Program-made: the position numbers and the translations under genes
Assembly (NCBI GenBank): GCA_934168325.1
Contig: CAKPNG010000001.1
Span: 37,018-101,017 of the forward strand
Length of the DNA: 64,000 nucleotides
Source of the DNA: an uncultured Bacilli bacterium
Lineage (GTDB): Bacteria; Bacillota_I; Bacilli_A; RFN20; CAG-826
Direction: 5' to 3'
The notes under the pieces: model-generated
Database searches by the model: none
What the model saw: only the letters and a program-made list of their open reading frames with translations
What the model was told of the DNA's origin: nothing
Shown: piece after piece, positions 1 through 64,000 of the stretch
How positions within the stretch are numbered: the first letter of the stretch is position 1
How the letters are laid out: each line of letters starts with the position of its first letter

Positions 1-1
1 A

Positions 2-3000
2 AGAACTTTAAACTCTGAAACAATTGTAACCAAAACGATTGTTAAGGATAATTCTAATGAGCACGCAAACAATGGTTTCTGTTCTATCGCCCGCGGAAAT
101 GAAAATTATATTAAGGATAATTTCGTTCTAAATTTTGATTATTATATAAATTAGGGACTCATTAATAAGAACATTTTTATAAATGACCTCTATTTGAATA
201 CAAATAATTATTTAGGCTATTATACTGGTTTGAGAAAACTTAATACTGAGCGAGATGGATTGGCTGAAAAACGAGTTCAACTTGCTAAAGCAATTATGGA
301 ATTAACAAGCCAAGAAAAGGTTTATGAAAAAGCTTATCATAGTGCTTTGGATGCTTATAATTTAGCTCGAAATAATTTGAAACTTTATTGCGGTATTGAT
401 TATGAAAATTTTAATGAATATGTGCTGACTACTGATTTAATTAGAGATAGGTCAAAAACCTATTACATAAAAAATTCAGATGGCACTTACTCCTATGCTT
501 TTACTGAAGAAAATATTAATAATGAGTTTGAATATAAGTTAGACCCAAATATTAAATATTATGAAAAAGTTAATGCAAAGCATTATATAAAAACTAACGA
601 TGTCCGCCCGCAGATAAATAAACAATATTTCTATATTGCAGAAGATGTATTTTCTACTTCGGCTTTAGAAGCAATTAGTGAAAACATTTATGATACTACT
701 CTCGATTTAAGTGCGGGCGACGGTAAAAAATATTATAAAGCAACGCCCACGGACTTAATTCAAAAATTTGAAACGGGCACTGATTATTATCGTTATACTG
801 AAACTTATAAAAAAATTAATTAGGCGGATATGATATATAATCAATATTATTATGAAAAAGACGAAAATGGTAATTTTATTGAATATTATCATCGAGCAAT
901 TTTTAGGCCTGGTATTCATACTTACTACGAAAAAATAGTCAGCTATCAAAAAGTTAATACAACAATAGCTCCTGAAAATGACGTAAAATACTATACAAAG
1001 CAAATTGTCAATGGATAGACTACTTTCATACTTGCTAATTTGACTACTTTTATTGACGGTCGCAATTATTATGAAGAAAGTGAGATTGCGAAATACCGCC
1101 AAATTATTGTTGATAAAGTTTCAGATAAAAACACTTATTATCTTTATGATGAAACAACTAATACTTATAAAGAATTAATTCGGTCTGAATCTATGAAGCG
1201 GGCGGACTATTATGAACGCTTATTTACTGATACAATTAAATCTTATATTGCGGAAGTCGGTGTTTATGATTATAATGTTAAAGCTAATTTAGCTCTATGG
1301 ACGCAAGCAAAAAATGATTTAGATAATAAGCAAAAAGAATTTGATAATTTTGGCGAGCGTTTAAAAGAAATTACAGCTCAAAAAGAAACCCTTGACCAAA
1401 AATTTTATGAGAAATATTCACGCTTTATTCAAGAAGGGTCTTGGATTGATGAGAATTATGTAGATGATACATTATACTATCTTGACGCGGTTTCTGTAGC
1501 TCACGATAGTGCCTTCCCGCAAACAACCTATAACATTAGCGTTGTGGAATTAAGTGAATTAGAGGGATTTGAACCTTTCTTGTTTAATGTGGGCGATAAA
1601 ACTTACATTGAAGATACTGAATTTTTTGGTTGGCAAGAAGATGGTATAACTCCTTATAAAGAGGAAGTAGTAATTTCCGCTGTAAGCTGGAATTTAGATG
1701 ATCCTACACAAAATTCAATTACTGTTCAAAACTTTAAGACTCAATGGGAAGATCTATTTCAAAGAATTACCGCTACAACTCAATCTCTACAATACCATAC
1801 AGGTGATTACTCCAGAGCCAGTAATTCTTTTAATACTAATGGCACGCTTGATAGGGAGACTTTACAAAATACTTTTTTTGAAAACTCGTTTGTAATTGAA
1901 AATGCTAAAAATCAATCTGTCGTCATTGATGAACGAGGAATTACAATTACTGATTTAGCAAAAGCTTCAAATATTTTATAGCTGAATAGTAGTGGTTTAG
2001 CAATAAGCAATGATGGCGGAGTTAATTGGACTTTAGGTATTACAGCAAATGGAATCAATGCTTCTGCAATTACAACCGGTTATCTTAATACTCAAGAAGT
2101 TATCATTGGTGATAAAATTAATCCTACTTTCCGTTGGGACAAAGAGGGCATTAATGCTTATGCTCATAGCGGAGCCTATTTTAATGCGAATAAATTTGTA
2201 AGATTCGATTAGTTTGGTCTTTATGGAATTAATAACGCGGGCAATGAAGGTTTTAATCCACTCGTTGAAAGTGAAGAATGGGTTATTGATACTGATAAAA
2301 TCGCAAGATATTTAAAGCCAGTCATTGGTGAAGAAAAAATTTAGGCTGTCGCTGATTTCTCTTTAACTTGGGAAGGATTACAATTTAAATCACAAGAACG
2401 CGATGCAAGCTATATTTCAATTAGCTCTAAAAATGATTTTTAGGTAATTTCGCAAGCTCAAGAACGAATTAAAATTGGTGAATTAGAAAATAATCTTTTT
2501 GGATTGCGTTTAACAAATGAACAAGGATATACCACTTTAAAGACCACTGATAAAGGTGAGTTAATTTTAAGTGGTTACATGGAAATTAATCCAAGCTATT
2601 CCGATTATGTAATTCCTTATCAGTCAAGAGTCGTGTTGGGTAATCGCGGGCGGTATGAACCACGATATAGTGATACTGAATTTAGTTTAACTAATGATAC
2701 GCAAAAACAAGAACATCCTTATTATAAATTAGTTGAGAGCGACGGATATTTTTATTATGTGGAAGTTGAAGATGCTGATTGGGGGGATGTGGAAAATCCT
2801 AATCCTTCTGAAATGGGCTTCTATGAACCTAATATAAAATATCAATTTAGTAAAATTTTTAGCGTTTTTAACTATGACGAAAAAGCCGAACCAGCTTTCC
2901 AAAGGCTGGATGAAGAAGATCCTATTTTATATATTACTGATGATGGATATTTATTTGCTCAAAATGCTGAAATATAGGGCCGTATTGAAGCTACTGAAGG

Positions 3001-5224
3001 TTATTTAGGTAATTAGAATGTAATTATTAATAAAACAGGTATTTCTATTTACAAGTCTAATGATACTTTTAAATCTGACCCTGTTTTCTATATTGATGAT
3101 AGTGGTAATGTAGTATTTAAAGGTAAATTAGAAGGTGCAACTGGTACTTTTTCTGGAGATTTAAAAGTTCTTAGATTAATTGTTGAGAAGAATCAAAATG
3201 AAATGGTGTTAAGTAGCACTAACACTTATGCTGAAATTACCCAACCTACTACATTGGAAAAAGCATATGGCTACTATTATGAGCCGAAAGCAGAAACTAG
3301 CTATACGGGTATAGGCCCTTATGAAACTACAAAAGATTTATCTCTTTTCTTAAAGCCTGAAAGTGGAGAAGATAATCGTGTTCTTAAAGATTATTGGTTC
3401 TTTGATAAAAAACCACTTTATCAAAAGGGATTTTATAGTTCTACGTTTTTTGATAGTAGCCAAAAATTAGGCTTCTTTATTGACCCAGAAACGGGTGCTA
3501 TTATTGCCAATCAAATTAGTTTAGGTTCAGCGAATTTAACAGAAAAACTTACACTTGGCGCTATTACCGGCACACCCGCTTATATTTATAATCCTGACAG
3601 TTATGAAAATAAGGTAATTGAAAGCGGGGCTTTAATAATTTATAATGATGGCAGAGCAACGTTTGGAGACACTTTGACGTTAAAAAAGGATTATGCTTAG
3701 TTTGGTTTAATTACCGTCGATGGAAAAAATTCTACTATATCTGGCATAAATCCTTATATAAATGGTATTAATGCCTGGACAATTGGCGTTGATCGAGATT
3801 TAGGTGGATTTGGACGCTTTAATTAGCTGACGGCAAACGCATTAAATGTAGAAACTGCGGTATTTGATACTGCATCGGCTCGACTTTCGGGCGGTATTAA
3901 TGTCTTTAAAAACGGTGTTTTAATTGAATCGGTTTCTTTAATTGAAAACCGCCCAGGGCATTATTTAGTTAAGTGTAAAGATAGCACCGCTCTGACTAAT
4001 GTAGCTTTAGATGATGTTGTATTTTTAACAAAAGAAAATATTAGTATATCTGAGCGTTATTCTAATGGAATGTATGGTACAATTACTGATGTTTATTAGG
4101 ATGAAAAATCTGGTTATTTTGAAGTTTTTTCTACTAATGCATTATCTGCACTTGATTTTGACTTTGCTTTAGTCTTAGGCAAAAAAACAAATACAAACAA
4201 ATTAAAAGAATGGATTATTGGAGTCAATGCAACAGCTCGTGATATTGATGCTTTAGGATTGAGGAAAAATTCTATTAGTTTTACTTCGGTTAAAAAAGAA
4301 GACGGAACTCTTAAATTTACTGATGAAGTTATTATTGGACAAATTCCTTTAAAAGTAATAGATCCTACGACTTATGCCACAAGTGAAGAAACAACTTCCG
4401 GTTTATATGCGACATCGGTATTTTTGACAGGAACTTTAACTACCCGCTATAATTCTGCTACTAATTAGAAATATGCAGGCATTAATACCTTAAGCTCAAC
4501 ACCATTTATGATTGAGCGAATGAGAGACAATGATACTAGTCCTATTGTCTTTTGGGCAGGCGCTGAAAGTACAAATTTTGAAGATATTCAAAAAGCTCCG
4601 TTCCAAATTAGTTCTAATGGTTCTCTTTACGCAAGCCAAGGATATTTTACTGGGTCGATTATCACTGATACTACAATTGAAGCTTCGAAAATCATCGCCG
4701 CGACTATTTTTGGCCGGGAGGATGGAAAAGCTTTAACAATTCAGGATGCTGATATTGGTATAGATTTTAATGATAGTGAAGGCAAAACTATCTTTTAGGT
4801 TGCTCGTGACCACTTCTATATTAATGAGGAAGTTAATAAAATTAATATTCCATCTATACATTTAACTAATCCAGAGTTAGCTTTTAAAGAAAATAGCATT
4901 TATATAGATTCGAGTAATATTTATTTTGGCAATATTTTAGAAAAAGTAGCAGGCTCTCATACAGAAGATGAGTTAAAAAATACTTTTTATTTAGAATCAG
5001 ATAAATCTGATTATTTTAATTGGGCAATTAAATTTGATAATAAAGTGGATGAATTACAATTCACTTATCATAATTTAATTTTAGCAAAAATGGCGAAAGA
5101 AGGACTAACTACTACTGAAAATTTCTATGTTAATAAAAATGTTCATTATAGTGATAAAGCAATTTTAGCTTAGAGATTAAATAAAGATAAATCAGTTGTT
5201 GGTTATGACTTATTTATTGAGTAA
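2..5224 (+). CDS. Giant virion structural protein (tail/host-interaction-like), 5'-truncated at window edge; requires about 25 in-frame TAG codons to be read as sense
   Basis: Listed ORF fragments 194-823, 830-1018, 1040-1981, 2504-2977, 3203-3700, 4259-4468 and 4508-4798 all lie in frame 2 and are separated only by TAG. I read the gaps codon by codon and found no TAA or TGA. Frame 2 is open from nt 2; the first TAA is at 5222-5224. Confidence 0.7.
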
Positions 5225-5239
5225 AAGGAGTAATAGTTA

Positions 5240-7687
5240 ATGAAATTTGAAGTAAAACATATATACGATAGCACGGTGGCGGATAAAAACGCCATCGTGG
5301 CTAACGCTTTACAATTTAATATAGTTGCTGGCTCTGATATAGAAACAACGCCATCAACTGCTAATACCTATAAATTTTATTATGGAGAGTCTACAGAAAC
5401 CGCAGAACCTTTTTTAATTACTAATTAGTTATCTACTAACTATTATTTTAAAAAAGATTAGTGGGAGAGTGAGAATACCTTAACTTTAGAGAGCGGAAAT
5501 AGATATTTTGACTGTGATAAATTAACTATTAAAGTATTTTTGCCTGCGACACAAGAACCACTTATTCTATCAACTGAACAAGAAAAAACACAAGAAGAAA
5601 ATCTTTCTTTAAGGCCTGAATAGGCAAAACTTGTGGCTTGGGTGTCTCCTTTGGTTTTAGTTTAGAAAGAAGGAGACTTTGAACGGCCCGCGAGCGTAGC
5701 TGAACTTGCTCAAAATTATGCTTTAAAATTAACCGCAATTAATTTAAGTATTAGTTCAACTAATTAGGAGTTTTCCCAATGGTCGCCAAAATTAATTAAC
5801 TATCATTATTGGTTAAATTAGGCCACTGATCAATATATTGATATACCAATCGCACCTCTTGCTTTTCCTTTAGAAATTGGGCATATAAATGAACAAAATA
5901 TTTTAGATAATTTTTCTTTTAATTTTACGCTTACTTTAGGGAAAAAAGATTAGACAGATTAGATTACCTTGTTAAATTTAAAAGGTAGATATTTAATTGT
6001 AAATCAAGGGTACTTATTTTTATAGCCTGAAATAGCGGATAATAATACTTATAAAATCATATAGACGAGTGCTAATAATGGCGAAACTTTAATAGCTTCT
6101 CATATTCAAATATAGGAAGCTAAGTTTTCAGAATTAATGTCTGGTTTATCTGCGGGCCGTGAAGATTTATTTGATTATCATATTTATTTAACAGTTGAGG
6201 ATTCTGAGAAAGACTCGAAAGTTGCGGGAGTCCAAGATTTTCAATATTTGACAACATTAAATTTGATATTTAGGGAAAAACCTTTTTTTAAAGGTAGGTT
6301 TAAAAATACGGATTTAACATGGACCTTAGACAAAAATGATTTAACAAATTATTCCTGGCACGATTTAATGAGTCCTCAATAGATTGTTGGTGATTATTTT
6401 TATAATGCGGGGGTTTCATTTAAATTTAATTTTGATAATGCAATGCCATAGTTATGCGGACAAAATTTGTAGAAATATGTCCTTTATGAGAGTGATGACC
6501 GCGGTATTCATTATTATAGACTATTGGAGCTTGATCCTAGCAAAGATAATTCAAATGAAGCTATTTATACTGTTATAAGACGTTCTGCCGCGGCGAATAT
6601 TCGTTATGGAATTGGTATTATTACAATAGACAAAAAGGGCTATTTATTAGAAACACCATTTGATAATATTTTAAAAATTAATTTAACATTGCCAATTGGA
6701 CGCATTTCAACGCCAATTGCACTTATTGATAATTGTATTGCTGATCAAATGGTTTTAAAACCACAGTTAAAAATTGTGGATTATGGTGGTAATAACCAAA
6801 AGGATTCTAATATTAGCAAATTGCCAAGTTTAGCAGGCTATTTTGGTTAGCAAGTAAATTTATCTTGCACAATTGAATTTGAATATAGTCAAAATAAAAA
6901 ATTTTTAAATTCCAAAAAAGTTACACAAATTATTACTTTAACAGAAGGCCAATCTTATTAGTCAATTAACTGGTCTAATTTATTTGATTAGAGCGGTTTG
7001 CCACTAGCTGATGAATCTGATTTATCTGCAACGCTTTATTTACGGGCAACACTGAGCTTTGTCTATGGTTGTCAAGATAACATTGATTTACTTATTTGTG
7101 AAACCCCAATTTATACTCATTTTGGGTTAAAGCAATTGCCAACAGTGTCCTATTTAAAAAATTAGATTGGTATTAATACTCCGAACTTAGCTAATAATGA
7201 AGTAATTGGAATTACTTCAACAACAGATAAAGCATTAATTCGTTTGTTAAATGGAAGTGAGCATTACTCTTCTCTAAATATTAATACTCGCAATTTACAA
7301 GAGTTTATAATTAATTGTGGAAGTTGGGATGATGCTGAATTTGGTTATACTAATTTTTAGGTCATTTCAAATTTATTGCAAGATGGTTCACCGCAAATTA
7401 TGAAATATGAAGCAGTTGAAGTTCCTGATATAAATGACACAACAGCAGTAGAAGCTTTTGAAGCCTTATGGAATTCATAGACTGACCTTTATGTTCGAGT
7501 TCAAGAATATGATGTTAATGGTAATTTAATTAACCGTGTAAATTATTCTAAAATTTATTTGAAAAAAGGCCATGACTGGAAAGAAGTATGTAAAGGTTTT
7601 ACTACAATTTATAAAATTACAAATAACCTATCTTATGGATGGTTTTATGATAAATCCCATTCAAAATTTACAGTTGTATAGGAGTAA
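5240..7687 (+). CDS. Large virion structural protein, TAG-recoded (about 815 codons)
   Basis: RBS aaggag precedes ATG 5240. Fragments 5240-5428, 6137-6382 and 6524-6850 plus unlisted short fragments are all frame 2, joined only by TAGs. Ends at TAA 7685-7687. Confidence 0.65.
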
Positions 7688-7702
7688 AAGGAGGAATAAA
7701 AT

Positions 7703-8569
7703 ATGGCAGATTATCAAAGTAGCTATACTGGTTCCGTTATTGACGAAGCTATTAGCAGAGCCTTAACTTTAACAAAATTAGATGGAACAGTATTAGAAAA
7801 TTAGAATGAAACTTATGTTGTTGTGGCGTCTAAAAAGGATGGTAATTTTTCTTATCATCCGCTTAAGTTTAGTCAAATGCCAGTTTAGGTTGTCCCGAAA
7901 GAAGAAGGATCGACAATAACATTTCAATTATTTACTATAAACGGGCGAGGCCCAGAGGAAAACAATCCTGGAGCTTATGTTCTTGATGCGGGCCGTATTC
8001 CTTATGCCGAGACCTTGACTGATGACCTTACGTTAAGAACAAATTCTGTATATTGGCATTTAAAAGATGTTATAGGCCGTAGTAAAACTACAGAAACTAA
8101 TTTAAGTAATCATATTGATAATAAACTCTTATTAAATGAATTGAATAAATTAGCGGAAAATGAGACAAAATTTTATCATATTGAGGGTAAAGTGTGTTAT
8201 AAATGGAATGATAGTATTGATAATGCTGATGAACATATAGCAGATAAAACTATACATTTAGCTCAAACAGATAGAGACTTATTAGCTGCTTGCCAAATCC
8301 ATTTAAATGACATAACTAAGACGGATAGTCCATTCCAATACCATTTAAGCGGAACTGACCGCACTTTTTTAACGAATCTTCAATCTACTGGAACAAATAG
8401 TATTATTGCAATACAAAATCAACTTGAAACTAAAATTGATACTGCTTTTGAAATTGGTTCAGTTCCCACTAACCAAAAGAAATTATGGATTGATACTGTT
8501 AATAATGTTTTAAAATATTATAACCCAACGAAAAAGGATTGGGTAATCGTTCCTGTAGCCTATTCGTAA
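7703..8569 (+). CDS. Virion-associated protein, TAG-recoded (288 codons)
   Basis: RBS aaggagga then ATG 7703. In-frame TAGs (e.g. GAA AAT TAG AAT). Joins listed ORF 8015-8569. Ends in TAA. Confidence 0.6.
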
Positions 8570-8570
8570 T

Positions 8571-8599
8571 TTGACTTTTTTAGAAATTTATGCTATAAT
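8571..8599 (+). promoter_or_regulatory. sigma70-like promoter TTGACT-N17-TATAAT
   Basis: TTGACT at 8571-8576 and TATAAT at 8594-8599. Same architecture recurs at 22487-22514(-), 33294-33323(-), 40266-40294, 47297-47324, 52135-52163, 56004-56032(-) and 60079-60108. Confidence 0.55.
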
Positions 8600-8638
8600 A
8601 AAATTATAAAAGAATAAAGAATAAAGGAGTTTAAATAA

Positions 8639-9022
8639 ATGAAAATTAATGATTTGCTACAATTAAGTGCGGTTTATCAAAGAATTGACGCAGGAACGAC
8701 TGAAATTCCTTTTAAAACAGCTTATAAATTTGTTCAATTAAAAGAAGCTATTGAAAAGCCTTTAACATTTTACCAAGAACAAATGAATAAACTGATAGAG
8801 GAATATGCACAAAAAGATGAAAATGGTCATTACAAAATGACAGAAGATAGACGAGATGTTTTAATAGTTGAAGGAAAAGAGCAAGAATGCCATGAAAAAG
8901 TTATGGAGCTTGAGGCTTGTGATTTTACAATTCCTGATATTACTTTTTCGCTTGATGAACTTGCTACCCTTTCTGTAAGTCTTAGCGAAATGACTGCCTT
9001 AATGCCATTTATTCAAAAATAA
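8639..9022 (+). CDS. Hypothetical protein (127 aa), no TAG
   Basis: Intact ORF with RBS aaggag, lying between a promoter upstream and a terminator downstream. Confidence 0.6.
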   Translation: MKINDLLQLSAVYQRIDAGTTEIPFKTAYKFVQLKEAIEKPLTFYQEQMNKLIEEYAQKDENGHYKMTEDRRDVLIVEGKEQECHEKVMELEACDFTIPDITFSLDELATLSVSLSEMTALMPFIQK

Positions 9023-9048
9023 ATTTATATAAAAATGATAAAAATTTA

Positions 9049-9090
9049 GGACTAGGGATTTTTAAAATAATCCTTAGTCCTTATTTTTTT
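9049..9090 (+). terminator. Rho-independent terminator
   Basis: Stem GGACTAGGGATT/AATCCTTAGTCC followed by a T run. Confidence 0.7.
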
Positions 9091-9140
9091 ACTTAATTAT
9101 GAGAAGGGAAAAAGAAAAAAAGTTCTTTTGAGGTGATTTT

Positions 9141-9473
9141 ATGACAAATATTCCATATAATTCAATGCCATCTTTTTAGGCATAGCAATATTTCCCCACG
9201 CCATAGGGCAACGTTTATTTTATTAATAATTCATTAGAAATGGCAAATGTTCCTATGGGAAATAACTTATCTTTAGCAATTTGTATGAGTGAAGGAGTAT
9301 TTTATATTAAAACATTACAAAATGGGACTCCAACTTTAATGGCATATTAGTTTAGTGCTTATGAACCAAAAAATGCAGTTCCGCAATCAACTACAAATTT
9401 TGAAGAACGACTTAAAAAAATTGAAGAAGCAGTTTTTCCTAAAAAACAAACATTAGGAGGTAAGTTAGAATGA
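9141..9473 (+). CDS. Small protein (110 codons) with 4 in-frame TAG
   Basis: RBS tgaggtga then ATG. Reads MTNIPYNSMPSF*A*QYF... ending ...EERLKKIEEAVFPKK... Ends at TGA, which overlaps the next ATG. Confidence 0.4.
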
Positions 9474-9667
9474 TGAATATGAATATGCCGATGCCTAATT
9501 TTCAAGGAGGCCCGCAAAATAATTTTAATCAACAACAGTTTATTATGGGACTTTCTCAATTAAATCAGCAAACTTTAAATGAATTAATTTCACGAGCAAA
9601 ACTATAGGGAATAAGTGAATAGGACATTTAGGCAGGCTTAAATTTTATTAATTAGTATAGAAGATAA
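9470..9667 (+). CDS. Small Q/N-rich protein (65 codons) with 4 in-frame TAG
   Basis: RBS ttaggaggt then ATGATGAAT. Ends at TAA 9665-9667. Confidence 0.4.
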
Positions 9668-9717
9668 GTTTAACTTATCTTTTTATATATAAAATTTTTT
9701 AAAAAGGAGATGTTAAT

Positions 9718-10401
9718 ATGGGTGATTTATCTGTTGCTGATGCAATGGCATTAAGCAGAAGAGATGACGACTATGGTGGAGGTTGGTTTAATAATCCATT
9801 TATTTACCTCGTATGGATGTGGGTTATGCGTGCTTTTAATGGCGAGAATGGCGGAAATGCTTTAACTCAGGCGGAATTATTTGATGGTCTTGGCCGTCAA
9901 GACATTTTAGGCAATCAAAGAGAAATACAGCAGGCTTTATGTGGCCTTGGCAAAGAAGTTGCAACTGGCTTTGGCAATACGAGATATGATAATTTAAATA
10001 ATACTTTTTCTTTGCAGTCCGACATTAATGCGGGCTTCGCTGGTGTAGAAAGAGGCCTGTGCGATAACCGTTTCGCTCAGCAAGAATGTTGCTGTGCTAC
10101 ACAACGAGCGATTGATGGCGTTCGTTCTGAAGCTTATAAAAATACTTGTGATATTACTACTGCAATTCATGCTGAAGGTGAAGCTACTCGTGCTTTAATT
10201 ACCGAAAAAACGATGCAGGAACTCCGTGATAAATTGGCTGATCGTGATCGGGATTTACTTTATGCAAATTTCCAAAATTCCCAAAATATGCAAAATTCTT
10301 ATTTAGTGGAAACATTACGTCCAATAGCTAAACCTGCGTATATTACTTGCAGCCCCTATCAGGCTTCGACTCCTACTTGTGCCGGCTGTCAAACCTACTG
10401 A
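9718..10401 (+). CDS. Hypothetical Cys-containing protein (227 aa); GC-richer and TAG-free, possibly an abundant virion protein
   Basis: Intact ORF with RBS aaaaggaga. Local GC about 40% against about 33% background. Confidence 0.6.
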   Translation: MGDLSVADAMALSRRDDDYGGGWFNNPFIYLVWMWVMRAFNGENGGNALTQAELFDGLGRQDILGNQREIQQALCGLGKEVATGFGNTRYDNLNNTFSLQSDINAGFAGVERGLCDNRFAQQECCCATQRAIDGVRSEAYKNTCDITTAIHAEGEATRALITEKTMQELRDKLADRDRDLLYANFQNSQNMQNSYLVETLRPIAKPAYITCSPYQASTPTCAGCQTY

Positions 10402-10431
10402 GTTATCGCTATTAAGGAGAGGTGATAACCT

Positions 10432-10842
10432 ATGTATAACACGACAAATACGACACAGCAGACTGTCGCGACTGATAGTTTAGTTAATTTAGGTTCTTCT
10501 ACATTAAGTTGTTGTAAAATTGCTCATGATGCTGGTTCGTCTGATGTAGCAATTAAAGCTTCTGGAAATTATTTAGTTTTGGTAAATATGGATGTAATTA
10601 CAGCTGGCACAACTGGTAATATTATAATGCAACTGTTTGGAAATAATAATTTAATTAGTGGCGCGCGTGCTACTGTTAATTCTGCAACAGCTAATGGTAT
10701 TGAAAATATTAGTTTTCAAATGCCTATTACTGTATTACCTAATTGTTGTGCTATTCGAAATAATTTACCACTTGTTTTAACTATAAAAAATTTAGGAGTA
10801 GATGCCACAGTATCTAATGTGTCATTTACTTTAATTCAATGA
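10432..10842 (+). CDS. Hypothetical T/S/N-rich beta-type protein (136 aa), TAG-free
   Basis: Intact ORF with RBS aaggagaggtga. Confidence 0.6.
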   Translation: MYNTTNTTQQTVATDSLVNLGSSTLSCCKIAHDAGSSDVAIKASGNYLVLVNMDVITAGTTGNIIMQLFGNNNLISGARATVNSATANGIENISFQMPITVLPNCCAIRNNLPLVLTIKNLGVDATVSNVSFTLIQ

Positions 10843-11138
10843 GAGTAATTAAAGTTTTATCCAAGCAGATTGAGGAAGAACTAGAAGACTCAAACAAATA
10901 TATTGACAGCGCTTTAACTTATAAAACTTAGTTTCCGAAATTGGCTGAAACCTATATTGAATTAGCTAATGAAGAAATTGGCCATGCCGAACGACTTCAT
11001 AAACAAGTAGTTAGCTTAATTAGTGAAATTCAAATAGAAACACCTAAATTTATGCAAGAACTTTGGGAAGAAAAACATATTGAACTAATTACAAAAACAG
11101 CAGAGTTAAAAACAAAAATAGAATTATATAAAAAATAA
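10839..11138 (+). CDS. Hypothetical protein (99 codons) with 1 in-frame TAG
   Basis: ATG overlaps the upstream TGA (ATGA). The listed ORF 10941-11138 extends upstream through one TAG to this ATG. Confidence 0.5.
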
Positions 11139-11143
11139 AAAAG

Positions 11144-11180
11144 GCTGGGAGTATTTTTTACTCCCAGCTTTCTATTTTAT
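11144..11180. terminator. Bidirectional intrinsic terminator
   Basis: Stem GCTGGGAGT/ACTCCCAGC flanked by T-rich runs on both strands. Confidence 0.65.
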
Positions 11181-11892
11181 ATACCTTATTAAAAGTGTGC
11201 GAAGCATAATAACCAATACCTACGGCATCAGCTTCATCTTCTGATAAAGACACGTCATATTTATCTTTTGCTAATATTTGCATAGCTCTTTTGCGATCTG
11301 TCCGCGTTTTACCTTTAATTCCACAATAATTCCGCCAAGTCGCTGTATGACAAATTTCATAAGGAATTTTTAATTGGTAAACAGTATTAATTAAAACCCC
11401 TTGAAGCCAAGCCAGTTTTTGAAAAACTATCACACCCATTTGACGATTTTCACTTTTATCCTAAAGCTATATTCCTTCAAAAGCAATTAAGTCAGGTGAG
11501 TAATTAATAATCATTGAGTTCAGCCAAACTCTAATTTGGTTAATGCGGTCATCGTCATCACCACCGCCGGCTTCAAATATACCATATTTAACTAATTGTT
11601 CATTATCAAAAATAGCCCAGCCCGTTAAATGGCTTGCCTAATCTAATGCTAGTGTTCTTTTAACTCCTCTCGGCTTTGAAACAATTTCTTTTGTCATTTG
11701 CTTTAACTAATTCTATTGACAAATTGGACAAAAACGTTTATCTCGCTATTTTTTCCAAGTAGAGTAAACTTTATGTCCTTCATCGCACTCAAACACTAAT
11801 TCACTATCTAAATTCTTATATTCTTGAGAAATTAATTTCCATTTGTCCTATGTCAAAGTTTCTTTAATTTGCTCAATTGTTATTTTACTCAT
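11158..11892 (-). CDS. ruvC: RuvC-like Holliday-junction resolvase with N-terminal zinc ribbon; 7 in-frame TAG
   Basis: The C-terminal part is listed ORF 11158-11439 (..DEADAVGIGYYA). Extending upstream through TAGs gives MTKEIVSKPRGVKRTLALD*ASHLTGWAIF...IAFEGI*L*DKSEN, a RuvC N-terminus. Further upstream lies a zinc ribbon (FECDEGH...CPIC). The ATG at 11892-11890 overlaps the dUTPase TGA. Confidence 0.65.
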
Positions 11893-12851
11893 TTTCCTGT
11901 TGAACCGTAGCCACCGCTACCACGATCTGTCTCCTCATTAATTTTATCAATTTGATAGAAACACGCTTTGGGGACTTCACTTAAAACCAATTGAGCTATT
12001 TTTTGTCCTTTTTCAATATGAAGCGGAGAACCAGTTAAAATTGAGGTAATACGTGGGAAACCTTGCTCATCAAAGTCATAGGTTATGTCTTTAATTTTTG
12101 GTTCAATGTTGTCAATTATTACACCAATCTCCCCACGATAATTGGCATCGATAGTCGCGGGCGAATTAGCTACTCTCATTTTGCTCTTAAGCGATAGCCC
12201 ACTTTTAGGTCTGATTTGAAGTTCATAGCCCAGTGGAAGTTCAACTTTTAACCCAGTCTTAAGAAGTTTTGTCTCGCCAGGAAGAATATCAATGTCTTCT
12301 GTCGCATAAATATCCATGCCCGCATCAGATGGATGAGCATAAGTCGGCATTTGCCCATCACTACTAATTTCAATTGGAATTTCGATTATTTTCTTGTTAA
12401 TTCCTTCTGTTTCGGACAAAGCATTATAATTAAGTGCGATAATTCTCTTTAAAAAGTCTCTCTTGCGGGCGGTCATTATTCCGCTCATTTGTTCCTCAAT
12501 TTGTTTGTTTAAATCTTCAAACATCGTTCGATATTCTTCAAGGCTAATGCCAGTTGCATTTAAAGCTTGAACTAATGTTAAACGGTCATTAACATTATTA
12601 TAGGCTCGTTCAAATTCGTCTAAAAATAATGGAGCAATTAAATCGAATTGTTCATCTGGTAAAGCCAACATGGAGGCTATTTCTTCAAAACCACCCAACT
12701 CAGGATTAATTTGTTCTATATTAGCAAAAAGTTGTTTAAATAAACTTTCTTGACCTTGTTTCGCCACCTCGGCGGAATCCATTATTTTATTTATTTTTTC
12801 TTCAACAATTTGTTGAGTTTTTTCTTTATCTTCTACAATATGTGCGTTCAT
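11889..12851 (-). CDS. dut: dUTP diphosphatase fused to an N-terminal domain of unknown function
   Basis: dUTPase motifs GDAGMDIY, RPKSGL, IDANYRGEIGVII and RGSGGYGSTGK. Confidence 0.85.
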   Translation of the reverse strand: MNAHIVEDKEKTQQIVEEKINKIMDSAEVAKQGQESLFKQLFANIEQINPELGGFEEIASMLALPDEQFDLIAPLFLDEFERAYNNVNDRLTLVQALNATGISLEEYRTMFEDLNKQIEEQMSGIMTARKRDFLKRIIALNYNALSETEGINKKIIEIPIEISSDGQMPTYAHPSDAGMDIYATEDIDILPGETKLLKTGLKVELPLGYELQIRPKSGLSLKSKMRVANSPATIDANYRGEIGVIIDNIEPKIKDITYDFDEQGFPRITSILTGSPLHIEKGQKIAQLVLSEVPKACFYQIDKINEETDRGSGGYGSTGK

Positions 12852-12855
12852 TTAA

Positions 12856-13086
12856 TCACTCCACATCATCCCAAAGTTTTTCATATTCAGCACTAAGTTT
12901 TACAAGTTCATGTGTTGCTATAATTTCTCCTTTAGCTTTTTTCTCTTTATGAGTGTAGCCCGCAGAAATAACTTGATAACCTTCTTGTTTTGCTTGAGTC
13001 CTAAAGTGCTCCATAAGTTCTTTTGCTTCTTCTTCAGTGCTTACAGCATATTCAGTAGTTTGTTTAAGTAATCTTTTCATATACAA
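12856..13086 (-). CDS. Hypothetical small protein (76 aa)
   Basis: Intact ORF. Confidence 0.4.
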   Translation of the reverse strand: MYMKRLLKQTTEYAVSTEEEAKELMEHFRTQAKQEGYQVISAGYTHKEKKAKGEIIATHELVKLSAEYEKLWDDVE

Positions 13087-13140
13087 AATTTCTCCTATTT
13101 ATTTTCTATAATTTTATTATAGCATAAATAGGAGAAAAAG

Positions 13141-14415
13141 TCAAATTTTTTTGCGTAAAATTTGGTTTAAAATAAAGCCCAATACAATAGCGAGACTAAC
13201 TCCACTAAAAGCACTATCAAAAAGCCAAATCCCACTAACACCTACTGTCAATATGACAGAAACAATAATTAAATTTTTATTATCTTCTAAATCAACTTTA
13301 TTATTTAATAAAGTCTTAAGACCACTAGATGCAATATATCCATAAAGAATCATTGCACAACCGCCAAACACACAAGAAGGAATTGAATTAAAGAAGACTT
13401 GAATTGGTTCAAAAAAAGCAAGCCCGCCTAAAATTAAAGCAGATATTGTTGTTATTACTGTTGAAGCAACACGGCTAAAACCAATTGTTGCTATTGCCTC
13501 GCCATAGCTGGTATTAGGCAGTCCGCCCACAATTGAGCCAACTGTTGAAGCGATACCATCACCTAAAAGTGTTTTGTAAAGTCCTGGTTTTTTTGTTAAA
13601 TCAGTTCCAATTATATTCGATAATACTTTATGATCTGAACAATGCTCCATCGCCGAAGCTAAACTAACAGGGACAAATAGTAAAATAACTTTACCAATTG
13701 TTGCCCAGTTAAGTTCTGAAAAATTCCAATTCATAAAAGTTAATTGAGGAAATTTAAATAAACTAATTCCTCTAAAGGCTTCAAGATCAATAAGTGAAAT
13801 AACACCACTTATAGTCAAAATTAAACTTACAATATAACCTGCAAAAATACCAATTAAAAAAGGAATTGTTTTCCAAAAGCCTTTAAAATAATGTGAGCTA
13901 AGAGCTACTACAAACATAACAAAAATTGCAATAACTACACCAATTTCAGACTGTTCTCCATTAACTTGGACGTAAGTCGGGATAAAACCCGCAAGATTTA
14001 CACCAATTACAATTGTAATAGCTCCAATTATTGTAGGCGGGAATAATTTATTAAAGCTATCCTGTCCTTTTATTTTAATTAAAAGAGCCAATAATCCATA
14101 AACAATTGCAATAACTACACCACCAATTGCAACTGCCAAGTAATTGGGAGCTGCGCCGATTGCAAGAGCACCTATAACTGCGGAAACTGTAGCTCCGCAA
14201 GAAGAAATCAACATTGGAGATTGACCTTTGGTAATTAACTGGTAAGTTAAAGTGCCAAGACAAGCACCAAGCAAACACGCATCAATAGGTGTTCCGCAAA
14301 TATTAGCAATTAAAATTGTTGCAACAATACAACTCGACACCATTTGGAGTGGGTAAAGCGCCCACTCTTTTAGCGTTTTTGGCTTTTCATTTATATCATA
14401 AAGGAGATTTTTCAT
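13141..14415 (-). CDS. NCS2-family nucleobase permease (uracil/xanthine permease-like)
   Basis: About 12 TM segments. Motifs LFPPTIIGAITIVIGVNLAG and GLPNTSYGEAIATIGFSRV match the UraA family. Confidence 0.8.
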   Translation of the reverse strand: MKNLLYDINEKPKTLKEWALYPLQMVSSCIVATILIANICGTPIDACLLGACLGTLTYQLITKGQSPMLISSCGATVSAVIGALAIGAAPNYLAVAIGGVVIAIVYGLLALLIKIKGQDSFNKLFPPTIIGAITIVIGVNLAGFIPTYVQVNGEQSEIGVVIAIFVMFVVALSSHYFKGFWKTIPFLIGIFAGYIVSLILTISGVISLIDLEAFRGISLFKFPQLTFMNWNFSELNWATIGKVILLFVPVSLASAMEHCSDHKVLSNIIGTDLTKKPGLYKTLLGDGIASTVGSIVGGLPNTSYGEAIATIGFSRVASTVITTISALILGGLAFFEPIQVFFNSIPSCVFGGCAMILYGYIASSGLKTLLNNKVDLEDNKNLIIVSVILTVGVSGIWLFDSAFSGVSLAIVLGFILNQILRKKI

Positions 14416-14516
14416 TAATCAAATTCAACCTCCTTTTCTTTTATAAAGGCAATTACTTCTTCAATTGAAGAAACAAGGACACCACTTTGTTTAATAATGC
14501 CCGTCACAAAAATGTT

Positions 14517-14930
14517 CTAATAACTATACTGTTGTTCACCGAGAGAACTTGCTCCGCCCGCATCTTTAGCGTCGCTATGAGTTAAATAACACTGACGGTT
14601 ATCAGTACAAATTCCAACTATATATTTATGATCACCGCGGCGAATTTTTTCTCTCATTATACCAATTTCTGAGCAAGTTCCACTTGGAAGGACATCGCCA
14701 TCAATGCACGCTACAAGAATGTCAGTATTATCAAGTCTTGCACAATCAGCGTTTGCAATCATTTGAGAATCTGCAAACTTCTTTTTCCCTTCAACACCAT
14801 TAATCTCGGTGTTTTGAAGGGGGTCATAAATATCGGCTGTTGGGAAAGCTTCAGTTAGTTTTTCAAAAAAATAGTCATTGCGAAATTTATCACCTAAACA
14901 AAAAATTCCGCCAGCTAAATAAATTTTCAA
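14517..14930 (-). CDS. Nucleoside 2-deoxyribosyltransferase-like protein
   Basis: TTG start after RBS aaggagg. Motifs YLAGG..F and SGTCSEIG (catalytic Glu). Ends in TAG, followed by a 33-codon open extension. Confidence 0.5.
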   Translation of the reverse strand: MKIYLAGGIFCLGDKFRNDYFFEKLTEAFPTADIYDPLQNTEINGVEGKKKFADSQMIANADCARLDNTDILVACIDGDVLPSGTCSEIGIMREKIRRGDHKYIVGICTDNRQCYLTHSDAKDAGGASSLGEQQYSY

Positions 14931-14942
14931 TTATTTTCCTCC

Positions 14943-17195
14943 TTATGAGCATTTCGAATAACCGCAATTTTTGCACGAGTTGCAACCGCCTTCAAAAATT
15001 AATGGCTCACCGCACTCTGGACAAAGAGCTTTACTCGGAATTACTTTTATTGGTTTTTCAACTTTTTTATTTTCTTTTTTATCTTCTTCTCCAAAAAGTT
15101 CAATTTGAACTTCCTGATACATTTCCAATAATTTTTTACCTATTGCCATAGGACAGCAAGAACCAGGCGAAGTATCGTGTTTTGTCGCACGGCGGACCGC
15201 ATAAGAAGGACAAGCGCCAGTAGAATCAAGCTGATCTACTATATCAAAAATATTGACACCTGCACGGCAAAGTAAAGAAATTGTTCTACTTAATCCTACC
15301 ATAAATAACGAGCAACCACCAGTTGAGCCTTTAGATAAATAGACTTCCATTAAGGCTCCATCAATTGGGTTAAAAAATGCTAAAACATGGAGACTTCCGC
15401 AACCACTAATAATTTTGTCTTTCCGTCCAATTAAATCAGAAGAACATTCAATTATATCGCCACGTTTTAAGGCGGGCTTTTCTTCAGCTATTGGGGTTTT
15501 TTCTTTTTTTGGGGTAGCCACTAAAATACCTTCTCTTGCACAACCAGCACGATATACAGTTATACCTTTAAGCCCATTTTTCCAAGCATACATATAAAGA
15601 TTTTCTACATCTTCGATTGTAGCTTCATTAGGTAAATTTACAGTGGAGGAAATAGATGCATCAATATGTTTTTGCCAAACTGCTTGCATATTAATTCTGC
15701 TATATACAGGTATATCAGAAGAAGTTACAAAGTACTGAGGTAAATTATTATCGTCTTCTATATTATGTGCTTCCATATATTGTTTTACGATAGGTGTATA
15801 TACTTTATATTTAATATCTTTGCCATGTAACGATTTCGTTGTTCTTTCATAGTAATTAGCAAATATAGGTTCAATACCACCTGATACTCCTATCATCGTT
15901 GAGATAGTACCAGTAGGAGCAATAGTAAATAGTTGGCTATTTCTTAAATGAATAAATGGGAACATAGTAAGATTATATTTGCTAAATGATTCTACTTGTT
16001 TGTACCAATATTCTGTAGTAGTTACTTTTATTACATTGAAATCCTTATATTGTCCTAAAATATCACCTAAATCAGAACTTGCTTTAATTCCATAGTAATT
16101 TAAATATGTACCTATTTTATCACATAATTCTAATGCTTCTTCACTACCATAACGAATATGGAGCTTAATTAACATATCAGCAAGACCCATTATACCTATG
16201 CCGATTTGTCTATAATTAGCTACACTCTCTTGTTGCTCTTTGAGAGGATGTCGTGTTAAGCCCTCTGTTAGAATGTCGTTCTGATAATTTACTGCTTCCT
16301 GCACAACGTAAGAAAATTCGTCAAAATCAAATTCCCCATTTTTTACAAATGCTGCAAGATTTATTGCACAAAGATTACAACTGCCTCCTGCTGGAAGGGG
16401 CTCCTCTGCGCATGGATTAACACCTGCATATTTAAAAGATTTGGTATTAGAAAGCAAATTATAGTTATTTATCCTATCCCAAAATAACATTCCAGGTTCT
16501 GCATAGTTCCAATTTTGTTCGCACAGTTTTCTAAATAATTCTTTTGCTTTAATTGTTTTAGAAATAATTTCACCTGTTTCTTTGCGTTCAAACTTAAGCT
16601 CCCAGTCTTTATCTTCTTCTACTGCTTTCATAAAAGCATCAGAAATTCTTACTGAAATGTTTGCATAATTTACTTTATTCAAATCAGATTTAACTGTAAT
16701 AAATTTTTCAAGGTCAGGATGAGTATCAGATATAGAAATCATTAATGCTCCTCTACGACCATTTTGTCCTATTTGTTCTGTTACCTGAGAAAAAGTGTCC
16801 ATAAATGATACTGCGCCAGAAGTAGCTTTTGCTTGATTATGTACTTTAGCCCCTTCTGGTGCAAGATTACTTATATCTATTCCACAACCTCCGCCATATG
16901 AGTAGGTACGAGCTAATTTGGAACAGGTTTCATATATACTTTCAATACTATCCTCGGGAGGAGTAATTACATAACAATTAGATAAAGAACATTTTTCATC
17001 ATCAATACCTCTGTTAGATAATATCCTTCCCGCAGGAATAAATTTTTTTTGAATAATTAGGTTTCTAATATATTCATTATTAATGGACACCCTATCAAGC
17101 CATTCATCAAAAGTCTCCCCATTTCGCTGATATTTTTTATGCCATATATCAATACCTAATTGATTATCTTCGCCGAGCCAATCTTCAATTCTCAT
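14943..17195 (-). CDS. nrdJ: Class II (B12-dependent) ribonucleotide reductase
   Basis: Active-site GVNPCAEEPL...CNLCAINL. Cys-rich C-terminal tail with a zinc ribbon. Confidence 0.8.
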   Translation of the reverse strand: MRIEDWLGEDNQLGIDIWHKKYQRNGETFDEWLDRVSINNEYIRNLIIQKKFIPAGRILSNRGIDDEKCSLSNCYVITPPEDSIESIYETCSKLARTYSYGGGCGIDISNLAPEGAKVHNQAKATSGAVSFMDTFSQVTEQIGQNGRRGALMISISDTHPDLEKFITVKSDLNKVNYANISVRISDAFMKAVEEDKDWELKFERKETGEIISKTIKAKELFRKLCEQNWNYAEPGMLFWDRINNYNLLSNTKSFKYAGVNPCAEEPLPAGGSCNLCAINLAAFVKNGEFDFDEFSYVVQEAVNYQNDILTEGLTRHPLKEQQESVANYRQIGIGIMGLADMLIKLHIRYGSEEALELCDKIGTYLNYYGIKASSDLGDILGQYKDFNVIKVTTTEYWYKQVESFSKYNLTMFPFIHLRNSQLFTIAPTGTISTMIGVSGGIEPIFANYYERTTKSLHGKDIKYKVYTPIVKQYMEAHNIEDDNNLPQYFVTSSDIPVYSRINMQAVWQKHIDASISSTVNLPNEATIEDVENLYMYAWKNGLKGITVYRAGCAREGILVATPKKEKTPIAEEKPALKRGDIIECSSDLIGRKDKIISGCGSLHVLAFFNPIDGALMEVYLSKGSTGGCSLFMVGLSRTISLLCRAGVNIFDIVDQLDSTGACPSYAVRRATKHDTSPGSCCPMAIGKKLLEMYQEVQIELFGEEDKKENKKVEKPIKVIPSKALCPECGEPLIFEGGCNSCKNCGYSKCS

Positions 17196-17391
17196 TAATT
17201 TCCTCCTCTTTTAACCCACACCACTTGCATATTCCATTTTCAAATTCATGCGGGCATTGCTCTCGTAGTTCGGCATTTTCATTAAGCAGTTTTGCGACAA
17301 CTTGATTAAGTGTAAAAAATTCTGGTGTAAAACTTTCTTCAATTAACAAATTATTCATATCAATTTTTTCTTTAATTTCAAGACCAGTCAT
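17185..17391 (-). CDS. Small zinc-ribbon protein
   Basis: CPHEF...CKWCG. Confidence 0.35.
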   Translation of the reverse strand: MTGLEIKEKIDMNNLLIEESFTPEFFTLNQVVAKLLNENAELREQCPHEFENGICKWCGLKEEEINEN

Positions 17392-18442
17392 GCATTAATT
17401 CCTCCTTTGCTTCTCCATAATGATATTTTTGTAAATGTTCAAAAAAGTTTGGATAATTATAACGCACCACTTTCATAATTTCGCGGGCTGATGTTTTTTC
17501 TTCATTTTTTAATCTTTTGCAAAAATCAAGAAAAGGTGGCGAATAACCCCAATGTGCTTTTTCTTGGTATTTATATGCCCATATTAAATAACGGTTTAAA
17601 AGCCGTGCTATTTGTTTATTCCGATTAGATAAATTATCAGTAATTAAATTAATGGGTAAATGCCAGTTAATTGTATATAAAAGTTGATTATATAAAGAAA
17701 CCCATAGCTCATCGGTATAGCGTTGAGTAAATGGGTTATAATTGATTATTTTAGGATTAACTTTTCGTTGTTCGCTAAAACATATCAATTCTTGTGCAGT
17801 TAAAGGGAAATTTATATTAAATGTTGTGGCAGAAACTTTATAACGTAAATTTTGCCACGACAGTAATGTTTCAAAATTACTAAATTGAAGGGGGAATTTA
17901 AATCCAATATGGGTTTTTAGAGGGTCAATCCCACACTTATATTCTAATAAGTCTGCTATTGTTTCACGGGCGCCCGCAATAGAAGTTATGTCATAATCAT
18001 AGCAAAAAATTGAGTAATCTTTAGATAAAACAGGTAGATCGTTAGTAAATAAGGGATTAATAGTTTTCCCATCAAGTGATAATCGAAAATGTTCACCCGA
18101 CATCATTGATTTAAAAAGAGCTTTATCTCGAAAATAACTTTCTTTATCAAGATAAATTGTTTTATCTGGGCAATATTTCTCTTCATCAATAGACTGATAT
18201 TCTTCTGAAAAATAATGACCGCCATACTGAATTTTAGAATAACTAAAAAAGTCAATTGGTAAGTTATTTAAATCACTGTCTTTTCTTAAAATAAATTTTG
18301 TATAGCTATCAGGAATAAAGAGAGGAGAGAGTTTCACAATCTCTCTTCTCCCCTTATAAAATTTAGCCATTTTCATTAATTCTAAATTAAAAAAATCATA
18401 GTCGTGATTCATTAAATCATTATCATATAAGCCAATACTCAT
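17378..18442 (-). CDS. Hypothetical protein (354 aa)
   Basis: Intact ORF co-directional with the replication genes. Confidence 0.5.
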   Translation of the reverse strand: MSIGLYDNDLMNHDYDFFNLELMKMAKFYKGRREIVKLSPLFIPDSYTKFILRKDSDLNNLPIDFFSYSKIQYGGHYFSEEYQSIDEEKYCPDKTIYLDKESYFRDKALFKSMMSGEHFRLSLDGKTINPLFTNDLPVLSKDYSIFCYDYDITSIAGARETIADLLEYKCGIDPLKTHIGFKFPLQFSNFETLLSWQNLRYKVSATTFNINFPLTAQELICFSEQRKVNPKIINYNPFTQRYTDELWVSLYNQLLYTINWHLPINLITDNLSNRNKQIARLLNRYLIWAYKYQEKAHWGYSPPFLDFCKRLKNEEKTSAREIMKVVRYNYPNFFEHLQKYHYGEAKEELMHDWS

Positions 18443-21400
18443 TATGCAATTCCCTCATCTCTACGATTATTAATAACTAATGTTCCATCTTCCTTGACTT
18501 CTTGAATCAAATCAACTAAGTGATAAGGAGTTGATTTATATTTTTTACCTTGAAAACTTTTATCTCGTCTAATACCAGTAATAATAAGTTTATTACCACG
18601 ACTAAAATCACTTTTTCGAATTATATGTTTATGGCCATCGGCGCCTTTTTCAGAAATTTGTTTATCATAATAACTGAAAACTTCACCAAATATTTTTACA
18701 ATTACGACCCCTTCAGTAGTCAAAAGTGTAATTGTTTTCTTTTGTTTATCTCTATCTAATACAGTTCCTGCGATTCGATAAATTTTAAATATAGGAATTT
18801 CTTTACCTTTTATTGGGAGAATGCGATCAATAGTTGGGCTTTCATTTAAATCATAGAAATTACTAATATTATAATTACTAAAATTAACATTCTCCAATTC
18901 GTGTTGATGTTGATAGCATGAAATACTATCCATTTCCCACTTACTTAAAGAACCCAGGCAATATTTATTCCACATATCACTCATTAATCGCTCATTAACT
19001 TGTTCAAGTAATTCTGTGCTATTTTGTTTAACCCACGGTCTAATTTGATCCATATATTTTTGATAAATTTTATCCCATTTTAATGAATCAATTGCAAAAC
19101 CGCTTTCGCTATCAGCGGGCGTAAGTAAATCCATATCAAAATGTTTTTCATAAAAAGTAAAAGCTATATTATCAAGTTGAAATTGCTGAACTTTTTTCTG
19201 TCGTTTTAAATATTTGTTAAAATTATAAACTCTTTTAACTAAATCAAATTCTTCCGGAATTAACCCAAAATTAATTAACATTGCCATATTTTGAAGTGTG
19301 ATGCGTTGCTTCATATCACTAATTGATGCAACATACTCCCTCATCAATTTAACACGGTTAGGTTCAATTTCATCAAACGCCCCACATTTAATTAAATTAA
19401 TCATTTGTGGTTTTTTAACTTTAACTTTTGTTATAAAATCTTGCCATCCTGCGTAAGGACGTTGAATTAGAATTTCTTTTACAACATCTTCACCGACGCC
19501 GCTAATTCCACTCATTCCATAAAGAATGGTTTTTTCGTCTTGATCAACAGAAAAAGTAAAGGTAGATTTATTTATGTCAGGCGGAGCAACTTCAATGCCT
19601 GCCATTCTCATTTTACCAATTGCAGTAGCGATACGTCCATAATCGGTAGTTTTTTGTTTTTTCTTCTTTTTATCAGTTGTTTTTTCGAGTTCTTCGTTAT
19701 CGTCATCATCATTTTCATCTTCATCTTCATCATCGTCATCTTCATTTTCACAATTATTTTCAGAAATGTTATCCGTTAATTCATCAAAACAATCAATAAC
19801 TTCAAATTCATTTTCATCAATGTCATTTTCTTGCTCTCGTTCTATAATTGATTGACTATTTACTATTAAACAAGCACAGTTCCAATAAATTGATGGCCAT
19901 TGTGTTGCTAGAACAAGCGTTTGAATGCCAATAAAACTATATAATAGAGAATGAACTTCTGAAAAACTATAACTCATCTGTGGTTCCATCATTGTTTTCC
20001 AAGCGTATTCGCCAAGAGTTTTAGTTGGGCATTGAGCTAAAAATTTTTCTTTAACTTTAGGAATTTCTTTTATCTTTTTTTTCGCTAAAACTTTTCGACA
20101 TTGATTACTTTCAGCCAATGTAAAATGAGAAATTTTGGGGTCCATTACCATTAGCATCAACATTTCTTGAGAACAAGGAACGCCATAATCTCGTTTATAA
20201 TAAGGCTCTAATATTTTTTGTTCTTCAGGTGTTAATCCTGCTTGAGTCATTTCTTTATACCATAAATTAATATTGTTTTTAAAAGCAATATAACGATCTA
20301 ATGGTCGTTCTTGGCCAGGCGGAGCAACAAGTCTAAGTAAGGCATTAGCAGAAGTTAATTCAGCAGGTGTATGTGGTCGAATTGCTTTTGCAGTTTCAAT
20401 ACCAATTTGAGTATTAAATTGAAAAACATCTTGAACTTCGCCATTGGCAAGTGCTTCCCAAATTCGCGGATTTTTTAAATTTAAAACTTGCGGATGAAGA
20501 TATTTATTATAAATTTCTCGCTTTGTTTTACAATCATTGAAATATCCTCTTTCCTGAAGAAGGTCGAGACAAACTGAAATTTTATCACAAATATCCGTCA
20601 CCAAAAAGTCAAATTTTGTATCTCCTACTTCTTCTGACTTTTTTAAGTCAAATTGCGTTGTAATGTCTCCATTTGGACTCCGCATTAATGCAGTGGTTTC
20701 AAAAGGAGAATTATTATACATCATAACACCACTCGCGTGTTGCCCACGACGACAAACCAATCCTTCAACACCCAAAGCAATTTCTAATAAACCAGGATAT
20801 TGATTAAATTGACGAACTAATTCTTTTACAGGTTTTCTTTCTTTTTCTTCATTGCCATAAAAACAGTCATTTAAACTCCATACAATACCGCGTTCTACAG
20901 GGACAAGGCTTGACATATATTGTGCAATATCTACATCAATGCCTTTTGGGCAATCTTTTGAACGATAACCTTTACAAGCACATTGAATAGATGCTTTTGA
21001 ACTTTCAGTCCCAAAAGTTGCTACTTGCACAACATTTAATTGCCCGCGTTCTTCTCTAATTTTATCAAGAATTAATTTACGTTTTGAAGGAGTTAAATCT
21101 ATATCAATATCCGGGAGTTCTGCCCTGTCTTTATTTAAAAATCTAAAATACGGCAAATTCCATTTAACTGGATCAAGCTGAGTAATTCCCAATAAATAAT
21201 TTGATAAAAAGCTTCCTGCACTGCCACGACCTGGTCCCGTGACCGATCCGCATTCCCAAAACAAATCCATATAATGTTGAAATGTATTAAAATAAGAAAA
21301 TAGGCAGTTATTTAATTTTTCACTAATGGTTCGAATTACATCAGCTTCTAACTCCAAACGTTCCATATGGATTTTATCATTTAATTTTTTTTCATTTAAG

Positions 21401-21900
21401 GAATACCAACATTCATTAAACCATTTTCGTTCTTGACGATTTTTACTCTGTCTTAAATAATTTAAGTTTGGATAGATAGTTAAATCAACATTTAAGAATT
21501 CTGGTTCATCAAATTTTACTTCAGGAATAATCGGCGAGTGGAATAAGTGATATTCGCCTATTTTATTCATTAATTCAAGAGAGTTCTGACACATCTCTTG
21601 AAATTCTTCATAAGTATAAAATTCTTTAATATTATTATACGCTTCTTCATCTGACATTAAATGAGCGTCATGATAAAAACTGTCAACTTCTCGCTCACCT
21701 TCTTTAGAATTAAGAAAGGATTTATGAATTTCTCGATACTCACTTGTTAAATAGTGAGCATCGCACCCTAAAACAATTTTTCGATTATAAAATTTTGCGA
21801 TAGGCTTTATTCTCTGATTAAAGATTTTTTGATCAGGGGAAGTGCCTGGCGCCATTTCAATATAAAAATCATCACCAAATAAACCAATACAATATCGCAT
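18442..21900 (-). CDS. dnaE: DnaE-family (C-family) replicative DNA polymerase, core from listed start; acidic low-complexity insert
   Basis: LPDIDIDL active-site motif with downstream ..VATFGTE..; GLFGDDFYIEMAPG matches the DnaE PHP C-terminal region. The true N-terminus probably lies upstream (see 21901-22443). Confidence 0.8.
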   Translation of the reverse strand: MRYCIGLFGDDFYIEMAPGTSPDQKIFNQRIKPIAKFYNRKIVLGCDAHYLTSEYREIHKSFLNSKEGEREVDSFYHDAHLMSDEEAYNNIKEFYTYEEFQEMCQNSLELMNKIGEYHLFHSPIIPEVKFDEPEFLNVDLTIYPNLNYLRQSKNRQERKWFNECWYSLNEKKLNDKIHMERLELEADVIRTISEKLNNCLFSYFNTFQHYMDLFWECGSVTGPGRGSAGSFLSNYLLGITQLDPVKWNLPYFRFLNKDRAELPDIDIDLTPSKRKLILDKIREERGQLNVVQVATFGTESSKASIQCACKGYRSKDCPKGIDVDIAQYMSSLVPVERGIVWSLNDCFYGNEEKERKPVKELVRQFNQYPGLLEIALGVEGLVCRRGQHASGVMMYNNSPFETTALMRSPNGDITTQFDLKKSEEVGDTKFDFLVTDICDKISVCLDLLQERGYFNDCKTKREIYNKYLHPQVLNLKNPRIWEALANGEVQDVFQFNTQIGIETAKAIRPHTPAELTSANALLRLVAPPGQERPLDRYIAFKNNINLWYKEMTQAGLTPEEQKILEPYYKRDYGVPCSQEMLMLMVMDPKISHFTLAESNQCRKVLAKKKIKEIPKVKEKFLAQCPTKTLGEYAWKTMMEPQMSYSFSEVHSLLYSFIGIQTLVLATQWPSIYWNCACLIVNSQSIIEREQENDIDENEFEVIDCFDELTDNISENNCENEDDDDEDEDENDDDDNEELEKTTDKKKKKQKTTDYGRIATAIGKMRMAGIEVAPPDINKSTFTFSVDQDEKTILYGMSGISGVGEDVVKEILIQRPYAGWQDFITKVKVKKPQMINLIKCGAFDEIEPNRVKLMREYVASISDMKQRITLQNMAMLINFGLIPEEFDLVKRVYNFNKYLKRQKKVQQFQLDNIAFTFYEKHFDMDLLTPADSESGFAIDSLKWDKIYQKYMDQIRPWVKQNSTELLEQVNERLMSDMWNKYCLGSLSKWEMDSISCYQHQHELENVNFSNYNISNFYDLNESPTIDRILPIKGKEIPIFKIYRIAGTVLDRDKQKKTITLLTTEGVVIVKIFGEVFSYYDKQISEKGADGHKHIIRKSDFSRGNKLIITGIRRDKSFQGKKYKSTPYHLVDLIQEVKEDGTLVINNRRDEGIA

Positions 21901-22443
21901 AAATTTATCAATTTCTTGTTTTAACTGATGGATTTGCTCTTCATCATTAATTTTTTCTGCTTTAGCTAGTTGAATGACATGAGTGCCGATGAAACCGCCA
22001 ATGCAGGCACAGTCAGAAATAAGCGTTCCAGGATACTTTTTAATAATTGCAGATAACTCGCTTTTTAATGTTGGAACACGCTCAAGTCCTCGATCACGAT
22101 ATGAATGAAGCCAAGCTTGAGAAGATAACTCTCGTAATGCTCGATGTCCTTCAGTATTTTTAGCAATTAAAAGAAAATGCCAATATTTTTGTTTAGGTTC
22201 TCGCGTATCAGTTAAATAAATTTCATTTCCTAAGGCACATTTAAAATTTTGATCAATTTTTCCTTCTTCTTTTAATTGTTTTTCTAATTGAAGCCATTCA
22301 ATATGCCCACAAAGTGCCTCGTGGTCTGTTAAAGCAATTCCCGCATAACCTAATTCTGAGGCTTTCAGAATTAAATCTTTAGGTTTATTTATGGAGTCAA
22401 TGAGCCTTATACTAGAGAGAAGTGAGAATGACTATGTGTTTCA
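21901..22443 (-). other. In-frame upstream extension of dnaE encoding a PHP-domain N-terminal segment (IALTDHEALCG), with no canonical start and 1 TAG
   Basis: About 179 codons run open, in frame with MRYC, back to a TGA at 22441-22443. An HxHxH-like motif (THSHSHFSLV) lies in the -1 frame after a GTG at 22451 and an RBS-bearing ATG at 22459. Confidence 0.4.
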
Positions 22444-22486
22444 AATCTCACTAAGACATCACCTACCTTTCTATCTTTCTAATATA

Positions 22487-22514
22487 ATTATATCATAATT
22501 TATCTTAAAAGTCA
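22487..22514 (-). promoter_or_regulatory. sigma70-like promoter upstream of dnaE
   Basis: rc TTGACT-N16-TATAAT. Confidence 0.5.
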
Positions 22515-23179
22515 AGTTTTTGATAAATATATACTGATTCATCAGTTGAATTAACTAACCCGCCAATTGATTTCACTCGTTTGATATTTTTTAAAGGTAT
22601 TATATCAATTAATTCAAAACCTTTTCTATGAATAATAGCTGAAGTATCTGCTATTAAATTATGATTTTTTAAATCTTTTATATTCAAGGCTAAAATTCCT
22701 TTTGGAATTAAATATTGTTTAATATTTTCAATAGTTGGTTCAAAATATTTTAAAAGCCAATCGTTATAATTAGGATAAAGCTTAATACTTTGTTCGCCAA
22801 TATTATAGTTTTCTAAATCGAAATAGGGAGGGCTACTAAAAGCTAATCCAACTGAATTGGCCCACTCAGGAATAAAAATTTCACTACCGCAATCTTTTAA
22901 AACAACTTTACTATTATTAGATATATTGCTTTTCCAGTCTTTTGTAAAATCATTAAGGCGCTCAATTAATAAATAATTAGGGTCGGTTCCAAAATAATTT
23001 TTATTATGTTTTAAAGCAGAAGTTAATCTTGCTCCCCATCCACAACTAAAATCATAAATAGTATCATTTATCCCATATTTTTCAATGACTTCATCTGCGA
23101 CTTTAATTGGAAAATTAGTGGGAATTTGAGCATAAGCTTTTCCTCCTAAACTGATTGCTTTTCCGATATTATAAGCCAA
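22505..23179 (-). CDS. DNA N6-adenine/N4-cytosine methyltransferase
   Basis: Motif I DFSCGWGARL and motif IV SSPPY. Confidence 0.75.
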   Translation of the reverse strand: MAYNIGKAISLGGKAYAQIPTNFPIKVADEVIEKYGINDTIYDFSCGWGARLTSALKHNKNYFGTDPNYLLIERLNDFTKDWKSNISNNSKVVLKDCGSEIFIPEWANSVGLAFSSPPYFDLENYNIGEQSIKLYPNYNDWLLKYFEPTIENIKQYLIPKGILALNIKDLKNHNLIADTSAIIHRKGFELIDIIPLKNIKRVKSIGGLVNSTDESVYIYQKLDF

Positions 23180-23290
23180 AGAACAATTAGTATCAAAAGT
23201 TTTAGGGCTTCTTTCAACTTTTCCTTTAAAAAGACTAAATAACTCAGGACTTTCAAATACATCTTCTACAGCCCATTTAGCAGTAGAACA

Positions 23291-23497
23291 CTAAGTTTTA
23301 CACATTAAATCACGAAAATAATAGCGTGTAATTTTATCATTCATTACCCCGCCACTTGCAATTTTTCGCATTTGAGCAATAACAATATTTTTATCTGGTT
23401 TATTAAAAAATTCAGTTTTTGAAGCTAATCGTTCTTCTTCGCTACTTTCTGAATAAATAGAAGTATTAATTGTTTTACCTTTATACTCAATTTTCAT
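23291..23497 (-). CDS. Hypothetical small protein
   Basis: ORF only. Confidence 0.3.
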   Translation of the reverse strand: MKIEYKGKTINTSIYSESSEEERLASKTEFFNKPDKNIVIAQMRKIASGGVMNDKITRYYFRDLMCKT

Positions 23498-25216
23498 TTA
23501 AAAACTCAACTCTCCATCTTCAATTTCATAATTCTCAATAAAAATCTGTGGCGTTATTCTGCCCATCCAAGAGTTTAAATTAGCTCTACCGACCAAATTC
23601 ATTTTTACTTCTCCAAATTCTTGAATTTCATTAATTAAATCAGTTGCATGAAATTTCATAAATGCAATTCCATTTTTCTCAATTTTTAAAGTGTCCTTAC
23701 GAGTCCCCATTATTTGGATATCATGGACGTTAAAATTTAAATCAGTTATATAAATTAAAGGTTCTTTATTATTAGTTGACCAAATTGCTTCATTTTGAGC
23801 GATTTCAGTTATTAAGCTATTTAAATCGTGAGCGACAGCGGGGCGTTCAAAATTAACCTCATAAACATTATTGGAGAAATCATAGCTCGCAAGATCAGTA
23901 TCAGCAATTTTCATTAACTGGGTTAAGTTTTTATCGGGAAGAGAACACCCGCAAGCATTTGAATGGCCCGCAGTATATTCAAAAAGACTAGTTTGTTCCA
24001 AATAGGATTTAAAGTCAGCCAGCTCACAATTGGATAATCCTCTTGCACTTCCGCGGTCATAACCCTCATCATTAAGTCTTGCTACAATTGTAGGACGTTG
24101 ATATTTCTGACTTAATCTCATAGCAAGCAATCCATTAAGCTCACTCGGAAAGACTTCATCTTCTAATCTGACAAATAAAATTTTATGTTCCAATAAATCA
24201 TATTTACTTATCTTAATTTCAAGACTATCCATCGCACTATCCAAAATTTTATTTTGTTTAGAACGATTATTAGTTGCTTCACGAATTGCTTCATTCACAA
24301 CCTCCGTCATAAGTCCTTTTTCGCCACGCTTATTTGAAGGGACTAATTCATGTCCATTAACAAAAGCTTGAAATAATCTTGTTTTTTCTGGCATTGACCC
24401 TACACGAATCGTAGCATTAATAAGAGGAACAATATAAAAAGCGATTGTAGTAGGATTTATTTTCCCACCCATTGAATAGGATTGGGCTTCAATAAATTTT
24501 TGAAGTCCATAATTTTTTATATTAGAGAAACCGAGTTTCCATATCGCTTGATTTTCTATTTCACGACCGTCCATAACATCTCCACAAACACCAACTGCAC
24601 ATAAATCAAGATAATTATCAGCATCAGTAAATCTATAATGGTCGTCCAAGGCTCGACAAAATTGCCAAGCAATTCCAGCTCCAGATAAAGCTTTATTCTC
24701 ATATGCAGGACTAGTTTGATTGTTGATAAGAGTCATATTCGGTGGAATTTCACTATCTGGTTCAAGCTCATGATGATCAAGAACAATAACAGGACAATTA
24801 AATTCTTTAATAAATTGCCCATCATTTGAACTGGCATCCGCAATAATAACTAAATCATAATCTTTTTCAATCATCGCTTCCCAAACATCTTCTAATCCAT
24901 GTTGTTTATGCTCATGGAAATAACCAGTAATTATTATTTGTGGAAAATTCTTTTTTAAATAGTTAATTAAAATTGAAGCTGATGTTAAACCATCAGCATC
25001 GCAGTCAATAATCGTTCCTACATTAATTTTTTCTTTTACATCAACAATTTCACGAAAAATCGCGACCGCCCGCTCAATATTGGATAATTTACCCCAATTT
25101 TCAATGTCATCGTATGTTGGATTTTTAAAATTTTCTAAATTCTTAATTCCTCTACTTAAAAGCAAATTATCAACATAATCTGCTTTAAAATTTTCATTTA
25201 CTAATTTAACTTGCAT
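23498..25216 (-). CDS. RecJ-like DHH-family ssDNA exonuclease
   Basis: DHH motifs DCDADGLTS and ..DHHE.. Confidence 0.65.
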   Translation of the reverse strand: MQVKLVNENFKADYVDNLLLSRGIKNLENFKNPTYDDIENWGKLSNIERAVAIFREIVDVKEKINVGTIIDCDADGLTSASILINYLKKNFPQIIITGYFHEHKQHGLEDVWEAMIEKDYDLVIIADASSNDGQFIKEFNCPVIVLDHHELEPDSEIPPNMTLINNQTSPAYENKALSGAGIAWQFCRALDDHYRFTDADNYLDLCAVGVCGDVMDGREIENQAIWKLGFSNIKNYGLQKFIEAQSYSMGGKINPTTIAFYIVPLINATIRVGSMPEKTRLFQAFVNGHELVPSNKRGEKGLMTEVVNEAIREATNNRSKQNKILDSAMDSLEIKISKYDLLEHKILFVRLEDEVFPSELNGLLAMRLSQKYQRPTIVARLNDEGYDRGSARGLSNCELADFKSYLEQTSLFEYTAGHSNACGCSLPDKNLTQLMKIADTDLASYDFSNNVYEVNFERPAVAHDLNSLITEIAQNEAIWSTNNKEPLIYITDLNFNVHDIQIMGTRKDTLKIEKNGIAFMKFHATDLINEIQEFGEVKMNLVGRANLNSWMGRITPQIFIENYEIEDGELSF

Positions 25217-26276
25217 TTACTTTTACTCTACCTTTCAATAATTTCCTAAAAATTTCGGGACCATGGTCAGTTGGACTATCTTTTAAATTTGTTAATCCTT
25301 CTCTATCATAAACAAATGAAAAATTACAGTATTCAGAATATTTTCTGCACAGTTTATAAAGTTTATTGAAATATTTATCTTCGCCTGGTTTTTCCTCATT
25401 ATCAAAACAAATAACAATTTCTTTTGGCTTTCCATATTTTAAAAGCTGACGAAGTTGCCATTTATTGAACTGCGAACCGCAAACTGCTACTGCACAATTA
25501 ACAAAGTTTTTTGAACCCCAACTTTCTATCTGTAGAATTGCCTTTTCACTCTCGCATAAATAACAAATTCCTGTTCTTTTAATATTCTGATAATTAGCCT
25601 TCAACCCATATAAATTACAAGAAAGAGGATGGCTATACCACTTACCCTCAACCTTAATTGGTCCATATTTGCCATATTGTTCAACTTCATCAGGATTGAG
25701 TGCCCGCCCTCTAATTCCAATTAGTCGATTTTTCATATCATAATGTGGGATTATAATTTTATTTTGACTAATTGAATAACAAATTCCAAATTTATCCATT
25801 GCCGCAGGAGTAATTCCATCATTAAGCCATTCTGGTCTATAACTTTTTACGAAAGTATCAAGAACAGAGGAGTCATATTCAGGCAAAAGTGGAATTTTTC
25901 TATGTTCCTTATTTTCTCTAATTGACCGATAAACTTCAAGTTGCGATTCATTTTTATAGTTGGAGCAATTTAAAACTACTAAATAAATATCCAAATACCA
26001 GTCATAATCGCGGCCACGGGCTTCATAATAATTTTTTAAAAACTTAAAAATTGACATATTTCCACATTCAGTAAAACAAACAAATAATTTATTATTTTTA
26101 TAATAATAAAGTTTCTCTGACGCATTTTCTAAATTTTCATTATGGCAAGCAGTTTTACAAACCAAAAAATCTCCCTTATCAATAAAAGGTATTTTAAGAC
26201 GAGTTAATAGCTTTTTAATTTTATCATCATCAATTTCTCTAATAATTTCTTCGTAATCAATTGCCATTAAGTGCAT
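25206..26276 (-). CDS. DnaG-like primase
   Basis: CHC2 zinc finger (CKTACHNE...VCFTECG) and a Toprim-like acidic motif. Confidence 0.55.
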   Translation of the reverse strand: MHLMAIDYEEIIREIDDDKIKKLLTRLKIPFIDKGDFLVCKTACHNENLENASEKLYYYKNNKLFVCFTECGNMSIFKFLKNYYEARGRDYDWYLDIYLVVLNCSNYKNESQLEVYRSIRENKEHRKIPLLPEYDSSVLDTFVKSYRPEWLNDGITPAAMDKFGICYSISQNKIIIPHYDMKNRLIGIRGRALNPDEVEQYGKYGPIKVEGKWYSHPLSCNLYGLKANYQNIKRTGICYLCESEKAILQIESWGSKNFVNCAVAVCGSQFNKWQLRQLLKYGKPKEIVICFDNEEKPGEDKYFNKLYKLCRKYSEYCNFSFVYDREGLTNLKDSPTDHGPEIFRKLLKGRVKVNAS

Positions 26277-26745
26277 CCCTCACTTTCTTAATTTCTTGTA
26301 TTTCTTCATCTGTCCAGTCATTAATTAATGGCATTGAAGGTCCGTCATAAATATTAATTACATTAAGTCGACTATCAGTTATAAACAGGTCTTCAATTCT
26401 CATTGTTCCCAAATCAACATAAGACCATATCCTCACTTGCGACCATTGTCCGCTACGAACTTTAAACACATCAAAAACACGATTTGGTTCCTTACATACA
26501 TTACTTACTATAATTTCTTTTAACATATCTAATTCTTCATTTGTTGGGCGGGCCATAATAATACCATTATCAGCTTTATTAATAGTTGCACGACCACCCG
26601 CGAGAGAAGCTTCATTACGAATTTCTCTATTATTATCCGCTGAAGCATTAACTTGCGTGGAAGTAAAAATTCCTACATTTAATTCTACCGCTAAATCTTT
26701 AAGAGCAGTAGTCATCAACAAAAGCAACTCCAGTTATCTCCATTA
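26257..26745 (-). CDS. dnaB: DnaB-family replicative helicase, C-terminal part (exon 2 or C-fragment)
   Basis: LKDLAVELNVGIFTSTQVN...SLAGGRATINKADNGIIMARP corresponds to DnaB SRsLKaLAKEL..LSQLNR..SDLRESG.IEQDAD. Frame open upstream to a TAA at about 26747. Confidence 0.7.
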
Positions 26746-27770
26746 TTTCTAATGGCCCGGACTATATCTTAAATGGTTTTATATAACCACCTATAACCGT
26801 TTCGAGTATCTTACCACTAGATACCCTACTCTAAGATTGACCTTAGATAGTCTCTACAGGTTTTATAAAGAGAGTTTATTAATTTCCGCAAATTGATCGG
26901 CAGTAATGCGGATAAATTTATATTTTCGTTCACATCTATTATTCTAACAGATGCTACTATAAATTTTATTATATGTAGTATTATATTTTTCTGTAAAACA
27001 CCGAATAGATAAAGAAGTATCTTCAATTTGACCAGTAGTTTCATTAATCTTTGCTACGCAACATTTAAATCGAGCTAAAAAATTTTTTAACCATTTTTCT
27101 TTTTCGTTTTCTTTTATCCAATAATAACCATGATGTGCTTGCCCAGTATTACTTGCTTTTTGTATAGCACGAAAATCAACTCCAGTATTCCTACAGGCAT
27201 CCCGGAAGCCCTTATGAATAGCAATTAAATGAAACTAATATCCATCAAAAGAATATTGCAAAATATTATCATATTTTGCCTAATGAGTTTCTTTTAATTT
27301 TTCTATTACTTGTGGGCTATAAACTGGATTTAATTTTCCACCCTCTAAGATATTATATGATGTAGTTGCATGAGTCTACTGTATTAAATCATATTCATGC
27401 TAATAAGCTAGTTCTTCAGTAGAATCTAAAATTTCAAATACTTCGAAATTAAAAGCCGACTTTCCATATTTATTATAATCATTTTGTATTTTATAATTAG
27501 GATGCGTATGGCTTTTTAATTTACGAAAATGCTAATGTTCTCGTTTTTTTGGATCAGTTGTAATACCAATATAAAAACTGCCATTTTTTATATTAGTAAT
27601 TTTATAATAATAAAATTTCATAATTAAACTCCTTTATAATTTCCCACGGTATTACCATATCCCATAAGGACTTAGGCTCTCTTACCACCTTAATCTTTCG
27701 ATTTAGTTGACCGTTAGCCATTTAAATAAATGACCCCGCTGGTAAACGGAAAAGTTATATATACGACAAA
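26746..27770 (-). mobile_element. About 1 kb insertion in dnaB carrying a GIY-YIG homing endonuclease (group I intron-like or intronless split)
   Basis: The DnaB reading frame breaks about 18 codons before the stop of ORF 27714-29945 and resumes in ORF 26257-26727. The endonuclease gene fills the gap. Boundaries approximate. Confidence 0.5.
26863..27622 (-). CDS. GIY-YIG homing endonuclease, 6 in-frame TAG
   Basis: RBS aaaggag then ATG 27622. MKFYYYKITNIKNGSFYIGITTDPKKREH*H... with YNILEGG. The ORF track shows only a frame-shifted C-terminal fragment (26826-27044). Confidence 0.7.
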
Positions 27771-29945
27771 TTTTTTATCGTTTCTCAATCCATGTCCTCG
27801 AAATTCAGACAATAACGCAGGTGAAATAAAAATATAGTCATAAAAAATAAAATCAATTTGATGAAGAATTGCTTGCTCTCTTATAATATTTTGCAAAGTT
27901 TGAATATTCGGATCGGGAATACGAATAATTGTAAAATTATCCTCATACTCTTTCATTATGGTATAAGCACCTTGCAATCGTTTTTCAACCTCTTTATCAA
28001 AATGTCCATATTTAAATACGCTTTCGGGAACTCCACTTAAATAGGACAAAACTTTCTTTTGGGCTTGCTCAATCATTTGTTCAGTAATTATAAATAAAAT
28101 ATGTTGATTGCTTCCTTGCTGTTCCCATTTGCCTGTTTGCTCATCATATCTAATTGGAAAAGCCAAATAGCAAGCATCCGCGAAAGCAGTAGAGGTATTA
28201 TGAGTAGTAATATAATCATTAATTAAAAATAAATGAGATTCATTATCTACTTGGAAGCAAGTCATATCTGTAAATTTTCCAGTAGGCTGAATATTGACAA
28301 TAACATTGTTGTCTCGGCGCTCATTGCGTTTTTCATTATTAGCGTAATCAAAAGCAATTTGTTTTTTTCTTGTTAAACGAAAAAGAGCTATTTTTTCTTG
28401 TTTATTACATTGGATATGAACTCTATAACAAATATGAGTAGGTTTATGCTTATCTTCTGTAATTGTTGCAATATACCCAAGCTCCCAGCATATTTGCTGG
28501 ACTTGTTTAGCCATTTGCTTACTAATAGAAAAATAGCTGATGCGTCCTTTTTGATCAATTGTTCCATCTGTATCTAAAAGCCCTTGTAATAAAGCCTTTC
28601 GTTGTTTAATTGATCCCTCTAGATAATCTTCTGGAATAAATTTATCTTCACTTTTACAATTAATTAATTGTGGGTAATTTTTTAAAAGCTCATCAACATG
28701 AAGATTAGTTCTATCTGTTATTTGTTGTTTAAATTTAAATGTCCATCCATAGTTAAATTGTGAATTTTTCTTATAATTTAAATTAAGCAGGCTAGCTATA
28801 GAAGCTACAAGCTCTTCATCAGCACTACTAAATGTAAAAGCAGAAGAAGGACTATACATTCTAAAACTACCATCACCAAGTGCAGCACCCATAACATAAG
28901 GATCAGGATATAATATTTTTTCTTCTTTTTGTAAGGGTTTGTTTAAGGGGACTGAATAATGATAAGCCCCATCTGATAATTGTATCTGTTGATTGACTAA
29001 TTGCTCAGTAGTAAAAACATTTAGTTTTTTCTTATTTTTTGCGCGGCTATTAAAAACACTCCATAAATGATCTTTACAACATTCAGTTGTTCTACCATCT
29101 TTAAAAGTAATTTTGTAAATCTCTTTAGGTTCTATTTGTGGGTAAACGCCAATAATTTGTGTAGGCTTTCCATCGTCTCCCCAAAGAGAATCTCCTATAT
29201 TTAATTCTCCAATTGTTCTTTCACCATTAGGTGTCGGAATTTTTAAATAATTAGGTAAGGCTTTGCCACACCCCGATGGAGCTGATCTAATTGTTAAACA
29301 ACCTTTTTGTGCTCCACTTAAAACTTGATTATAAATTGTTCCTTGTAGCGGGATTCCAATTTCAGCTCCAACTTTTAAATTCCCAATTAATTCATCAAGT
29401 CCGTCTGTTAATTTTACAACATTAATTTCACTATTTAAGGAATATTCATTTTCCAACTTCAATAATTTTTGTTTAACATTGGTGCAAATTTCTTCAATTG
29501 TCGTATTTTCGAAACGACCATTAACTTCCGCAAATTTTGTGCTTAAAGCATCATCACAATAATAATCACTAATATCAAAACCTTGTTTTTGTAAATCTCT
29601 TAATAAATTGATTTTTTTTAATTTTAAATAATAATATTGAAATCCACTGGTATCTTCCGCAACTAAATCCAATATATCTTGTATATATTCTCTACCATTC
29701 TGTTCATTAAAAGTATGAATTGCTTTTGGATTTGACGATAGATAATTTTCAATATCAATAACGGAAATTTTTTTCATTCCCTGGCTATATAAACCGCTTA
29801 TTGCTGTAAATATATATTTTTGAAATCTTGTATTAAAATCATTTACACTTAAATTAAATTTATCTGTCTGCGATAATAGCGTCGGGTTATTCGCTAAATG
29901 TCCAAGCACTTCCTGAATAGCATTTTTATCAGTAATACTTTTCAC
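27714..29945 (-). CDS. dnaB: DnaB-family helicase N-terminal part (exon 1 or N-fragment) containing an intein; last ~18 codons probably read into the insertion
   Basis: DnaB N-domain, then LTDGLDEL...GCLTIRSAPSGCGK | intein | TSTAFADACYLAF...IFYDYIFI (Walker A and H2). Exon end estimated near 27771. Confidence 0.75.
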   Translation of the reverse strand: MKSITDKNAIQEVLGHLANNPTLLSQTDKFNLSVNDFNTRFQKYIFTAISGLYSQGMKKISVIDIENYLSSNPKAIHTFNEQNGREYIQDILDLVAEDTSGFQYYYLKLKKINLLRDLQKQGFDISDYYCDDALSTKFAEVNGRFENTTIEEICTNVKQKLLKLENEYSLNSEINVVKLTDGLDELIGNLKVGAEIGIPLQGTIYNQVLSGAQKGCLTIRSAPSGCGKALPNYLKIPTPNGERTIGELNIGDSLWGDDGKPTQIIGVYPQIEPKEIYKITFKDGRTTECCKDHLWSVFNSRAKNKKKLNVFTTEQLVNQQIQLSDGAYHYSVPLNKPLQKEEKILYPDPYVMGAALGDGSFRMYSPSSAFTFSSADEELVASIASLLNLNYKKNSQFNYGWTFKFKQQITDRTNLHVDELLKNYPQLINCKSEDKFIPEDYLEGSIKQRKALLQGLLDTDGTIDQKGRISYFSISKQMAKQVQQICWELGYIATITEDKHKPTHICYRVHIQCNKQEKIALFRLTRKKQIAFDYANNEKRNERRDNNVIVNIQPTGKFTDMTCFQVDNESHLFLINDYITTHNTSTAFADACYLAFPIRYDEQTGKWEQQGSNQHILFIITEQMIEQAQKKVLSYLSGVPESVFKYGHFDKEVEKRLQGAYTIMKEYEDNFTIIRIPDPNIQTLQNIIREQAILHQIDFIFYDYIFISPALLSEFRGHGLRNDKKFVVYITFPFTSGVIYLNG
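28197..29261 (-). mobile_element. Intein with LAGLIDADG homing-endonuclease domain in the DnaB P-loop
   Basis: Hint N-block KIPTPNGERTIGEL; LAGLIDADG motifs YVMGAALGDGSF and LLQGLLDTDGTID; C-terminal ITTHN followed by Thr+1. Start is Ala229 (restores GCGKT) or Cys226. Confidence 0.7.
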
Positions 29946-29954
29946 CCTCCCTTA

Positions 29955-30512
29955 TTAAATATCGTCTAAATCAACGACTTTAATTATTTTTTTCTTTTTC
30001 TTTTCAACATTGATTATTTGTTGTGCTGACTCGCTTTGTTCTTTAAGTCTTCGTTGTTCAATTATCTGTGTCATAAGAGTTTCCATATGCTGATTGTGGG
30101 CACGCCAGTAATTTTCAGCATCTTTGTAAATAAAAGGAATTATTCCAATGCCACCGTTTGCTTTCTCTTTGTCGCCTTTTTTTACATCATAAAAATAACG
30201 TAAACTCAAATAAATTCCTTTTGCGGTATAACCTTGTTTCAAAAAGGCTCTCCATTGTTTAGCAATTAACTTAAAATCAATTTCTGGTAGTTGCACATCA
30301 AACCAAAGATAATCTTTTAATTCTTGAAACCAACGATCATCATCAAGAACGTCTTTGACTCCGACTGTTTTACGAAATTCTAAATAAATTGCATAACAAT
30401 CTTTATGCCAATATCGGTTTTTAATATGCACCCAATCTACATCTTCAATACCATCTTCTCGGTAGAAGCTCTTCCCGCATTGAGGACATTTTACTTGTGG
30501 CTTCTTTATCAT
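29955..30512 (-). CDS. Hypothetical protein with N-terminal zinc ribbon
   Basis: CPQCGKS...HKDC. Confidence 0.45.
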   Translation of the reverse strand: MIKKPQVKCPQCGKSFYREDGIEDVDWVHIKNRYWHKDCYAIYLEFRKTVGVKDVLDDDRWFQELKDYLWFDVQLPEIDFKLIAKQWRAFLKQGYTAKGIYLSLRYFYDVKKGDKEKANGGIGIIPFIYKDAENYWRAHNQHMETLMTQIIEQRRLKEQSESAQQIINVEKKKKKIIKVVDLDDI

Positions 30513-30623
30513 TAAAATTCTCCTTTCATTTTTTTCTCTACTTATATTATACCATAAATTCTTCTAAATAGCAAATTTGGCTACCTAAAAAATATAGGTA
30601 GCCTAACTGCTAAATTATATCTA

Positions 30624-31601
30624 TTAAATGCCTTGTTCTTTGCACATATCCCGCATATCAAGAACTACCAAATTAAACAAATCAACTTGGTCTTCCATGA
30701 TTTCAGAAAGTTTAATTTTTCTTCCAAAAATCATTTCAACGCGTTTAAGGATACGAGGAGCATTTTCGGGATTTTTATCAACAAGCTTGCGCCACAAGTC
30801 ATTAGCTTCAGCACGAATTGCGTCATAGTTAAGTTTTTCAGTTAAATCAATAGGTGAGGTATCTACAACTGTAGCACCCATTTCCTGCTCCTTATCAATC
30901 GCTTCACCAAGAGCATCTACAAATTCTTTATAGCCAAAAGGAATTTTAGGAGCAAGATATTTGTAGCGTGAGCCAGCGGTAATTGTAGGTGTAGAACGAG
31001 TAATAACCCAACGATGGCTCTCACCTTTCTCATCCCAAGTTTGAGTGATGACACCGATAATATCAACAAGACCATTAACAATTTTAAGACAACGAGGATT
31101 AAGATCAGGTTTATAACCAATAATTTTTCCATCATCATCATTTTGTTCTTTTAAATGGCAGGTCATTGCTAACCCATATCCCATCATAGTAATTTTTCGC
31201 AAAGCATTCTCAAACTCTTTAGAAAGAGCACTATATCCTCCTCCATAAGGGATTTCGGAAATTTTCTGCACTCCTGCTTGAGAACAAATAAAATTTTCAC
31301 AAAGATCATAAGCAATTGTAATTGTATCAATACCAATAGTGCTAAATTTCTGTTTTGCTTCGGGACTGTCAAGCTGACGAAGCACCAATTTAAAAGTACT
31401 CCAAGAATCAATTTTTTGAACCATTGCACCAGGGCGTGCATTCGTGCCAATTTCAAATGCCAAAATCAATGCGTCGGGACATTGGCAGAGGAACTCAGTC
31501 TTGCCAATTTTCGGAGAACCCGCCAGGAGCAGATATTTCGAGCGTAAATCTCTCGAAATCACCTGGGGTTGGATAGACATAATATCAATACTCATAGCCA
31601 T
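30624..31601 (-). CDS. RecA-like/Sak4-family (AAA_24) ATPase
   Basis: Walker A LLLAGSPKIGKT. Confidence 0.6.
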   Translation of the reverse strand: MAMSIDIMSIQPQVISRDLRSKYLLLAGSPKIGKTEFLCQCPDALILAFEIGTNARPGAMVQKIDSWSTFKLVLRQLDSPEAKQKFSTIGIDTITIAYDLCENFICSQAGVQKISEIPYGGGYSALSKEFENALRKITMMGYGLAMTCHLKEQNDDDGKIIGYKPDLNPRCLKIVNGLVDIIGVITQTWDEKGESHRWVITRSTPTITAGSRYKYLAPKIPFGYKEFVDALGEAIDKEQEMGATVVDTSPIDLTEKLNYDAIRAEANDLWRKLVDKNPENAPRILKRVEMIFGRKIKLSEIMEDQVDLFNLVVLDMRDMCKEQGI

Positions 31602-31620
31602 AAATCAACCCCTCCCGCAA

Positions 31621-32502
31621 TTAAAATCCAAGATCATCAGTTGCACTCATAACCGGCGCTTTCGGTTTTACTTCCTTATGTTTCTTAGCTTCAATACGTT
31701 CATCACGTTTTGCAAGAGCATCTTTTACCCAAGTAATCGGGAAAGCCTGTTCATCTTCAAAAGGTTCAGAACCGCCAGTAATAAGGAGATCATGCACAGA
31801 AATAGTATGTTTTTCCTCCTGCGGTTCACCAAAAGCGGTTTCAATTTTCTTTATCTCAGTTTTAAAAGAATAGTTCAGCTTACCACTGGCTCTAACAGTA
31901 TCACCTTTATGCCAATAATTTTGGAGAGAATTAATTACATTTTCATTATGTGCTTTAAGAGTAATTACATCAACATAATCTTGATACTGCGGAACGATTG
32001 CATCGAGTTTATAAACAGAAGTTTCTACACCATCTGCATCGCACTCAAAACCACCATTCTTTACAACAAGAGTCATAGTAAAAGTAGCTTTCGGTTCACA
32101 ATCCTCTTTTCTAATTTTATTAATGAAAGAAGCATTTACACGAGTAGAAACAATAAAATTACCATTTTTATCAACAAATTCATTATTACGGAGAGTTCCA
32201 CCAGTAATTCTTACACAATCAGCTCTTTCCTCTCCAACAGAAGCGATAGAATTCATTTCGGTTTTTACTTTCAAAGCACTCTCATAAGCAGGATTTGGCT
32301 TGCCTGCATTAGTAAATTTTGTTGCAAACACAGATACAGGAATTTCAAGCACAGTATCTACACCATCAATAGGCTGAATAACTTTTACTTTAATATCGCC
32401 AGCGATAACTTCTTTTTCAGCACCGTTAATTACAATTTTCTTTTCTTCAAGACCATTCTCACTAAGAATACCCTCAATATGAACTTTATTTTCGTAAATC
32501 AT
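31621..32502 (-). CDS. Putative ssDNA-binding protein
   Basis: Acidic C-terminal tail ..TDDLGF resembles an SSB tail. Located in the replication module. Confidence 0.4.
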   Translation of the reverse strand: MIYENKVHIEGILSENGLEEKKIVINGAEKEVIAGDIKVKVIQPIDGVDTVLEIPVSVFATKFTNAGKPNPAYESALKVKTEMNSIASVGEERADCVRITGGTLRNNEFVDKNGNFIVSTRVNASFINKIRKEDCEPKATFTMTLVVKNGGFECDADGVETSVYKLDAIVPQYQDYVDVITLKAHNENVINSLQNYWHKGDTVRASGKLNYSFKTEIKKIETAFGEPQEEKHTISVHDLLITGGSEPFEDEQAFPITWVKDALAKRDERIEAKKHKEVKPKAPVMSATDDLGF

Positions 32503-32585
32503 TTTCTTTTCTCCTTTTAAGTTAAATTAAATTGTTTTTGTTTTTTTTGTTTTAATTAAATTTGTGTTCATACTAAGATAAAAAT

Positions 32586-32622
32586 AAGGCGGGGTTCAAC
32601 GCCCCGCCATCTTATCTTTTTA
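32586..32622 (-). terminator. Intrinsic terminator
   Basis: GGCGGGG/CCCCGCC hairpin with a T run on the - strand. Confidence 0.65.
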
Positions 32623-32623
32623 A

Positions 32624-32881
32624 TTATTCCTCAGTGGGAACAAAATTCTTACCCTCGTCAGTAAGAACAACATAAGTAATAGTGGTAGCTTTACCGTCCT
32701 CACCAGGCTCGCTTGCAACTTTTTCACGAACTGCGAGACCTTTCTTCTGAAGATCAAGAACGTTAGCACCAATAGAACGAGAAGTTCTTCCGGTCACAGC
32801 TACAAGTTCCTCCATAGAAACACGGCCACCATTCTCCTTTACATAGGAATAAATTTCATTTGTCTTTTCAGTTAATTTCAT
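32624..32881 (-). CDS. Small winged-helix DNA-binding protein
   Basis: 85 aa with HTH-like ELVAVTGRTSRSIGANVLDLQKKG. Confidence 0.45.
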   Translation of the reverse strand: MKLTEKTNEIYSYVKENGGRVSMEELVAVTGRTSRSIGANVLDLQKKGLAVREKVASEPGEDGKATTITYVVLTDEGKNFVPTEE

Positions 32882-32989
32882 AATAATTTTTTCTCCTTTT
32901 TAATTAAAATATTTTTTTATAATTAAATAAAACCTATGTATAAGGGTTTTATTTATTTAACATATTTATTATAACAGCATTCTCAAAAA

Positions 32990-33265
32990 TTAAAATGTTT
33001 GCCATCCATCCCAAGTTTCATAGGCGCAATGCCAAGATTTTCCATCATAAATATAGCCTTCAACTATTGAACTGGGTTGAGGTTTAGTTATCAATATAAC
33101 CTCTTCATCATTAAGTGGTACTACTTTAGCATATTGCAAACGATAACTTTTAAGATCAGCATCGTTAAAATAATAACCATGTTGGATATGTGGTTTTGTA
33201 TATTCTAAAATAGTTCCAATTGGATAAGCAGAACTAATTTCTTCAAAAGTAGAAAATTCTTTCAT
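32990..33265 (-). CDS. Hypothetical protein (start moved to internal Met after the promoter and RBS)
   Basis: The promoter at 33294-33323 overlaps the 5' end of the listed ORF. RBS aagagga then ATGAAAGAA. Confidence 0.45.
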   Translation of the reverse strand: MKEFSTFEEISSAYPIGTILEYTKPHIQHGYYFNDADLKSYRLQYAKVVPLNDEEVILITKPQPSSIVEGYIYDGKSWHCAYETWDGWQTF

Positions 33266-33293
33266 TATTTTTCCTCTTTTCTTTACTATAATA

Positions 33294-33323
33294 ATTATAC
33301 CAAAATTTTCAGAAAAAGTCAAG
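33294..33323 (-). promoter_or_regulatory. sigma70-like promoter
   Basis: rc TTGACT-N17-TATAAT. Confidence 0.5.
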
Positions 33324-33334
33324 CATTTAACATA

Positions 33335-35698
33335 TTAAAATTTTGAAATGCCACTAATTTTTTCTTTTTCTTTCAATTTAATTGTTTGTACTCCTAATGC
33401 TCCTCTATTCATAAGCGGGAGTGTGCTAATTTCGAGTTTTAAAGTCGATTTTTCTGAAGCTACAATTAATTCTTGTTCATTAGACAATGAAATAAATTTA
33501 CTTTCAAAGTCATTTTCAAGTTTTCTAACCTTAATGCCCTTCCCACCGCGGCCTTGCATTGTATAATCATTTTTGCTATTACGAATAGCTCGCCCACCCT
33601 GCGATACAAACAAAAATTCTTTTGTATTAGTTCCAATTAACTGGCTATCTACAACTTCATCACCTGCATTTAATTTTATACCAATAACACCACGAGTCAT
33701 TCTACCAATCGGATTAATTTCTTTTGTATCTATTATAATAAAATTTCCGCACTTTGTCAAGATTCCAATTGGCAATTTAGAAGTAAACAATACACTAACA
33801 ATTTTATCGCCCGTGTCTAGTTTTATAGCATTAATAGATGAACAACGATTAAAATTATATTCAGATAACTCACTCTTTTTAATTAGTCCATTTTTTGTAA
33901 TAAATAAAATAAACTCATTTTGTTTATCTTTAAAATTTACAGAAACAAAAGTAGTAAAATCATCATCATCTTCTACTTTACACAGCATCGCGATAGGCGT
34001 TTTCTTATCTAAAGCTGAAAATTCCAAACTATTCATTTGAAATTTCACACATTTACCATTAGCAGTAAAGAACAAAAGCATATCATTGTTTGAGCAAACT
34101 TTTAAAAATTTAACAAATTCTCCTTTATCGAGCTTCGTTTTTGTGCCGACTCCACCCCTCTTTTGAGTATAGAGTGAAGAGGTTTCAGTTATAACCAAAT
34201 TATTCTGATTTGTCATACTAACCTGATAAAGTTTTTCGTCTGTGGTTTGCCCTTCTTCTGTTTCGACATTTAAAATTTTTGTGCGACGATCATCGCCAAA
34301 TTTTTCAGCCACTTCACGCAATCCTTTTTCAATTTCCTTTTTTAAGAGTATTTCATTAGAAAGGATTTCGTTAATTTTTGTCTCTTCCACTTTTAAATTT
34401 GCTTGTTCATTTGTCAATTTTGTAATTTCAAGATGGGCTAAACGAGAAAGTTTTATGTCAAGAATTGCTTTAGCTTGCTCATTATCAATATCTAATAACT
34501 TGCAAAGTGCCGTATTAGCTTCCGCCGTAGAAGAAGAACTTTTAATTGTGCGAATGACTTCTTCTATCATTGAAATCGCTTTGAGAAGGCCTTCAATAAT
34601 GTGGAGTCGTTTTTGAATTTTTGCAAGGTCAAATTGGTAGCCACGCGTATAGACTTCTTTTTCATGAGTAAGATGAGCTTGAAGAAGTTCTTTTAATCCT
34701 AATACGGCAGGTTTCTTTCCATCAACTAATACAGTCATGTTTATCCCAAAATAATTTTCTAAAGAAGTCTCTTTATATAATAATTTTAATACAGCATTAG
34801 GATTAGCATATTTCGTTAAATAAATTTCATAATCAGGTGTTTTATGAGATGCGTCATTAACATTTTCAATTCCACAATTAGGGTTTTTTTCTAACAATTC
34901 TTGAATTTGTTTACTAATCGTTTCAGTATAAACGCCATATGGTAATTCTTTTACAATAAGGGCATTCCTATTTTTATCATATTCTATTACTGAACGCAAT
35001 TTTATTGAAGATCCGTTACCCGTCCGCAAACTTTCATATACTTCACTTTCATTTAAAATAATTGCGCCAGTTGCAAAATCAGGAGCACAATAAATTTCTT
35101 TAAAATCAATTTGTGGATTCCATAACAATTTAATAAGTGCTGTATTAATTTCTTTAAGATTAAATTGGGGAATGGATGAACTTATAGCAATCCCCAGCCC
35201 TACTGTTCCATTACAAATATTATAAAAACCTTTTGAGCAACTAATTTTAGGATAATTTTCTGTTTCATCAAAGTTTTCACTCCATTCAGAAATCGTTTCT
35301 TTATCAATATCATCAAATAGCAGATATCCTAAAGGACTCATCCTAAGTTCTGTATATCTCATACTAGCTTCATCATTTGTAGAATTTATAGTTCCGCTAT
35401 TTCCTTGACAATCTTCAAGGGGATAACGCATTGCATAAGGTTTAGCCATACGCATATAAGTAGCATAACAACTACTATCGCCATGTTCATAATAATGTCC
35501 AAGGGCATCACCGACTACTCGAGCACTTTTAACAAAAGGTTTCGATGGAATGTTCTTTGTAATATTAAGCTGACTATACATTAACATTCTAGCAGAAGGT
35601 TTTAGCATATCACGAGCATCACATATAGCTCGGTTTAAAATAACATTGCCCGCATACCGAGTAAAACTTTCTTCTACAACTTTTTTAATATCTGACAT
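33335..35698 (-). CDS. Type IIA topoisomerase A subunit (GyrA/ParC/T4 gp52-like)
   Basis: Active-site SMRYTELRM. Confidence 0.8.
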   Translation of the reverse strand: MSDIKKVVEESFTRYAGNVILNRAICDARDMLKPSARMLMYSQLNITKNIPSKPFVKSARVVGDALGHYYEHGDSSCYATYMRMAKPYAMRYPLEDCQGNSGTINSTNDEASMRYTELRMSPLGYLLFDDIDKETISEWSENFDETENYPKISCSKGFYNICNGTVGLGIAISSSIPQFNLKEINTALIKLLWNPQIDFKEIYCAPDFATGAIILNESEVYESLRTGNGSSIKLRSVIEYDKNRNALIVKELPYGVYTETISKQIQELLEKNPNCGIENVNDASHKTPDYEIYLTKYANPNAVLKLLYKETSLENYFGINMTVLVDGKKPAVLGLKELLQAHLTHEKEVYTRGYQFDLAKIQKRLHIIEGLLKAISMIEEVIRTIKSSSSTAEANTALCKLLDIDNEQAKAILDIKLSRLAHLEITKLTNEQANLKVEETKINEILSNEILLKKEIEKGLREVAEKFGDDRRTKILNVETEEGQTTDEKLYQVSMTNQNNLVITETSSLYTQKRGGVGTKTKLDKGEFVKFLKVCSNNDMLLFFTANGKCVKFQMNSLEFSALDKKTPIAMLCKVEDDDDFTTFVSVNFKDKQNEFILFITKNGLIKKSELSEYNFNRCSSINAIKLDTGDKIVSVLFTSKLPIGILTKCGNFIIIDTKEINPIGRMTRGVIGIKLNAGDEVVDSQLIGTNTKEFLFVSQGGRAIRNSKNDYTMQGRGGKGIKVRKLENDFESKFISLSNEQELIVASEKSTLKLEISTLPLMNRGALGVQTIKLKEKEKISGISKF

Positions 35699-37548
35699 TA
35701 TTCTACCTCAAATTTTGAAAAATCTATATTATTATAAACAAATTCTTTTCTGGGTTCAACATCCTCACTCATAAGAGATATTAACGTATTAATTCCTTCT
35801 TCACTATAAACAATAGGTTCAAGATGTTGCCATTCTTCATTAAACATAGACGCCTTTAAATCATTATCACTCATTTGACCAAGGCCTTTAAAGAAAGTAA
35901 TATTACCTTTGGGATGATTCCTAAATTCTTCTTCATTATAATAAAAATAAGTTTTTTTAGGAGTTTCTACTTTACAAGTCGGTGCCCGCAACCAAAAAAG
36001 CCGATTTTCTTTTAAAAATTCCGGCGCCAGAACCTGAAGCATTGCCATTAACAATAGGCCTATATGACTGCCATCAAAATCGCCATCAACAGCCAAAGCT
36101 ATTTTTCCATATCGAAGTTTATTTGCATTATAAGGTCGTCCGTAAGTAATACCTAACGCTTGCAAAAGTAATTTTACTTCTTCATTAGCCAATCCTTCCT
36201 CAATAGTTGCTTTTAATAAATTTTTTGCTTTTCCACGAAACATTAACACGCCATACCGATTAGGGTCTCTTCCAATTGACATGGATCCGCCAGCCGAGTT
36301 TCCTTCTACACAAAGCAGTATACTATCTTTTCCTAATTTTCGTGCATCGCGCAATTTATCGAAATTTAAGAGCTTTTTCTTTTCATTAACTTTTTGTTCT
36401 CTTTCATGGTTTAAAATTGCTTGGCGAGTCTTTTCGGCTGCTTTTTCTGCCTTTTCAATTTTTGTTAACAACTCGATTACGTTATTAAATTCTGTGCGGT
36501 GATGACTATAAAATTCTTTTAAGCAATTAGAAATAGCAAAAGAAGTTGCAGTTCCCGCTTCTTTATTTGCCAAAGCCGTTTTTGCTTGATTAGAAAATTG
36601 TCCAACATGGACCTTAACTGAAACAAATCCCTCAAGACATTCCCTAATTTGTTCGCCTGTAAATTTGGCTTTTGCTAAAGAATTAAAAGTTCTTGTCAAG
36701 GAAGTCTTAAACGAACTAATAAAAGCTCCGCCATCAGGCATATAAAGACCATTGGCATATCCTCGAATATTCCCTTTTTTTGCAACCCATTGTAAAGCTA
36801 ATTCCACTTGACAATCTGAATCATTATAAAAATAATTAAAGGGTTTACTAATAGCTTGTTCATTTTTTAATCCATCAATTAATCCATTCTTAGAAAAGAA
36901 AATTTCACTATTCCCATCAATAATAAGAATAATCTTTAAACCTTTAGTAAAATAAGACATCTCTCTAAGCATCTTTTTTAGATTATTTTCATCAATAAAA
37001 ATATTTCCATATACTCGTTCATCTGGCTCATAGGTAATGATAGTGCCTGTTATTGTATCTTGAGCTTTTGAAGTTTTTACTTCACACACTGGTTTAGCCC
37101 CTTCCTCTGAGCTTTCAAATCGCTGAAAATAAATATTCCCATCTCGATGAACTTCTACCTCAAGCCATTTGGCAGTATGACATACCACTTTATTTCCCTC
37201 ACCGTTGATACCCACCGAACTAACATATGAACCTTCTTTATGCTTCGCTCCAGAATGTGGTAAAAGAAAGGCTGCGGTAAGTGAATTAATACCATCATCT
37301 CTTACAGCGCAAGGTATACCTCGCATATTATCAGAAACACGAATTTTTCTTTCAGTAGTAAATAATTCAATTTTTAAACAAGGGTTTTCAGGTTTATATA
37401 CTTCAAACTCATCTTGAACATTAACAATAAGTTCTCGTAAACCCAAATTAATTGCTTCTTGTCTATCTGCACTAAGATACATCCCAATTTTTTCTCTAAA
37501 TGCACGGCCTGGGGATAGAGTGGTTAAATCATTCGCTGAATAACTCAT
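35698..37548 (-). CDS. Type IIA topoisomerase ATPase/TOPRIM subunit (GyrB/ParE/T4 gp39-like)
   Basis: GHKL N-terminus and TOPRIM CVEGNSAGGS. Confidence 0.8.
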   Translation of the reverse strand: MSYSANDLTTLSPGRAFREKIGMYLSADRQEAINLGLRELIVNVQDEFEVYKPENPCLKIELFTTERKIRVSDNMRGIPCAVRDDGINSLTAAFLLPHSGAKHKEGSYVSSVGINGEGNKVVCHTAKWLEVEVHRDGNIYFQRFESSEEGAKPVCEVKTSKAQDTITGTIITYEPDERVYGNIFIDENNLKKMLREMSYFTKGLKIILIIDGNSEIFFSKNGLIDGLKNEQAISKPFNYFYNDSDCQVELALQWVAKKGNIRGYANGLYMPDGGAFISSFKTSLTRTFNSLAKAKFTGEQIRECLEGFVSVKVHVGQFSNQAKTALANKEAGTATSFAISNCLKEFYSHHRTEFNNVIELLTKIEKAEKAAEKTRQAILNHEREQKVNEKKKLLNFDKLRDARKLGKDSILLCVEGNSAGGSMSIGRDPNRYGVLMFRGKAKNLLKATIEEGLANEEVKLLLQALGITYGRPYNANKLRYGKIALAVDGDFDGSHIGLLLMAMLQVLAPEFLKENRLFWLRAPTCKVETPKKTYFYYNEEEFRNHPKGNITFFKGLGQMSDNDLKASMFNEEWQHLEPIVYSEEGINTLISLMSEDVEPRKEFVYNNIDFSKFEVE

Positions 37549-37899
37549 TTAAATCACCTCCATTTTGAGTAAACTATTATCTGCCATAGGAAGACTCACA
37601 AATGAAAGTTCAGTAGTTAAATAATTTTCATTTCTGAAAGAATAAGGTACTTGTGGCCCTATACCTCCATAGTAATAATCAGATGATATTGTAGAATTTA
37701 TTACATTTAAAACAGGTCTTACAAGCTGAGTAATAAAGACATCTTGCCCTTTCCATTTTGTTTTTATTTTTAAATAAAAAGGTTTCCCATTTTCAAAATC
37801 AATTGTAGACATATCAAAATAAGAAGTCCCGCAATAATTACATTTATGTTGTTCAGGATTAATTACCGCTCCGCAATTAGGACAGTTTGTTTTCATCAC
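37549..37899 (-). CDS. Zinc-ribbon protein
   Basis: CPNCGAV...CNYCG. Confidence 0.45.
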   Translation of the reverse strand: MMKTNCPNCGAVINPEQHKCNYCGTSYFDMSTIDFENGKPFYLKIKTKWKGQDVFITQLVRPVLNVINSTISSDYYYGGIGPQVPYSFRNENYLTTELSFVSLPMADNSLLKMEVI

Positions 37900-38070
37900 T
37901 ATCTCTCCTCCTTTACTTCATAATTTGGTGGCACATAATTTTCAGCTTTTCGCCAACGCCACCCATCACTTTCCCATATAAGGAAAAAAGTTGTTGTAAA
38001 AACATTATCCAAATAAACATCAAGAACTGTTGATATAACACCAGTCTCTTTATTTTTGACTTTAAACATT
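37897..38070 (-). CDS. Small hypothetical protein (57 aa)
   Basis: ATGTTTAAAGTC... overlaps the next start. Confidence 0.3.
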
Positions 38071-38152
38071 CAATGCTCCTTTCAATTTATTTCTAATTAT
38101 AGTATAATAAAAAAGAGAGAAAAAATCAAATTTCTCTCTAAAAATTTTTTAT

Positions 38153-38329
38153 TTATCTCTTAAACTTTCTTTGTAGCGAAACTAAACGAATTTCTCCTTT
38201 AATATTCTCAAAAATATTTCCATATTCATCCTTAACTAATTGATATGGTCCAACTTTTATTTTATAATCATCTAACTCTGGCCAGCGATCAAGTTCTTCT
38301 TTTAATTCTCTAATAGTTAATTCTTCCAT
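38153..38329 (-). CDS. Small hypothetical protein (58 aa, start MEELTIREL)
   Basis: Internal ATG placed just after the helicase stop. Confidence 0.3.
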   Translation of the reverse strand: MEELTIRELKEELDRWPELDDYKIKVGPYQLVKDEYGNIFENIKGEIRLVSLQRKFKR

Positions 38330-38333
38330 AAAT

Positions 38334-39413
38334 TTAATCCCACTCCTGAATTTTCTTCGCGGCGCCACGTCGTTTTGACAGCCAAAACAAATTTTTCTTT
38401 GCTCTAGTAATTGCAACATAATTTACAAAAATTTCATCACTGTTCCATTTATTAATTGCTCCATAAACCACAACATTATCAGCTTCAAGTCCTTTTGCAC
38501 TATGAATTGTTAATACTTTAACTGAATTTTTTTCCATTAACTCATTTAAATGAGCAACGGTCATATTTTTCATTTTAAAAGTATCATTAGGAATTTCATA
38601 AACATTTAATAGAGCTTGCATTTCTTCAACCTAACGATTAGAACGACACAAAATAAACCAGCTTTTATAATCTCGCTTATTTTTAATTTGTTGAATTAAT
38701 TTTAAAAAAGAACTCCAATTAATAAATTGAACAGTTCCACTATTTTCGGTCATTGCCCGCGAATCATCTCGATAATCCCAGCCTTTTTGTGCAATTGTTT
38801 GCTTCGCGAAAGAAAGAATTTGTTGTGCATTTCTATAATTTTGTGTTAATTTAAAAACAGAAACATCTGGCTGTTGCATAATACGAAGCAACATATCAGG
38901 ACGACTCCCATTAAATTGATAAATTGTTTGTCGTAAATCGCCAATTAACATAAAATTTTTTGGTTTAATCATATCAATTAAAAAGTCAAATTGCTCGGCG
39001 GTGCTGTCTTGAGCTTCATCAAGAAACAAATATTGAACTGGCTGAATGCAATTAGGGTGTAGTCTAACCATTTCAAAAAGTTTATCAAAATCTTCGTTTT
39101 CTACAGCTTCGGAAACATCATAACCACAACACTTTAACAAATATGAAGCATAACTATGAACTGTTGAAATATGAATACCTTTTGGATTTTTTAATCGCCG
39201 TAAAATATTATCAGCCGCCAAATTTGTAAAAGTAATTGCAACAATTTGACTTGGATGAATATGCCGCTCTTCAATTAACCATCTAATTCTTTCTGTTAAA
39301 CAATGTGTCTTTCCAGCAGCGGCGGCGCAGAGAATAACAGAATAAGGCTTGGTTGTATAGACTACTTCTTTTTGCTCCAAACTTAATTCCATTTTAACCA
39401 CCTGCCTTTTCAT
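38334..39413 (-). CDS. UvrD/PcrA-like helicase, continuous only through one in-frame TAG (38631-38633)
   Basis: N-part Walker A CAAAAGKTH and TFTNLAA (motif Ia). After TAG then V-E-E, the same frame continues into ORF 38334-38621 with motifs V/VI (HSAKGLEADNVVV, VAITRAKK). Confidence 0.7.
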
Positions 39414-40179
39414 TTAAGAGAATTTTGCTTCCATAGAAGTCAATGTAGAATTTTTCACGAGCATTTAATTGGTCTTTTGGACAAACTTCAACTAACTTAA
39501 ATAAAAAACGGTCTAAGCCATCCTGTGCCATTACAGTGTGGAGATAAGAATGAGCAATTGTGCCTATTCCTAATGCTGATTTAACGTGTTCAGTCCATCT
39601 CTTCATTATATCAACACTACGGCCAATGTAAAATTCTCCCGTTTTAAGTCGTGTAATTTTATAAATGCCGCTCACTGGAGCTTTTAAAACCCGTTTTTCC
39701 ATTAAATCAAGCGGCCGCCTAATAAACTCATTATAAATTAATTTATTTAAAGCTTCTTTATTAGTTAAAATAGGACGAATTTGCTCTAAATTTTTTATAT
39801 CTGATTTTGCCTCATCAGTCAAACAAATACGATAAAAATCTTTATGCTCTTCAATTTCTCGCCGTTTCAAAATATCAGCATTAATCGCGGCCTGCTTTTC
39901 TTTCATTTCATTTAAATCATTCCAAACACAAGCTCGCTCATCTTTTAATAATTCTAATTCGCGGAACTCATTTTGGTATTGATTTTCTAATTGTTCCTGG
40001 ATACCATTCTTTAATTGTTGATTTTCTTCATATAAATCTTGAATTGTATTATTTAAATTCTAATATTCATTTAATAAATTCGCCTGCGTGTGTTTATTTA
40101 TTATAATTTCATGAATTAAATATCCAATTATTAAACCAAAAAATAGACTTAAACCTAAACATATAAATAAAATTTCCAT
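39394..40179 (-). CDS. Membrane-anchored coiled-coil protein with C-terminal GIY-YIG nuclease domain; 1 in-frame TAG
   Basis: GIYKITRLKTGEFYIGRSVDIMKRWTEH. Upstream extension through TAG (40060-40062) reaches ATG 40179, with an N-terminal TM segment MEILFICLGLSLFFGLIIGYLI. Confidence 0.55.
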
Positions 40180-40265
40180 TATTTATTAAAACTCCTATTT
40201 CTTTATAATTTTATTATAACATAAATTTAACTTTAAGTCAAATTTTTTTAATCATTATAAAACTC

Positions 40266-40294
40266 TTGACTTTTTTAGAAAACTGTGGTATATT
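40266..40294 (+). promoter_or_regulatory. sigma70-like promoter with extended -10 (TTGACT-N17-TGgTATATT)
   Basis: Sequence match. No obvious + strand ORF downstream. Confidence 0.45.
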
Positions 40295-40429
40295 AAAACA
40301 TAGGGAAAGCCTATTTATTATATATATAAATAAATAAATAAAAATATAAGTTTTTATTTCTTTCTTTTTCTTTTGCTTCTTTTCTTTTTCTTTCTTGCAA
40401 TATTTACGGAGATTCTAAAATTTGATTTT

Positions 40430-40465
40430 CCCATAAAAAAAGAAGGTCAATCACTGACCTTCTTT
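40430..40465 (-). terminator. Intrinsic terminator
   Basis: AGAAGGTCA/TGACCTTCT hairpin with a T7 run on the - strand. Confidence 0.7.
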
Positions 40466-40939
40466 ATCTTCGCATGGCTCACAGAGTGCTTTTTTTACTT
40501 TATCTTCACAAAGCCCGAATAGCCTATCACCATTATTATTGCCGCCAAGCGATTTATAAGTATCGTATTCATTACATAAATGCAAATATTCATTTTCTGT
40601 AATTTTATGATCTTCTTCTAAATAACGGCTACATTTCTTTTTAAAATAGTCCCCTTGAAGACATAGCATACCATTTTTTAATAAATCCTAATCTTGTGTT
40701 ATTTGGTCAATTTGGCTTTGTAAATGGCGATCATTCTCATTTACTATTGTTGTAATTGTAGAAGCTGTTTCATTAAGCATTTCCTTAAAGTCGGCAATCA
40801 GAGCCGCATGAATTTTACTTTCTCTTCCACTTTTTTCTTTTTTATACATAGACCAAATTTGTTTAATACAAATACTGGCGCCCGCGACGACTAATCCAAA
40901 AGCAACCTCTACCCAATATTTGATGATCCATTCTATCAT
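40451..40939 (-). CDS. Membrane protein with Cys-rich C-terminus; two listed ORFs (40688-40939 and 40451-40669) fused through one TAG
   Basis: ORF 40688.. ends in TAG. Same frame gives D-L-L-K-N-G then M of ORF 40451... Confidence 0.4.
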
Positions 40940-40989
40940 CGGGCACGACCTCCTTTAAGTAATAAATCGTTATGATAGCGATTTCTTAC

Positions 40990-41364
40990 CTAATTTTCAA
41001 TTTTAAAAATGTCCGTTGGAGAATTAATTATATCGATTTTCCAATAAGGGATTCGATATAGCGGAATAGAGTGAGCTAAAGCATAAGAGTTTTTCTTACG
41101 GTCGCGTTCTTGAGCTTCGAGAAAATTACTGTATCTTTTATGATAAAATGGAGAGAATTTAAAATGTAGATCGCTGTCATATTCAACTAAAGCCACTAAC
41201 TTTGACGCACGCGAAAAAACGGCAAAATCATATCTTAATGATTTTCCGTTATGTCCTTTTAAATCAGAAAATAAATATTCTGTTTTTACCTTATAACCGC
41301 CATTGGTTAAAACTGATAATACTTTCTTAGCTCCTTTACTTAACTCACTCATTTCCTCACCCAA
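40990..41364 (-). CDS. Hypothetical protein (124 aa); ends in TAG
   Basis: Intact ORF. Readthrough would add about 18 codons. Confidence 0.5.
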   Translation of the reverse strand: MGEEMSELSKGAKKVLSVLTNGGYKVKTEYLFSDLKGHNGKSLRYDFAVFSRASKLVALVEYDSDLHFKFSPFYHKRYSNFLEAQERDRKKNSYALAHSIPLYRIPYWKIDIINSPTDIFKIEN

Positions 41365-41475
41365 TTTAAGTAAAATTTATTTCTTATTTATCTATTTTTT
41401 TCACTATGTCAATTAAAATTAATTTTATAGATAATAAAAATAGTTTTTTTACTTAAGATTGTGGAGGTGTGGATA

Positions 41476-41805
41476 ATGACTCAAAAAGAACGAATTATTC
41501 AATATGTCCTTCATACTCCTTGCAATAGCAACCGTCAAATTTTGGAGAGCCTTCTGTTGGACCTCGCGACAGGGGAATTTGACTTTGACTTAATTAAAGA
41601 CCAGGGAGCATGGGAGGACAAAGGCTATTCACAATATTCAGCAGTTTATGATGAAAACGGTAATGTTTATATCGCAATTGCTGATGTGAGTGTAGGCACG
41701 CCTTTATCTGATAAGTCATATTGGGTCGCCATCATGAAAGATGTTGAAGTCTCATATGACATCATTGATGGAGGAATGGCCTCCGGATATAAAGATTTTA
41801 ATTAA
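41476..41805 (+). CDS. Hypothetical protein
   Basis: RBS ggaggtg then ATG. Confidence 0.5.
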   Translation: MTQKERIIQYVLHTPCNSNRQILESLLLDLATGEFDFDLIKDQGAWEDKGYSQYSAVYDENGNVYIAIADVSVGTPLSDKSYWVAIMKDVEVSYDIIDGGMASGYKDFN

Positions 41806-41821
41806 TGGGAGGATTAATTAA

Positions 41822-43066
41822 ATGCCTGAAAAAATCTTAAAAGCTCGCATTTTGTTAAGAAATGACGAAACTGCTAATTGGCTGAAAAATTAGAATACAG
41901 TTCTTGAAAAAGGTGAAGCTGGTGTTGAATTTTTAGCTGATGGTAAAACTAAAATTAAAATTGGTGACGGCGTAAAGAAATGGTCCGAACTTCCTTATAT
42001 TGGTGGCGAAGACATAGCTCAAACTCAAGTATTTCAAGTTGAAGCTCAAGCCGAACAAGAAGACCTCACTGTAATTGCTACTGCTGTTGGCGATGCTGTA
42101 TTACAGAGTGGAGACGTTGCAATTGTAAAAAGAGCAATTGCAGGTGAAAAATATGAATATACTGCTTATGTTTATAATGGCACTGCTTGGTGTGCTATGG
42201 ATGGCAACTACAATGCAGAAAATGTTTATTTTAGCAAGGACTTAATTACGACTTCTGCTGTTGGCAACATTACTCTTACTAATGGCCAAGCGACTATCGC
42301 GGCCACGGGTAAAAACTTAAAGCAAGTATTTGATACTATTTTTGTTAAGGAAAAGAATCCAACAATCACACAGCCTTCTGTTGGAGTAACTCTTGGAAAC
42401 TCGGGTGCTAAAGAAGTTGGAACAAAAGTAGTGCCTTCTTATTCTACTACATTCAATAGCGGAAAATATGAATTTGGCCCTGCAACAGGATGTAATCCTA
42501 CTTCTTGGTCGGTGACTGATAGTAATGGCTCTACCCCTCTTACCACTGCAACTGGTAAATTTGCAGAAATTACTGTTGCAGATGATACTAATTATAAAGT
42601 AAATGCTACTGTAAATTATAGTGAAGGTGCTATTCCTAAAACTAATATTGGTAATGATTATCCTGCTGGAAAAATTGTTGCGGGCAATAAATCTGCTGAT
42701 TCTTATACCATTACTGGTTACAGAAATTCTTTCTATGGCACACTTACTGAAAAGGGCGAAATTACAAGTGATATTATTCGTGCTTTAATTGGAAAATCTA
42801 ATAAAGCTTTTGGCAATGGAGCTGATTTTACAATTATACTTCCTGCTGGAGCAATGAGAGTTATATTTGCCTACCCTGCAACCTTAAGAGATGTTACTAG
42901 TGTTAAAGATGTTAATGGTCTTAATGCCGAAATTAAGAGTTCTTTTACTAAATCTACTCTATCTGTTGAAGGTGACAATGGTTTTGCTGGTATTGATTAT
43001 AAAGTTTATACAGCCGATTTTGCAGCTCCAATAGAGAAAACAAATTCTTATGCAGTTAAAATATAA
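41822..43066 (+). CDS. Tail fibre/receptor-binding protein paralog 1; 1 in-frame TAG (41891-41893)
   Basis: N-terminus ARILLRNDETANW...GDGVKKWSELPYIGG is shared with the 44708 and 46289 genes. Joins listed ORF 42197-43066. Confidence 0.7.
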
Positions 43067-43086
43067 TTTTAGGAGGGAAATAAATA

Positions 43087-44661
43087 ATGGCTATGGATTT
43101 TGGAAAACTTGATTTCGCAGTATCGTTTAACCGATTAACTGCCTTCCCTCTTGATGCAAAGAGCTATTTTGAGAGTTTAGAGAGTGCTCAAGCTGCGGCT
43201 GCAACTGCCGAGGGTGCAGGTAGCTCGAATACTACTTATTATTTTGGTCAGCAAATTGCTGTTGTTGAGGGTGGAGTTGCTACTCTTTATGTAATTCAGC
43301 CAGATAAGACTCTTAAAGAAGTCGGCGGAAAAATTGCAATTAACGGAAATGTTTTTGTTAAAGATGCGGAAGGTAAGCTTGATTTACTTGGATTTGTCGA
43401 TGCTACTGCTGGTGCTCAGCTTGTTAAATCTGCTGATGGCAAACTTTCTTGGGTAAAGCCCGACACTACTACTGTTGAAGGACTTTCTACTGCCGTAGAA
43501 GGTTTAAAAGCTGATGTTGCTAGTTTAAGAACTGATGTTGGTAAAGCTGCACAGGGCGAAACCGCCGCGACTGGCTTATTTAAAGAAGTTTCGGATATTA
43601 AAGGTTCTCTTGCTCAGCAAGCAACCAATATTAGCGGTAAAGCAGATAAGGCAACTACACTTGCTGGTTATGGCATCACTGATGTTTTTACAAAAACTGA
43701 GACAAATTCGGCAATTGCTAAAGCTATTTCTGAAAGTGGCCATGCTCAATTTGTAAAAGTTGATGCTGTTCCTTTTGCGGAAGAAGCCGAGGCAAATAAA
43801 CTTTATTTAGTTTATAATGAAACAACTCAGCATTATGACATTTATGCAAAGGTTGATGACGCAGTTGAATTACTTGATGATACTACTGTTGATTTAACTA
43901 ACTATTATAAGAAAGACGAAGTTAATACAGAACTTGCTAAAAAAGTTGATAAAGTTGATGGTAAAGGGCTTTCTACTGAAGACTTTTCTACTGAACTTAA
44001 GAATAAGTTAGTTGGAATTGCTGAAGGCGCCGAAGTCAATGTAGTTAAAAGTGTTAAGGATACTGATTTTGTTGTTAGTGCAGAAGGTCAGCTTCAATTA
44101 AAAGACACTATTTCTACTGCGGTCAATGCTGTCGCAAATAAAGTCGATAAAGAAGAAGGCAAGAGCCTTGTAAGTGATACTGAAATTACTAAACTTACAA
44201 CTGTCCAAGAAAATGCTGAACCCAACTATATTAAGAATGTTGATGCACAGTTCGAAGTAAGTGCTGAAGGTCAGTTATCTCTTAAAGAGCTTGCTCAAGA
44301 TAAAATCACTGGGCTTCCTGCGGCACTTGAGGGAAAAGTTGATAAAGTCGAAGGTAAAGGTTTATCTAAAAACGACTTTACTGATGAATTTGTTACAAAA
44401 CTCAATGCAATAAATCTTGAGAATATTCAAGCTAATGTGATTGAAAAAATCACTCTTAACGGCGTAGAAACCCAAATAGTTGAAAAAACTGTCGATATTC
44501 CACTTGCGACTACTGCTCAATTTGGTCTTGTTAAAGGCTCTGACGCTGAAAATGAGGTCGCAATTAAAGCCGATGGTGTTATGAGTGTTAATACTCTTAA
44601 TATACAAAAGCTTTCTCAAACTGAGGGCGAAACCTTAGTTCTTGATTGCGGGAAAGCTTAA
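43087..44661 (+). CDS. Tail fibre protein with three KVDKVDGKGLS..DF..L repeats
   Basis: Internal repeats and Ala-rich coiled segments. TAG-free. Confidence 0.65.
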   Translation: MAMDFGKLDFAVSFNRLTAFPLDAKSYFESLESAQAAAATAEGAGSSNTTYYFGQQIAVVEGGVATLYVIQPDKTLKEVGGKIAINGNVFVKDAEGKLDLLGFVDATAGAQLVKSADGKLSWVKPDTTTVEGLSTAVEGLKADVASLRTDVGKAAQGETAATGLFKEVSDIKGSLAQQATNISGKADKATTLAGYGITDVFTKTETNSAIAKAISESGHAQFVKVDAVPFAEEAEANKLYLVYNETTQHYDIYAKVDDAVELLDDTTVDLTNYYKKDEVNTELAKKVDKVDGKGLSTEDFSTELKNKLVGIAEGAEVNVVKSVKDTDFVVSAEGQLQLKDTISTAVNAVANKVDKEEGKSLVSDTEITKLTTVQENAEPNYIKNVDAQFEVSAEGQLSLKELAQDKITGLPAALEGKVDKVEGKGLSKNDFTDEFVTKLNAINLENIQANVIEKITLNGVETQIVEKTVDIPLATTAQFGLVKGSDAENEVAIKADGVMSVNTLNIQKLSQTEGETLVLDCGKA

Positions 44662-44707
44662 TTAAATCTTTTCCATAAAAATATTTTATTTTAAGAGGTA
44701 AGTATTA

Positions 44708-46222
44708 ATGGCGCAAGATAAAATTTTACAAACTCGTATTTCGTTAAAATACGATACCTATGCAAATTGGCATAGTAAAAATCCGCAACTCCTCGAAGGT
44801 GAGGTTGCGGTCGTTGTGATTCCTGGTAGCGATCCAGTTGGAACCATTAGTAATGTTCCTACTGTGTTATTTAAGGTTGGTGACGGCACTAAGAAATTTG
44901 ATGATCTTCCTTGGGTATCTGGTCCCGCAGGCGATGTTTATGCTTGGGCAAAAGAGGCTAATAAACCTTCTTATTCTGCAACTGAAATTACTGGTTTAGA
45001 CACCTATATTTCTGGTCAAATTCAAGACACCGATACTCAATATAAAATTGCAATTAGTGGCAGAACTGTTCAGTTATTTAAGAAAGATAAGGGTGGTGCA
45101 TTTGGCACTACACCTGATTCTACTTTTAATCTTCCCGATGAAACTGTTCATACTTTAGTTGAAGGCACCACAAACGGCACTGTTAAATATGATGGCACTG
45201 ACGTAAAAGTTCATGGACTTGGCTCTGCGGCCTATGAAGATAAGACTTTCCTTGATACAAAAATTGCCGAAGCTAAGAAAGCCGGCACGGATGCCCAGAC
45301 TGCTGTCGATACTTTATCTGGCAAAGTCGGCACTGTCCCTGAAAATAAAACTGTCATTGGCTTAATTGCCGAAGCAAAGAAAGCTGGCACTGATGCTCAG
45401 GCTTCTGTTGGTGCTCTTGATACAAGAGTAGGTGTAATTCCTGATGGGGCTGCGGCTACTACTGTTGTAGGATATGTTGATGAAAAAATTGGAGCAATTC
45501 CTACTCAAACAGATTATTCTGTAAGTGTTTCCAATCCTACTTCTACTACTTATGCTCAAGTTTATGAATTTAAACAGCTCGGCAAGACAATTGGCACTAT
45601 CAATATTCCTAAAGATATGGTAGTGCAGAGTGGTAGTGTTGAGACTAAAGCAACCGCTGGTGCTTGGGGCGAAGCTGGCACATATCTTCATTTAGTGCTT
45701 GCAAATGCTGACAACAGCTCCATTTATATTAATGTTGGCGACCTCATTGAATATGTTTCTGCTGGTTCTGGAGAAGACGATGCCATTCAAATCGATATTA
45801 GTGCTGACCACAAGGTAAGTGCTTCTGTTAAGAATGGTTCCATTACTCTTGCTATGCTGGATGCCGCTGTTCAGACTGACATTGGTAAAGCGCATACTCA
45901 TACCAATAAAACTGTTCTTGATGGTATTTCCGCTGAAAAAGTTTCTGCTTGGGATTCGGCTGAACAAAATGCAAAAACTTATTCTGATGGACAATTGGCT
46001 GGCACTATTACTGGTTTAGCCAGTCAAGCTGTTGTTTCTTCTGATGAAGCGGATGGTAGCTTCTATGCTTTATCCAATATTACTCAAGCTTCTGGTAAGA
46101 TTAAAAAAGAAAACGAAGTTAAATTTGCAAAAATTGCAAAAACTGCTAATGTAGCTGATTTAGTGCAAACAGAAGGCAACTATGTAGTATTTAATTGCGG
46201 TTCCGCAACCACAAACATTTAA
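44708..46222 (+). CDS. Tail fibre/receptor-binding protein paralog 2
   Basis: Shared N-terminal domain. TAG-free. Confidence 0.65.
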   Translation: MAQDKILQTRISLKYDTYANWHSKNPQLLEGEVAVVVIPGSDPVGTISNVPTVLFKVGDGTKKFDDLPWVSGPAGDVYAWAKEANKPSYSATEITGLDTYISGQIQDTDTQYKIAISGRTVQLFKKDKGGAFGTTPDSTFNLPDETVHTLVEGTTNGTVKYDGTDVKVHGLGSAAYEDKTFLDTKIAEAKKAGTDAQTAVDTLSGKVGTVPENKTVIGLIAEAKKAGTDAQASVGALDTRVGVIPDGAAATTVVGYVDEKIGAIPTQTDYSVSVSNPTSTTYAQVYEFKQLGKTIGTINIPKDMVVQSGSVETKATAGAWGEAGTYLHLVLANADNSSIYINVGDLIEYVSAGSGEDDAIQIDISADHKVSASVKNGSITLAMLDAAVQTDIGKAHTHTNKTVLDGISAEKVSAWDSAEQNAKTYSDGQLAGTITGLASQAVVSSDEADGSFYALSNITQASGKIKKENEVKFAKIAKTANVADLVQTEGNYVVFNCGSATTNI

Positions 46223-46288
46223 TTTTAATTATAAAGAGGTGGGTCGTCTTAGGGCGGCCCACTTCATATGAAGAAAGGAGGCTTCTTA

Positions 46289-47293
46289 ATGGCTAATACT
46301 GAATTTAATGTAAGAATTTAGTTAAAGCGTGATACTGATGCAAATTGGCGAGCAAAAGATCCTCAATTATTAGCAGGCGAAGTTGTTTTTGTTGATACGA
46401 ATGCGGGCGAAGTAAGAACTAAAGTTGGCGATGGAACTAAAAAATATAGTGCATTACCTTTTATGGATGAGGTATTAAGAAACCTCATTTCAAATACAGA
46501 ACATTTATTTAAAGTAAGGGCTGTTTGCGACTTAGCTGGTGATACAACTACGCCAACAACAATTTTAGAACATGAAGATATTGGTGAGATTCTTTCTGCT
46601 GCAATAGATACTACTCGGCCAGTGGTAGCAGAAATTCAGTCATAGGACAATGAATACGATAAATTATGGCTACCATTAGTTTATTTTAATCCTGATAAAG
46701 AAGAAGCTAGTTTTATAGGGCCTCTTAGTGCAAGCGCTTGGTTTACATTAGAGTTTACAAATGGAGCTTGGTTTTTTGGACGAATAGACTTAGCAAAATT
46801 AACTGATATTCCAACAAAACTTTCTCAGCTTGAAAATGACACTAATTACCTTAATTCTGATACAAACTTTGTTCATAAAACAGGTGATGAAGAAATTAAG
46901 GGAATAAAAACTTTTGAAAGTTCTATCGTTTGCTCTATGACACCAGGCAATGAAAATCATTTAGTTAATAAAAAATATGTTGATAATAAAGTCGGCACTT
47001 ATTTACCTCTTGCGGGCGGTAAAATGACTGGTAATATCCAAATGAATAATAAGGAAATTACACAAGCCGCGAAAATAGGGTTTTTAAGGGGAGCGTATTT
47101 TGAAAGTTCAAATATATAGCAACAAAATGTAATTTCTGCTTTTACTTCTGGTGGTAGTACTCTTGCTTATCTTAATGCTTATGCTCAAACTCCAAAAGCA
47201 ACTGATAACGTGATGGTTCTCGCAAATAAAGAATATGTCGATAAAAAAACAACAGTCCTGTTAAAAACTTGGACTTCTGCCGATATTAGTTAA
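46289..47293 (+). CDS. Tail fibre paralog 3 with collar-like motif; 3 in-frame TAG
   Basis: MANTEFNVRI*LKRDTDANW... joins ORFs 46463.. and 46937... Contains LPLAGGKMTGNIQMNNKEIT. Ends in TAA. Confidence 0.65.
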
Positions 47294-47296
47294 ATT

Positions 47297-47324
47297 TGAC
47301 TTTTAACTAAAATTATGTTATAAT
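47297..47324 (+). promoter_or_regulatory. sigma70-like promoter
   Basis: TTGACT-N16-TATAAT. Confidence 0.5.
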
Positions 47325-47349
47325 AAATTTAACTAAAAGGAGAGATAAA

Positions 47350-48171
47350 ATGGCAACTGAACAAACTTTAACTACTTTAATTATAAATGAAGTAGATAGT
47401 AAAGAAACATTTAATAAAATGAAAGCATAGGGTTTGATTAATGAAAAGGAACTCTATTTAACACCAGAAGAGGCTGCAGAACATCAAATTAAAGTTCAAA
47501 ATGATGAACCTACTAATGCTGTAGCTAATGATTTATGGCTTGATTTAGATGAAGATGCTCCAGCTTCTTTACCAGTTAGTGGCGGTACTTTAACTGGTCC
47601 ACTAGCTATGAGCAACAATAAAATTACAGGAGTAGGAGATCCTACTTCTGCTCAAGATGTCGCAACAAAAAATTACATTGACATTTCCTTTTTAGCTTTA
47701 AGCGGTGGCACAATTAATGGTGATTTAGTACTTGGCCCTACGAGTTCTTTAAAATTTTAGATTGGAAACTCAGCTTTTACAATAAAAGCAGGTGGTCAAG
47801 GCTTATTGGTTCCTGCTCCAATTTTTATGACCGCTCAGGGCAATCCTTCAACATAGACTGCCTTAGTAACTATGGGACAATGTACCGAGGCATTTGCGCC
47901 AAAAATAGCTAGTGTTAGTGCAAGTGGAGCAATTAATCAAACTTTAGTAAAAAATAGAGATTATACCTTTACTTCTGTTTCTTCTTTAAATTTAACAGCA
48001 GGAACTGGCTCCTGTCATGGATTCATAACTTTTGGTAGTTCTACACCTACTGTTTCGCTTTCAGGTTTTACAAAAGTAGATGGTGATATAGCTAATGCTG
48101 CGGCTTCAACGGTTTGGGAATTTTCTTGTTATAATAAATATGCTGTGTTTAAGAACTGGAGTGAGGTGTAA
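47350..48171 (+). CDS. Tail fibre-like protein; 3 in-frame TAG
   Basis: SGGTLTGPLAMSNNKITGVGDPTSAQDVATKNYID. N- and C-terminal regions are paralogous to the 52434 gene. Confidence 0.65.
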
Positions 48172-48176
48172 GCTTT

Positions 48177-48602
48177 ATGGATTTATTTGAAAGAAGAAGA
48201 AATCTATTGGGCGGTAAGAAGAAATTATACCTTTATTAGGCTGGATGGACTAATGTCCAAAATAGTGCTATTAAGGGGTGGGCTTATGCTTTTCAATCTA
48301 ACTATCTTTTAATTGATCCGAGTTTAGATTCTTCATACGCTTTTGCTCGTATTACAATTAATAATATTACTGATTTATCTTTATATAAAAAATTATATAT
48401 TCGTTATTATTGTAATGTTAGTAATGGAGATATTCATGTAGGTAAAGTAATGCATTCTAATATTAATGGGGCTATTATTGCAAATACTATAACTACTTTA
48501 AGTTTTGATATTAATAATGATTGGAACTATTTATAGATTGGTGGTTCTAATGCTGCATTTTCAACACTGTTTAGAATTTATGAAATTTGGCTTGAAAAAT
48601 AA
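48177..48602 (+). CDS. Hypothetical protein; 2 in-frame TAG
   Basis: ATG 48177. Ends in TAA. Confidence 0.45.
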
Positions 48603-48616
48603 AAGGAGGAATAAAA

Positions 48617-48997
48617 ATGCCTGTCTTAAAAGTTAAAACACCTAATAATGGCTGGGTTGCCGTTGGAGGCGGGGCTACTGGCAGCTCAGGTTCTGGAACT
48701 GGTGGTAGTTCTTATACTCTACCGATTGCTAATGCAACAATTTTGGGTGGAGTAAAACCTGTATCCAAAACCTCCGAAATGACTCAAGCTGTTGGTGTAG
48801 ATAATGATGGCCGTTTATATACAAAACCTGGAACTGGTGGATCTGGTTCTGGTGGCGGAGGATTATCTTCGGCTTATTCTGTTGGAGCAACTGCTCCTTC
48901 TGACACTGGAATTTTATGGATTGATAGTGGAAATTCCAATACATTAAAATTTTATAACGGTTCAAGCTGGGTTGCAGTTGGAGCTGTTTGGGGATAA
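48617..48997 (+). CDS. Gly-rich fibre-like protein
   Basis: RBS aaggagga. GSGSGGGG tracts. Confidence 0.55.
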   Translation: MPVLKVKTPNNGWVAVGGGATGSSGSGTGGSSYTLPIANATILGGVKPVSKTSEMTQAVGVDNDGRLYTKPGTGGSGSGGGGLSSAYSVGATAPSDTGILWIDSGNSNTLKFYNGSSWVAVGAVWG

Positions 48998-49010
48998 AAG
49001 GAGTAAATAA

Positions 49011-49307
49011 ATGGAGAGAAAAGAATTAACAGTTCAAGTTAGCTCCGATGTTTGTGAGTTAATTGAAGCTTTACAATATGAGGTTGAAAGTCGTAAAGAA
49101 ATTATTTCCTTCATGTTAAGTTCAGGTATGGATATTCATAGTGATAGCTTTAAAGAATATGAAAAGCAATATATTGATTTCTTTATTCAATATAATGAAG
49201 CAAAGAATCGTCTTGAAGCTGATTTTGTGCGACCACTTACAAGTGAATTTGAGACATGGAATCTTGATTTTACAACTCATATTATTACAATTAAATTAAA
49301 AAAATAA
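49011..49307 (+). CDS. Hypothetical small protein upstream of the Cys-repeat gene
   Basis: RBS aaaggag. 98 aa. Confidence 0.5.
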   Translation: MERKELTVQVSSDVCELIEALQYEVESRKEIISFMLSSGMDIHSDSFKEYEKQYIDFFIQYNEAKNRLEADFVRPLTSEFETWNLDFTTHIITIKLKK

Positions 49308-49327
49308 AATAATTTGGAGGAATTAAC

Positions 49328-50305
49328 TTGATTACTTCCGAAGAAATTAAAAACATAAAACAAAAATTAGGTAATGAAATGGCACGGCGTCGTTGGTATG
49401 GCAATTTAAATGTTAGCCCTTATAATGCGACTATAATGAGTAATGCTACACAAATTACCAAAGGGTCAAAAATGTTAGCATCTTAGGGTAATGAAATTTT
49501 AACCCCTTTAAACAAAATAGCAACAGACAGTAATTTACCAATTGCCACGGCTAATAGCCCAATTCCCAATACATTTAATTATAATGCTTTAAATGAGAAA
49601 ATAACAGCATGGTCCGCAGAAGATATTGCAGGAAGCGTTACTTCTTGCGGAGCGGTCTGTACTGGTTTATGCACAACCACTTGTGCTAGTGGATGCGGCG
49701 GCGGTTGCGATTCTTCTTGTGGTAAGAATTGCGGTTCTGGATGCTCTAATGAGTGCAAAGGTGGCTGTTCAGGTAATTGTGCGGCCGGTTGCGGTGGTAG
49801 TTGTGGTTCGAGCTGTTCTAATGCTTGTTCAGGAAGCTGTGGTGGAAACTGTGGTTCAAATTGTAGTGGTTGTGGTGGAAAATGCTCAGCAGCCTGCACT
49901 TCGAGCTGTAGTTCGGGGTGCGTAGGAGATTGTAAATATACTTGCACAGGTAGTAGTGCTAGTGGTGCTAGTTGCAGTAGTAGCTGTACTGCTACTTGTC
50001 ATCATGTATGTAAGAATGGTTGTTCATCTTCTTGCTCCTCAACTTGTGGAAAAACTTGCAGAGTCGATTGCAATTCAAGTTGTTCTGATGGTTGTGATAG
50101 AGGCTGTTCTGGCAGTTGCGGTTCTGGTTGTTCTGGAACTTGCTCAGGTGGCTGTGATGGCTCATGTGGGAGTGGTTGTTCCAGTCAATGCTATGGTGGT
50201 TGTTCCGCTCAATGTGTAATGGCTTGCACTGGCGGTTGTGGTAGTGGTTGCACTCATTCTTGTGCAACAAGTTGTTCAACCTTATGTGTTAATGCCGCGT
50301 CATAA
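49328..50305 (+). CDS. Cys-repeat protein: about 100-aa N-domain plus about 53 Cys in CxxxC periodicity; 1 in-frame TAG (49484-49486)
   Basis: RBS ggagg then TTG. ...SCGAVCTGLCTTTCASGCGGGCDSSCGKNCGSGCSNEC... Ends at TAA 50303-50305. Listed ORFs 49579-49947(-), 49626-49925(+), 49956-50219(+) and 49992-50279(-) are off-frame shadows. Confidence 0.75.
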
Positions 50306-50326
50306 ATTAAAAGGAGATTTTTAGGA

Positions 50327-51664
50327 ATGAATTTTGAAGATTTTCAATTATTAGAAGATAGACACCATGAAGAATATAGTAGTGAAATGATGAGAATTTT
50401 TAGGTTAAAACATATTCCTAAAACTATTACTTTTCAAGTTACAGAGGACTGTTGTCTATCCTGTATTTATTGCTATCAACACGCTAAAAAAAAGACGCAC
50501 ATGACTCCAGAAATAGGTCACGCTGCGATTGATTGGTTATTAGCTTCTACACCAGAAAATAATCCATATATAAATCCTGAAAATTCTCCTGCAATAATAA
50601 TTGACTTTATTGGCGGAGAGCCTTTAATGGAAATTGATTTAATTGAAGATTTAATTTGCTATTTTAAAAGACGCACAATTGAATTAAACCATCCATGGGC
50701 TTTCCGCCACAGATTTTCAATTTGTTCTAATGGAGTTCTTTATTTTGATCCACGCGTACAATCTTTACTTCAAAAATATGGAAATGAAATTAGCTTTTCG
50801 ATTTCAATTGATGGTACAAAAGAATTGCATGATGCTTGTAGAGTTTTCCCCGATGGACGCGGTAGCTATGATATTGCAGTTAAAGGAGCATTACATTATC
50901 AAAAGCATTATGGACATGGAGCTATTGGTAGTAAGATGACATTGGCTCCAGAAAATATTAAATTTACTTGTTCCGCAGTAGAAAATTTATTAAAGCTAAA
51001 CTATAAGTCAATTAACTTAAATTGTGTTTTTGAGGAAGGTTGGACTAGTAAAGATGCATTAATTCTTTACCAGCAACTCAAAAAAATTGCAGATTTTATG
51101 ATAGAGAAAAAACTTTATAAAGATACAACAATTTCAATGTTTTCTTTGCGGTGCGGGCATCCTTTAGATAAAAAAGACAATGAAAATTATTGCGGAGGAG
51201 CGGGTCAAGGTGGAATGATGGCAATTAACTATTTAGGTAATATTTATCCTTGCCTCCGTTATATGGAAAGTTCAGTAGGAGATAACCAACCGCCGATGAT
51301 AATTGGCAATATTTTTGAAGGAATTGGCACACATTTAGAAGAACAAAAAAGATTAAAACTTTTGAATGCAGTGACGCGACGCTCGCAATCTACTGATAAA
51401 TGTTGGACTTGTCCAATTGCGAGCAATTGCGGTAATTGTTCAGCATATTCTTATGAAAAATTTGGAACACCTGATCATAGGGCAACTTTTATCTGTCCTA
51501 TGCACATTGCAAGGGTATTAGCTAATGTGTATTATTGGAATAAAGTGTTTCAACAAGAGAATATAGAAAAAAGATTTTGGAATTTTGTGCCTAAAGAATG
51601 GGCACTTGATATTATAGATGAAAATGAATTTGATTTATTAAATAAATTAAGTGGGGTGTTTTAA
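50327..51664 (+). CDS. Radical SAM/SPASM-domain peptide-modifying enzyme (anSME-like)
   Basis: CLSCIYC (CxxxCxxC), GGEPL and a C-terminal SPASM cysteine cluster CWTCPIASNCGNC...FICP. Confidence 0.85.
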   Translation: MNFEDFQLLEDRHHEEYSSEMMRIFRLKHIPKTITFQVTEDCCLSCIYCYQHAKKKTHMTPEIGHAAIDWLLASTPENNPYINPENSPAIIIDFIGGEPLMEIDLIEDLICYFKRRTIELNHPWAFRHRFSICSNGVLYFDPRVQSLLQKYGNEISFSISIDGTKELHDACRVFPDGRGSYDIAVKGALHYQKHYGHGAIGSKMTLAPENIKFTCSAVENLLKLNYKSINLNCVFEEGWTSKDALILYQQLKKIADFMIEKKLYKDTTISMFSLRCGHPLDKKDNENYCGGAGQGGMMAINYLGNIYPCLRYMESSVGDNQPPMIIGNIFEGIGTHLEEQKRLKLLNAVTRRSQSTDKCWTCPIASNCGNCSAYSYEKFGTPDHRATFICPMHIARVLANVYYWNKVFQQENIEKRFWNFVPKEWALDIIDENEFDLLNKLSGVF

Positions 51665-52047
51665 TGGCACTTTATTTTGGAAATTAGTTAGTTAGTTTAA
51701 CATCGGTTAATAGTGGTGGAGAAGCGAATATACAAACAGCGACTCTTTCTTTGACAGGAAATGCTTTAGGTCAAGGCATTACAGTATTGTATATAAATGA
51801 TAATGGAGAGCTACAAACCGACGACTATAATCAAGAAGCTACAATCACAGTATAGAAGTCTACCATAGTATTTTTTATATTTTCGAGCAATTTGTAGATT
51901 CTAACAGTTGTGGATGGAGTTCCAGAAAATTATCTTCGTGAGTAGGCGGGTGGAAATTATGATTCATTTATTTTAGCGCCTTCTGTATCCTGTTCCTCTA
52001 TTATGGTTGAAGGAGATTCGACGGTTAATGTGGCAATAAACGTTTAA
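51664..52047 (+). CDS. Hypothetical beta-rich protein; 5 in-frame TAG; start overlaps the radical SAM gene stop
   Basis: TAATG overlap. Ends at TAA 52045-52047. Confidence 0.45.
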
Positions 52048-52134
52048 GAAAAGGCTTTCCAAAAATTTGATTAGAGAAATAATTGCTTCTTTTCAAAGTT
52101 TATTTATAATAGTAGATTTTAATTAAATAAAAGT

Positions 52135-52163
52135 TTGACTTTCTCCTAAACTTATGTTATAAT
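52135..52163 (+). promoter_or_regulatory. sigma70-like promoter with extended -10
   Basis: TTGACT-N17-TGtTATAAT. Confidence 0.5.
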
Positions 52164-52186
52164 AAAAGAAAAAGGAGAAAATAAAA

Positions 52187-52363
52187 ATGCAACATATAAA
52201 ATATATTGGTCATGATTTTGATGAAAATGGTTTTTTGGTTGAAATTTTTGAATATAGAGGCCGTCAATATTCTTGGATTCACAATGGAAAATATACAGGA
52301 AGTTCTGAAGGCTTCCATCAGAGAGAAACACAAAAAATTGATTCTCTTAAATTAACATAGTGA
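52187..52363 (+). CDS. Small hypothetical protein (57 aa)
   Basis: RBS aaaaggag then ATG. Confidence 0.35.
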
Positions 52364-52433
52364 AAATAATGTATTTTTTTAAATATACTCTTACTTAATT
52401 GTAGGAGTATATTTTTTTTGGAGGAATTTTAAA

Positions 52434-53081
52434 ATGGCACAAATTAAGCTTAAAACAGGTGATAATAAATATGAATATATAGAAGACAGACGCCTCCATA
52501 TTGGTAATTCACAACCTACCAATTCAGAAACTAATGATTTATGGTTAGATACTGATGAAGAGGGCGTAGCACTTCAACCAGAATTACCAAAATTCTCAGG
52601 ACTTGTTAAACAAACTTTAGACAATAATGGAGTGGCAACTTTTTCCGCGGCGGTTAAAAATGAAGATTTTCAGTCACCTTTAAATTAGGTTAATGGAATT
52701 TTAAAAAGTAATAATGACCGGCAAATTTCACAAGCAGAAGCCAATGTAGATTATATGGAACCACCTGCATTTGTAAGTCAAAATGGTGCAAGCCTATCCA
52801 TCATATTATCACATAATAAATTTTATAATTTAATTATATCTGCAAATGGACTTTTAACTTTAAATAGTGGATTAGGTGGAGCTGGTGAAACCACTGATGT
52901 TTCAATTTCTCATGGCTTTATTTAGTTTGAAGGTCCAGCAACCGTTAATTTTGGAGCTTTTCTTTCAATAAAAGGTAGCGACGATATATCAGGGACGACT
53001 GCTACAATTACAAAGGCAACACTATGGGAGTTTTCATCTCTTAATGGTTATTTAATAATAAAAGATTGGAGTGAAGATTAA
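52434..53081 (+). CDS. Tail fibre-like protein paralog of the 47350 gene; 2 in-frame TAG
   Basis: NDLWLDTDEEG and C-terminal TLWEF...DWSED parallel NDLWLDLDED and TVWEF...NWSEV. Confidence 0.6.
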
Positions 53082-53082
53082 A

Positions 53083-53430
53083 ATGAAAAAGACGCATAAT
53101 TTTTGTAAGCGTGTTGTTATTTTCTGCATTACTTTTATTGTACTTTATATAATTGTTGCAGTTGCTTTTAATTTTTTACTTCAAATTGAATTAAGCCCAA
53201 CTTTAACTACTTGTGTTTTTGGCTTTTTTGGAACTGAATTAGGAGCCTGTGCTTTTGTTCGTATTATGTAGGGAAAATACGAACAAGTTGAAATACAAAA
53301 ACAAGAGATTGCACCAGACATTATACCGCCTTCCGCAGTCAATAATCAAATAGTTGAATCAACTGAAAATTATGATGAAGATAATGGGACAACAGCTCAA
53401 CAGCTTATTGATAAATTATTAAAATATTAA
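53083..53430 (+). CDS. Holin-like small membrane protein; 1 in-frame TAG
   Basis: Two TM segments then a hydrophilic tail. Listed ORF ends at TAG 53269-53271 and is open to TAA 53428-53430. Confidence 0.4.
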
Positions 53431-53435
53431 AAAAA

Positions 53436-53472
53436 ATAGAGAGCTTTATTCATTAAAGCTCTCTTTTCTTTA
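53436..53472. terminator. Bidirectional intrinsic terminator
   Basis: AGAGAGCTTTA/AAAGCTCTCT hairpin. Confidence 0.65.
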
Positions 53473-53473
53473 C

Positions 53474-54589
53474 TTATTTAAGTTGATCCCAATCACATTC
53501 TTGCCACTGTTTATCTTCTCTAAATCCAATCATTTTAGCGTGACGGAGACCGCCCGCGTCAGTATCAAATCTTTCCATTGAAGTAATTTCAATTACTTTA
53601 CCTTTATAGTCTTTATAGTTGGCTTTAATTTCTTCAGTCAATCCACTCAACCAACCAATTGGAGTAATTTTTCCATCTTTAATTACTCCTATTTCCAAGC
53701 TCCCCGCCCAACCATAATAATAGCTTTTTGTAATAGGCATAAGTGAAGTCATACCTTCATCATATTTTCTCCAAAGTCGTTCATTAAATTTTTCACCAGT
53801 GCGAGCGTCTTCCCAATATTTCCATTCTTCAATTTGTTTACCTGTGTAAGCTTTAGTAGGTGCTGCGGCACGACCTGTAAAGAAACAATCAATTGTATTA
53901 GAAAGTTCTTTTTTAATTTTTATTGTCATGCGGGCTGGCGTTCTTTTTTCATAAATTGGACAATCTTTTCGAGTTATTACAACACCTTCGAGATCTTTTG
54001 CTAAATATTCACTAATTTTATCCCAGAGTTCAGCTCCTTCATAATAAGTAGCAAAATCGACATAAGGATAATTTCCATAAATTGAATTATTTATTTTATT
54101 AAGAACTCTTATGCGGTCTTCAATCGGTTTAGACATATAGTTTTCGCCTTTCCAAGCACAAACATCAAAAACATAAAAGTGAAGGAATTTATTTTGTTCT
54201 TGCTGGCGAGCAATACATTTTTCTTTAAGACAGCCCAAAAGCGAAGTGATTTTTCTGCTTCCTTCATCATTTGGCAAATAAATTTCTCCAATGAGGCAAG
54301 TCCCATTGGGAAGAGATTCGAACCAGTTTCTCAATTGCGGAACCCATTCGTGTTTATCTACTGGTTCTCCTTTAACATTTTTATCGCGGGCGACCATAAA
54401 GATATTGCCGTCATCATCCTTAATAACACGCTGATAATATCCATCTCTTTTCAAGGCTCCAACATAACGTCCGCTAAAAATTAAATCATAAGTTTCTTGC
54501 TTTTTATCTTTTTTGTAGTTAAGAGGGAATTGCCAGTAACGCATTGCCTCCATATCTACAAAATTTTTATTGCCAATATAACCTTCCAT
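53474..54589 (-). CDS. ATP-dependent DNA/RNA ligase (nucleotidyltransferase superfamily)
   Basis: KRDG (motif I-like) and EGVVITRKD...K.K (motifs IV/V). Confidence 0.6.
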   Translation of the reverse strand: MEGYIGNKNFVDMEAMRYWQFPLNYKKDKKQETYDLIFSGRYVGALKRDGYYQRVIKDDDGNIFMVARDKNVKGEPVDKHEWVPQLRNWFESLPNGTCLIGEIYLPNDEGSRKITSLLGCLKEKCIARQQEQNKFLHFYVFDVCAWKGENYMSKPIEDRIRVLNKINNSIYGNYPYVDFATYYEGAELWDKISEYLAKDLEGVVITRKDCPIYEKRTPARMTIKIKKELSNTIDCFFTGRAAAPTKAYTGKQIEEWKYWEDARTGEKFNERLWRKYDEGMTSLMPITKSYYYGWAGSLEIGVIKDGKITPIGWLSGLTEEIKANYKDYKGKVIEITSMERFDTDAGGLRHAKMIGFREDKQWQECDWDQLK

Positions 54590-54590
54590 T

Positions 54591-55106
54591 TTATTCTCCT
54601 TTTACAATCATTTGATAAAAGTTTTCAGCTTTATCAATTAACATATCAATATCTCCATCGTTATCAATATAATAATCATAAGTGTAATCTTTTACATCAT
54701 TGTCGGCGTGATTTGACTGCTTTACAGCATTGAGACAAGGGCGGTTAATGAAGATCGTTTTGGCCCCTAATCTATCAACCATTTTTTGAATTTCTTTAGG
54801 CTCTCTAACCATTACAAAAATTAAAACAGGTTTGTCATCTTTATTATAAAATTCAATTTCTTTGATACGGTTTTCTATATCAAAATAAGGAACATCATTC
54901 CATTCAGTTAAAAGGTCTTTTAAGTCGCTTAAAAACTTGCGGTTTTTAGAAGTCTTTGTGCCATCCCAACCAGCAACACGGGCGACCTGCTTTACTAAAT
55001 CGACACTACTCATTTTGAAAATACCATCATGGCGAGCACTTATCATATCAACAAAACTATCCTTGCCCGCGGTAGGATAAGAATTTAAAACAAATATATG
55101 TATCAT
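54591..55106 (-). CDS. Deoxynucleoside monophosphate kinase-like P-loop protein
   Basis: MIHIFVLNSYPTAGKDSFVDMI resembles the T4 gp1 N-terminus. Confidence 0.45.
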   Translation of the reverse strand: MIHIFVLNSYPTAGKDSFVDMISARHDGIFKMSSVDLVKQVARVAGWDGTKTSKNRKFLSDLKDLLTEWNDVPYFDIENRIKEIEFYNKDDKPVLIFVMVREPKEIQKMVDRLGAKTIFINRPCLNAVKQSNHADNDVKDYTYDYYIDNDGDIDMLIDKAENFYQMIVKGE

Positions 55107-55576
55107 TCTATATTATAACTCCTTGCTATTGCGTCTGCTCGCTCATTTCCTTCAAGACCGCTATGACCCTTTACCTTTTTAAAAGTAAAATCACTGTCTT
55201 CAAAAAAAGGAATAAGCTTTTTCCAAAGGTCAATATTTGCGACTTTTTGTCCTTTAGAATTAACCCAATTATTTTTTATCCATTTTACATACCATTTTTG
55301 TTCATAACAATTAATGCAGTAAGCACTATCACTATAAACTTCACAACTAAAGAAAATTGCGTGATTTCGTAATTCAGTTGCTCGCTGGCAAAGTTTAATC
55401 ATAGCTGTCATTTCAGCTCGTTGATTAGTTTGAACTTCGCCTTCCAACAAACCTCCTTTGCTTTCTTCATATGCAACATCTTTTTCAGTATAACTAATGA
55501 AGTAACCCCAAGACGCTCGAGCGCCTTCTCGCCCATTTTTTGAAGCACTACCATCACAATAACCTACTATTTTCAT
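55103..55576 (-). CDS. rnhA: Ribonuclease H
   Basis: DGS...E...D...KVKGHSG..NERAD motifs. Confidence 0.85.
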   Translation of the reverse strand: MKIVGYCDGSASKNGREGARASWGYFISYTEKDVAYEESKGGLLEGEVQTNQRAEMTAMIKLCQRATELRNHAIFFSCEVYSDSAYCINCYEQKWYVKWIKNNWVNSKGQKVANIDLWKKLIPFFEDSDFTFKKVKGHSGLEGNERADAIARSYNIE

Positions 55577-55968
55577 TAAAGAACAGCTCCTTTCTTATAG
55601 TAGTTTTCATAAATGTCTTTTGCGGTAAAGTCAGTATTAAAGCGTTGAAATTCTCTTTCAATTAGTTTTTTAAGCTCATTGATAGGACAATTAACAGGTG
55701 CGGTCGTGCGTTGGAGTCGTCCAAAAATTTTTGCTTCTGTAAGGGCATTAAAATCGCGTTTATTAGCATTTATTTTTACTGGAATATTTACAACTCCACA
55801 AGCATCTTTAATGATGCGATAAACACACTTATTTTCATCTGTGAGCGGGGCACCATCAATTATGATGGATTTATAATGGGCTTTTTGATTAAAATAATAA
55901 TTATAAATTGTCCCATATTGATAAGCAATTACTTTATCAAACATATTATATTTTTCAATATCAGTCAT
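55576..55968 (-). CDS. Hypothetical protein
   Basis: Intact ORF downstream of a - strand promoter. Confidence 0.5.
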   Translation of the reverse strand: MTDIEKYNMFDKVIAYQYGTIYNYYFNQKAHYKSIIIDGAPLTDENKCVYRIIKDACGVVNIPVKINANKRDFNALTEAKIFGRLQRTTAPVNCPINELKKLIEREFQRFNTDFTAKDIYENYYKKGAVL

Positions 55969-56003
55969 TATAAAATTCTCCTTTTTCTTTTATTTCTAAT
56001 ATA

Positions 56004-56032
56004 ATTATAATATAAATACTGAAAAAAGTCAA
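56004..56032 (-). promoter_or_regulatory. sigma70-like promoter
   Basis: rc TTGACT-N17-TATAAT. Confidence 0.5.
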
Positions 56033-56093
56033 GTTTTCAAATGAATTTTTGACATTATTTTGAGAAAATAAAAAAATAAAGGAGGAATTTCTA

Positions 56094-56510
56094 ATGGGTG
56101 AAGAAATTAATATTTATGTAAAAACTCTTCTTGAGGGTATCGCAGTTCCTTGCGTTATATTTTTAACTCAAATTATTGTTCGTTTTGTTGCGACTTATAT
56201 GAACAAATTAAAAGAACAGCAGAAAAATGAAGAATTAAATAAATATTTTGATATTGTTCAAGATGCTATTATTAAATCTGTTCTTACAACCAACCAAGTT
56301 TTTGTTGATAACTTAAAAGGAAAGAACTTGTTTGATGAAGACGCTCAAAAGAAAGCTTATGAACAGACCCGTGATAGAGTTTTAGCAATTATTACCGATA
56401 GTCAAAAAGCTTTAATTGAAAGTGCTGTTGGCGATTTTGAGAAGTGGCTTAAAGCCCAAATTGAGGCTCAAGTGGTCGCCGCGAAGAAGGCAAAAGCAAA
56501 TGAAATTTGA
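56094..56510 (+). CDS. Membrane/coiled-coil protein
   Basis: RBS aaggagga. N-terminal TM segment. Confidence 0.5.
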   Translation: MGEEINIYVKTLLEGIAVPCVIFLTQIIVRFVATYMNKLKEQQKNEELNKYFDIVQDAIIKSVLTTNQVFVDNLKGKNLFDEDAQKKAYEQTRDRVLAIITDSQKALIESAVGDFEKWLKAQIEAQVVAAKKAKANEI

Positions 56511-57108
56511 CAGTAAGAAAAATTTTTATTATAATAAAGATAAATTGTCAGGGTTTTTTCAACAAAACCCTGATTGTTTATCTCAAAACTTATATATTGA
56601 AAAACAAGGTCGTTTAGGTATATTTAAGTTTGGCTGTTCAACTGTTGATAAAGTTGGATGCGGGGCTATCGCTGTTTATAATGCCTTAAAAGGAATGAAA
56701 GTTCCAACAACTTTTGATGAAGTTATTTGTATTTGTGAGCGTTATGCGAACTTTGGCGGAAAATTAGGAACAAAGCCTTCGGGCATTTCAAAATTATTTT
56801 CTGAAATTGGTATGCGGGCGACGCAGTATTCTTCAATCAGGCAATTAATATCTGCGAATCCAGAGCAAGGTATTATTTACTATTTAAGAGGATTTAGTGG
56901 AGCACATTATATATCCTTTACCCGTGCCGGCACTAATAAAAAAGGTGAGCCTACATATTATTTCCACAACATTGAACAATATGAGTTTTACGATAAACAA
57001 CAAATAAAAGGCAAAATTTATTTAGTTCCGAAAGCAATTACCCTTTTGGAATTTGACAAATCGAAAAAATTTATGTATAATATATATTGGAAAGTAAATA
57101 AAAAATAA
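56500..57108 (+). CDS. Putative papain-fold cysteine peptidase-like protein
   Basis: FGCSTVDKVGCGAIAVYNAL Cys motif. Start taken at the ATG overlapping the upstream stop. Confidence 0.4.
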   Translation: MKFDSKKNFYYNKDKLSGFFQQNPDCLSQNLYIEKQGRLGIFKFGCSTVDKVGCGAIAVYNALKGMKVPTTFDEVICICERYANFGGKLGTKPSGISKLFSEIGMRATQYSSIRQLISANPEQGIIYYLRGFSGAHYISFTRAGTNKKGEPTYYFHNIEQYEFYDKQQIKGKIYLVPKAITLLEFDKSKKFMYNIYWKVNKK

Positions 57109-57145
57109 TTTTATTTATACATTATTTAAATAGGAGGGAAAAAAG

Positions 57146-57445
57146 TTGGCGACAAAAATCAATCAGTCCGATATAAAACAAATTAACCAGCTCTATTATC
57201 AGTGCCACAACTATTCTCAAGTGGCAAGAGAGATGGGTATTAGCCCTTCCACAGTTAAGAAGTATGTGCAAGTTGACTATAAACCGATTGATGAATCAAA
57301 AATTAAACATATCGCAATTACTGATGTCCCTCGCACCTTTAATGCTGAAATTTTTCATAAAATTGCAGACATTGATATTCTTTGTCTTACTGATGAAGAA
57401 AAAGAAGAATTGAATTATATGAAGGAGTGGGAAATAGAAATATGA
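57146..57445 (+). CDS. HTH DNA-binding protein
   Basis: YSQVAREMGISPSTVKKYV. Confidence 0.5.
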   Translation: MATKINQSDIKQINQLYYQCHNYSQVAREMGISPSTVKKYVQVDYKPIDESKIKHIAITDVPRTFNAEIFHKIADIDILCLTDEEKEELNYMKEWEIEI

Positions 57446-57852
57446 AAGAAGTTAAATATTTTGATTATATGGAAAGTTCTACTCCTAATAAATATATAAT
57501 TACTTATGACCCCGATAAAGGTTTCCCAATCACTTATACTTCGGGGAGTTTTGCTGTGCTGCCCGCGAGGCTTATGAATTTAACTTATCCAAATTATTTG
57601 CGACTTTGTCGTGATGAGTTTGGAGCCGAAATTATAGGTAAAAATAGCGGTTATCCCATTGTTTATTTTCCTAAAGGCAAAAATTTGTTTCAATTTATAC
57701 ATCTCCTTAACTCACGGGCAGCCGCAGTAAAATGGGAAAAAGAAGAATTAGATAGCTACAAAGAAAAAGTAGAATATTTAAGAAAGAATTATCCACAAAC
57801 CCTGAAACGCTTTGAAGAAAGGAACGGTGAGATTGGTTATGAATTTAAGTAA
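57442..57852 (+). CDS. Hypothetical protein
   Basis: RBS ggagtggga then ATG. Confidence 0.45.
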   Translation: MKEVKYFDYMESSTPNKYIITYDPDKGFPITYTSGSFAVLPARLMNLTYPNYLRLCRDEFGAEIIGKNSGYPIVYFPKGKNLFQFIHLLNSRAAAVKWEKEELDSYKEKVEYLRKNYPQTLKRFEERNGEIGYEFK

Positions 57853-58675
57853 AGACATCATCGAAAGAATCGGTTATTGGAGTGGTTGGAGTCAAGAAAA
57901 AGTTGATGAGGCGACCGCCCGCGAAAACTTAACTTTTAAAGATGTATTAGAGTCTAATGAAATATCTGATGCAATTAAACATTGGGTTTATTCTATGGCT
58001 CTTCTTTCTTCTGAAGGCCACATTCTTTATGAAAAGTATTTTCAGCTTGAAAATAGTGAGTTTATTTATTCCAGTCAAAAAGTTAAAAATAGTTATCGTG
58101 TTCTTGATAGCGACCATATCTATGATAGTCAAATGATAAAGAATAGCCGTTATATTACTAATAGCTATATTGTTGAGAATAGTGAAGGTATTGATAACTG
58201 TGAAGGCGTTTTTAACTCCCATGACATTAATGATTGTAAAAATTTGCATGACTCTACTTATTGCGAACGAGTTCATAGTGGATATTGGAATCAAACTTGC
58301 ATTGATGGTAATTGGTTGATTAGTTGCCGTAATTGCTGCAATTGCTATTTTTGCAACAGTGTAGGAGCAGATAGCCAAATTTCTTATAATTTAATTTGTT
58401 GCTATAATTTTACTAATTTTGATAAAGACAAATTTTATTTATTCAATAATGAAATTCCGCAAGAAATTTGGGAACAAGTAAAAAGAAAATTGACTCGTGA
58501 GCTTTTTAATGAATGTCAATGGACTTATATAACTCGCATTCCTACTTGTGGCACTAATAAATTGTTTAGTAAAATAGATAATAAAAATTTTTTGAAAATA
58601 ATGAAGTCTTTGCCCAGTTATGATGCAAAGCTTATGTATAATATCACTCTTGTTGGTGATTTTTTAACTAATTGA
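57839..58675 (+). CDS. Hypothetical Cys-rich repeat protein
   Basis: Intact ORF, start adjusted to an internal ATG. Confidence 0.45.
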   Translation: MNLSKDIIERIGYWSGWSQEKVDEATARENLTFKDVLESNEISDAIKHWVYSMALLSSEGHILYEKYFQLENSEFIYSSQKVKNSYRVLDSDHIYDSQMIKNSRYITNSYIVENSEGIDNCEGVFNSHDINDCKNLHDSTYCERVHSGYWNQTCIDGNWLISCRNCCNCYFCNSVGADSQISYNLICCYNFTNFDKDKFYLFNNEIPQEIWEQVKRKLTRELFNECQWTYITRIPTCGTNKLFSKIDNKNFLKIMKSLPSYDAKLMYNITLVGDFLTN

Positions 58676-58688
58676 GGTGATTAACTTT

Positions 58689-59927
58689 ATGAAAGAAATT
58701 AACTGCCCCGCTAGTGCCCAACTTATGATGATGCCAATGATGAGTGGCACTATCGCGGCGGGCTTTAAGAATAAAAAATATTAGGAAGCTTATAAATTTC
58801 CTCACTATGGCGTTGATTTTGATAGTCGATATGGTGAAGATTTTAAAGTGGTGGCTTCTGGTAACGGAACAGTAATTGGGGTTGAGAAAAACTTAAACAA
58901 TTCTTTAGGTTGTATTTGTGTTATATAGTATGATAATGTTTATAACCCGACCACTAAAAAAATTGAAAGTTATGTGTTCCGCTATTATCATATGGCTTAG
59001 CTTTATGTTAAGAAAGGCGATAAGGTAAAAGCTTATGACCAATTAGGACAAGTAATTAATCATAAGTGGTGGAATCATGTCCATGTAGAAATTGATTCCG
59101 ATATTAAATATCCTTTCTATACCCCGCAGGTTGCAGAAAAATCTTCAGCATTGTTAATTAGAAAAGGTGCGACTGATTCCTCTTTATTAAACCCTATGAC
59201 GGTGTTAGTTGTTGGAAGGCAGCAATCTATGATGGTTCATAATTTGGCTATTTATGCGGACCATACATCTGATGCTCCTCGATTTGTGGAAGGGTTGCCC
59301 GCGCCAACAATTCCAACTGAACCTAAACCGCAACCTAAACCTCAAGTTCAAGTTCAAGACAAAACCTTACCTATTCTTCCAATTAATGACGCAAAGCTGA
59401 CTTGTGGCTATAAAAATCCACTTTACTATCAGCAATATGGAATTAGACATTATGGTTGCGATTTAGTTTCTGTCTCGAACAAACGAGAAATTTATGCGTC
59501 AGCGGATGGTAAAGTAATCGCTGCGGGCTGGGATGGGACTAATACTCCAGCCTATCCAAACGGTAATAACTCAGGTTGTGGTTATGTTCTTATAATTGTT
59601 TATCCAAACATTAAAATCAAAGGGACGCAAAAAACTGGAGCCACTTTCACTTATCTTCACTTAAAAGAGCAACCAGTTGTAAAAGTTGGCAGCCAAGTTA
59701 AACAAGGACAATTATTAGGCTATTATGGAGATACTGGTTCAATGGTATTTGGTGCTCATTTGCACTTACAAATAGATACGGATACAAAATATCCTCAATA
59801 TTGTATGGGAATGGGTAGCGGGCATCGTATTTTAAAGCATGGCACAGTAGATAGCACAGTTAATCCTATGGATATTCTTTATTTAGGAAAAAATCAATCT
59901 ATCATTGGCGGGCGCTATCCCGCGTAG
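58689..59927 (+). CDS. Peptidase M23 (LytM) with two M23-like domains; 3 in-frame TAG
   Basis: C-terminal domain ..GDTGSMVFGAHLHLQID; N-terminal domain ..WWNHVHVEID. Joins listed ORF 59151-59927. Confidence 0.7.
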
Positions 59928-60078
59928 TATGACAGAAATGACCTGCAAAAACTTGAAAAAATTTAAAAATTGTTATATAATAATTATAGAAAAGTTGAGA
60001 GAGCAATAAACTTTTTTGTGTTAGTTTTAACGAGTGCGCTGGCGGGCCGCGTAGTAGTCCGCTAAAGTTATCTCTCAG

Positions 60079-60108
60079 CTCTTTTAAATTTGACTTTTTA
60101 TAAAATTT
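60079..60108 (+). promoter_or_regulatory. sigma70-like promoter; its -10/leader region is duplicated at 60773-60815
   Basis: TTGACT then TATAAT. The gatataatatttatagaa element is repeated. Confidence 0.45.
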
Positions 60109-60151
60109 ATGATATAATATTTATAGAAAGTAAAGAAAGAGAGTTGAGGTT

Positions 60152-60769
60152 ATGGTTGATTTGCTGAACAGAGACAATGAACGCAATTATACAAATTCTG
60201 ATTATTCAACATATAATTGTGGCGGTTTCGCTTTAGAAACTTATTCTTGGTATCAGCCCCTTGATGGATACAGTTCAACAATTGAAATTTTAAACAATGC
60301 GGGACTGTCATTTTTAGACCGTAGTCAAATTGATGCTTATCCTGAATTTTATGACTATATGACTCAATTTATGGTTGAAGATTTGATTATGCCTCGTATG
60401 ATGATAGATTTTAAAGACCGCCATCTTCATCGAGTTAAAGGACGAGAGCAAGTCGATTTTGCTAATGAAAATTTAATTTCATTGCGAGTTGGCATTGAAT
60501 TTAGTCTTGATGAAGATGAAACAGCTTGGTGGGCTGATGATTTTGATTTTCACTATCGTCTTTATCAACCACAATTTGATTTGTGGTATGAGAAATGTGG
60601 GAAAAATCATCCTCATATCGCTCCAAAAAATTGGGATGAAAATTTTCTTTATAATAGTGATATTTATTATTTTGCAATCGCCGCGAAGAACTCTAATTTA
60701 ATTTTTGAACAAAATAAAGAGCCAGTAATCATTGAAGATGATGGCTATGAAAATTTGATTTTTCTCTAA
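60152..60769 (+). CDS. Hypothetical protein (205 aa)
   Basis: RBS gagttgagg then ATG. Confidence 0.55.
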   Translation: MVDLLNRDNERNYTNSDYSTYNCGGFALETYSWYQPLDGYSSTIEILNNAGLSFLDRSQIDAYPEFYDYMTQFMVEDLIMPRMMIDFKDRHLHRVKGREQVDFANENLISLRVGIEFSLDEDETAWWADDFDFHYRLYQPQFDLWYEKCGKNHPHIAPKNWDENFLYNSDIYYFAIAAKNSNLIFEQNKEPVIIEDDGYENLIFL

Positions 60770-60799
60770 AATTTTGATATAATATTTATAGAAGTTGAG

Positions 60800-61055
60800 A
60801 GAAAAGAGTTTCTTATTTTCCTTTCTGACTCTTTTCTCTCTCGACCTCTCCTATAAAACAGGCACAACGCGTAAAGTGAAGTGGCGGTTCCAACCCCGCG
60901 TAAATGTTGAGGATAGGAGATTCTGACAAAGTTTCTGAAATCACGGTGGAGTGGTTGCCCATCGGAGAGAATACTTTATTCATAGTAAGATTGTCGCTTA
61001 CGGTGAGAAGTGTTTGAACATAAATAGCAACCTGTCCTACCCCATTAAATGTTAG
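60800..61055 (+). other. GC-richer structured leader/ncRNA candidate
   Basis: No coding frame. Long-range pairing CTCTCCTAT...ATAGGAGAT encloses nested GC stems. Lies downstream of the repeated promoter element. Confidence 0.35.
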
Positions 61056-61069
61056 AGAGGAGTTTTGTG

Positions 61070-61258
61070 ATGTATATTTGTCCGATTTGTCGTAGAGAAT
61101 ATACAACGGATGAAGCTGTTGCAAAGTGTTTTTTAAGATGCTGGCACGAAGAGCATCCTTCTCAAAAATCCCAGCCAGCTCCGCATAGTGAAGATATTTT
61201 TGACCGTAAGGTTAATAAAGATATTTTTACTTTTTTTAATTCATTTAAGAAAGGATAA
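61070..61258 (+). CDS. Small zinc-ribbon protein
   Basis: RBS agaggag. CPICRREY...CFLRCWH. Confidence 0.45.
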   Translation: MYICPICRREYTTDEAVAKCFLRCWHEEHPSQKSQPAPHSEDIFDRKVNKDIFTFFNSFKKG

Positions 61259-61261
61259 ACT

Positions 61262-61615
61262 ATGCACGAAGTAAAGGTAAAGACACATTTAATAATTACG
61301 GACATTCATAATGAATATCATATGAATTGGTGCGGAAAAGTTCTTGACACGAAACCACTACTAAATGATATAGGTTTGCCTACTTTTGTTGTAGTGGGAA
61401 GTAAAGGACGAGTAGAAGTTAATACGGTAGATATGAAATATCTTGAAGATTGTGCCAAGAGATTGACCAATCCTCGCGGACGCTTAGCAATTAGTTATGA
61501 CAGCGCTAATGTCTATATTAAAGAGACAAATGGAGCCGAAAGGCTAATGGGCGTTCTATTTCATAGACGAGTAAAGACTTTCGCACCAATGTATGATGGG
61601 GTTTATTGGGAGTAA
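61262..61615 (+). CDS. Hypothetical protein
   Basis: Intact ORF. Confidence 0.5.
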   Translation: MHEVKVKTHLIITDIHNEYHMNWCGKVLDTKPLLNDIGLPTFVVVGSKGRVEVNTVDMKYLEDCAKRLTNPRGRLAISYDSANVYIKETNGAERLMGVLFHRRVKTFAPMYDGVYWE

Positions 61616-61625
61616 AGAATAAAAT

Positions 61626-61702
61626 GAGGCGGTAGTCCAACGGCAGCAGACAATGGACTTAAAATCCATCAAGTGAGGGTTCGAATCCCTCTCGCCTTAC
61701 CA
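61626..61702 (+). tRNA. tRNA with anticodon UAA (Leu-like) and a short variable arm
   Basis: Acceptor GAGGCGG/TCGCCTT with A73 and CCA. T arm GAGGG-TTCGAAT-CCCTC. Anticodon stem ATGGA/TCCAT with loop CTTAAAA. Confidence 0.55.
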
Positions 61703-61985
61703 TTAGGTTTTTCAACCTACCCTTAAAATTGAGATTAGAATAAAACACAAAGATGATGCTTTGAAGTATAAAAGCGGTCCGCACTTTTAGTAAGATTTTT
61801 TAATTATATAAATCCTATTTTATCCCATTATTTCTTGGAAAGGAGCAGAAAAATGGATAAGCGTATATTTAAGAAAACTGGTGAAGAACTTCAACAGTAT
61901 CTAGCATTTAAGCGAAAACATTTTTTTGTTCCCGCCAAGAAAGGAAAAGGTTCTTTTAAAAGGCAAGAAAAACATTCAAAAAATT

Positions 61986-62059
61986 TCGAGAACGTAGTGT
62001 AATGGTAGCACCTTTCATTTGGGATGAAAGAGAGTGGTTCGAGTCCAACGTTTTCGACC
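61986..62059 (+). tRNA. tRNA-Pro(UGG)-like with irregular T-stem
   Basis: Acceptor CGAGAAC/GTTTTCG with A and CCA. D-arm TAGTGTAATGGTAGCAC. Anticodon stem TTTCA/TGAAA with loop TTTGGGA. GGTTCGAGTCC T-loop. Confidence 0.45.
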
Positions 62060-62205
62060 ATCAGTTCTTTTAGAAAAGGAGTGAAGCCTATGATTGTATT
62101 TGAAAGAATAAAGGAAAAGGACAGTCCGCCTAAAAGATGAGACTTGTTGAGAGTCGGTAAACTATCAACTCAGTTTTGTAGTTCTGAATAAAAACTACAA
62201 AGTAT

Positions 62206-62282
62206 GGCAATATAGCTCAGTTGGTGGTAGCATTTGACTGTTAATCAAAGGGTCAAGAGTTCAAGTCTCTTTATTGCCTCCA
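62206..62282 (+). tRNA. tRNA-Asn(GUU)
   Basis: Acceptor GGCAATA/TATTGCC with T and CCA. Anticodon stem TTTGA/TCAAA with loop CTGTTAA. T arm AAGAG-TTCAAGT-CTCTT. Confidence 0.7.
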
Positions 62283-62357
62283 TGGGGTGGCTTCGCCCTG
62301 ACTATATAAAAATGAAGCTTGTGGGCATATTTTCTATTCAAAAAGTGCCCATTTTAT

Positions 62358-62429
62358 CGGATAATAGTTCAACGGGAGAACAAAGAGGTCGCGCCTTTTA
62401 TGGTAGTTCAATTCTACCTTATCCGACCA
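62358..62429 (+). tRNA. tRNA, anticodon read as CGC (Ala?), compressed variable region
   Basis: Acceptor CGGATAA/TTATCCG with A and CCA. D GTTC-AACGGGA-GAAC. T GGTAG-TTCAATT-CTACC. Anticodon loop GTCGCGC. Confidence 0.45.
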
Positions 62430-62534
62430 TTTTCATTATCGTGTATTGATGATGGAAACTCCTATATTCGGTGTTATTTCCGAATTTAACTGGTCTTTGG
62501 GTATTTCCCAGTCCAAGAAATAACCATTCGCTGT

Positions 62535-62608
62535 GGTTTAGTAGTTTAATGGTAGGATAAAGCTCTTGTAAAGCTTAGGCAACAGTCCGATTTTGTTCTA
62601 AACCTCCA
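62535..62608 (+). tRNA. tRNA-Thr(UGU)
   Basis: Acceptor GGTTTAG/CTAAACC with T and CCA. Anticodon stem AAGCT/AGCTT with loop CTTGTAA. Confidence 0.6.
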
Positions 62609-62740
62609 TCAGTGAAGTCTCGATTACCGATTGCCGGAACTCCACCACAAACAGTTAAATGTCAAATAGTGAATCGAGAGCTATTTGCGATGTAGTTTTC
62701 TGGTAGGTTTTCTACGTAAAAAAGCCTCCTATTTGCTGGT

Positions 62741-62812
62741 GGTCCGGTAGTTTAATGGTAAAACGCTCTCAGGCACGAGAGAAATAGGATGTTCGAATCC
62801 CTAAAGACCTCA
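62741..62812 (+). pseudogene. Degenerate tRNA-like element
   Basis: Good D-arm (GTTT-AATGGTA-AAAC) and GTTCGAATCC T-loop, but the acceptor and T stems do not close and the anticodon loop is 6 or 8 nt. Confidence 0.3.
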
Positions 62813-63587
62813 TAAGTGAAGCGATTTGTAGGTGTTAAATTTCCTGCTCCTTGAGTGGAAACCTTCGGCGTTGTGATTAGTCGCCTTATCTATCCAAGAT
62901 ATTTCCCATATTCACTTGTAAAAGAATATGGGAACGCGTTAAGCCTAAAGTTATAATCATAACGTATCTTAGTGAAGAACGAATACCATCGTGCTAAGAA
63001 ATAACCCCGTCCGCGATAGGGACGCAATACATAAGTCGATTTGAGGGATACTTCAATTAGACTAAGGTTAAACGGCGTGAGCTGTCCGACTAGACCAAGG
63101 CTGAACTGAGGTCCGTGCAGGGTTATTGTGCTAATCTAATCGCTCTTAAAAGCATTGTCTCATCGCTCTCACAATAGAAGCTTTAGTGAATAGCTGAAGC
63201 TGAACCCAAGAAGACGGTCGAGTGGCATCGCCCGCAATCGTTGGGAAAGCCAATAAGAGAGTTTGTCGTGAAGTTGAAGAAATTCAATGTATAAGATGAG
63301 GTCAAAGTACGAGTAGTCCAAGACAAAGACTTCCCGAATTTTAATGGGGGACTATTTAATAGGTAAATAAATTGCTTTACTTTTCTGAATGGTGGATGAA
63401 AGTTTGTCGTAATCAATCGACGAAAGGTTTGTTGTTGCTAGTGCAACATAGGGCAAGAACTTTTGTCAAGACGTTGGCAAGGGTCAGACTTGTCTTCCTT
63501 TTGGCTGAATATAAGAGAAGATTATGTGAGGTAAGGCGAAGGCCTACGATTGTGGTTATAATTTTAGGTTTAACCTAAAAACTTAAA
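62813..63587 (+). other. About 0.8 kb noncoding, hairpin-rich region inside the tRNA cluster (unclassified ncRNA or intron-like)
   Basis: No ORF over 60 codons. Perfect 9-bp hairpin CCCATATTC..GAATATGGG at about 62905-62935. GACTA/TAGTCC elements. Ends at the intrinsic terminator. Confidence 0.3.
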
Positions 63588-63626
63588 CCGCTCTTTGGGT
63601 TATCAGAGCGGGCATCTTTTTCTTTA
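63588..63626 (+). terminator. Intrinsic terminator
   Basis: CCGCTCT-TTGGGTTATC-AGAGCGG then GCATCTTTTTCTTT. Confidence 0.7.
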
Positions 63627-63672
63627 TTGGGATTTTTTTTGCTCTTTTTAGAAAAATAAAGAGCCGGAATAT

Positions 63673-63746
63673 TGGAGGTTCGTTCAATAGTAGGACTCAT
63701 CTCTCTAAAAGATGGAATCGCGGTGCAAATCCACGGCCTCTAGCCA
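63673..63746 (+). tRNA. Amber suppressor tRNA, anticodon CUA, Gln-like identity
   Basis: Acceptor TGGAGGT/GCCTCTA (U1-A72) with G73 and CCA. D GTTC-AATAGTA-GGAC (G10). Anticodon stem CATCT/AGATG with loop CTCTAAA (CTA at 63705-63707). T CGCGG-TGCAAAT-CCACG. Confidence 0.65.
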
Positions 63747-63876
63747 TGACAGCTTTGAAAGTTCCCCTGTCAAAAATAACAAGAACTTTCAGAAATCGCG
63801 GAGATGGAGAAAAAGAGTCTCGCAAGGGTCATTACCTTGAAATCAGTTATGGCAGTAATAACCTCCGCACCCATAC

Positions 63877-63951
63877 GGTCCCATCATCTAATGGCAAGGA
63901 TATAACCTTTTCACGGTTAAAATATGAGTTCAATTCTCATTGGGACTCCCA
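63877..63951 (+). tRNA. tRNA-Glu(UUC)
   Basis: Acceptor GGTCCCA/TGGGACT with C and CCA. Anticodon stem TAACC/GGTTA with loop TTTTCAC. T ATGAG-TTCAATT-CTCAT. Confidence 0.65.
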
Positions 63952-64000
63952 CTGGTTTGTGCATTCCATGATAAAGATGCACTCATTGGTAGCCAAGCAT

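Follow-up and report, generated by a model that had tools for sequence, protein, structure and literature searches.

We find that the Cys-repeat gene and the radical-SAM (rSAM) gene of the 64,000-nucleotide stretch of DNA analysed here (the window) very probably form a true enzyme-target pair within the CXXX-repeat family: the cassette is real, but the system is of a kind already known. Our preferred reading, to which we give a probability of roughly 0.6, is that of a phage-type CXXX-repeat modification system that a TAG-recoded phage carries in its tail-fibre module, where the repeat would be cross-linked on a tail-associated protein. The enzyme-target pairing is that of a known family; its home in phage tail modules appears to be undescribed.

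The cassette and its genes

ORF translation of the window gives the gene order 98-aa helper, CXXX-repeat target, rSAM enzyme, with the following features:

48617..48997, + strand: fibre-like gene, 126 aa, directly 5' of the cassette, with the C-terminal motif ILWIDSGNSNTLKFYNGSSWVAVGAVWG
49011..49307, + strand: small accessory protein (the helper), 98 aa, no TAG; probable divergent TIGR04116 homologue, judged by profile comparison
49328..50305, + strand: CXXX-repeat target protein, 325 aa, TTG start (translation and Cys periodicity)
49328..49645, + strand: conserved non-repeat domain of the target, ~105 aa, found in 58 sources
49484..49486, + strand: in-frame TAG at codon 53, read as Gln (homologue column and CUA tRNA)
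49646..50287, + strand: Cys-every-fourth repeat region, C107 to C320 (Cys spacing count)
50327..51664, + strand: radical-SAM/SPASM enzyme, 445 aa, no TAG, TIGR04115 member by HMM score
50450..50473, + strand: CxxxCxxC codons (C42, C46, C49), read from the sequence and invariant in 23 homologues
51191..51496, + strand: SPASM region with seven invariant Cys (sequence, 23 homologues)
51664..52047, + strand: downstream ORF, 127 codons, 4 TAG (ORF call)
63673..63746, + strand: tRNA with anticodon CUA, TAG suppressor (ARAGORN, labelled Pyl by its anticodon)

The TTG start of the target lies 7 nt 3' of a GGAGG. An earlier, sequence-only reading of the same DNA had placed the enzyme gene 22 nt behind the target; by coordinates the intergenic gap is 21 nt. 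It had also noted that the stop of the enzyme gene overlaps a TAG-rich small ORF, and this overlap is indeed present (1 nt, with the ATG of the ORF that holds four TAG codons).

The enzyme matched TIGR04115, the NCBIfam model 'radical SAM peptide maturase, CXXX-repeat target family', over profile positions 2-359 of 359 (418.2 bits, cut-off 350, E = 3.6e-125), and stayed far below the cut-offs of all other maturase models in the NCBIfam scan. The HMM search suggested by the sequence-only reading was therefore positive for a curated, family-specific model, and the housekeeping rSAM enzyme that it had named as the outcome speaking against its proposal was not what we found. An identity as anSME or another housekeeping rSAM enzyme was rejected (TIGR03942, 51.5 bits against a cut-off of 349). 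The predicted rSAM/SPASM architecture holds, comprising CxxxCxxC at C42/C46/C49, FIGGEPL at residues 94-100 and a seven-Cys SPASM pattern (C289...G304-x4-C309, C359-x2-C362-x5-C368-x2-C371, C390), and the rSAM-cluster Cys and all SPASM Cys are invariant in the alignment of 23 homologues. Matches to Pfam are weak (Radical_SAM, Fer4_12, and SPASM spanning residues 296-363), only Fer4_12 meeting its Pfam cut-off; phrog_1802 was matched with 201 bits. The closest solved structure by sequence is CteB (PDB 5wgg, E = 9.5e-36), the alignment beginning at CteB residue 83 and profile position 16. The part of CteB before residue 83 has no counterpart and no RRE domain was found within the enzyme; neither of the features that mark ranthipeptide and sactipeptide systems, an N-terminal RRE (PqqD-like) or a separate leader-binding RRE protein, was seen. 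More than 3500 homologues of the enzyme were recovered by homologue search, and NCBI names prophage copies by the TIGR04115 family name (for example P0027). The rSAM genes of SPN3US-like and Erwinia jumbo phages are only ~25-29% identical to the enzyme.

The target contains 53 Cys (C107-C320), with 50 of the 52 spacings equal to four, one to three and one to ten, in agreement with the approximately 53 Cys in CxxxC register reported earlier; such spacing cannot have arisen by chance. The repeat region is composed mainly of C (53), S (48), G (46), T (16) and A (13). In the target repeat analysed, no residue is conserved at the intervening positions and no Asp/Glu acceptor is kept. At the start of the repeat, the pattern C..(A/V)C(T/S)G(L/I)C...C is common to the four close homologues that reach into it. 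A search for DNA tandem repeats returned two trivial 2-copy arrays and none that matches the Cys periodicity, which rules out such an array as its source and indicates that the periodicity is kept at the protein level. Repeat length varies among loci from 11 to 145 Cys, the latter within a 669-aa protein.

The repeat is preceded by ~105 non-repeat residues, as expected from the N-domain of about 100 aa described before, with the consensus ..LKAxVKAEMxRR..GSL..Y.G..YDF...P..G..I..EH..K...PL.. and a conserved junction before the first Cys (E.M.G..SS-C). Iterative HMM searches found this domain in 58 sources including the window (57 further loci), invariably fused to a Cys repeat and lying C-terminal of it in three loci (L043, L049, L052). 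Since the domain-plus-repeat layout is kept in these 57 loci by homologues with different DNA, the Cys-repeat ORF is not the off-frame artefact against which the sequence-only reading had advised a check. The domain had no match in PDB or Pfam (the PDB profile search was empty), and an AF2 model of a homologue (P0129) was unusable (pLDDT 36); going by that model, the domain may be disordered alone, as leader peptides look.

Database matches of the target itself are faint: 13.4 bits on TIGR04114 (cut-off 20), 19 bits on TIGR04117 (cut-off 50) and a weak match to phrog_6085. Searches of Pfam, PHROG and PDB profiles returned no structural family for it, and direct NCBIfam scans of phage-type targets gave no family. 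A homologue 87% identical to the target (P0123) carries a precomputed Pfam hit to PF27846 (tSAM_targ_Cxxx_rpt); P0123 gave no match in the Pfam copy that we scanned, which apparently does not contain PF27846.

Reading TAG as a sense codon lengthens ORFs of the window to 1676 aa (14 TAG) and 815 aa (21 TAG). Where the target of the window has its TAG, the four close homologues aligned (P0123, P0127, P0128 and P0129) all have Gln, and the CUA-anticodon tRNA would permit full-length translation of the target. These observations bear out the TAG recoding proposed earlier. The late expression that had been deduced from it is weakly founded for the cassette, as the target has a single TAG, and the enzyme, the helper and two adjacent fibre genes of ~500 codons each have none.

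The 98-aa helper had no direct match to TIGR04116 or the rest of NCBIfam. It is tied to TIGR04116 ('CXXX repeat peptide modification system protein') indirectly, by iterative HMMs and by hhalign (91.8%, E = 7e-7) to proteins that themselves score 88.7 bits on that model; by these comparisons it appears to be a divergent homologue. This relation, together with its retention beside the enzyme in related loci, justifies its earlier inclusion in the set. The downstream ORF (51664-52047) matched no family in Pfam, NCBIfam or PHROG. In the locus L001, whose rSAM enzyme is 98% identical, the corresponding ORF shares only the first ~20 aa (MALYFG.Q.VSLTSVNSGG) and continues with a different sequence that has a fibre-like reading. 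The N-terminus of the downstream ORF is thus conserved and its C-terminus swapped, and it probably encodes a small protein of the fibre or receptor-binding type; we do not claim its membership in the modification system.

Related loci and the phage setting

Of 85 related loci, 73 have a Cys-periodic gene beside the rSAM gene, on the same strand and within ~2 kb (maximum 3.7 kb), and the helper accompanies the enzyme in 77 of the 85 (78 of 86 sources). The co-occurrence search recommended by the sequence-only reading thus upholds its substrate-maturase pairing, and the three cassette genes form a conserved unit. Homologues of the helper and of the target domain were gathered by iterative HMMs on the fetched loci; a word-indexed search gave two helper and one target-domain matches, and an exhaustive single-sequence search seven.

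Two types of locus can be distinguished. Loci of the bacterial type combine a Tat-exported lipoprotein target with a second maturase (TIGR04119) and TatA/TatC; a lipoprotein target with dedicated TatA/TatC fits a substrate that would be folded or cross-linked before export. In the phage type, to which the window belongs, the target has the ~105-aa domain and a fibre-like gene usually lies directly upstream. We found no TIGR04119 or TatA/TatC in the window and the phage-type loci. A profile derived from the TIGR04119 member of L078 (itself 245 bits on TIGR04119) recovered the second maturase in 18 loci of the bacterial type; its only match in the window and the phage-type loci was to the SPASM domain of the rSAM enzyme itself.

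The genes flanking the cassette of the window at 41822-48997 match tail-fibre and tail-assembly PHROGs, consistent with the placement among tail-fibre genes noted earlier. The fibre-like gene at 48617-48997 has no PHROG or NCBIfam match of its own, and an ORF at 52434-53081, also without a PHROG match, is fibre-like only via motifs in common with 47350-48171. Proteins carrying the C-terminal motif of the fibre-like gene (LWIDT..KYYNG..W..VWG) range from 56 to 974 aa and adjoin the cassette in 41 sources, corresponding to 36 of 53 non-redundant phage-type loci.

The phage-type unit lies between baseplate/tail-fibre and lysis genes in prophages of Clostridia. Two distinct prophages of Caproicibacterium have the cassette flanked by Baseplate_J/tail-fibre genes on one side and a GH25 lysin on the other, and in L086 it follows Phage_fiber_rpt and CBM_5_12 and precedes GH25 and Amidase_2. 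Matches among flanking ORFs include Baseplate_J (17), YQBQ, Mtd_N, Collagen and Peptidase_S74 upstream, and Amidase_2 (10), Amidase_3 (5), holin (3) and GH25 (2) downstream, these tallies being of ORFs rather than loci in the part of the flanks that was scanned. A transporter with a peptidase domain is absent from the 25 most frequent flank families. All three cassette genes are present on a GenBank phage contig (MT835573.1). No close homologue was found in cultured phages (INPHARED), the best match being 38% identical and from uncultured faecal contigs. In L002 and L087, two large contigs of phage-like character, the neighbours of the cassette are PhoH, gyrase and other rSAM genes, not tail genes.

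Proposed mechanism and alternative explanations

We propose that the helper probably presents the ~105-aa domain of the target, and perhaps also the first repeats C..AC(T/S)GLC, to the enzyme, a proposal that we set beside the lack of an RRE domain in the enzyme. The enzyme would work along the repeat and turn its Cys thiols into covalent cross-links; thioethers, which the nearest characterised relatives PapB, CteB and QhpD form, are the likeliest kind. By this analogy, thioether cross-linking of the repeat has about even odds. Gly is frequent at each of the intervening positions, so that a side-chain carbon cannot be the acceptor if all repeats are modified alike; a bond from sulfur to an alpha-carbon, as in sactionines, or partial modification would be more likely. 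Given the lack of a conserved acceptor residue, the chemistry may also be unlike that of PapB and CteB. The product would be a rod or knot of variable length that is insensitive to redox conditions and resistant to proteases, probably still joined to the non-repeat domain, with a tail- or fibre-associated role in anaerobic hosts. The number of repeats would set the length or stiffness of such an appendage, and a thioether ladder would be a redox-proof disulfide substitute in phages of strict anaerobes. Gene position suggests that the target is a virion or tail component, which we consider plausible at somewhat below even odds. The most specific form of the proposal, a virus-encoded rSAM enzyme that turns the Cys-every-fourth repeat of its own tail or fibre protein into a thioether ladder, is rather unlikely, and would be the first case.

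The target could instead be a very large RiPP precursor, which we judge improbable but worth weighing. Here, the ~105-aa domain would be a leader recognised by helper and enzyme, and the cross-linked repeat, once cleaved off, would leave the cell at lysis to serve as a bacteriocin-like agent, a signal or a host modifier, and would not be built into the virion. The NCBIfam name of the enzyme does contain 'peptide maturase', the substrates of its relatives are leader-bearing peptides, and the very low-confidence model of the non-repeat domain is what a leader would give; moreover, the conserved junction before the first Cys is a candidate cleavage site, lysis genes adjoin the cassette, and the cassettes of L002 and L087 lie outside a tail module. 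Yet neither a protease nor a peptidase-ABC exporter occurs among the frequent flank families, 145 Cys in 669 aa is far beyond known RiPP cores, and the synteny with the fibre-like gene is tight. Taken together, the long repeats, the C-terminal position of the domain in three loci, the lack of a peptidase transporter and the bacterial-type targets, which are whole Tat lipoproteins and not cleaved peptides, point to a protein rather than a cleaved peptide, in keeping with the preferred tail-associated reading.

We give still less credence to a repeat that serves as a metal- or iron-sulfur-binding or disulfide scaffold, with an rSAM chemistry other than thioether formation, for instance anSME-like Cys oxidation or the modification of few residues. 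Metal-binding Cys-rich proteins have regularly spaced Cys with small residues between them, much as in the target, and the lack of a conserved acceptor, the Tat export of the bacterial type (also typical of cofactor-loaded proteins) and the distant similarity of the enzyme to anSME (51.5 bits) would all agree with such a scaffold. That score, however, is far below the anSME cut-off of 349 and far below the scores on the models of the thioether-forming relatives, disulfides would be of little gain to a phage released into the anoxic gut, and the strict co-occurrence of repeat, helper and enzyme indicates that the repeat itself is the substrate. As for an off-frame or low-complexity ORF beside an unrelated housekeeping rSAM gene, shadow ORFs do exist in other frames of the same stretch and the in-frame TAG does break the target ORF under the standard code. 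We nevertheless hold this explanation refuted: domain and Cys periodicity are kept in 58 sources with diverged DNA, a matching DNA tandem repeat is absent from the target gene, homologues have Gln at the TAG column and a suppressor tRNA is present, and the enzyme clears a family-specific cut-off.

A large share of the CXXX family resides in the tail modules of phages of gut Clostridia, where fewer genes make up the set and the substrates are of protein size, a setting that shifts the question away from "which peptide natural product is this?". If the tail-associated reading is true, it would represent a new type of virion maturation and might open up a new source of cross-linked protein rods that are very stable and genetically encoded. 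A direct test is within reach thanks to the cultured genus Caproicibacterium, one assembly of which has two cassette-bearing prophages.

Comparison with known systems

The sequence-only reading had considered the pair not to be a described phage system. At the family level this does not hold, as TIGR04115, TIGR04114, PF27846 and TIGR04116 exist; for the phage tail-module context it may stand, no paper having been found in the literature searched. The literature searched held no description of a phage tail-module setting of the CXXX system, no biochemistry or proteomics for members of the family, nothing relevant on radical SAM/SPASM with phage, tail fibre or prophage, and nothing on CXXX repeats with radical SAM, TIGR04115 being mentioned only in an unrelated context. 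To our knowledge, the family has been defined by comparative genomics only, with no biochemistry, and its enzymes and targets have presumably been in databases for more than 10 years, going by the TIGRFAMs accession series.

The curated CXXX system (TIGR04114/04115/04116/04119), for example the Bacteroidales-type locus L078, shares with the window the enzyme family, a Cys-every-fourth target and a probably homologous helper. In contrast, the window and the phage type are without TIGR04119 and TatA/TatC, the target of the window differs in its non-repeat domain and lacks a Tat or lipoprotein signal, its helper is too diverged for a direct TIGR04116 match, and its cassette sits in a phage tail-fibre module.

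Among characterised maturases, PapB (NF047865) gave the second-best model score (171.6 bits), below its cut-off of 340, and the enzyme is thus not a member. It resembles PapB in being a short rSAM/SPASM protein, the 330-position model aligning from position 4 with enzyme residue 33. The substrate of PapB, PapA (freyrasin, a ranthipeptide), contains a series of Cys motifs, which undergo cross-linking in succession. PapA is a short peptide with six Cys-x3-Asp motifs and thioethers from Cys to the Asp beta-carbon, whereas the target of the window has 53 Cys in 325 aa and its residue at i+4 is the next Cys. CteB (PDB 5wgg/5why) is likewise an rSAM/SPASM thioether former, with two auxiliary clusters, but has an N-terminal RRE domain that the enzyme of the window lacks. 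The latter is not a member of the SCIFF maturases (TIGR03974, 119.3 bits against a cut-off of 425), whose substrate (CteA) is a 45-residue peptide, unlike the target described here. On the QhpD-type model it scored 103.6 bits, far below the cut-off of 453. QhpD puts several Cys thioether cross-links into QhpC, a structural part of a larger assembly that is exported after cross-linking, and this pair offers the best precedent for cross-linking in a protein as opposed to a peptide; QhpC differs from the target in its three Cys-to-Asp/Glu links, without a repeat or a phage context. The CefB 'Cys-every-fifth' system, the CcpM Cys-rich peptide system and TIGR04463 likewise place an rSAM/SPASM maturase beside a Cys-periodic target, with other spacings and targets, and the enzyme scored well below their cut-offs (64/600, 104/500 and 59/525 bits, respectively).

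Finally, covalently cross-linked virion proteins are known from the isopeptide 'chainmail' of the HK97 capsid, which forms autocatalytically. The likeness would hold only if the virion reading is right, in that post-translational covalent cross-links would stabilise a phage structure in both cases; HK97 cross-linking is autocatalytic and in the capsid, whereas the system of the window would depend on a dedicated radical enzyme, sensitive to oxygen, with a protein of the tail module as its substrate.

Enzyme and target of the cassette

The cassette was read as three consecutive open reading frames (ORFs), followed by a TAG-containing fourth.

Features of the cassette and related elements in the window
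48617-48997; VWG-ending gene, directly beside the cassette
49011-49307, + strand; helper ORF, 98 aa, no TAG
49328-50305, + strand; Cys-repeat target, 325 codons, TTG start 3' of GGAGG
49484-49486, + strand; in-frame TAG of the target, the only one in the ORF
50327-51664, + strand; radical-SAM enzyme, 445 aa, no TAG
51664-52047, + strand; downstream ORF, 127 codons, four TAG, ATG overlapping the radical-SAM stop by one base
63673-63746; tRNA with anticodon CUA, within a tRNA array

The protein with Cys at every fourth residue that a sequence-only reading had placed beside a radical-SAM gene was confirmed: about 105 ordinary residues are followed by 53 Cys, from C107 to C320, spaced by exactly 4 in 50 of 52 cases. 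The two genes do adjoin, separated by 21 nt and not by the 22 nt first given. Residues between the Cys are almost exclusively S, G, T, A and N, with none of the three intervening positions conserved. As the only DNA repeats detected in the stretch (Tandem Repeats Finder) were two trivial two-copy arrays, the Cys period is kept at the protein level rather than by slippage. The target matched the repeat models TIGR04114 and TIGR04117 sub-threshold only (NCBIfam), and phrog_6085 as well, and a homologue 87% identical to it (P0123) has a precomputed match to Pfam PF27846, named tSAM_targ_Cxxx_rpt according to a separate look-up.

The radical-SAM/SPASM architecture attributed to the enzyme is borne out by both motif sets, with CxxxCxxC at C42/C46/C49 of the 445-aa protein, FIGGEPL at residues 94-100, and a seven-Cys SPASM pattern (C289, G304-x4-C309, C359-x2-C362-x5-C368-x2-C371, C390). 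In NCBIfam, the enzyme matched TIGR04115, "radical SAM peptide maturase, CXXX-repeat target family", over the full profile with 418.2 bits, the curated cut-off being 350. The pairing, originally taken for an undescribed system, thus belongs to a curated and named peptide-maturase family. No other NCBIfam maturase model reached its cut-off, all remaining far below, including that of anSME, to which the architecture had also been likened.

Scores of the window enzyme with other NCBIfam maturase models (bits; cut-off in brackets)
PapB: 171.6 (340)
SCIFF maturase: 119.3 (425)
CcpM: 104.3 (500)
QhpD-type: 103.6 (453)
CefB: 64.4 (600)
anSME: 51.5 (349)

The nearest solved structure by sequence was CteB (5wgg, E 9.5e-36). 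Unlike CteB, the window enzyme has no N-terminal recognition domain, since the alignment starts at CteB residue 83, past that domain.

Reading TAG as sense sharply increased total ORF length and gave ORFs of 1676 aa (14 TAG) and 815 aa (21 TAG), a read-through that the CUA tRNA explains; in the target, the column with the TAG holds Gln in each of the four close homologues that could be aligned. Together, these long ORFs, the tRNA and the Gln column uphold the proposed recoding and indicate that TAG is read in the window, most likely as Gln. Because two fibre genes near the cassette, each of about 500 codons, are also free of TAG, no conclusion on expression timing was drawn for the cassette. 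The tRNA array (61626-63951) comprises Leu-UAA, Pro-UGG, Asn-GUU, Ala-CGC, Thr-UGU, the CUA suppressor and Glu-UUC, seven tRNAs in all.

A conserved gene unit in phage tail modules

The enzyme has 3508 homologues in the database (E <= 1e-20), and scanning a single genome for each species gave at least 559 loci with the enzyme, mostly in Clostridia (Oscillospiraceae, Lachnospiraceae); a remoter enzyme group, at about 40% identity, comes from Bacteroidales, Spirochaetes and others. The expected co-occurrence was recovered, with a same-strand Cys-periodic ORF in 73 of the 85 fetched loci, nearly always less than about 2 kb from the enzyme gene. A homologue of the 98-aa ORF was found in 78 of 86 sources, and the ~105-aa target domain in 58, where it is invariably fused to a Cys repeat (11 to 145 Cys) and, in three loci (L043, L049, L052), sits C-terminal of it. 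The longest target (L044, 5120-7126; 669 aa, 145 Cys) comes from a MAG labelled Tenericutes. A 777-aa enzyme homologue (P0095) is a maturase copy interrupted by an intein, with Pfam matches to intein and homing-endonuclease domains (PF05203, PF14528, PF14890).

A fourth, often linked gene encodes a fibre-like protein of 56-974 aa ending in "..LWIDT.NG..KYYNG..W..V..VWG", and directly adjoins the cassette in 41 sources, corresponding to 36 of 53 non-redundant phage-type loci. Elsewhere in the window, the product of 7703-8569 has the same C-terminal motif as that of 48617-48997 ('KKLWIDTVNNVLKYYNPTKKDWVIVPVAYS'); the helical 127-aa ORF that follows (8639-9022) is not a Cys-repeat target. A 227-aa ORF (9718-10401) has clustered Cys (..QQECCCATQ.., and ..TCSPYQASTPTCAGCQTY at the C-terminus) unrelated to the CXXX repeat.

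The cassette's placement among tail-fibre genes also held, as the PHROGs matched in the flanking genes (41822-48997) are those of tail fibres and tail assembly. Fibre-like paralogues lie on either side of the cassette (47350-48171 and 52434-53081, the second with no PHROG match), with an N-terminal 'NDLWLD.DE' and a C-terminal 'WEFS...(Y)..(F/I)K(N/D)WSE' in common. Two different prophages of one Caproicibacterium genome, GCA_029211325.2, carry identical cassette copies (loci L004 and L005), each with Baseplate_J/tail-fibre genes on one side and a GH25 lysin on the other. In L086, a locus whose enzyme is 61% identical to that of the window, the cassette runs target, helper, enzyme; Phage_fiber_rpt, Gly_rich_2 and CBM_5_12 come before it, GH25 and Amidase_2 after it. 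Counting ORFs from partial flanks, which is not a per-locus census, Baseplate_J was matched by 17 of 93 upstream ORFs, with further matches to YQBQ, Mtd_N, Collagen, Peptidase_S74, BppU_N and Phage_tail_fib; among 110 downstream ORFs, matches were to Amidase_2 (10), Amidase_3 (5), holin (3), GH25 (2) and glucosaminidase (2). Two large phage-like contigs (L002 and L087) are exceptions, with the cassette near PhoH and gyrase genes. The L002 region (2600-9400 of ENA contig k141_253600, 167.7 kb, non-standard code) holds three radical-SAM genes in a row, two of them beyond that of the cassette, along with two helper-like ORFs and a short CXXX target; the genes alongside are those of PhoH, gyrase and RNase H, not of a tail.

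Among phage records in GenBank, the best enzyme matches were uncultured faecal phage contigs (37-38% identity), the top one (MT835573.1) carrying all three cassette genes, and no cultured phage had a close homologue. Radical-SAM/SPASM genes of SPN3US-like and Erwinia jumbo phages are about 25-29% identical to the window enzyme; an enterobacterial example is NC_027402.1 (SPN3US), 140165-141334.

Between the ORF at 51664-52047 and its counterpart in L001, a contig whose radical-SAM enzyme is 98% identical, only the first ~20 residues are shared; in L001 the remainder is swapped for a different sequence, fibre-like by reading. This conserved start and swapped remainder is the pattern of modular receptor-binding genes. 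Further on, a near-consensus promoter-like site (52135-52163; TTGACT-17-TATAAT with TG), a 57-aa ORF (52187-52360) and a terminator-like hairpin with a 14-bp stem (52381-52414) follow one another, and 52135-52414 resembles a small insert with its own transcription, set between fibre genes. By eye, 53474-54589 (- strand) has the look of an ATP-dependent DNA ligase (..GALKRDGYY..), and a 429-aa ORF with 4 TAG (58677-59966) has two LytM/M23-like HxxxD/HxH segments and is a possible lysin.

Possible roles of the Cys repeat

We infer that the helper brings the target to the enzyme, itself devoid of a recognition domain, and that the enzyme would turn Cys thiols into cross-links. By analogy, these are most likely thioethers, since the nearest characterised relatives, PapB, CteB and QhpD, make them. 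Gly accounts for 17-39% of residues at every intervening position family-wide, so that a uniform fixed-offset link would need the alpha carbon, or else some Cys would go unused. Thioethers may serve as a stand-in for disulfides, which would fit strictly anaerobic hosts and an oxygen-sensitive enzyme.

The modified product would most likely be a cross-linked protein domain working in place; the main rival is a giant RiPP with the ~105-aa domain as its leader. A conserved junction ahead of the first Cys is compatible with a leader, as is the low-confidence model obtained for a homologue of the domain (pLDDT 36); profile searches with the target domain gave no PDB sequence match. Protein-sized substrates of highly variable length, the domain order permuted in three loci, and Tat export in the bacterial type point instead to a domain working in place, and so does the lack of protease and exporter genes among frequent flank families (no peptidase-ABC exporter in those of the 93 upstream and 110 downstream ORFs). 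If the cross-linked domain does work in place, the phage target would most simply be a tail or fibre-associated appendage. Cross-linking of a virion component, to which we give a probability of roughly 0.3, would be a finding of high interest if borne out.

Phage-type and bacterial-type systems

CXXX-repeat modification systems come in two architectures. In the bacterial type, as in the Bacteroidaceae locus L078 (6932-11390; similar loci are L064-L085), the target combines a twin-arginine lipoprotein signal (SRREFFKK...FFTSC) with a middle domain and, at the C-terminus, a CXXX repeat, and is followed by genes for TIGR04115 (638 bits), TIGR04119 (245 bits; a SPASM-only protein, "CXXX repeat peptide maturase"), TIGR04116 (88.7 bits; "CXXX repeat peptide modification system protein"), TatA and TatC. 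In the flank sample, seven downstream ORFs matched TatC. A profile of the TIGR04119 protein found a member in 18 loci, all of the distant bacterial-type group, and none in the window or the phage-type loci, where it matched only the SPASM domain of the radical-SAM enzyme itself. The phage-type small protein had no direct TIGR04116 match in the NCBIfam scan; profile-profile comparison aligned the phage-type helper with Bacteroidales proteins (91.8% probability, E 7e-7, 83 columns), and a W.(L/I)DF.T motif is common to the helper and the Bacteroidales small proteins.

As a family defined in databases, the enzyme-target pairing is already known, and its name has been auto-assigned to prophage copies (P0027); a literature search found no paper on the CXXX-repeat/radical-SAM pairing, and TIGR04115 only in unrelated work. 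As far as we can tell, neither the reduced architecture of the phage type nor the link of that architecture to a fibre-like gene has been described. Compared with the bacterial type, with its second maturase and Tat genes that the window lacks, the cassette is a reduced phage-type variant, made up of the enzyme, a helper that has diverged, and a target whose non-repeat domain differs.

Follow-up and report, generated by a model that had tools for sequence, protein, structure and literature searches.

A phage-borne CUA tRNA of glutamine type as the probable decoder of recoded TAG codons

The window, meaning the whole 64,000-nucleotide stretch of DNA analyzed here, is part of a 128.5-kb phage contig (128,549 bp, from an ENA metagenome assembly) and has a G+C content of 33%. 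Seven plus-strand tRNAs were detected by ARAGORN between positions 61626 and 63951. The upstream part of this cluster (61626-62608) contains the Leu-UAA, Pro-UGG, Asn-GUU, "Ala-CGC" and Thr-UGU tRNAs, identified by ARAGORN and Rfam. It is followed on the plus strand by a ROOL RNA (62944-63565; Rfam RF03087, 280.4 bits), which lies directly upstream of a 74-nt tRNA gene with anticodon CTA at 63673-63746. The next gene downstream is a tRNA-Glu(UUC) (63877-63951, plus strand), found by both ARAGORN and Rfam. RNAs of the ROOL class are known near tRNAs and in prophages (PMC5737381). ROOL is also present in three relatives of this phage (L001, L010 and L145) and absent from a fourth, L009.

Two plus-strand hairpins separate ROOL from the CTA tRNA. 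The first is a terminator-like element at the ROOL 3' end (63588-63628), made of a GC-rich hairpin with a 7-bp stem, CCGCTCT-(10 nt)-AGAGCGG, at 63588-63611 and a U-rich tail. An earlier note on this DNA had placed the tRNA just downstream of an intrinsic terminator. The hairpin and its U-rich tail are indeed there, but the element was not flagged by a consensus terminator scan, since its loop of 10 nt exceeds the 8-nt maximum of the scan. Moreover, a different hairpin with a U run occupies the same place after ROOL in L001, and no terminator-like hairpin was found in L009, which has no ROOL; L145 gave no clear picture at this place. Thus, the element is best read as the terminator of ROOL itself. 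The second hairpin is AT-rich, GCTCTTT-(10 nt)-AAAGAGC (63641-63664), and ends 8 nt before the 5' end of the tRNA; it is kept in L001, L010 and L145, where it shows G.U or compensatory changes. No promoter-like site was detected before the tRNA, in a scan that performed at chance level (7 sites found, 6.7 expected); this result and the terminator-like hairpin upstream both count against a working gene. Models of timed expression exist for recoded phages of this kind (bioRxiv 10.1101/2021.08.26.457843), and by analogy timed expression of this tRNA, which the same note had also suggested, would be plausible.

The tRNA gene itself was called consistently. The cloverleaf proposed by the earlier note, with anticodon loop CTCTAAA and anticodon CUA, was recovered by ARAGORN at exactly the same coordinates, and by Rfam as a second, independent detector. 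The Rfam model RF00005 matched 63673-63743 with 33.6 bits, above its gathering score of 29, and model positions 1-71 were all matched without gaps. This is nevertheless the lowest Rfam score among the tRNAs of the window. The minimum-free-energy structure given by RNAfold is the same cloverleaf, with stems of 7, 4, 5 and 5 bp and 7-nt anticodon and T loops. Its folding energy is not better than that of shuffled sequence (z = -0.65), so that folding energy by itself proves nothing.

Written by structural element, the tRNA reads UGGAGGU-UC-GUUC-AAUAGUA-GGAC-U-CAUCU-CUCUAAA-AGAUG-GAAU-CGCGG-UGCAAAU-CCACG-GCCUCUA-G-CCA. The acceptor stem (UGGAGGU/GCCUCUA) starts with U1-A72, G2.U71 and G3-C70, and its 5' strand is followed by U8 C9. 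The D arm, GUUC-AAUAGUA-GGAC, includes G10 and has a 7-nt loop. The anticodon arm is CAUCU-CUCUAAA-AGAUG, with the anticodon at 63705-63707 (tRNA position 33 in the ARAGORN numbering) in a loop that contains U33 and A37. A GAAU variable loop, the T arm CGCGG-UGCAAAU-CCACG, the discriminator G73 and an encoded CCA complete the molecule. All pairs in the Rfam alignment are standard except for C51.A63 of the T stem, which is the single C.A mismatch already pointed out in the earlier note. Among the conserved tertiary nucleotides, U8, A14, G19, U33, U54, C56 and A58 are kept, and two sites deviate, with A in place of G18 and G in place of U55. When 11 related Gln-type tRNAs were aligned, 93.5% of the stem cells were paired and 14 pairs had changed on both sides, a degree of covariation that was equaled by none of 500 shuffles.

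The slot between ROOL and tRNA-Glu was also compared between relatives (L001, L009, L010 and the L145-L148 group), all of which contain in-frame TAG codons. A CUA-bearing tRNA gene occupies the slot in every relative examined. L009 carries the same 74 nucleotides as the window (allele A), next to a protein with 88% amino-acid identity. There, a GIY-YIG gene takes the place of ROOL and homology with the window starts a few bases before the tRNA, the flank just upstream being unrelated and the flank downstream nearly identical. Because of this near-identical downstream flank, the unchanged 74 nt are weak evidence of constraint. Allele A2, found in L146 and L147, is 80% identical to the window tRNA and shares with it the anticodon arm and the D stem. 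At pairs 4-69, 6-67 and 52-62 both bases differ between the two alleles in a compensatory way, which supports selection on the tRNA fold. In A2, G18 and G19 are canonical, the T loop reads UUCAAAU, the T stem is fully paired, pair 2-71 is G2-C71 and the discriminator is A73. This canonical state indicates that A18, G55, G2.U71 and C51.A63 are derived in the window allele, and these four unusual marks are all absent from A2. Taken together, the position in a tRNA cluster, the identical L009 copy in a different upstream context and the 80%-identical copy in L146 and L147 take the locus beyond chance.

The other alleles are more distant. Allele B (L001 and L010) is approximately 50% identical to the window tRNA and looks unrelated to it, in spite of having the same flanks, and it shows compensatory changes of its own between the two phages. 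Its sequence is similar to that of the CUA "tRNA-Gln" of the crAss-like phages cr272_1 and cr273_1 (79% over 50 nt). Allele C (L145 and L148) is a 97-nt gene with five arms and with the loops CCCUAAA and CUCUGAA. ARAGORN calls this gene a CUA tRNA having a long extra arm, and Infernal a tRNA-Gln(CUG) with an insertion in the D loop (52 bits). Outside this set of relatives, the tRNA was not found in IMG/VR with exact patterns, either of the anticodon arm or of the D arm combined with the CUA loop, and a scan for the conserved flanks recovered nothing beyond a contig already known. A blastn search of the suppressor tRNA against 50,697 phage records of INPHARED gave chance matches only, and blastn with the whole tRNA cluster gave only generic tRNA similarity.

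The four features absent from A2 mean that the window allele could be impaired. It might be a decaying or weak copy, with UAG decoded by another suppressor of the 128.5-kb genome or by that of a co-infecting relative. The lowest Rfam score of the cluster would fit with decay, as would the derived G55, A18, C51.A63 and G2.U71. With regard to another suppressor, 70.6 kb of the 128.5-kb contig were read, and phAss-1, a TAG-recoded gut phage, has three suppressor tRNA genes (PMC10607447). However, no second CUA tRNA is present in these 70.6 kb, and a CUA-bearing gene is maintained in the slot of all relatives. Moreover, the stems differ from those of A2 by compensatory double changes and not by random decay, and the 74 nt are unchanged in L009 despite its unrelated upstream sequence, the latter being a weak argument. 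We therefore consider a decaying copy unlikely, and a working suppressor gene the better reading of the locus.

The genes of the window indicate what such a suppressor would have to decode. When TAG is read as a sense codon, long reading frames appear that are broken up by the standard code. The 33 genes tabulated fall into two classes: ten contain between 2 and 22 in-frame TAG each and 22 contain none, with one gene carrying a single TAG. In the ten recoded genes, TAG accounts for 16-45% of all TAG, CAA and CAG codons. Genes end with TAA (27 of 33) or TGA (6 of 33) and never with TAG. Recoding of TGA was considered and rejected, since TGA terminates genes and thus remains a stop codon.

Three structural or tail genes at 2-8569 (plus strand) contain 15, 22 and 2 in-frame TAG, and their TAG sites are shared with relatives or exchanged there for CAA or CAG; the first two counts belong to a 1740-codon structural gene and an 817-codon gene, respectively. 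In addition, TAG was found in two tail-fibre genes at 46289-48171 (plus strand; three each, one with an Mtd_N domain) and in an M23 peptidase gene, assigned to lysis, at 58689-59966 (plus strand; four). On the minus strand, a gene for a RuvC-like resolvase (11158-11892) has seven, and one for a GIY-YIG homing endonuclease (26863-27621) has six. The TAG-free class includes PolIII alpha, ribonucleotide reductase, both topoisomerase II subunits, RecJ, a helicase, ligase and RNase H, and the gene for a UvrD-like helicase, with its single TAG, is the only replication gene that carries any. The description of the recoded genes as late genes, given in the earlier note, thus holds for the tail, tail-fibre and M23 lysis genes, but it does not cover the RuvC-like and GIY-YIG genes, which lie on the strand of the replication genes. 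No release-factor or synthetase domain was found in the window proteins scanned. The heavily recoded proteins of 1740, 817 and 289 residues have no PHROGs family, and for that reason these three could not be compared with standard-code homologues.

Such a comparison was possible for the RuvC-like protein, for which 67 full-length homologues were collected. Three of them (P0001-P0003) have Gln at the TAG sites and were left out: their own DNA cannot be translated in the standard code, so that their Gln reflects an assumption of the gene caller. A 90%-identical fragment (P0061), presumably recoded as well, was also omitted. The 63 homologues kept are not known to be recoded. Protein entries of JGI and NCBI are standard-code calls as a rule, and for one relative, L006, the standard code was checked on the DNA. 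In L006, where a 1212-codon structural gene is free of stops, the RuvC TAG sites correspond to Gln encoded by CAA or CAG. Among the 63 homologues, the TAG column at the LDQS motif is Gln in all 63 and the one at the EGIQ motif in 62. Three further columns have Gln in 42, 31 and 30 homologues, the last one also having Glu in 30. The remaining two are variable and dominated by Pro and by Ile, respectively, which counts against the Gln reading. Over the seven columns, Gln fills 54% of the cells against a background of 4.9%, and the log-likelihood is -9.6 for Gln and -24.4 for Glu, the next residue.

Codon comparison with three recoded relatives led to the same residue. TAG stood opposite TAG 36 times, and 35 of the 62 substitutions of TAG were to CAA (31) or CAG (4), compared with six to Glu codons and three to Tyr codons. 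Against L001, three of four changes were to CAA or CAG, and the same exchange was repeated in the M23 peptidases of L009, L010, L145 and L146. CAA is two base changes away from TAG and is still its commonest partner, which fits synonymous exchange and not mutational proximity. From these alignments, TAG most likely means Gln in this phage, as the earlier note had argued, and the CUA tRNA would supply the recoded late genes with the cognate decoder it had proposed.

The body of the tRNA was traced through its D arm. A 17-nt D-arm pattern, UCGUUCAAyrGUAGGAC, was scanned against one genome per bacterial species and was found at 120 loci or more. Among the matches listed, 117 were usable and 93 of these lie in tRNA-Gln (CUG or UUG), 91 of which match the window tRNA in its 74-nt architecture. 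In these 91 tRNA-Gln from the listed matches, U1 and A72 are each present in 90, G73 is present in 70 with A73 in the remainder, and the variable loop is a 4-nt NNAU, to which GAAU of the window conforms. The listed matches in other tRNAs (Gly, Trp, His and others) start with G or A, except for two that do not fold as tRNAs. The first pair, the discriminator, the variable loop and the length were not used in the search and are nevertheless those of tRNA-Gln, which argues for a body of bacterial tRNA-Gln type.

Less usual positions were scored on the same 91 tRNA-Gln among the matches listed. A38, as in the window tRNA, occurs in 56 of them, G.U at pair 2-71 in one, and G55 and A18 in none. A rule linking A18 to G55 by covariation was dropped: L141 fits it, and the tRNA-Gln(UUG) of L010 combines A18 with C55. 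Over the 50 positions outside the D arm and the anticodon loop, the closest tRNA among those compared is a Lachnospiraceae tRNA-Gln(UUG) (L043), identical at 31. The phage has a tRNA-Gln(UUG) of its own approximately 510 nt past the end of the window. It has the D arm and the length of the suppressor and an aberrant T loop, scores 45 bits with Rfam and is missed by ARAGORN. A recent duplication of this gene as the origin of the suppressor was rejected, since beyond the D arm that they share the two agree at only 19 of the 50 positions.

In E. coli, the identity set recognized by GlnRS comprises U1-A72, G73, G2-C71, G3-C70, G10, C/U34, U35, G36, A37 and U38. The window tRNA has U1-A72, G73, G3-C70 and G10, the latter in the D stem GUUC/GGAC, together with C34, U35 and A37. 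Pair 2-71 is a G.U wobble in place of G2-C71, and the anticodon loop deviates at A36, a base required in any amber suppressor, and at A38. U1-A72, G73, G10 and the encoded CCA had been listed in the earlier note as signs of a tRNA-Gln of the supE type, and each of them is present. The agreement with the E. coli set is good but incomplete, and A18 and G55 are unusual departures in addition to G2.U71 and A38.

A functional tRNA might still insert a residue other than Gln, either Glu, after charging by a non-discriminating GluRS without amidation, or Trp, Lys or Tyr after mischarging. The tRNAs for Gln and Glu are related to each other, GlnRS is missing from many Firmicutes, and the partial agreement with the Gln identity set (G2.U71, A38) would suit such a scheme. 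So would the RuvC column shared equally between Gln and Glu and the six substitutions to Glu codons. Against it, two RuvC columns are virtually invariant for Gln (63/63 and 62/63), Gln is ahead of Glu by approximately 15 log-likelihood units, and the commonest exchange is the two-change one between TAG and CAA. In addition, U1-A72, G73, the D arm and the variable loop are together those of tRNA-Gln, unlike the Gly, Trp and His tRNAs with this D arm. Insertion of another residue is thus quite improbable, and Gln is the residue we retain.

ARAGORN labels the gene "tRNA-Pyl", a label due to the CUA anticodon only. In a pyrrolysine tRNA, a single nucleotide links the acceptor stem to the D stem, the D loop has 5 nt, the anticodon stem is 6 bp long and the variable loop has 3 nt. 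Here, two nucleotides (U8 C9) separate the acceptor and D stems, the D loop has 7 nt and the D arm is that of tRNA-Gln. An optional U26.G44 pair in the RNAfold structure, which gives a 6-pair anticodon stem and a 3-nt variable loop, is the only mimic of the pyrrolysine form. No PylS- or PylBCD-like domain was found in the 34 window proteins scanned, and the RuvC TAG columns are Gln and not Lys-like, so that we discard the pyrrolysine reading and keep that of a Gln suppressor. A chance tRNA-like fold without function, for which the folding-energy z of only -0.65 could be invoked, is equally negligible in view of the agreement of two independent detectors, the location in a tRNA cluster, the conservation with covariation in relatives and the need of a recoded genome for a UAG decoder.

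Altogether, we give a probability of roughly 0.8 to the reading that 63673-63746 is a working, phage-encoded, Gln-inserting amber suppressor built on a bacterial tRNA-Gln scaffold. The chief reservations are that an allele with a G55/A18 elbow and a T-stem mismatch may be less than fully active, and that a further suppressor may lie beyond the 70.6 kb read. From sequence comparison we infer the following course of events. A plus-strand transcript of the tRNA/ROOL cluster would be processed to the 74-nt tRNA, the CCA end being encoded. Host enzymes would then charge it with Gln, directly by GlnRS or, with lower probability given C34 in the anticodon, by a non-discriminating GluRS followed by GatCAB. 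In a host without GlnRS, charging of a CUA anticodon by GluRS and GatCAB is doubtful. The charged tRNA would compete with host release factor 1 for UAG codons and insert Gln there, allowing full-length translation of the tail, tail-fibre and M23 lysin proteins, the RuvC-like resolvase and the homing endonucleases. Since the replication genes are free of TAG, apart from the one in the UvrD-like gene, they would be translatable before the suppressor accumulates.

Across close TAG-recoded phages the slot holds at least four Gln-type genes (A, A2, B and C, the last with five arms and with a CUA as well as a CUG loop), and the breakpoints of the replacements lie essentially at the tRNA boundaries. 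The neighboring protein of L145 and L148 is identical to that of L146, even though the slot alleles differ (C versus A2). In L009 and throughout the L145-L148 group, the slot has GIY-YIG genes as immediate neighbors, which by analogy suggests endonuclease-driven exchange. Tentatively, the slot between ROOL and tRNA-Glu might be hypervariable, its UAG decoder being repeatedly swapped or re-invented, for example by endonuclease-driven co-conversion, a proposal we regard as possible and somewhat doubtful. The pressure for this turnover could come from host defenses that target tRNAs or from differences between host GlnRS, and the window allele, with its A18/G55 elbow, would be one of the outcomes. 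A precedent is found in phage T4, whose tRNA cluster contains the GIY-YIG homing endonuclease SegB. As in T4, homing-endonuclease genes lie in the tRNA cluster, next to the suppressor in the case of L009 and the L145-L148 group, and tRNA alleles differ between near-identical phages, as predicted by endonuclease-driven co-conversion. Unlike the T4 case, no endonuclease gene adjoins the suppressor tRNA in the window.

E. coli supE (glnV/glnX) is a tRNA-Gln(CUG) whose anticodon has become CUA, and it acts as an amber suppressor. The window tRNA is like it in its tRNA-Gln body and in U1-A72, G73, G10, G3-C70, C34, U35, A36 and A37, and by analogy charging by GlnRS and insertion of Gln at UAG would be expected. 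In L145 and L148, the slot gene has an anticodon arm with CUG, and position 36 is the only one at which the loop of this arm departs from that of the window tRNA. Unlike supE, the window tRNA is borne by a phage and required for its normal expression instead of being a host mutant, and it has G2.U71, A38, A18, G55 and a mismatch in the T stem. Compared with bacterial tRNA-Gln, it has the usual 74 nt, UCGUUCAAyrGUAGGAC D arm, NNAU loop, U1-A72 pair and G73-CCA end, but differs by the CUA anticodon, G55, A18 and G2.U71.

Suppression of TAG as Gln by a phage tRNA is an established phenomenon and is not new. A phage CUA tRNA together with TAG-to-Gln late genes has been described in crAss-like and Lak phages and in several clades of gut phages infecting Firmicutes (bioRxiv 10.1101/2021.08.26.457843). 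Metaproteomics has shown the Gln assignment in crAss-like phages (PMC9523058), and TAG recoding with a suppressor tRNA has been described in the 136-kb phage phAss-1 (PMC10607447). The window phage displays the features of code 15: structural and lysis genes that contain TAG, TAG equivalent to Gln, no gene terminated by TAG and a CUA tRNA. It is like the code-15 gut phages (crAss-like, Lak, Jade/Sapphire/Agate/Topaz and phAss-1) in having a CUA tRNA with TAG as Gln, in carrying TAG in structural and lysis genes and not in replication genes, and in its low GC, its size of about 130 kb and the fact that no phage synthetase was seen. Unlike the known code-15 phages, it is not close to any deposited phage. 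Among annotated phages, SPbeta-like Bacillus phages come nearest, their PolIII alpha being 39% identical in amino acids to that of this phage. The phage may be a member of a metagenomic code-15 clade, and there are weak hints of a Bacillota host.

In practical terms, this phage should be annotated with code 15, as its tail, lysis, resolvase and homing-endonuclease genes otherwise look fragmented. The tRNA provides a concrete decoder for the TAG-recoded genes of an uncharacterized phage of approximately 128 kb, distantly related to the SPbeta-like phages. By analogy, it would work as supE does, with the difference that the phage depends on it. Only two aspects look new: the replacement of one suppressor gene by another among near-identical phages, and the variant with five arms. 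What is added to the code-15 literature is thus the rapid turnover of a suppressor gene, and stems that work while the normally invariant G18/U55 contact is altered. If confirmed, these alleles would offer natural variants with which to study the tolerance of GlnRS and the ribosome in amber suppressors, and they would possibly show how phages keep a suppressor beyond the reach of host defenses.

The suppressor tRNA of this phage, which probably decodes UAG, adjoins the downstream side of a ROOL RNA held within the tRNA cluster (62944-63565, forward strand; Rfam RF03087, 280 bits). ROOL RNAs were also found in the related contigs L001, L010 and L145, and in a further relative, L009, a GIY-YIG gene stands in the place of the ROOL RNA. 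In L001 (13511-13585) and L010 (13067-13141), the flanks are the same as those of the window's suppressor, and they enclose a suppressor tRNA of another type, type B. This tRNA displays a U1-A72 pair, a T stem with a 1-nt bulge, and A19 and U56 instead of G19 and C56. It resembles the CUA tRNAs of the crAss-like phages NC_055903 and NC_055904, where they are annotated as tRNA-Gln.

In two other relatives, L145 (10879-10975) and L148 (5341-5437), the suppressor slot is occupied by a five-armed tRNA-like gene of 97 nt (MFE z = -2.4) with two anticodon-type arms, whose loops read CCCUAAA and CUCUGAA. The gene can be read in two ways: as a CUA tRNA whose extra arm is long, or as a tRNA-Gln(CUG) with a 25-nt insertion in the D loop. 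The phage carrying it is TAG-recoded. Eight further CUA tRNAs with the D arm of tRNA-Gln were present in JGI metagenome contigs (L137-L144). All eight combine G73 with a U1.C72 or U1.U72 mismatch, leaving the first position unpaired. The GlnRS of E. coli prefers tRNAs in which the first position is unpaired.

The window's own genome also encodes a tRNA-Gln(UUG), located 510 nt beyond the window end (14259-14332 of the longer contig L005). It was missed by ARAGORN and scored 45 bits in Rfam; its first pair is U1-A72, position 73 is A, and its T loop, GCCAGCA, is aberrant. Both L001 and L010 conserve the gene and show compensatory changes in it. Since it lies in the same genome as the suppressor, both CAA/CAG and UAG have putative phage-supplied decoders.

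The cluster holds other tRNA-like elements as well. The element at 63798-63873 (forward strand) folds into a clean cloverleaf (MFE z = -2.4), and neither ARAGORN nor Rfam called it. Its acceptor stem has 6 bp, its anticodon loop is GUCAUUA (CAU), its T loop, GGCAGUA, is non-canonical, and its 3' end is ACCCA. It is near-identical in L001 and L009 (one substitution), and its counterpart in MT839702.1 (L003, 2003-2080) shows compensatory changes in the acceptor and T arms; at the same position, L010 has a normal tRNA-Met(CAU). A 'tRNA-Ala(CGC)' was called by ARAGORN at 62358-62429 (forward strand) and detected by Rfam with lax filters only (45.9 bits); its equivalent in L001 was detected by Rfam and not by ARAGORN. 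A weak tRNA-like match of 23 bits was also obtained at 62741-62810 (forward strand).

Across the window and its relatives (L131-L135, L009, L145-L148), homing-endonuclease genes (GIY-YIG, HNH, NUMOD) are numerous. They crowd the tRNA cluster, and in relatives they interrupt ribonucleotide reductase and permease genes. The window's GIY-YIG gene (26863-27621, reverse strand) is recoded, with 6 TAG, although its neighbours are TAG-free replication genes. On the replication-gene strand, a UvrD-like helicase gene (38334-39413, reverse) contains one in-frame TAG; its product would be 260 residues long up to this codon and 359 if read through. This lone TAG may be a sense codon, or it may act as a regulated stop while infection is at an early stage.

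Auxiliary genes include a nucleoside deoxyribosyltransferase-like gene (14415-14930, reverse) and a radical SAM enzyme gene (50327-51664, forward). A 424-residue protein (13141-14415, reverse) has counterparts with xanthine/uracil permease domains in relatives, and further downstream L005 encodes a 'tSAM target' with a Cxxx repeat.

Finally, a relative that carries the RuvC homologue P0010 (52% identity; Logan contigs L006 and L007) shares the window's gene order around RuvC. One of its structural genes, of 1212 codons, is free of stops, indicating the standard code. Therefore, this phage group includes recoded and non-recoded members side by side.
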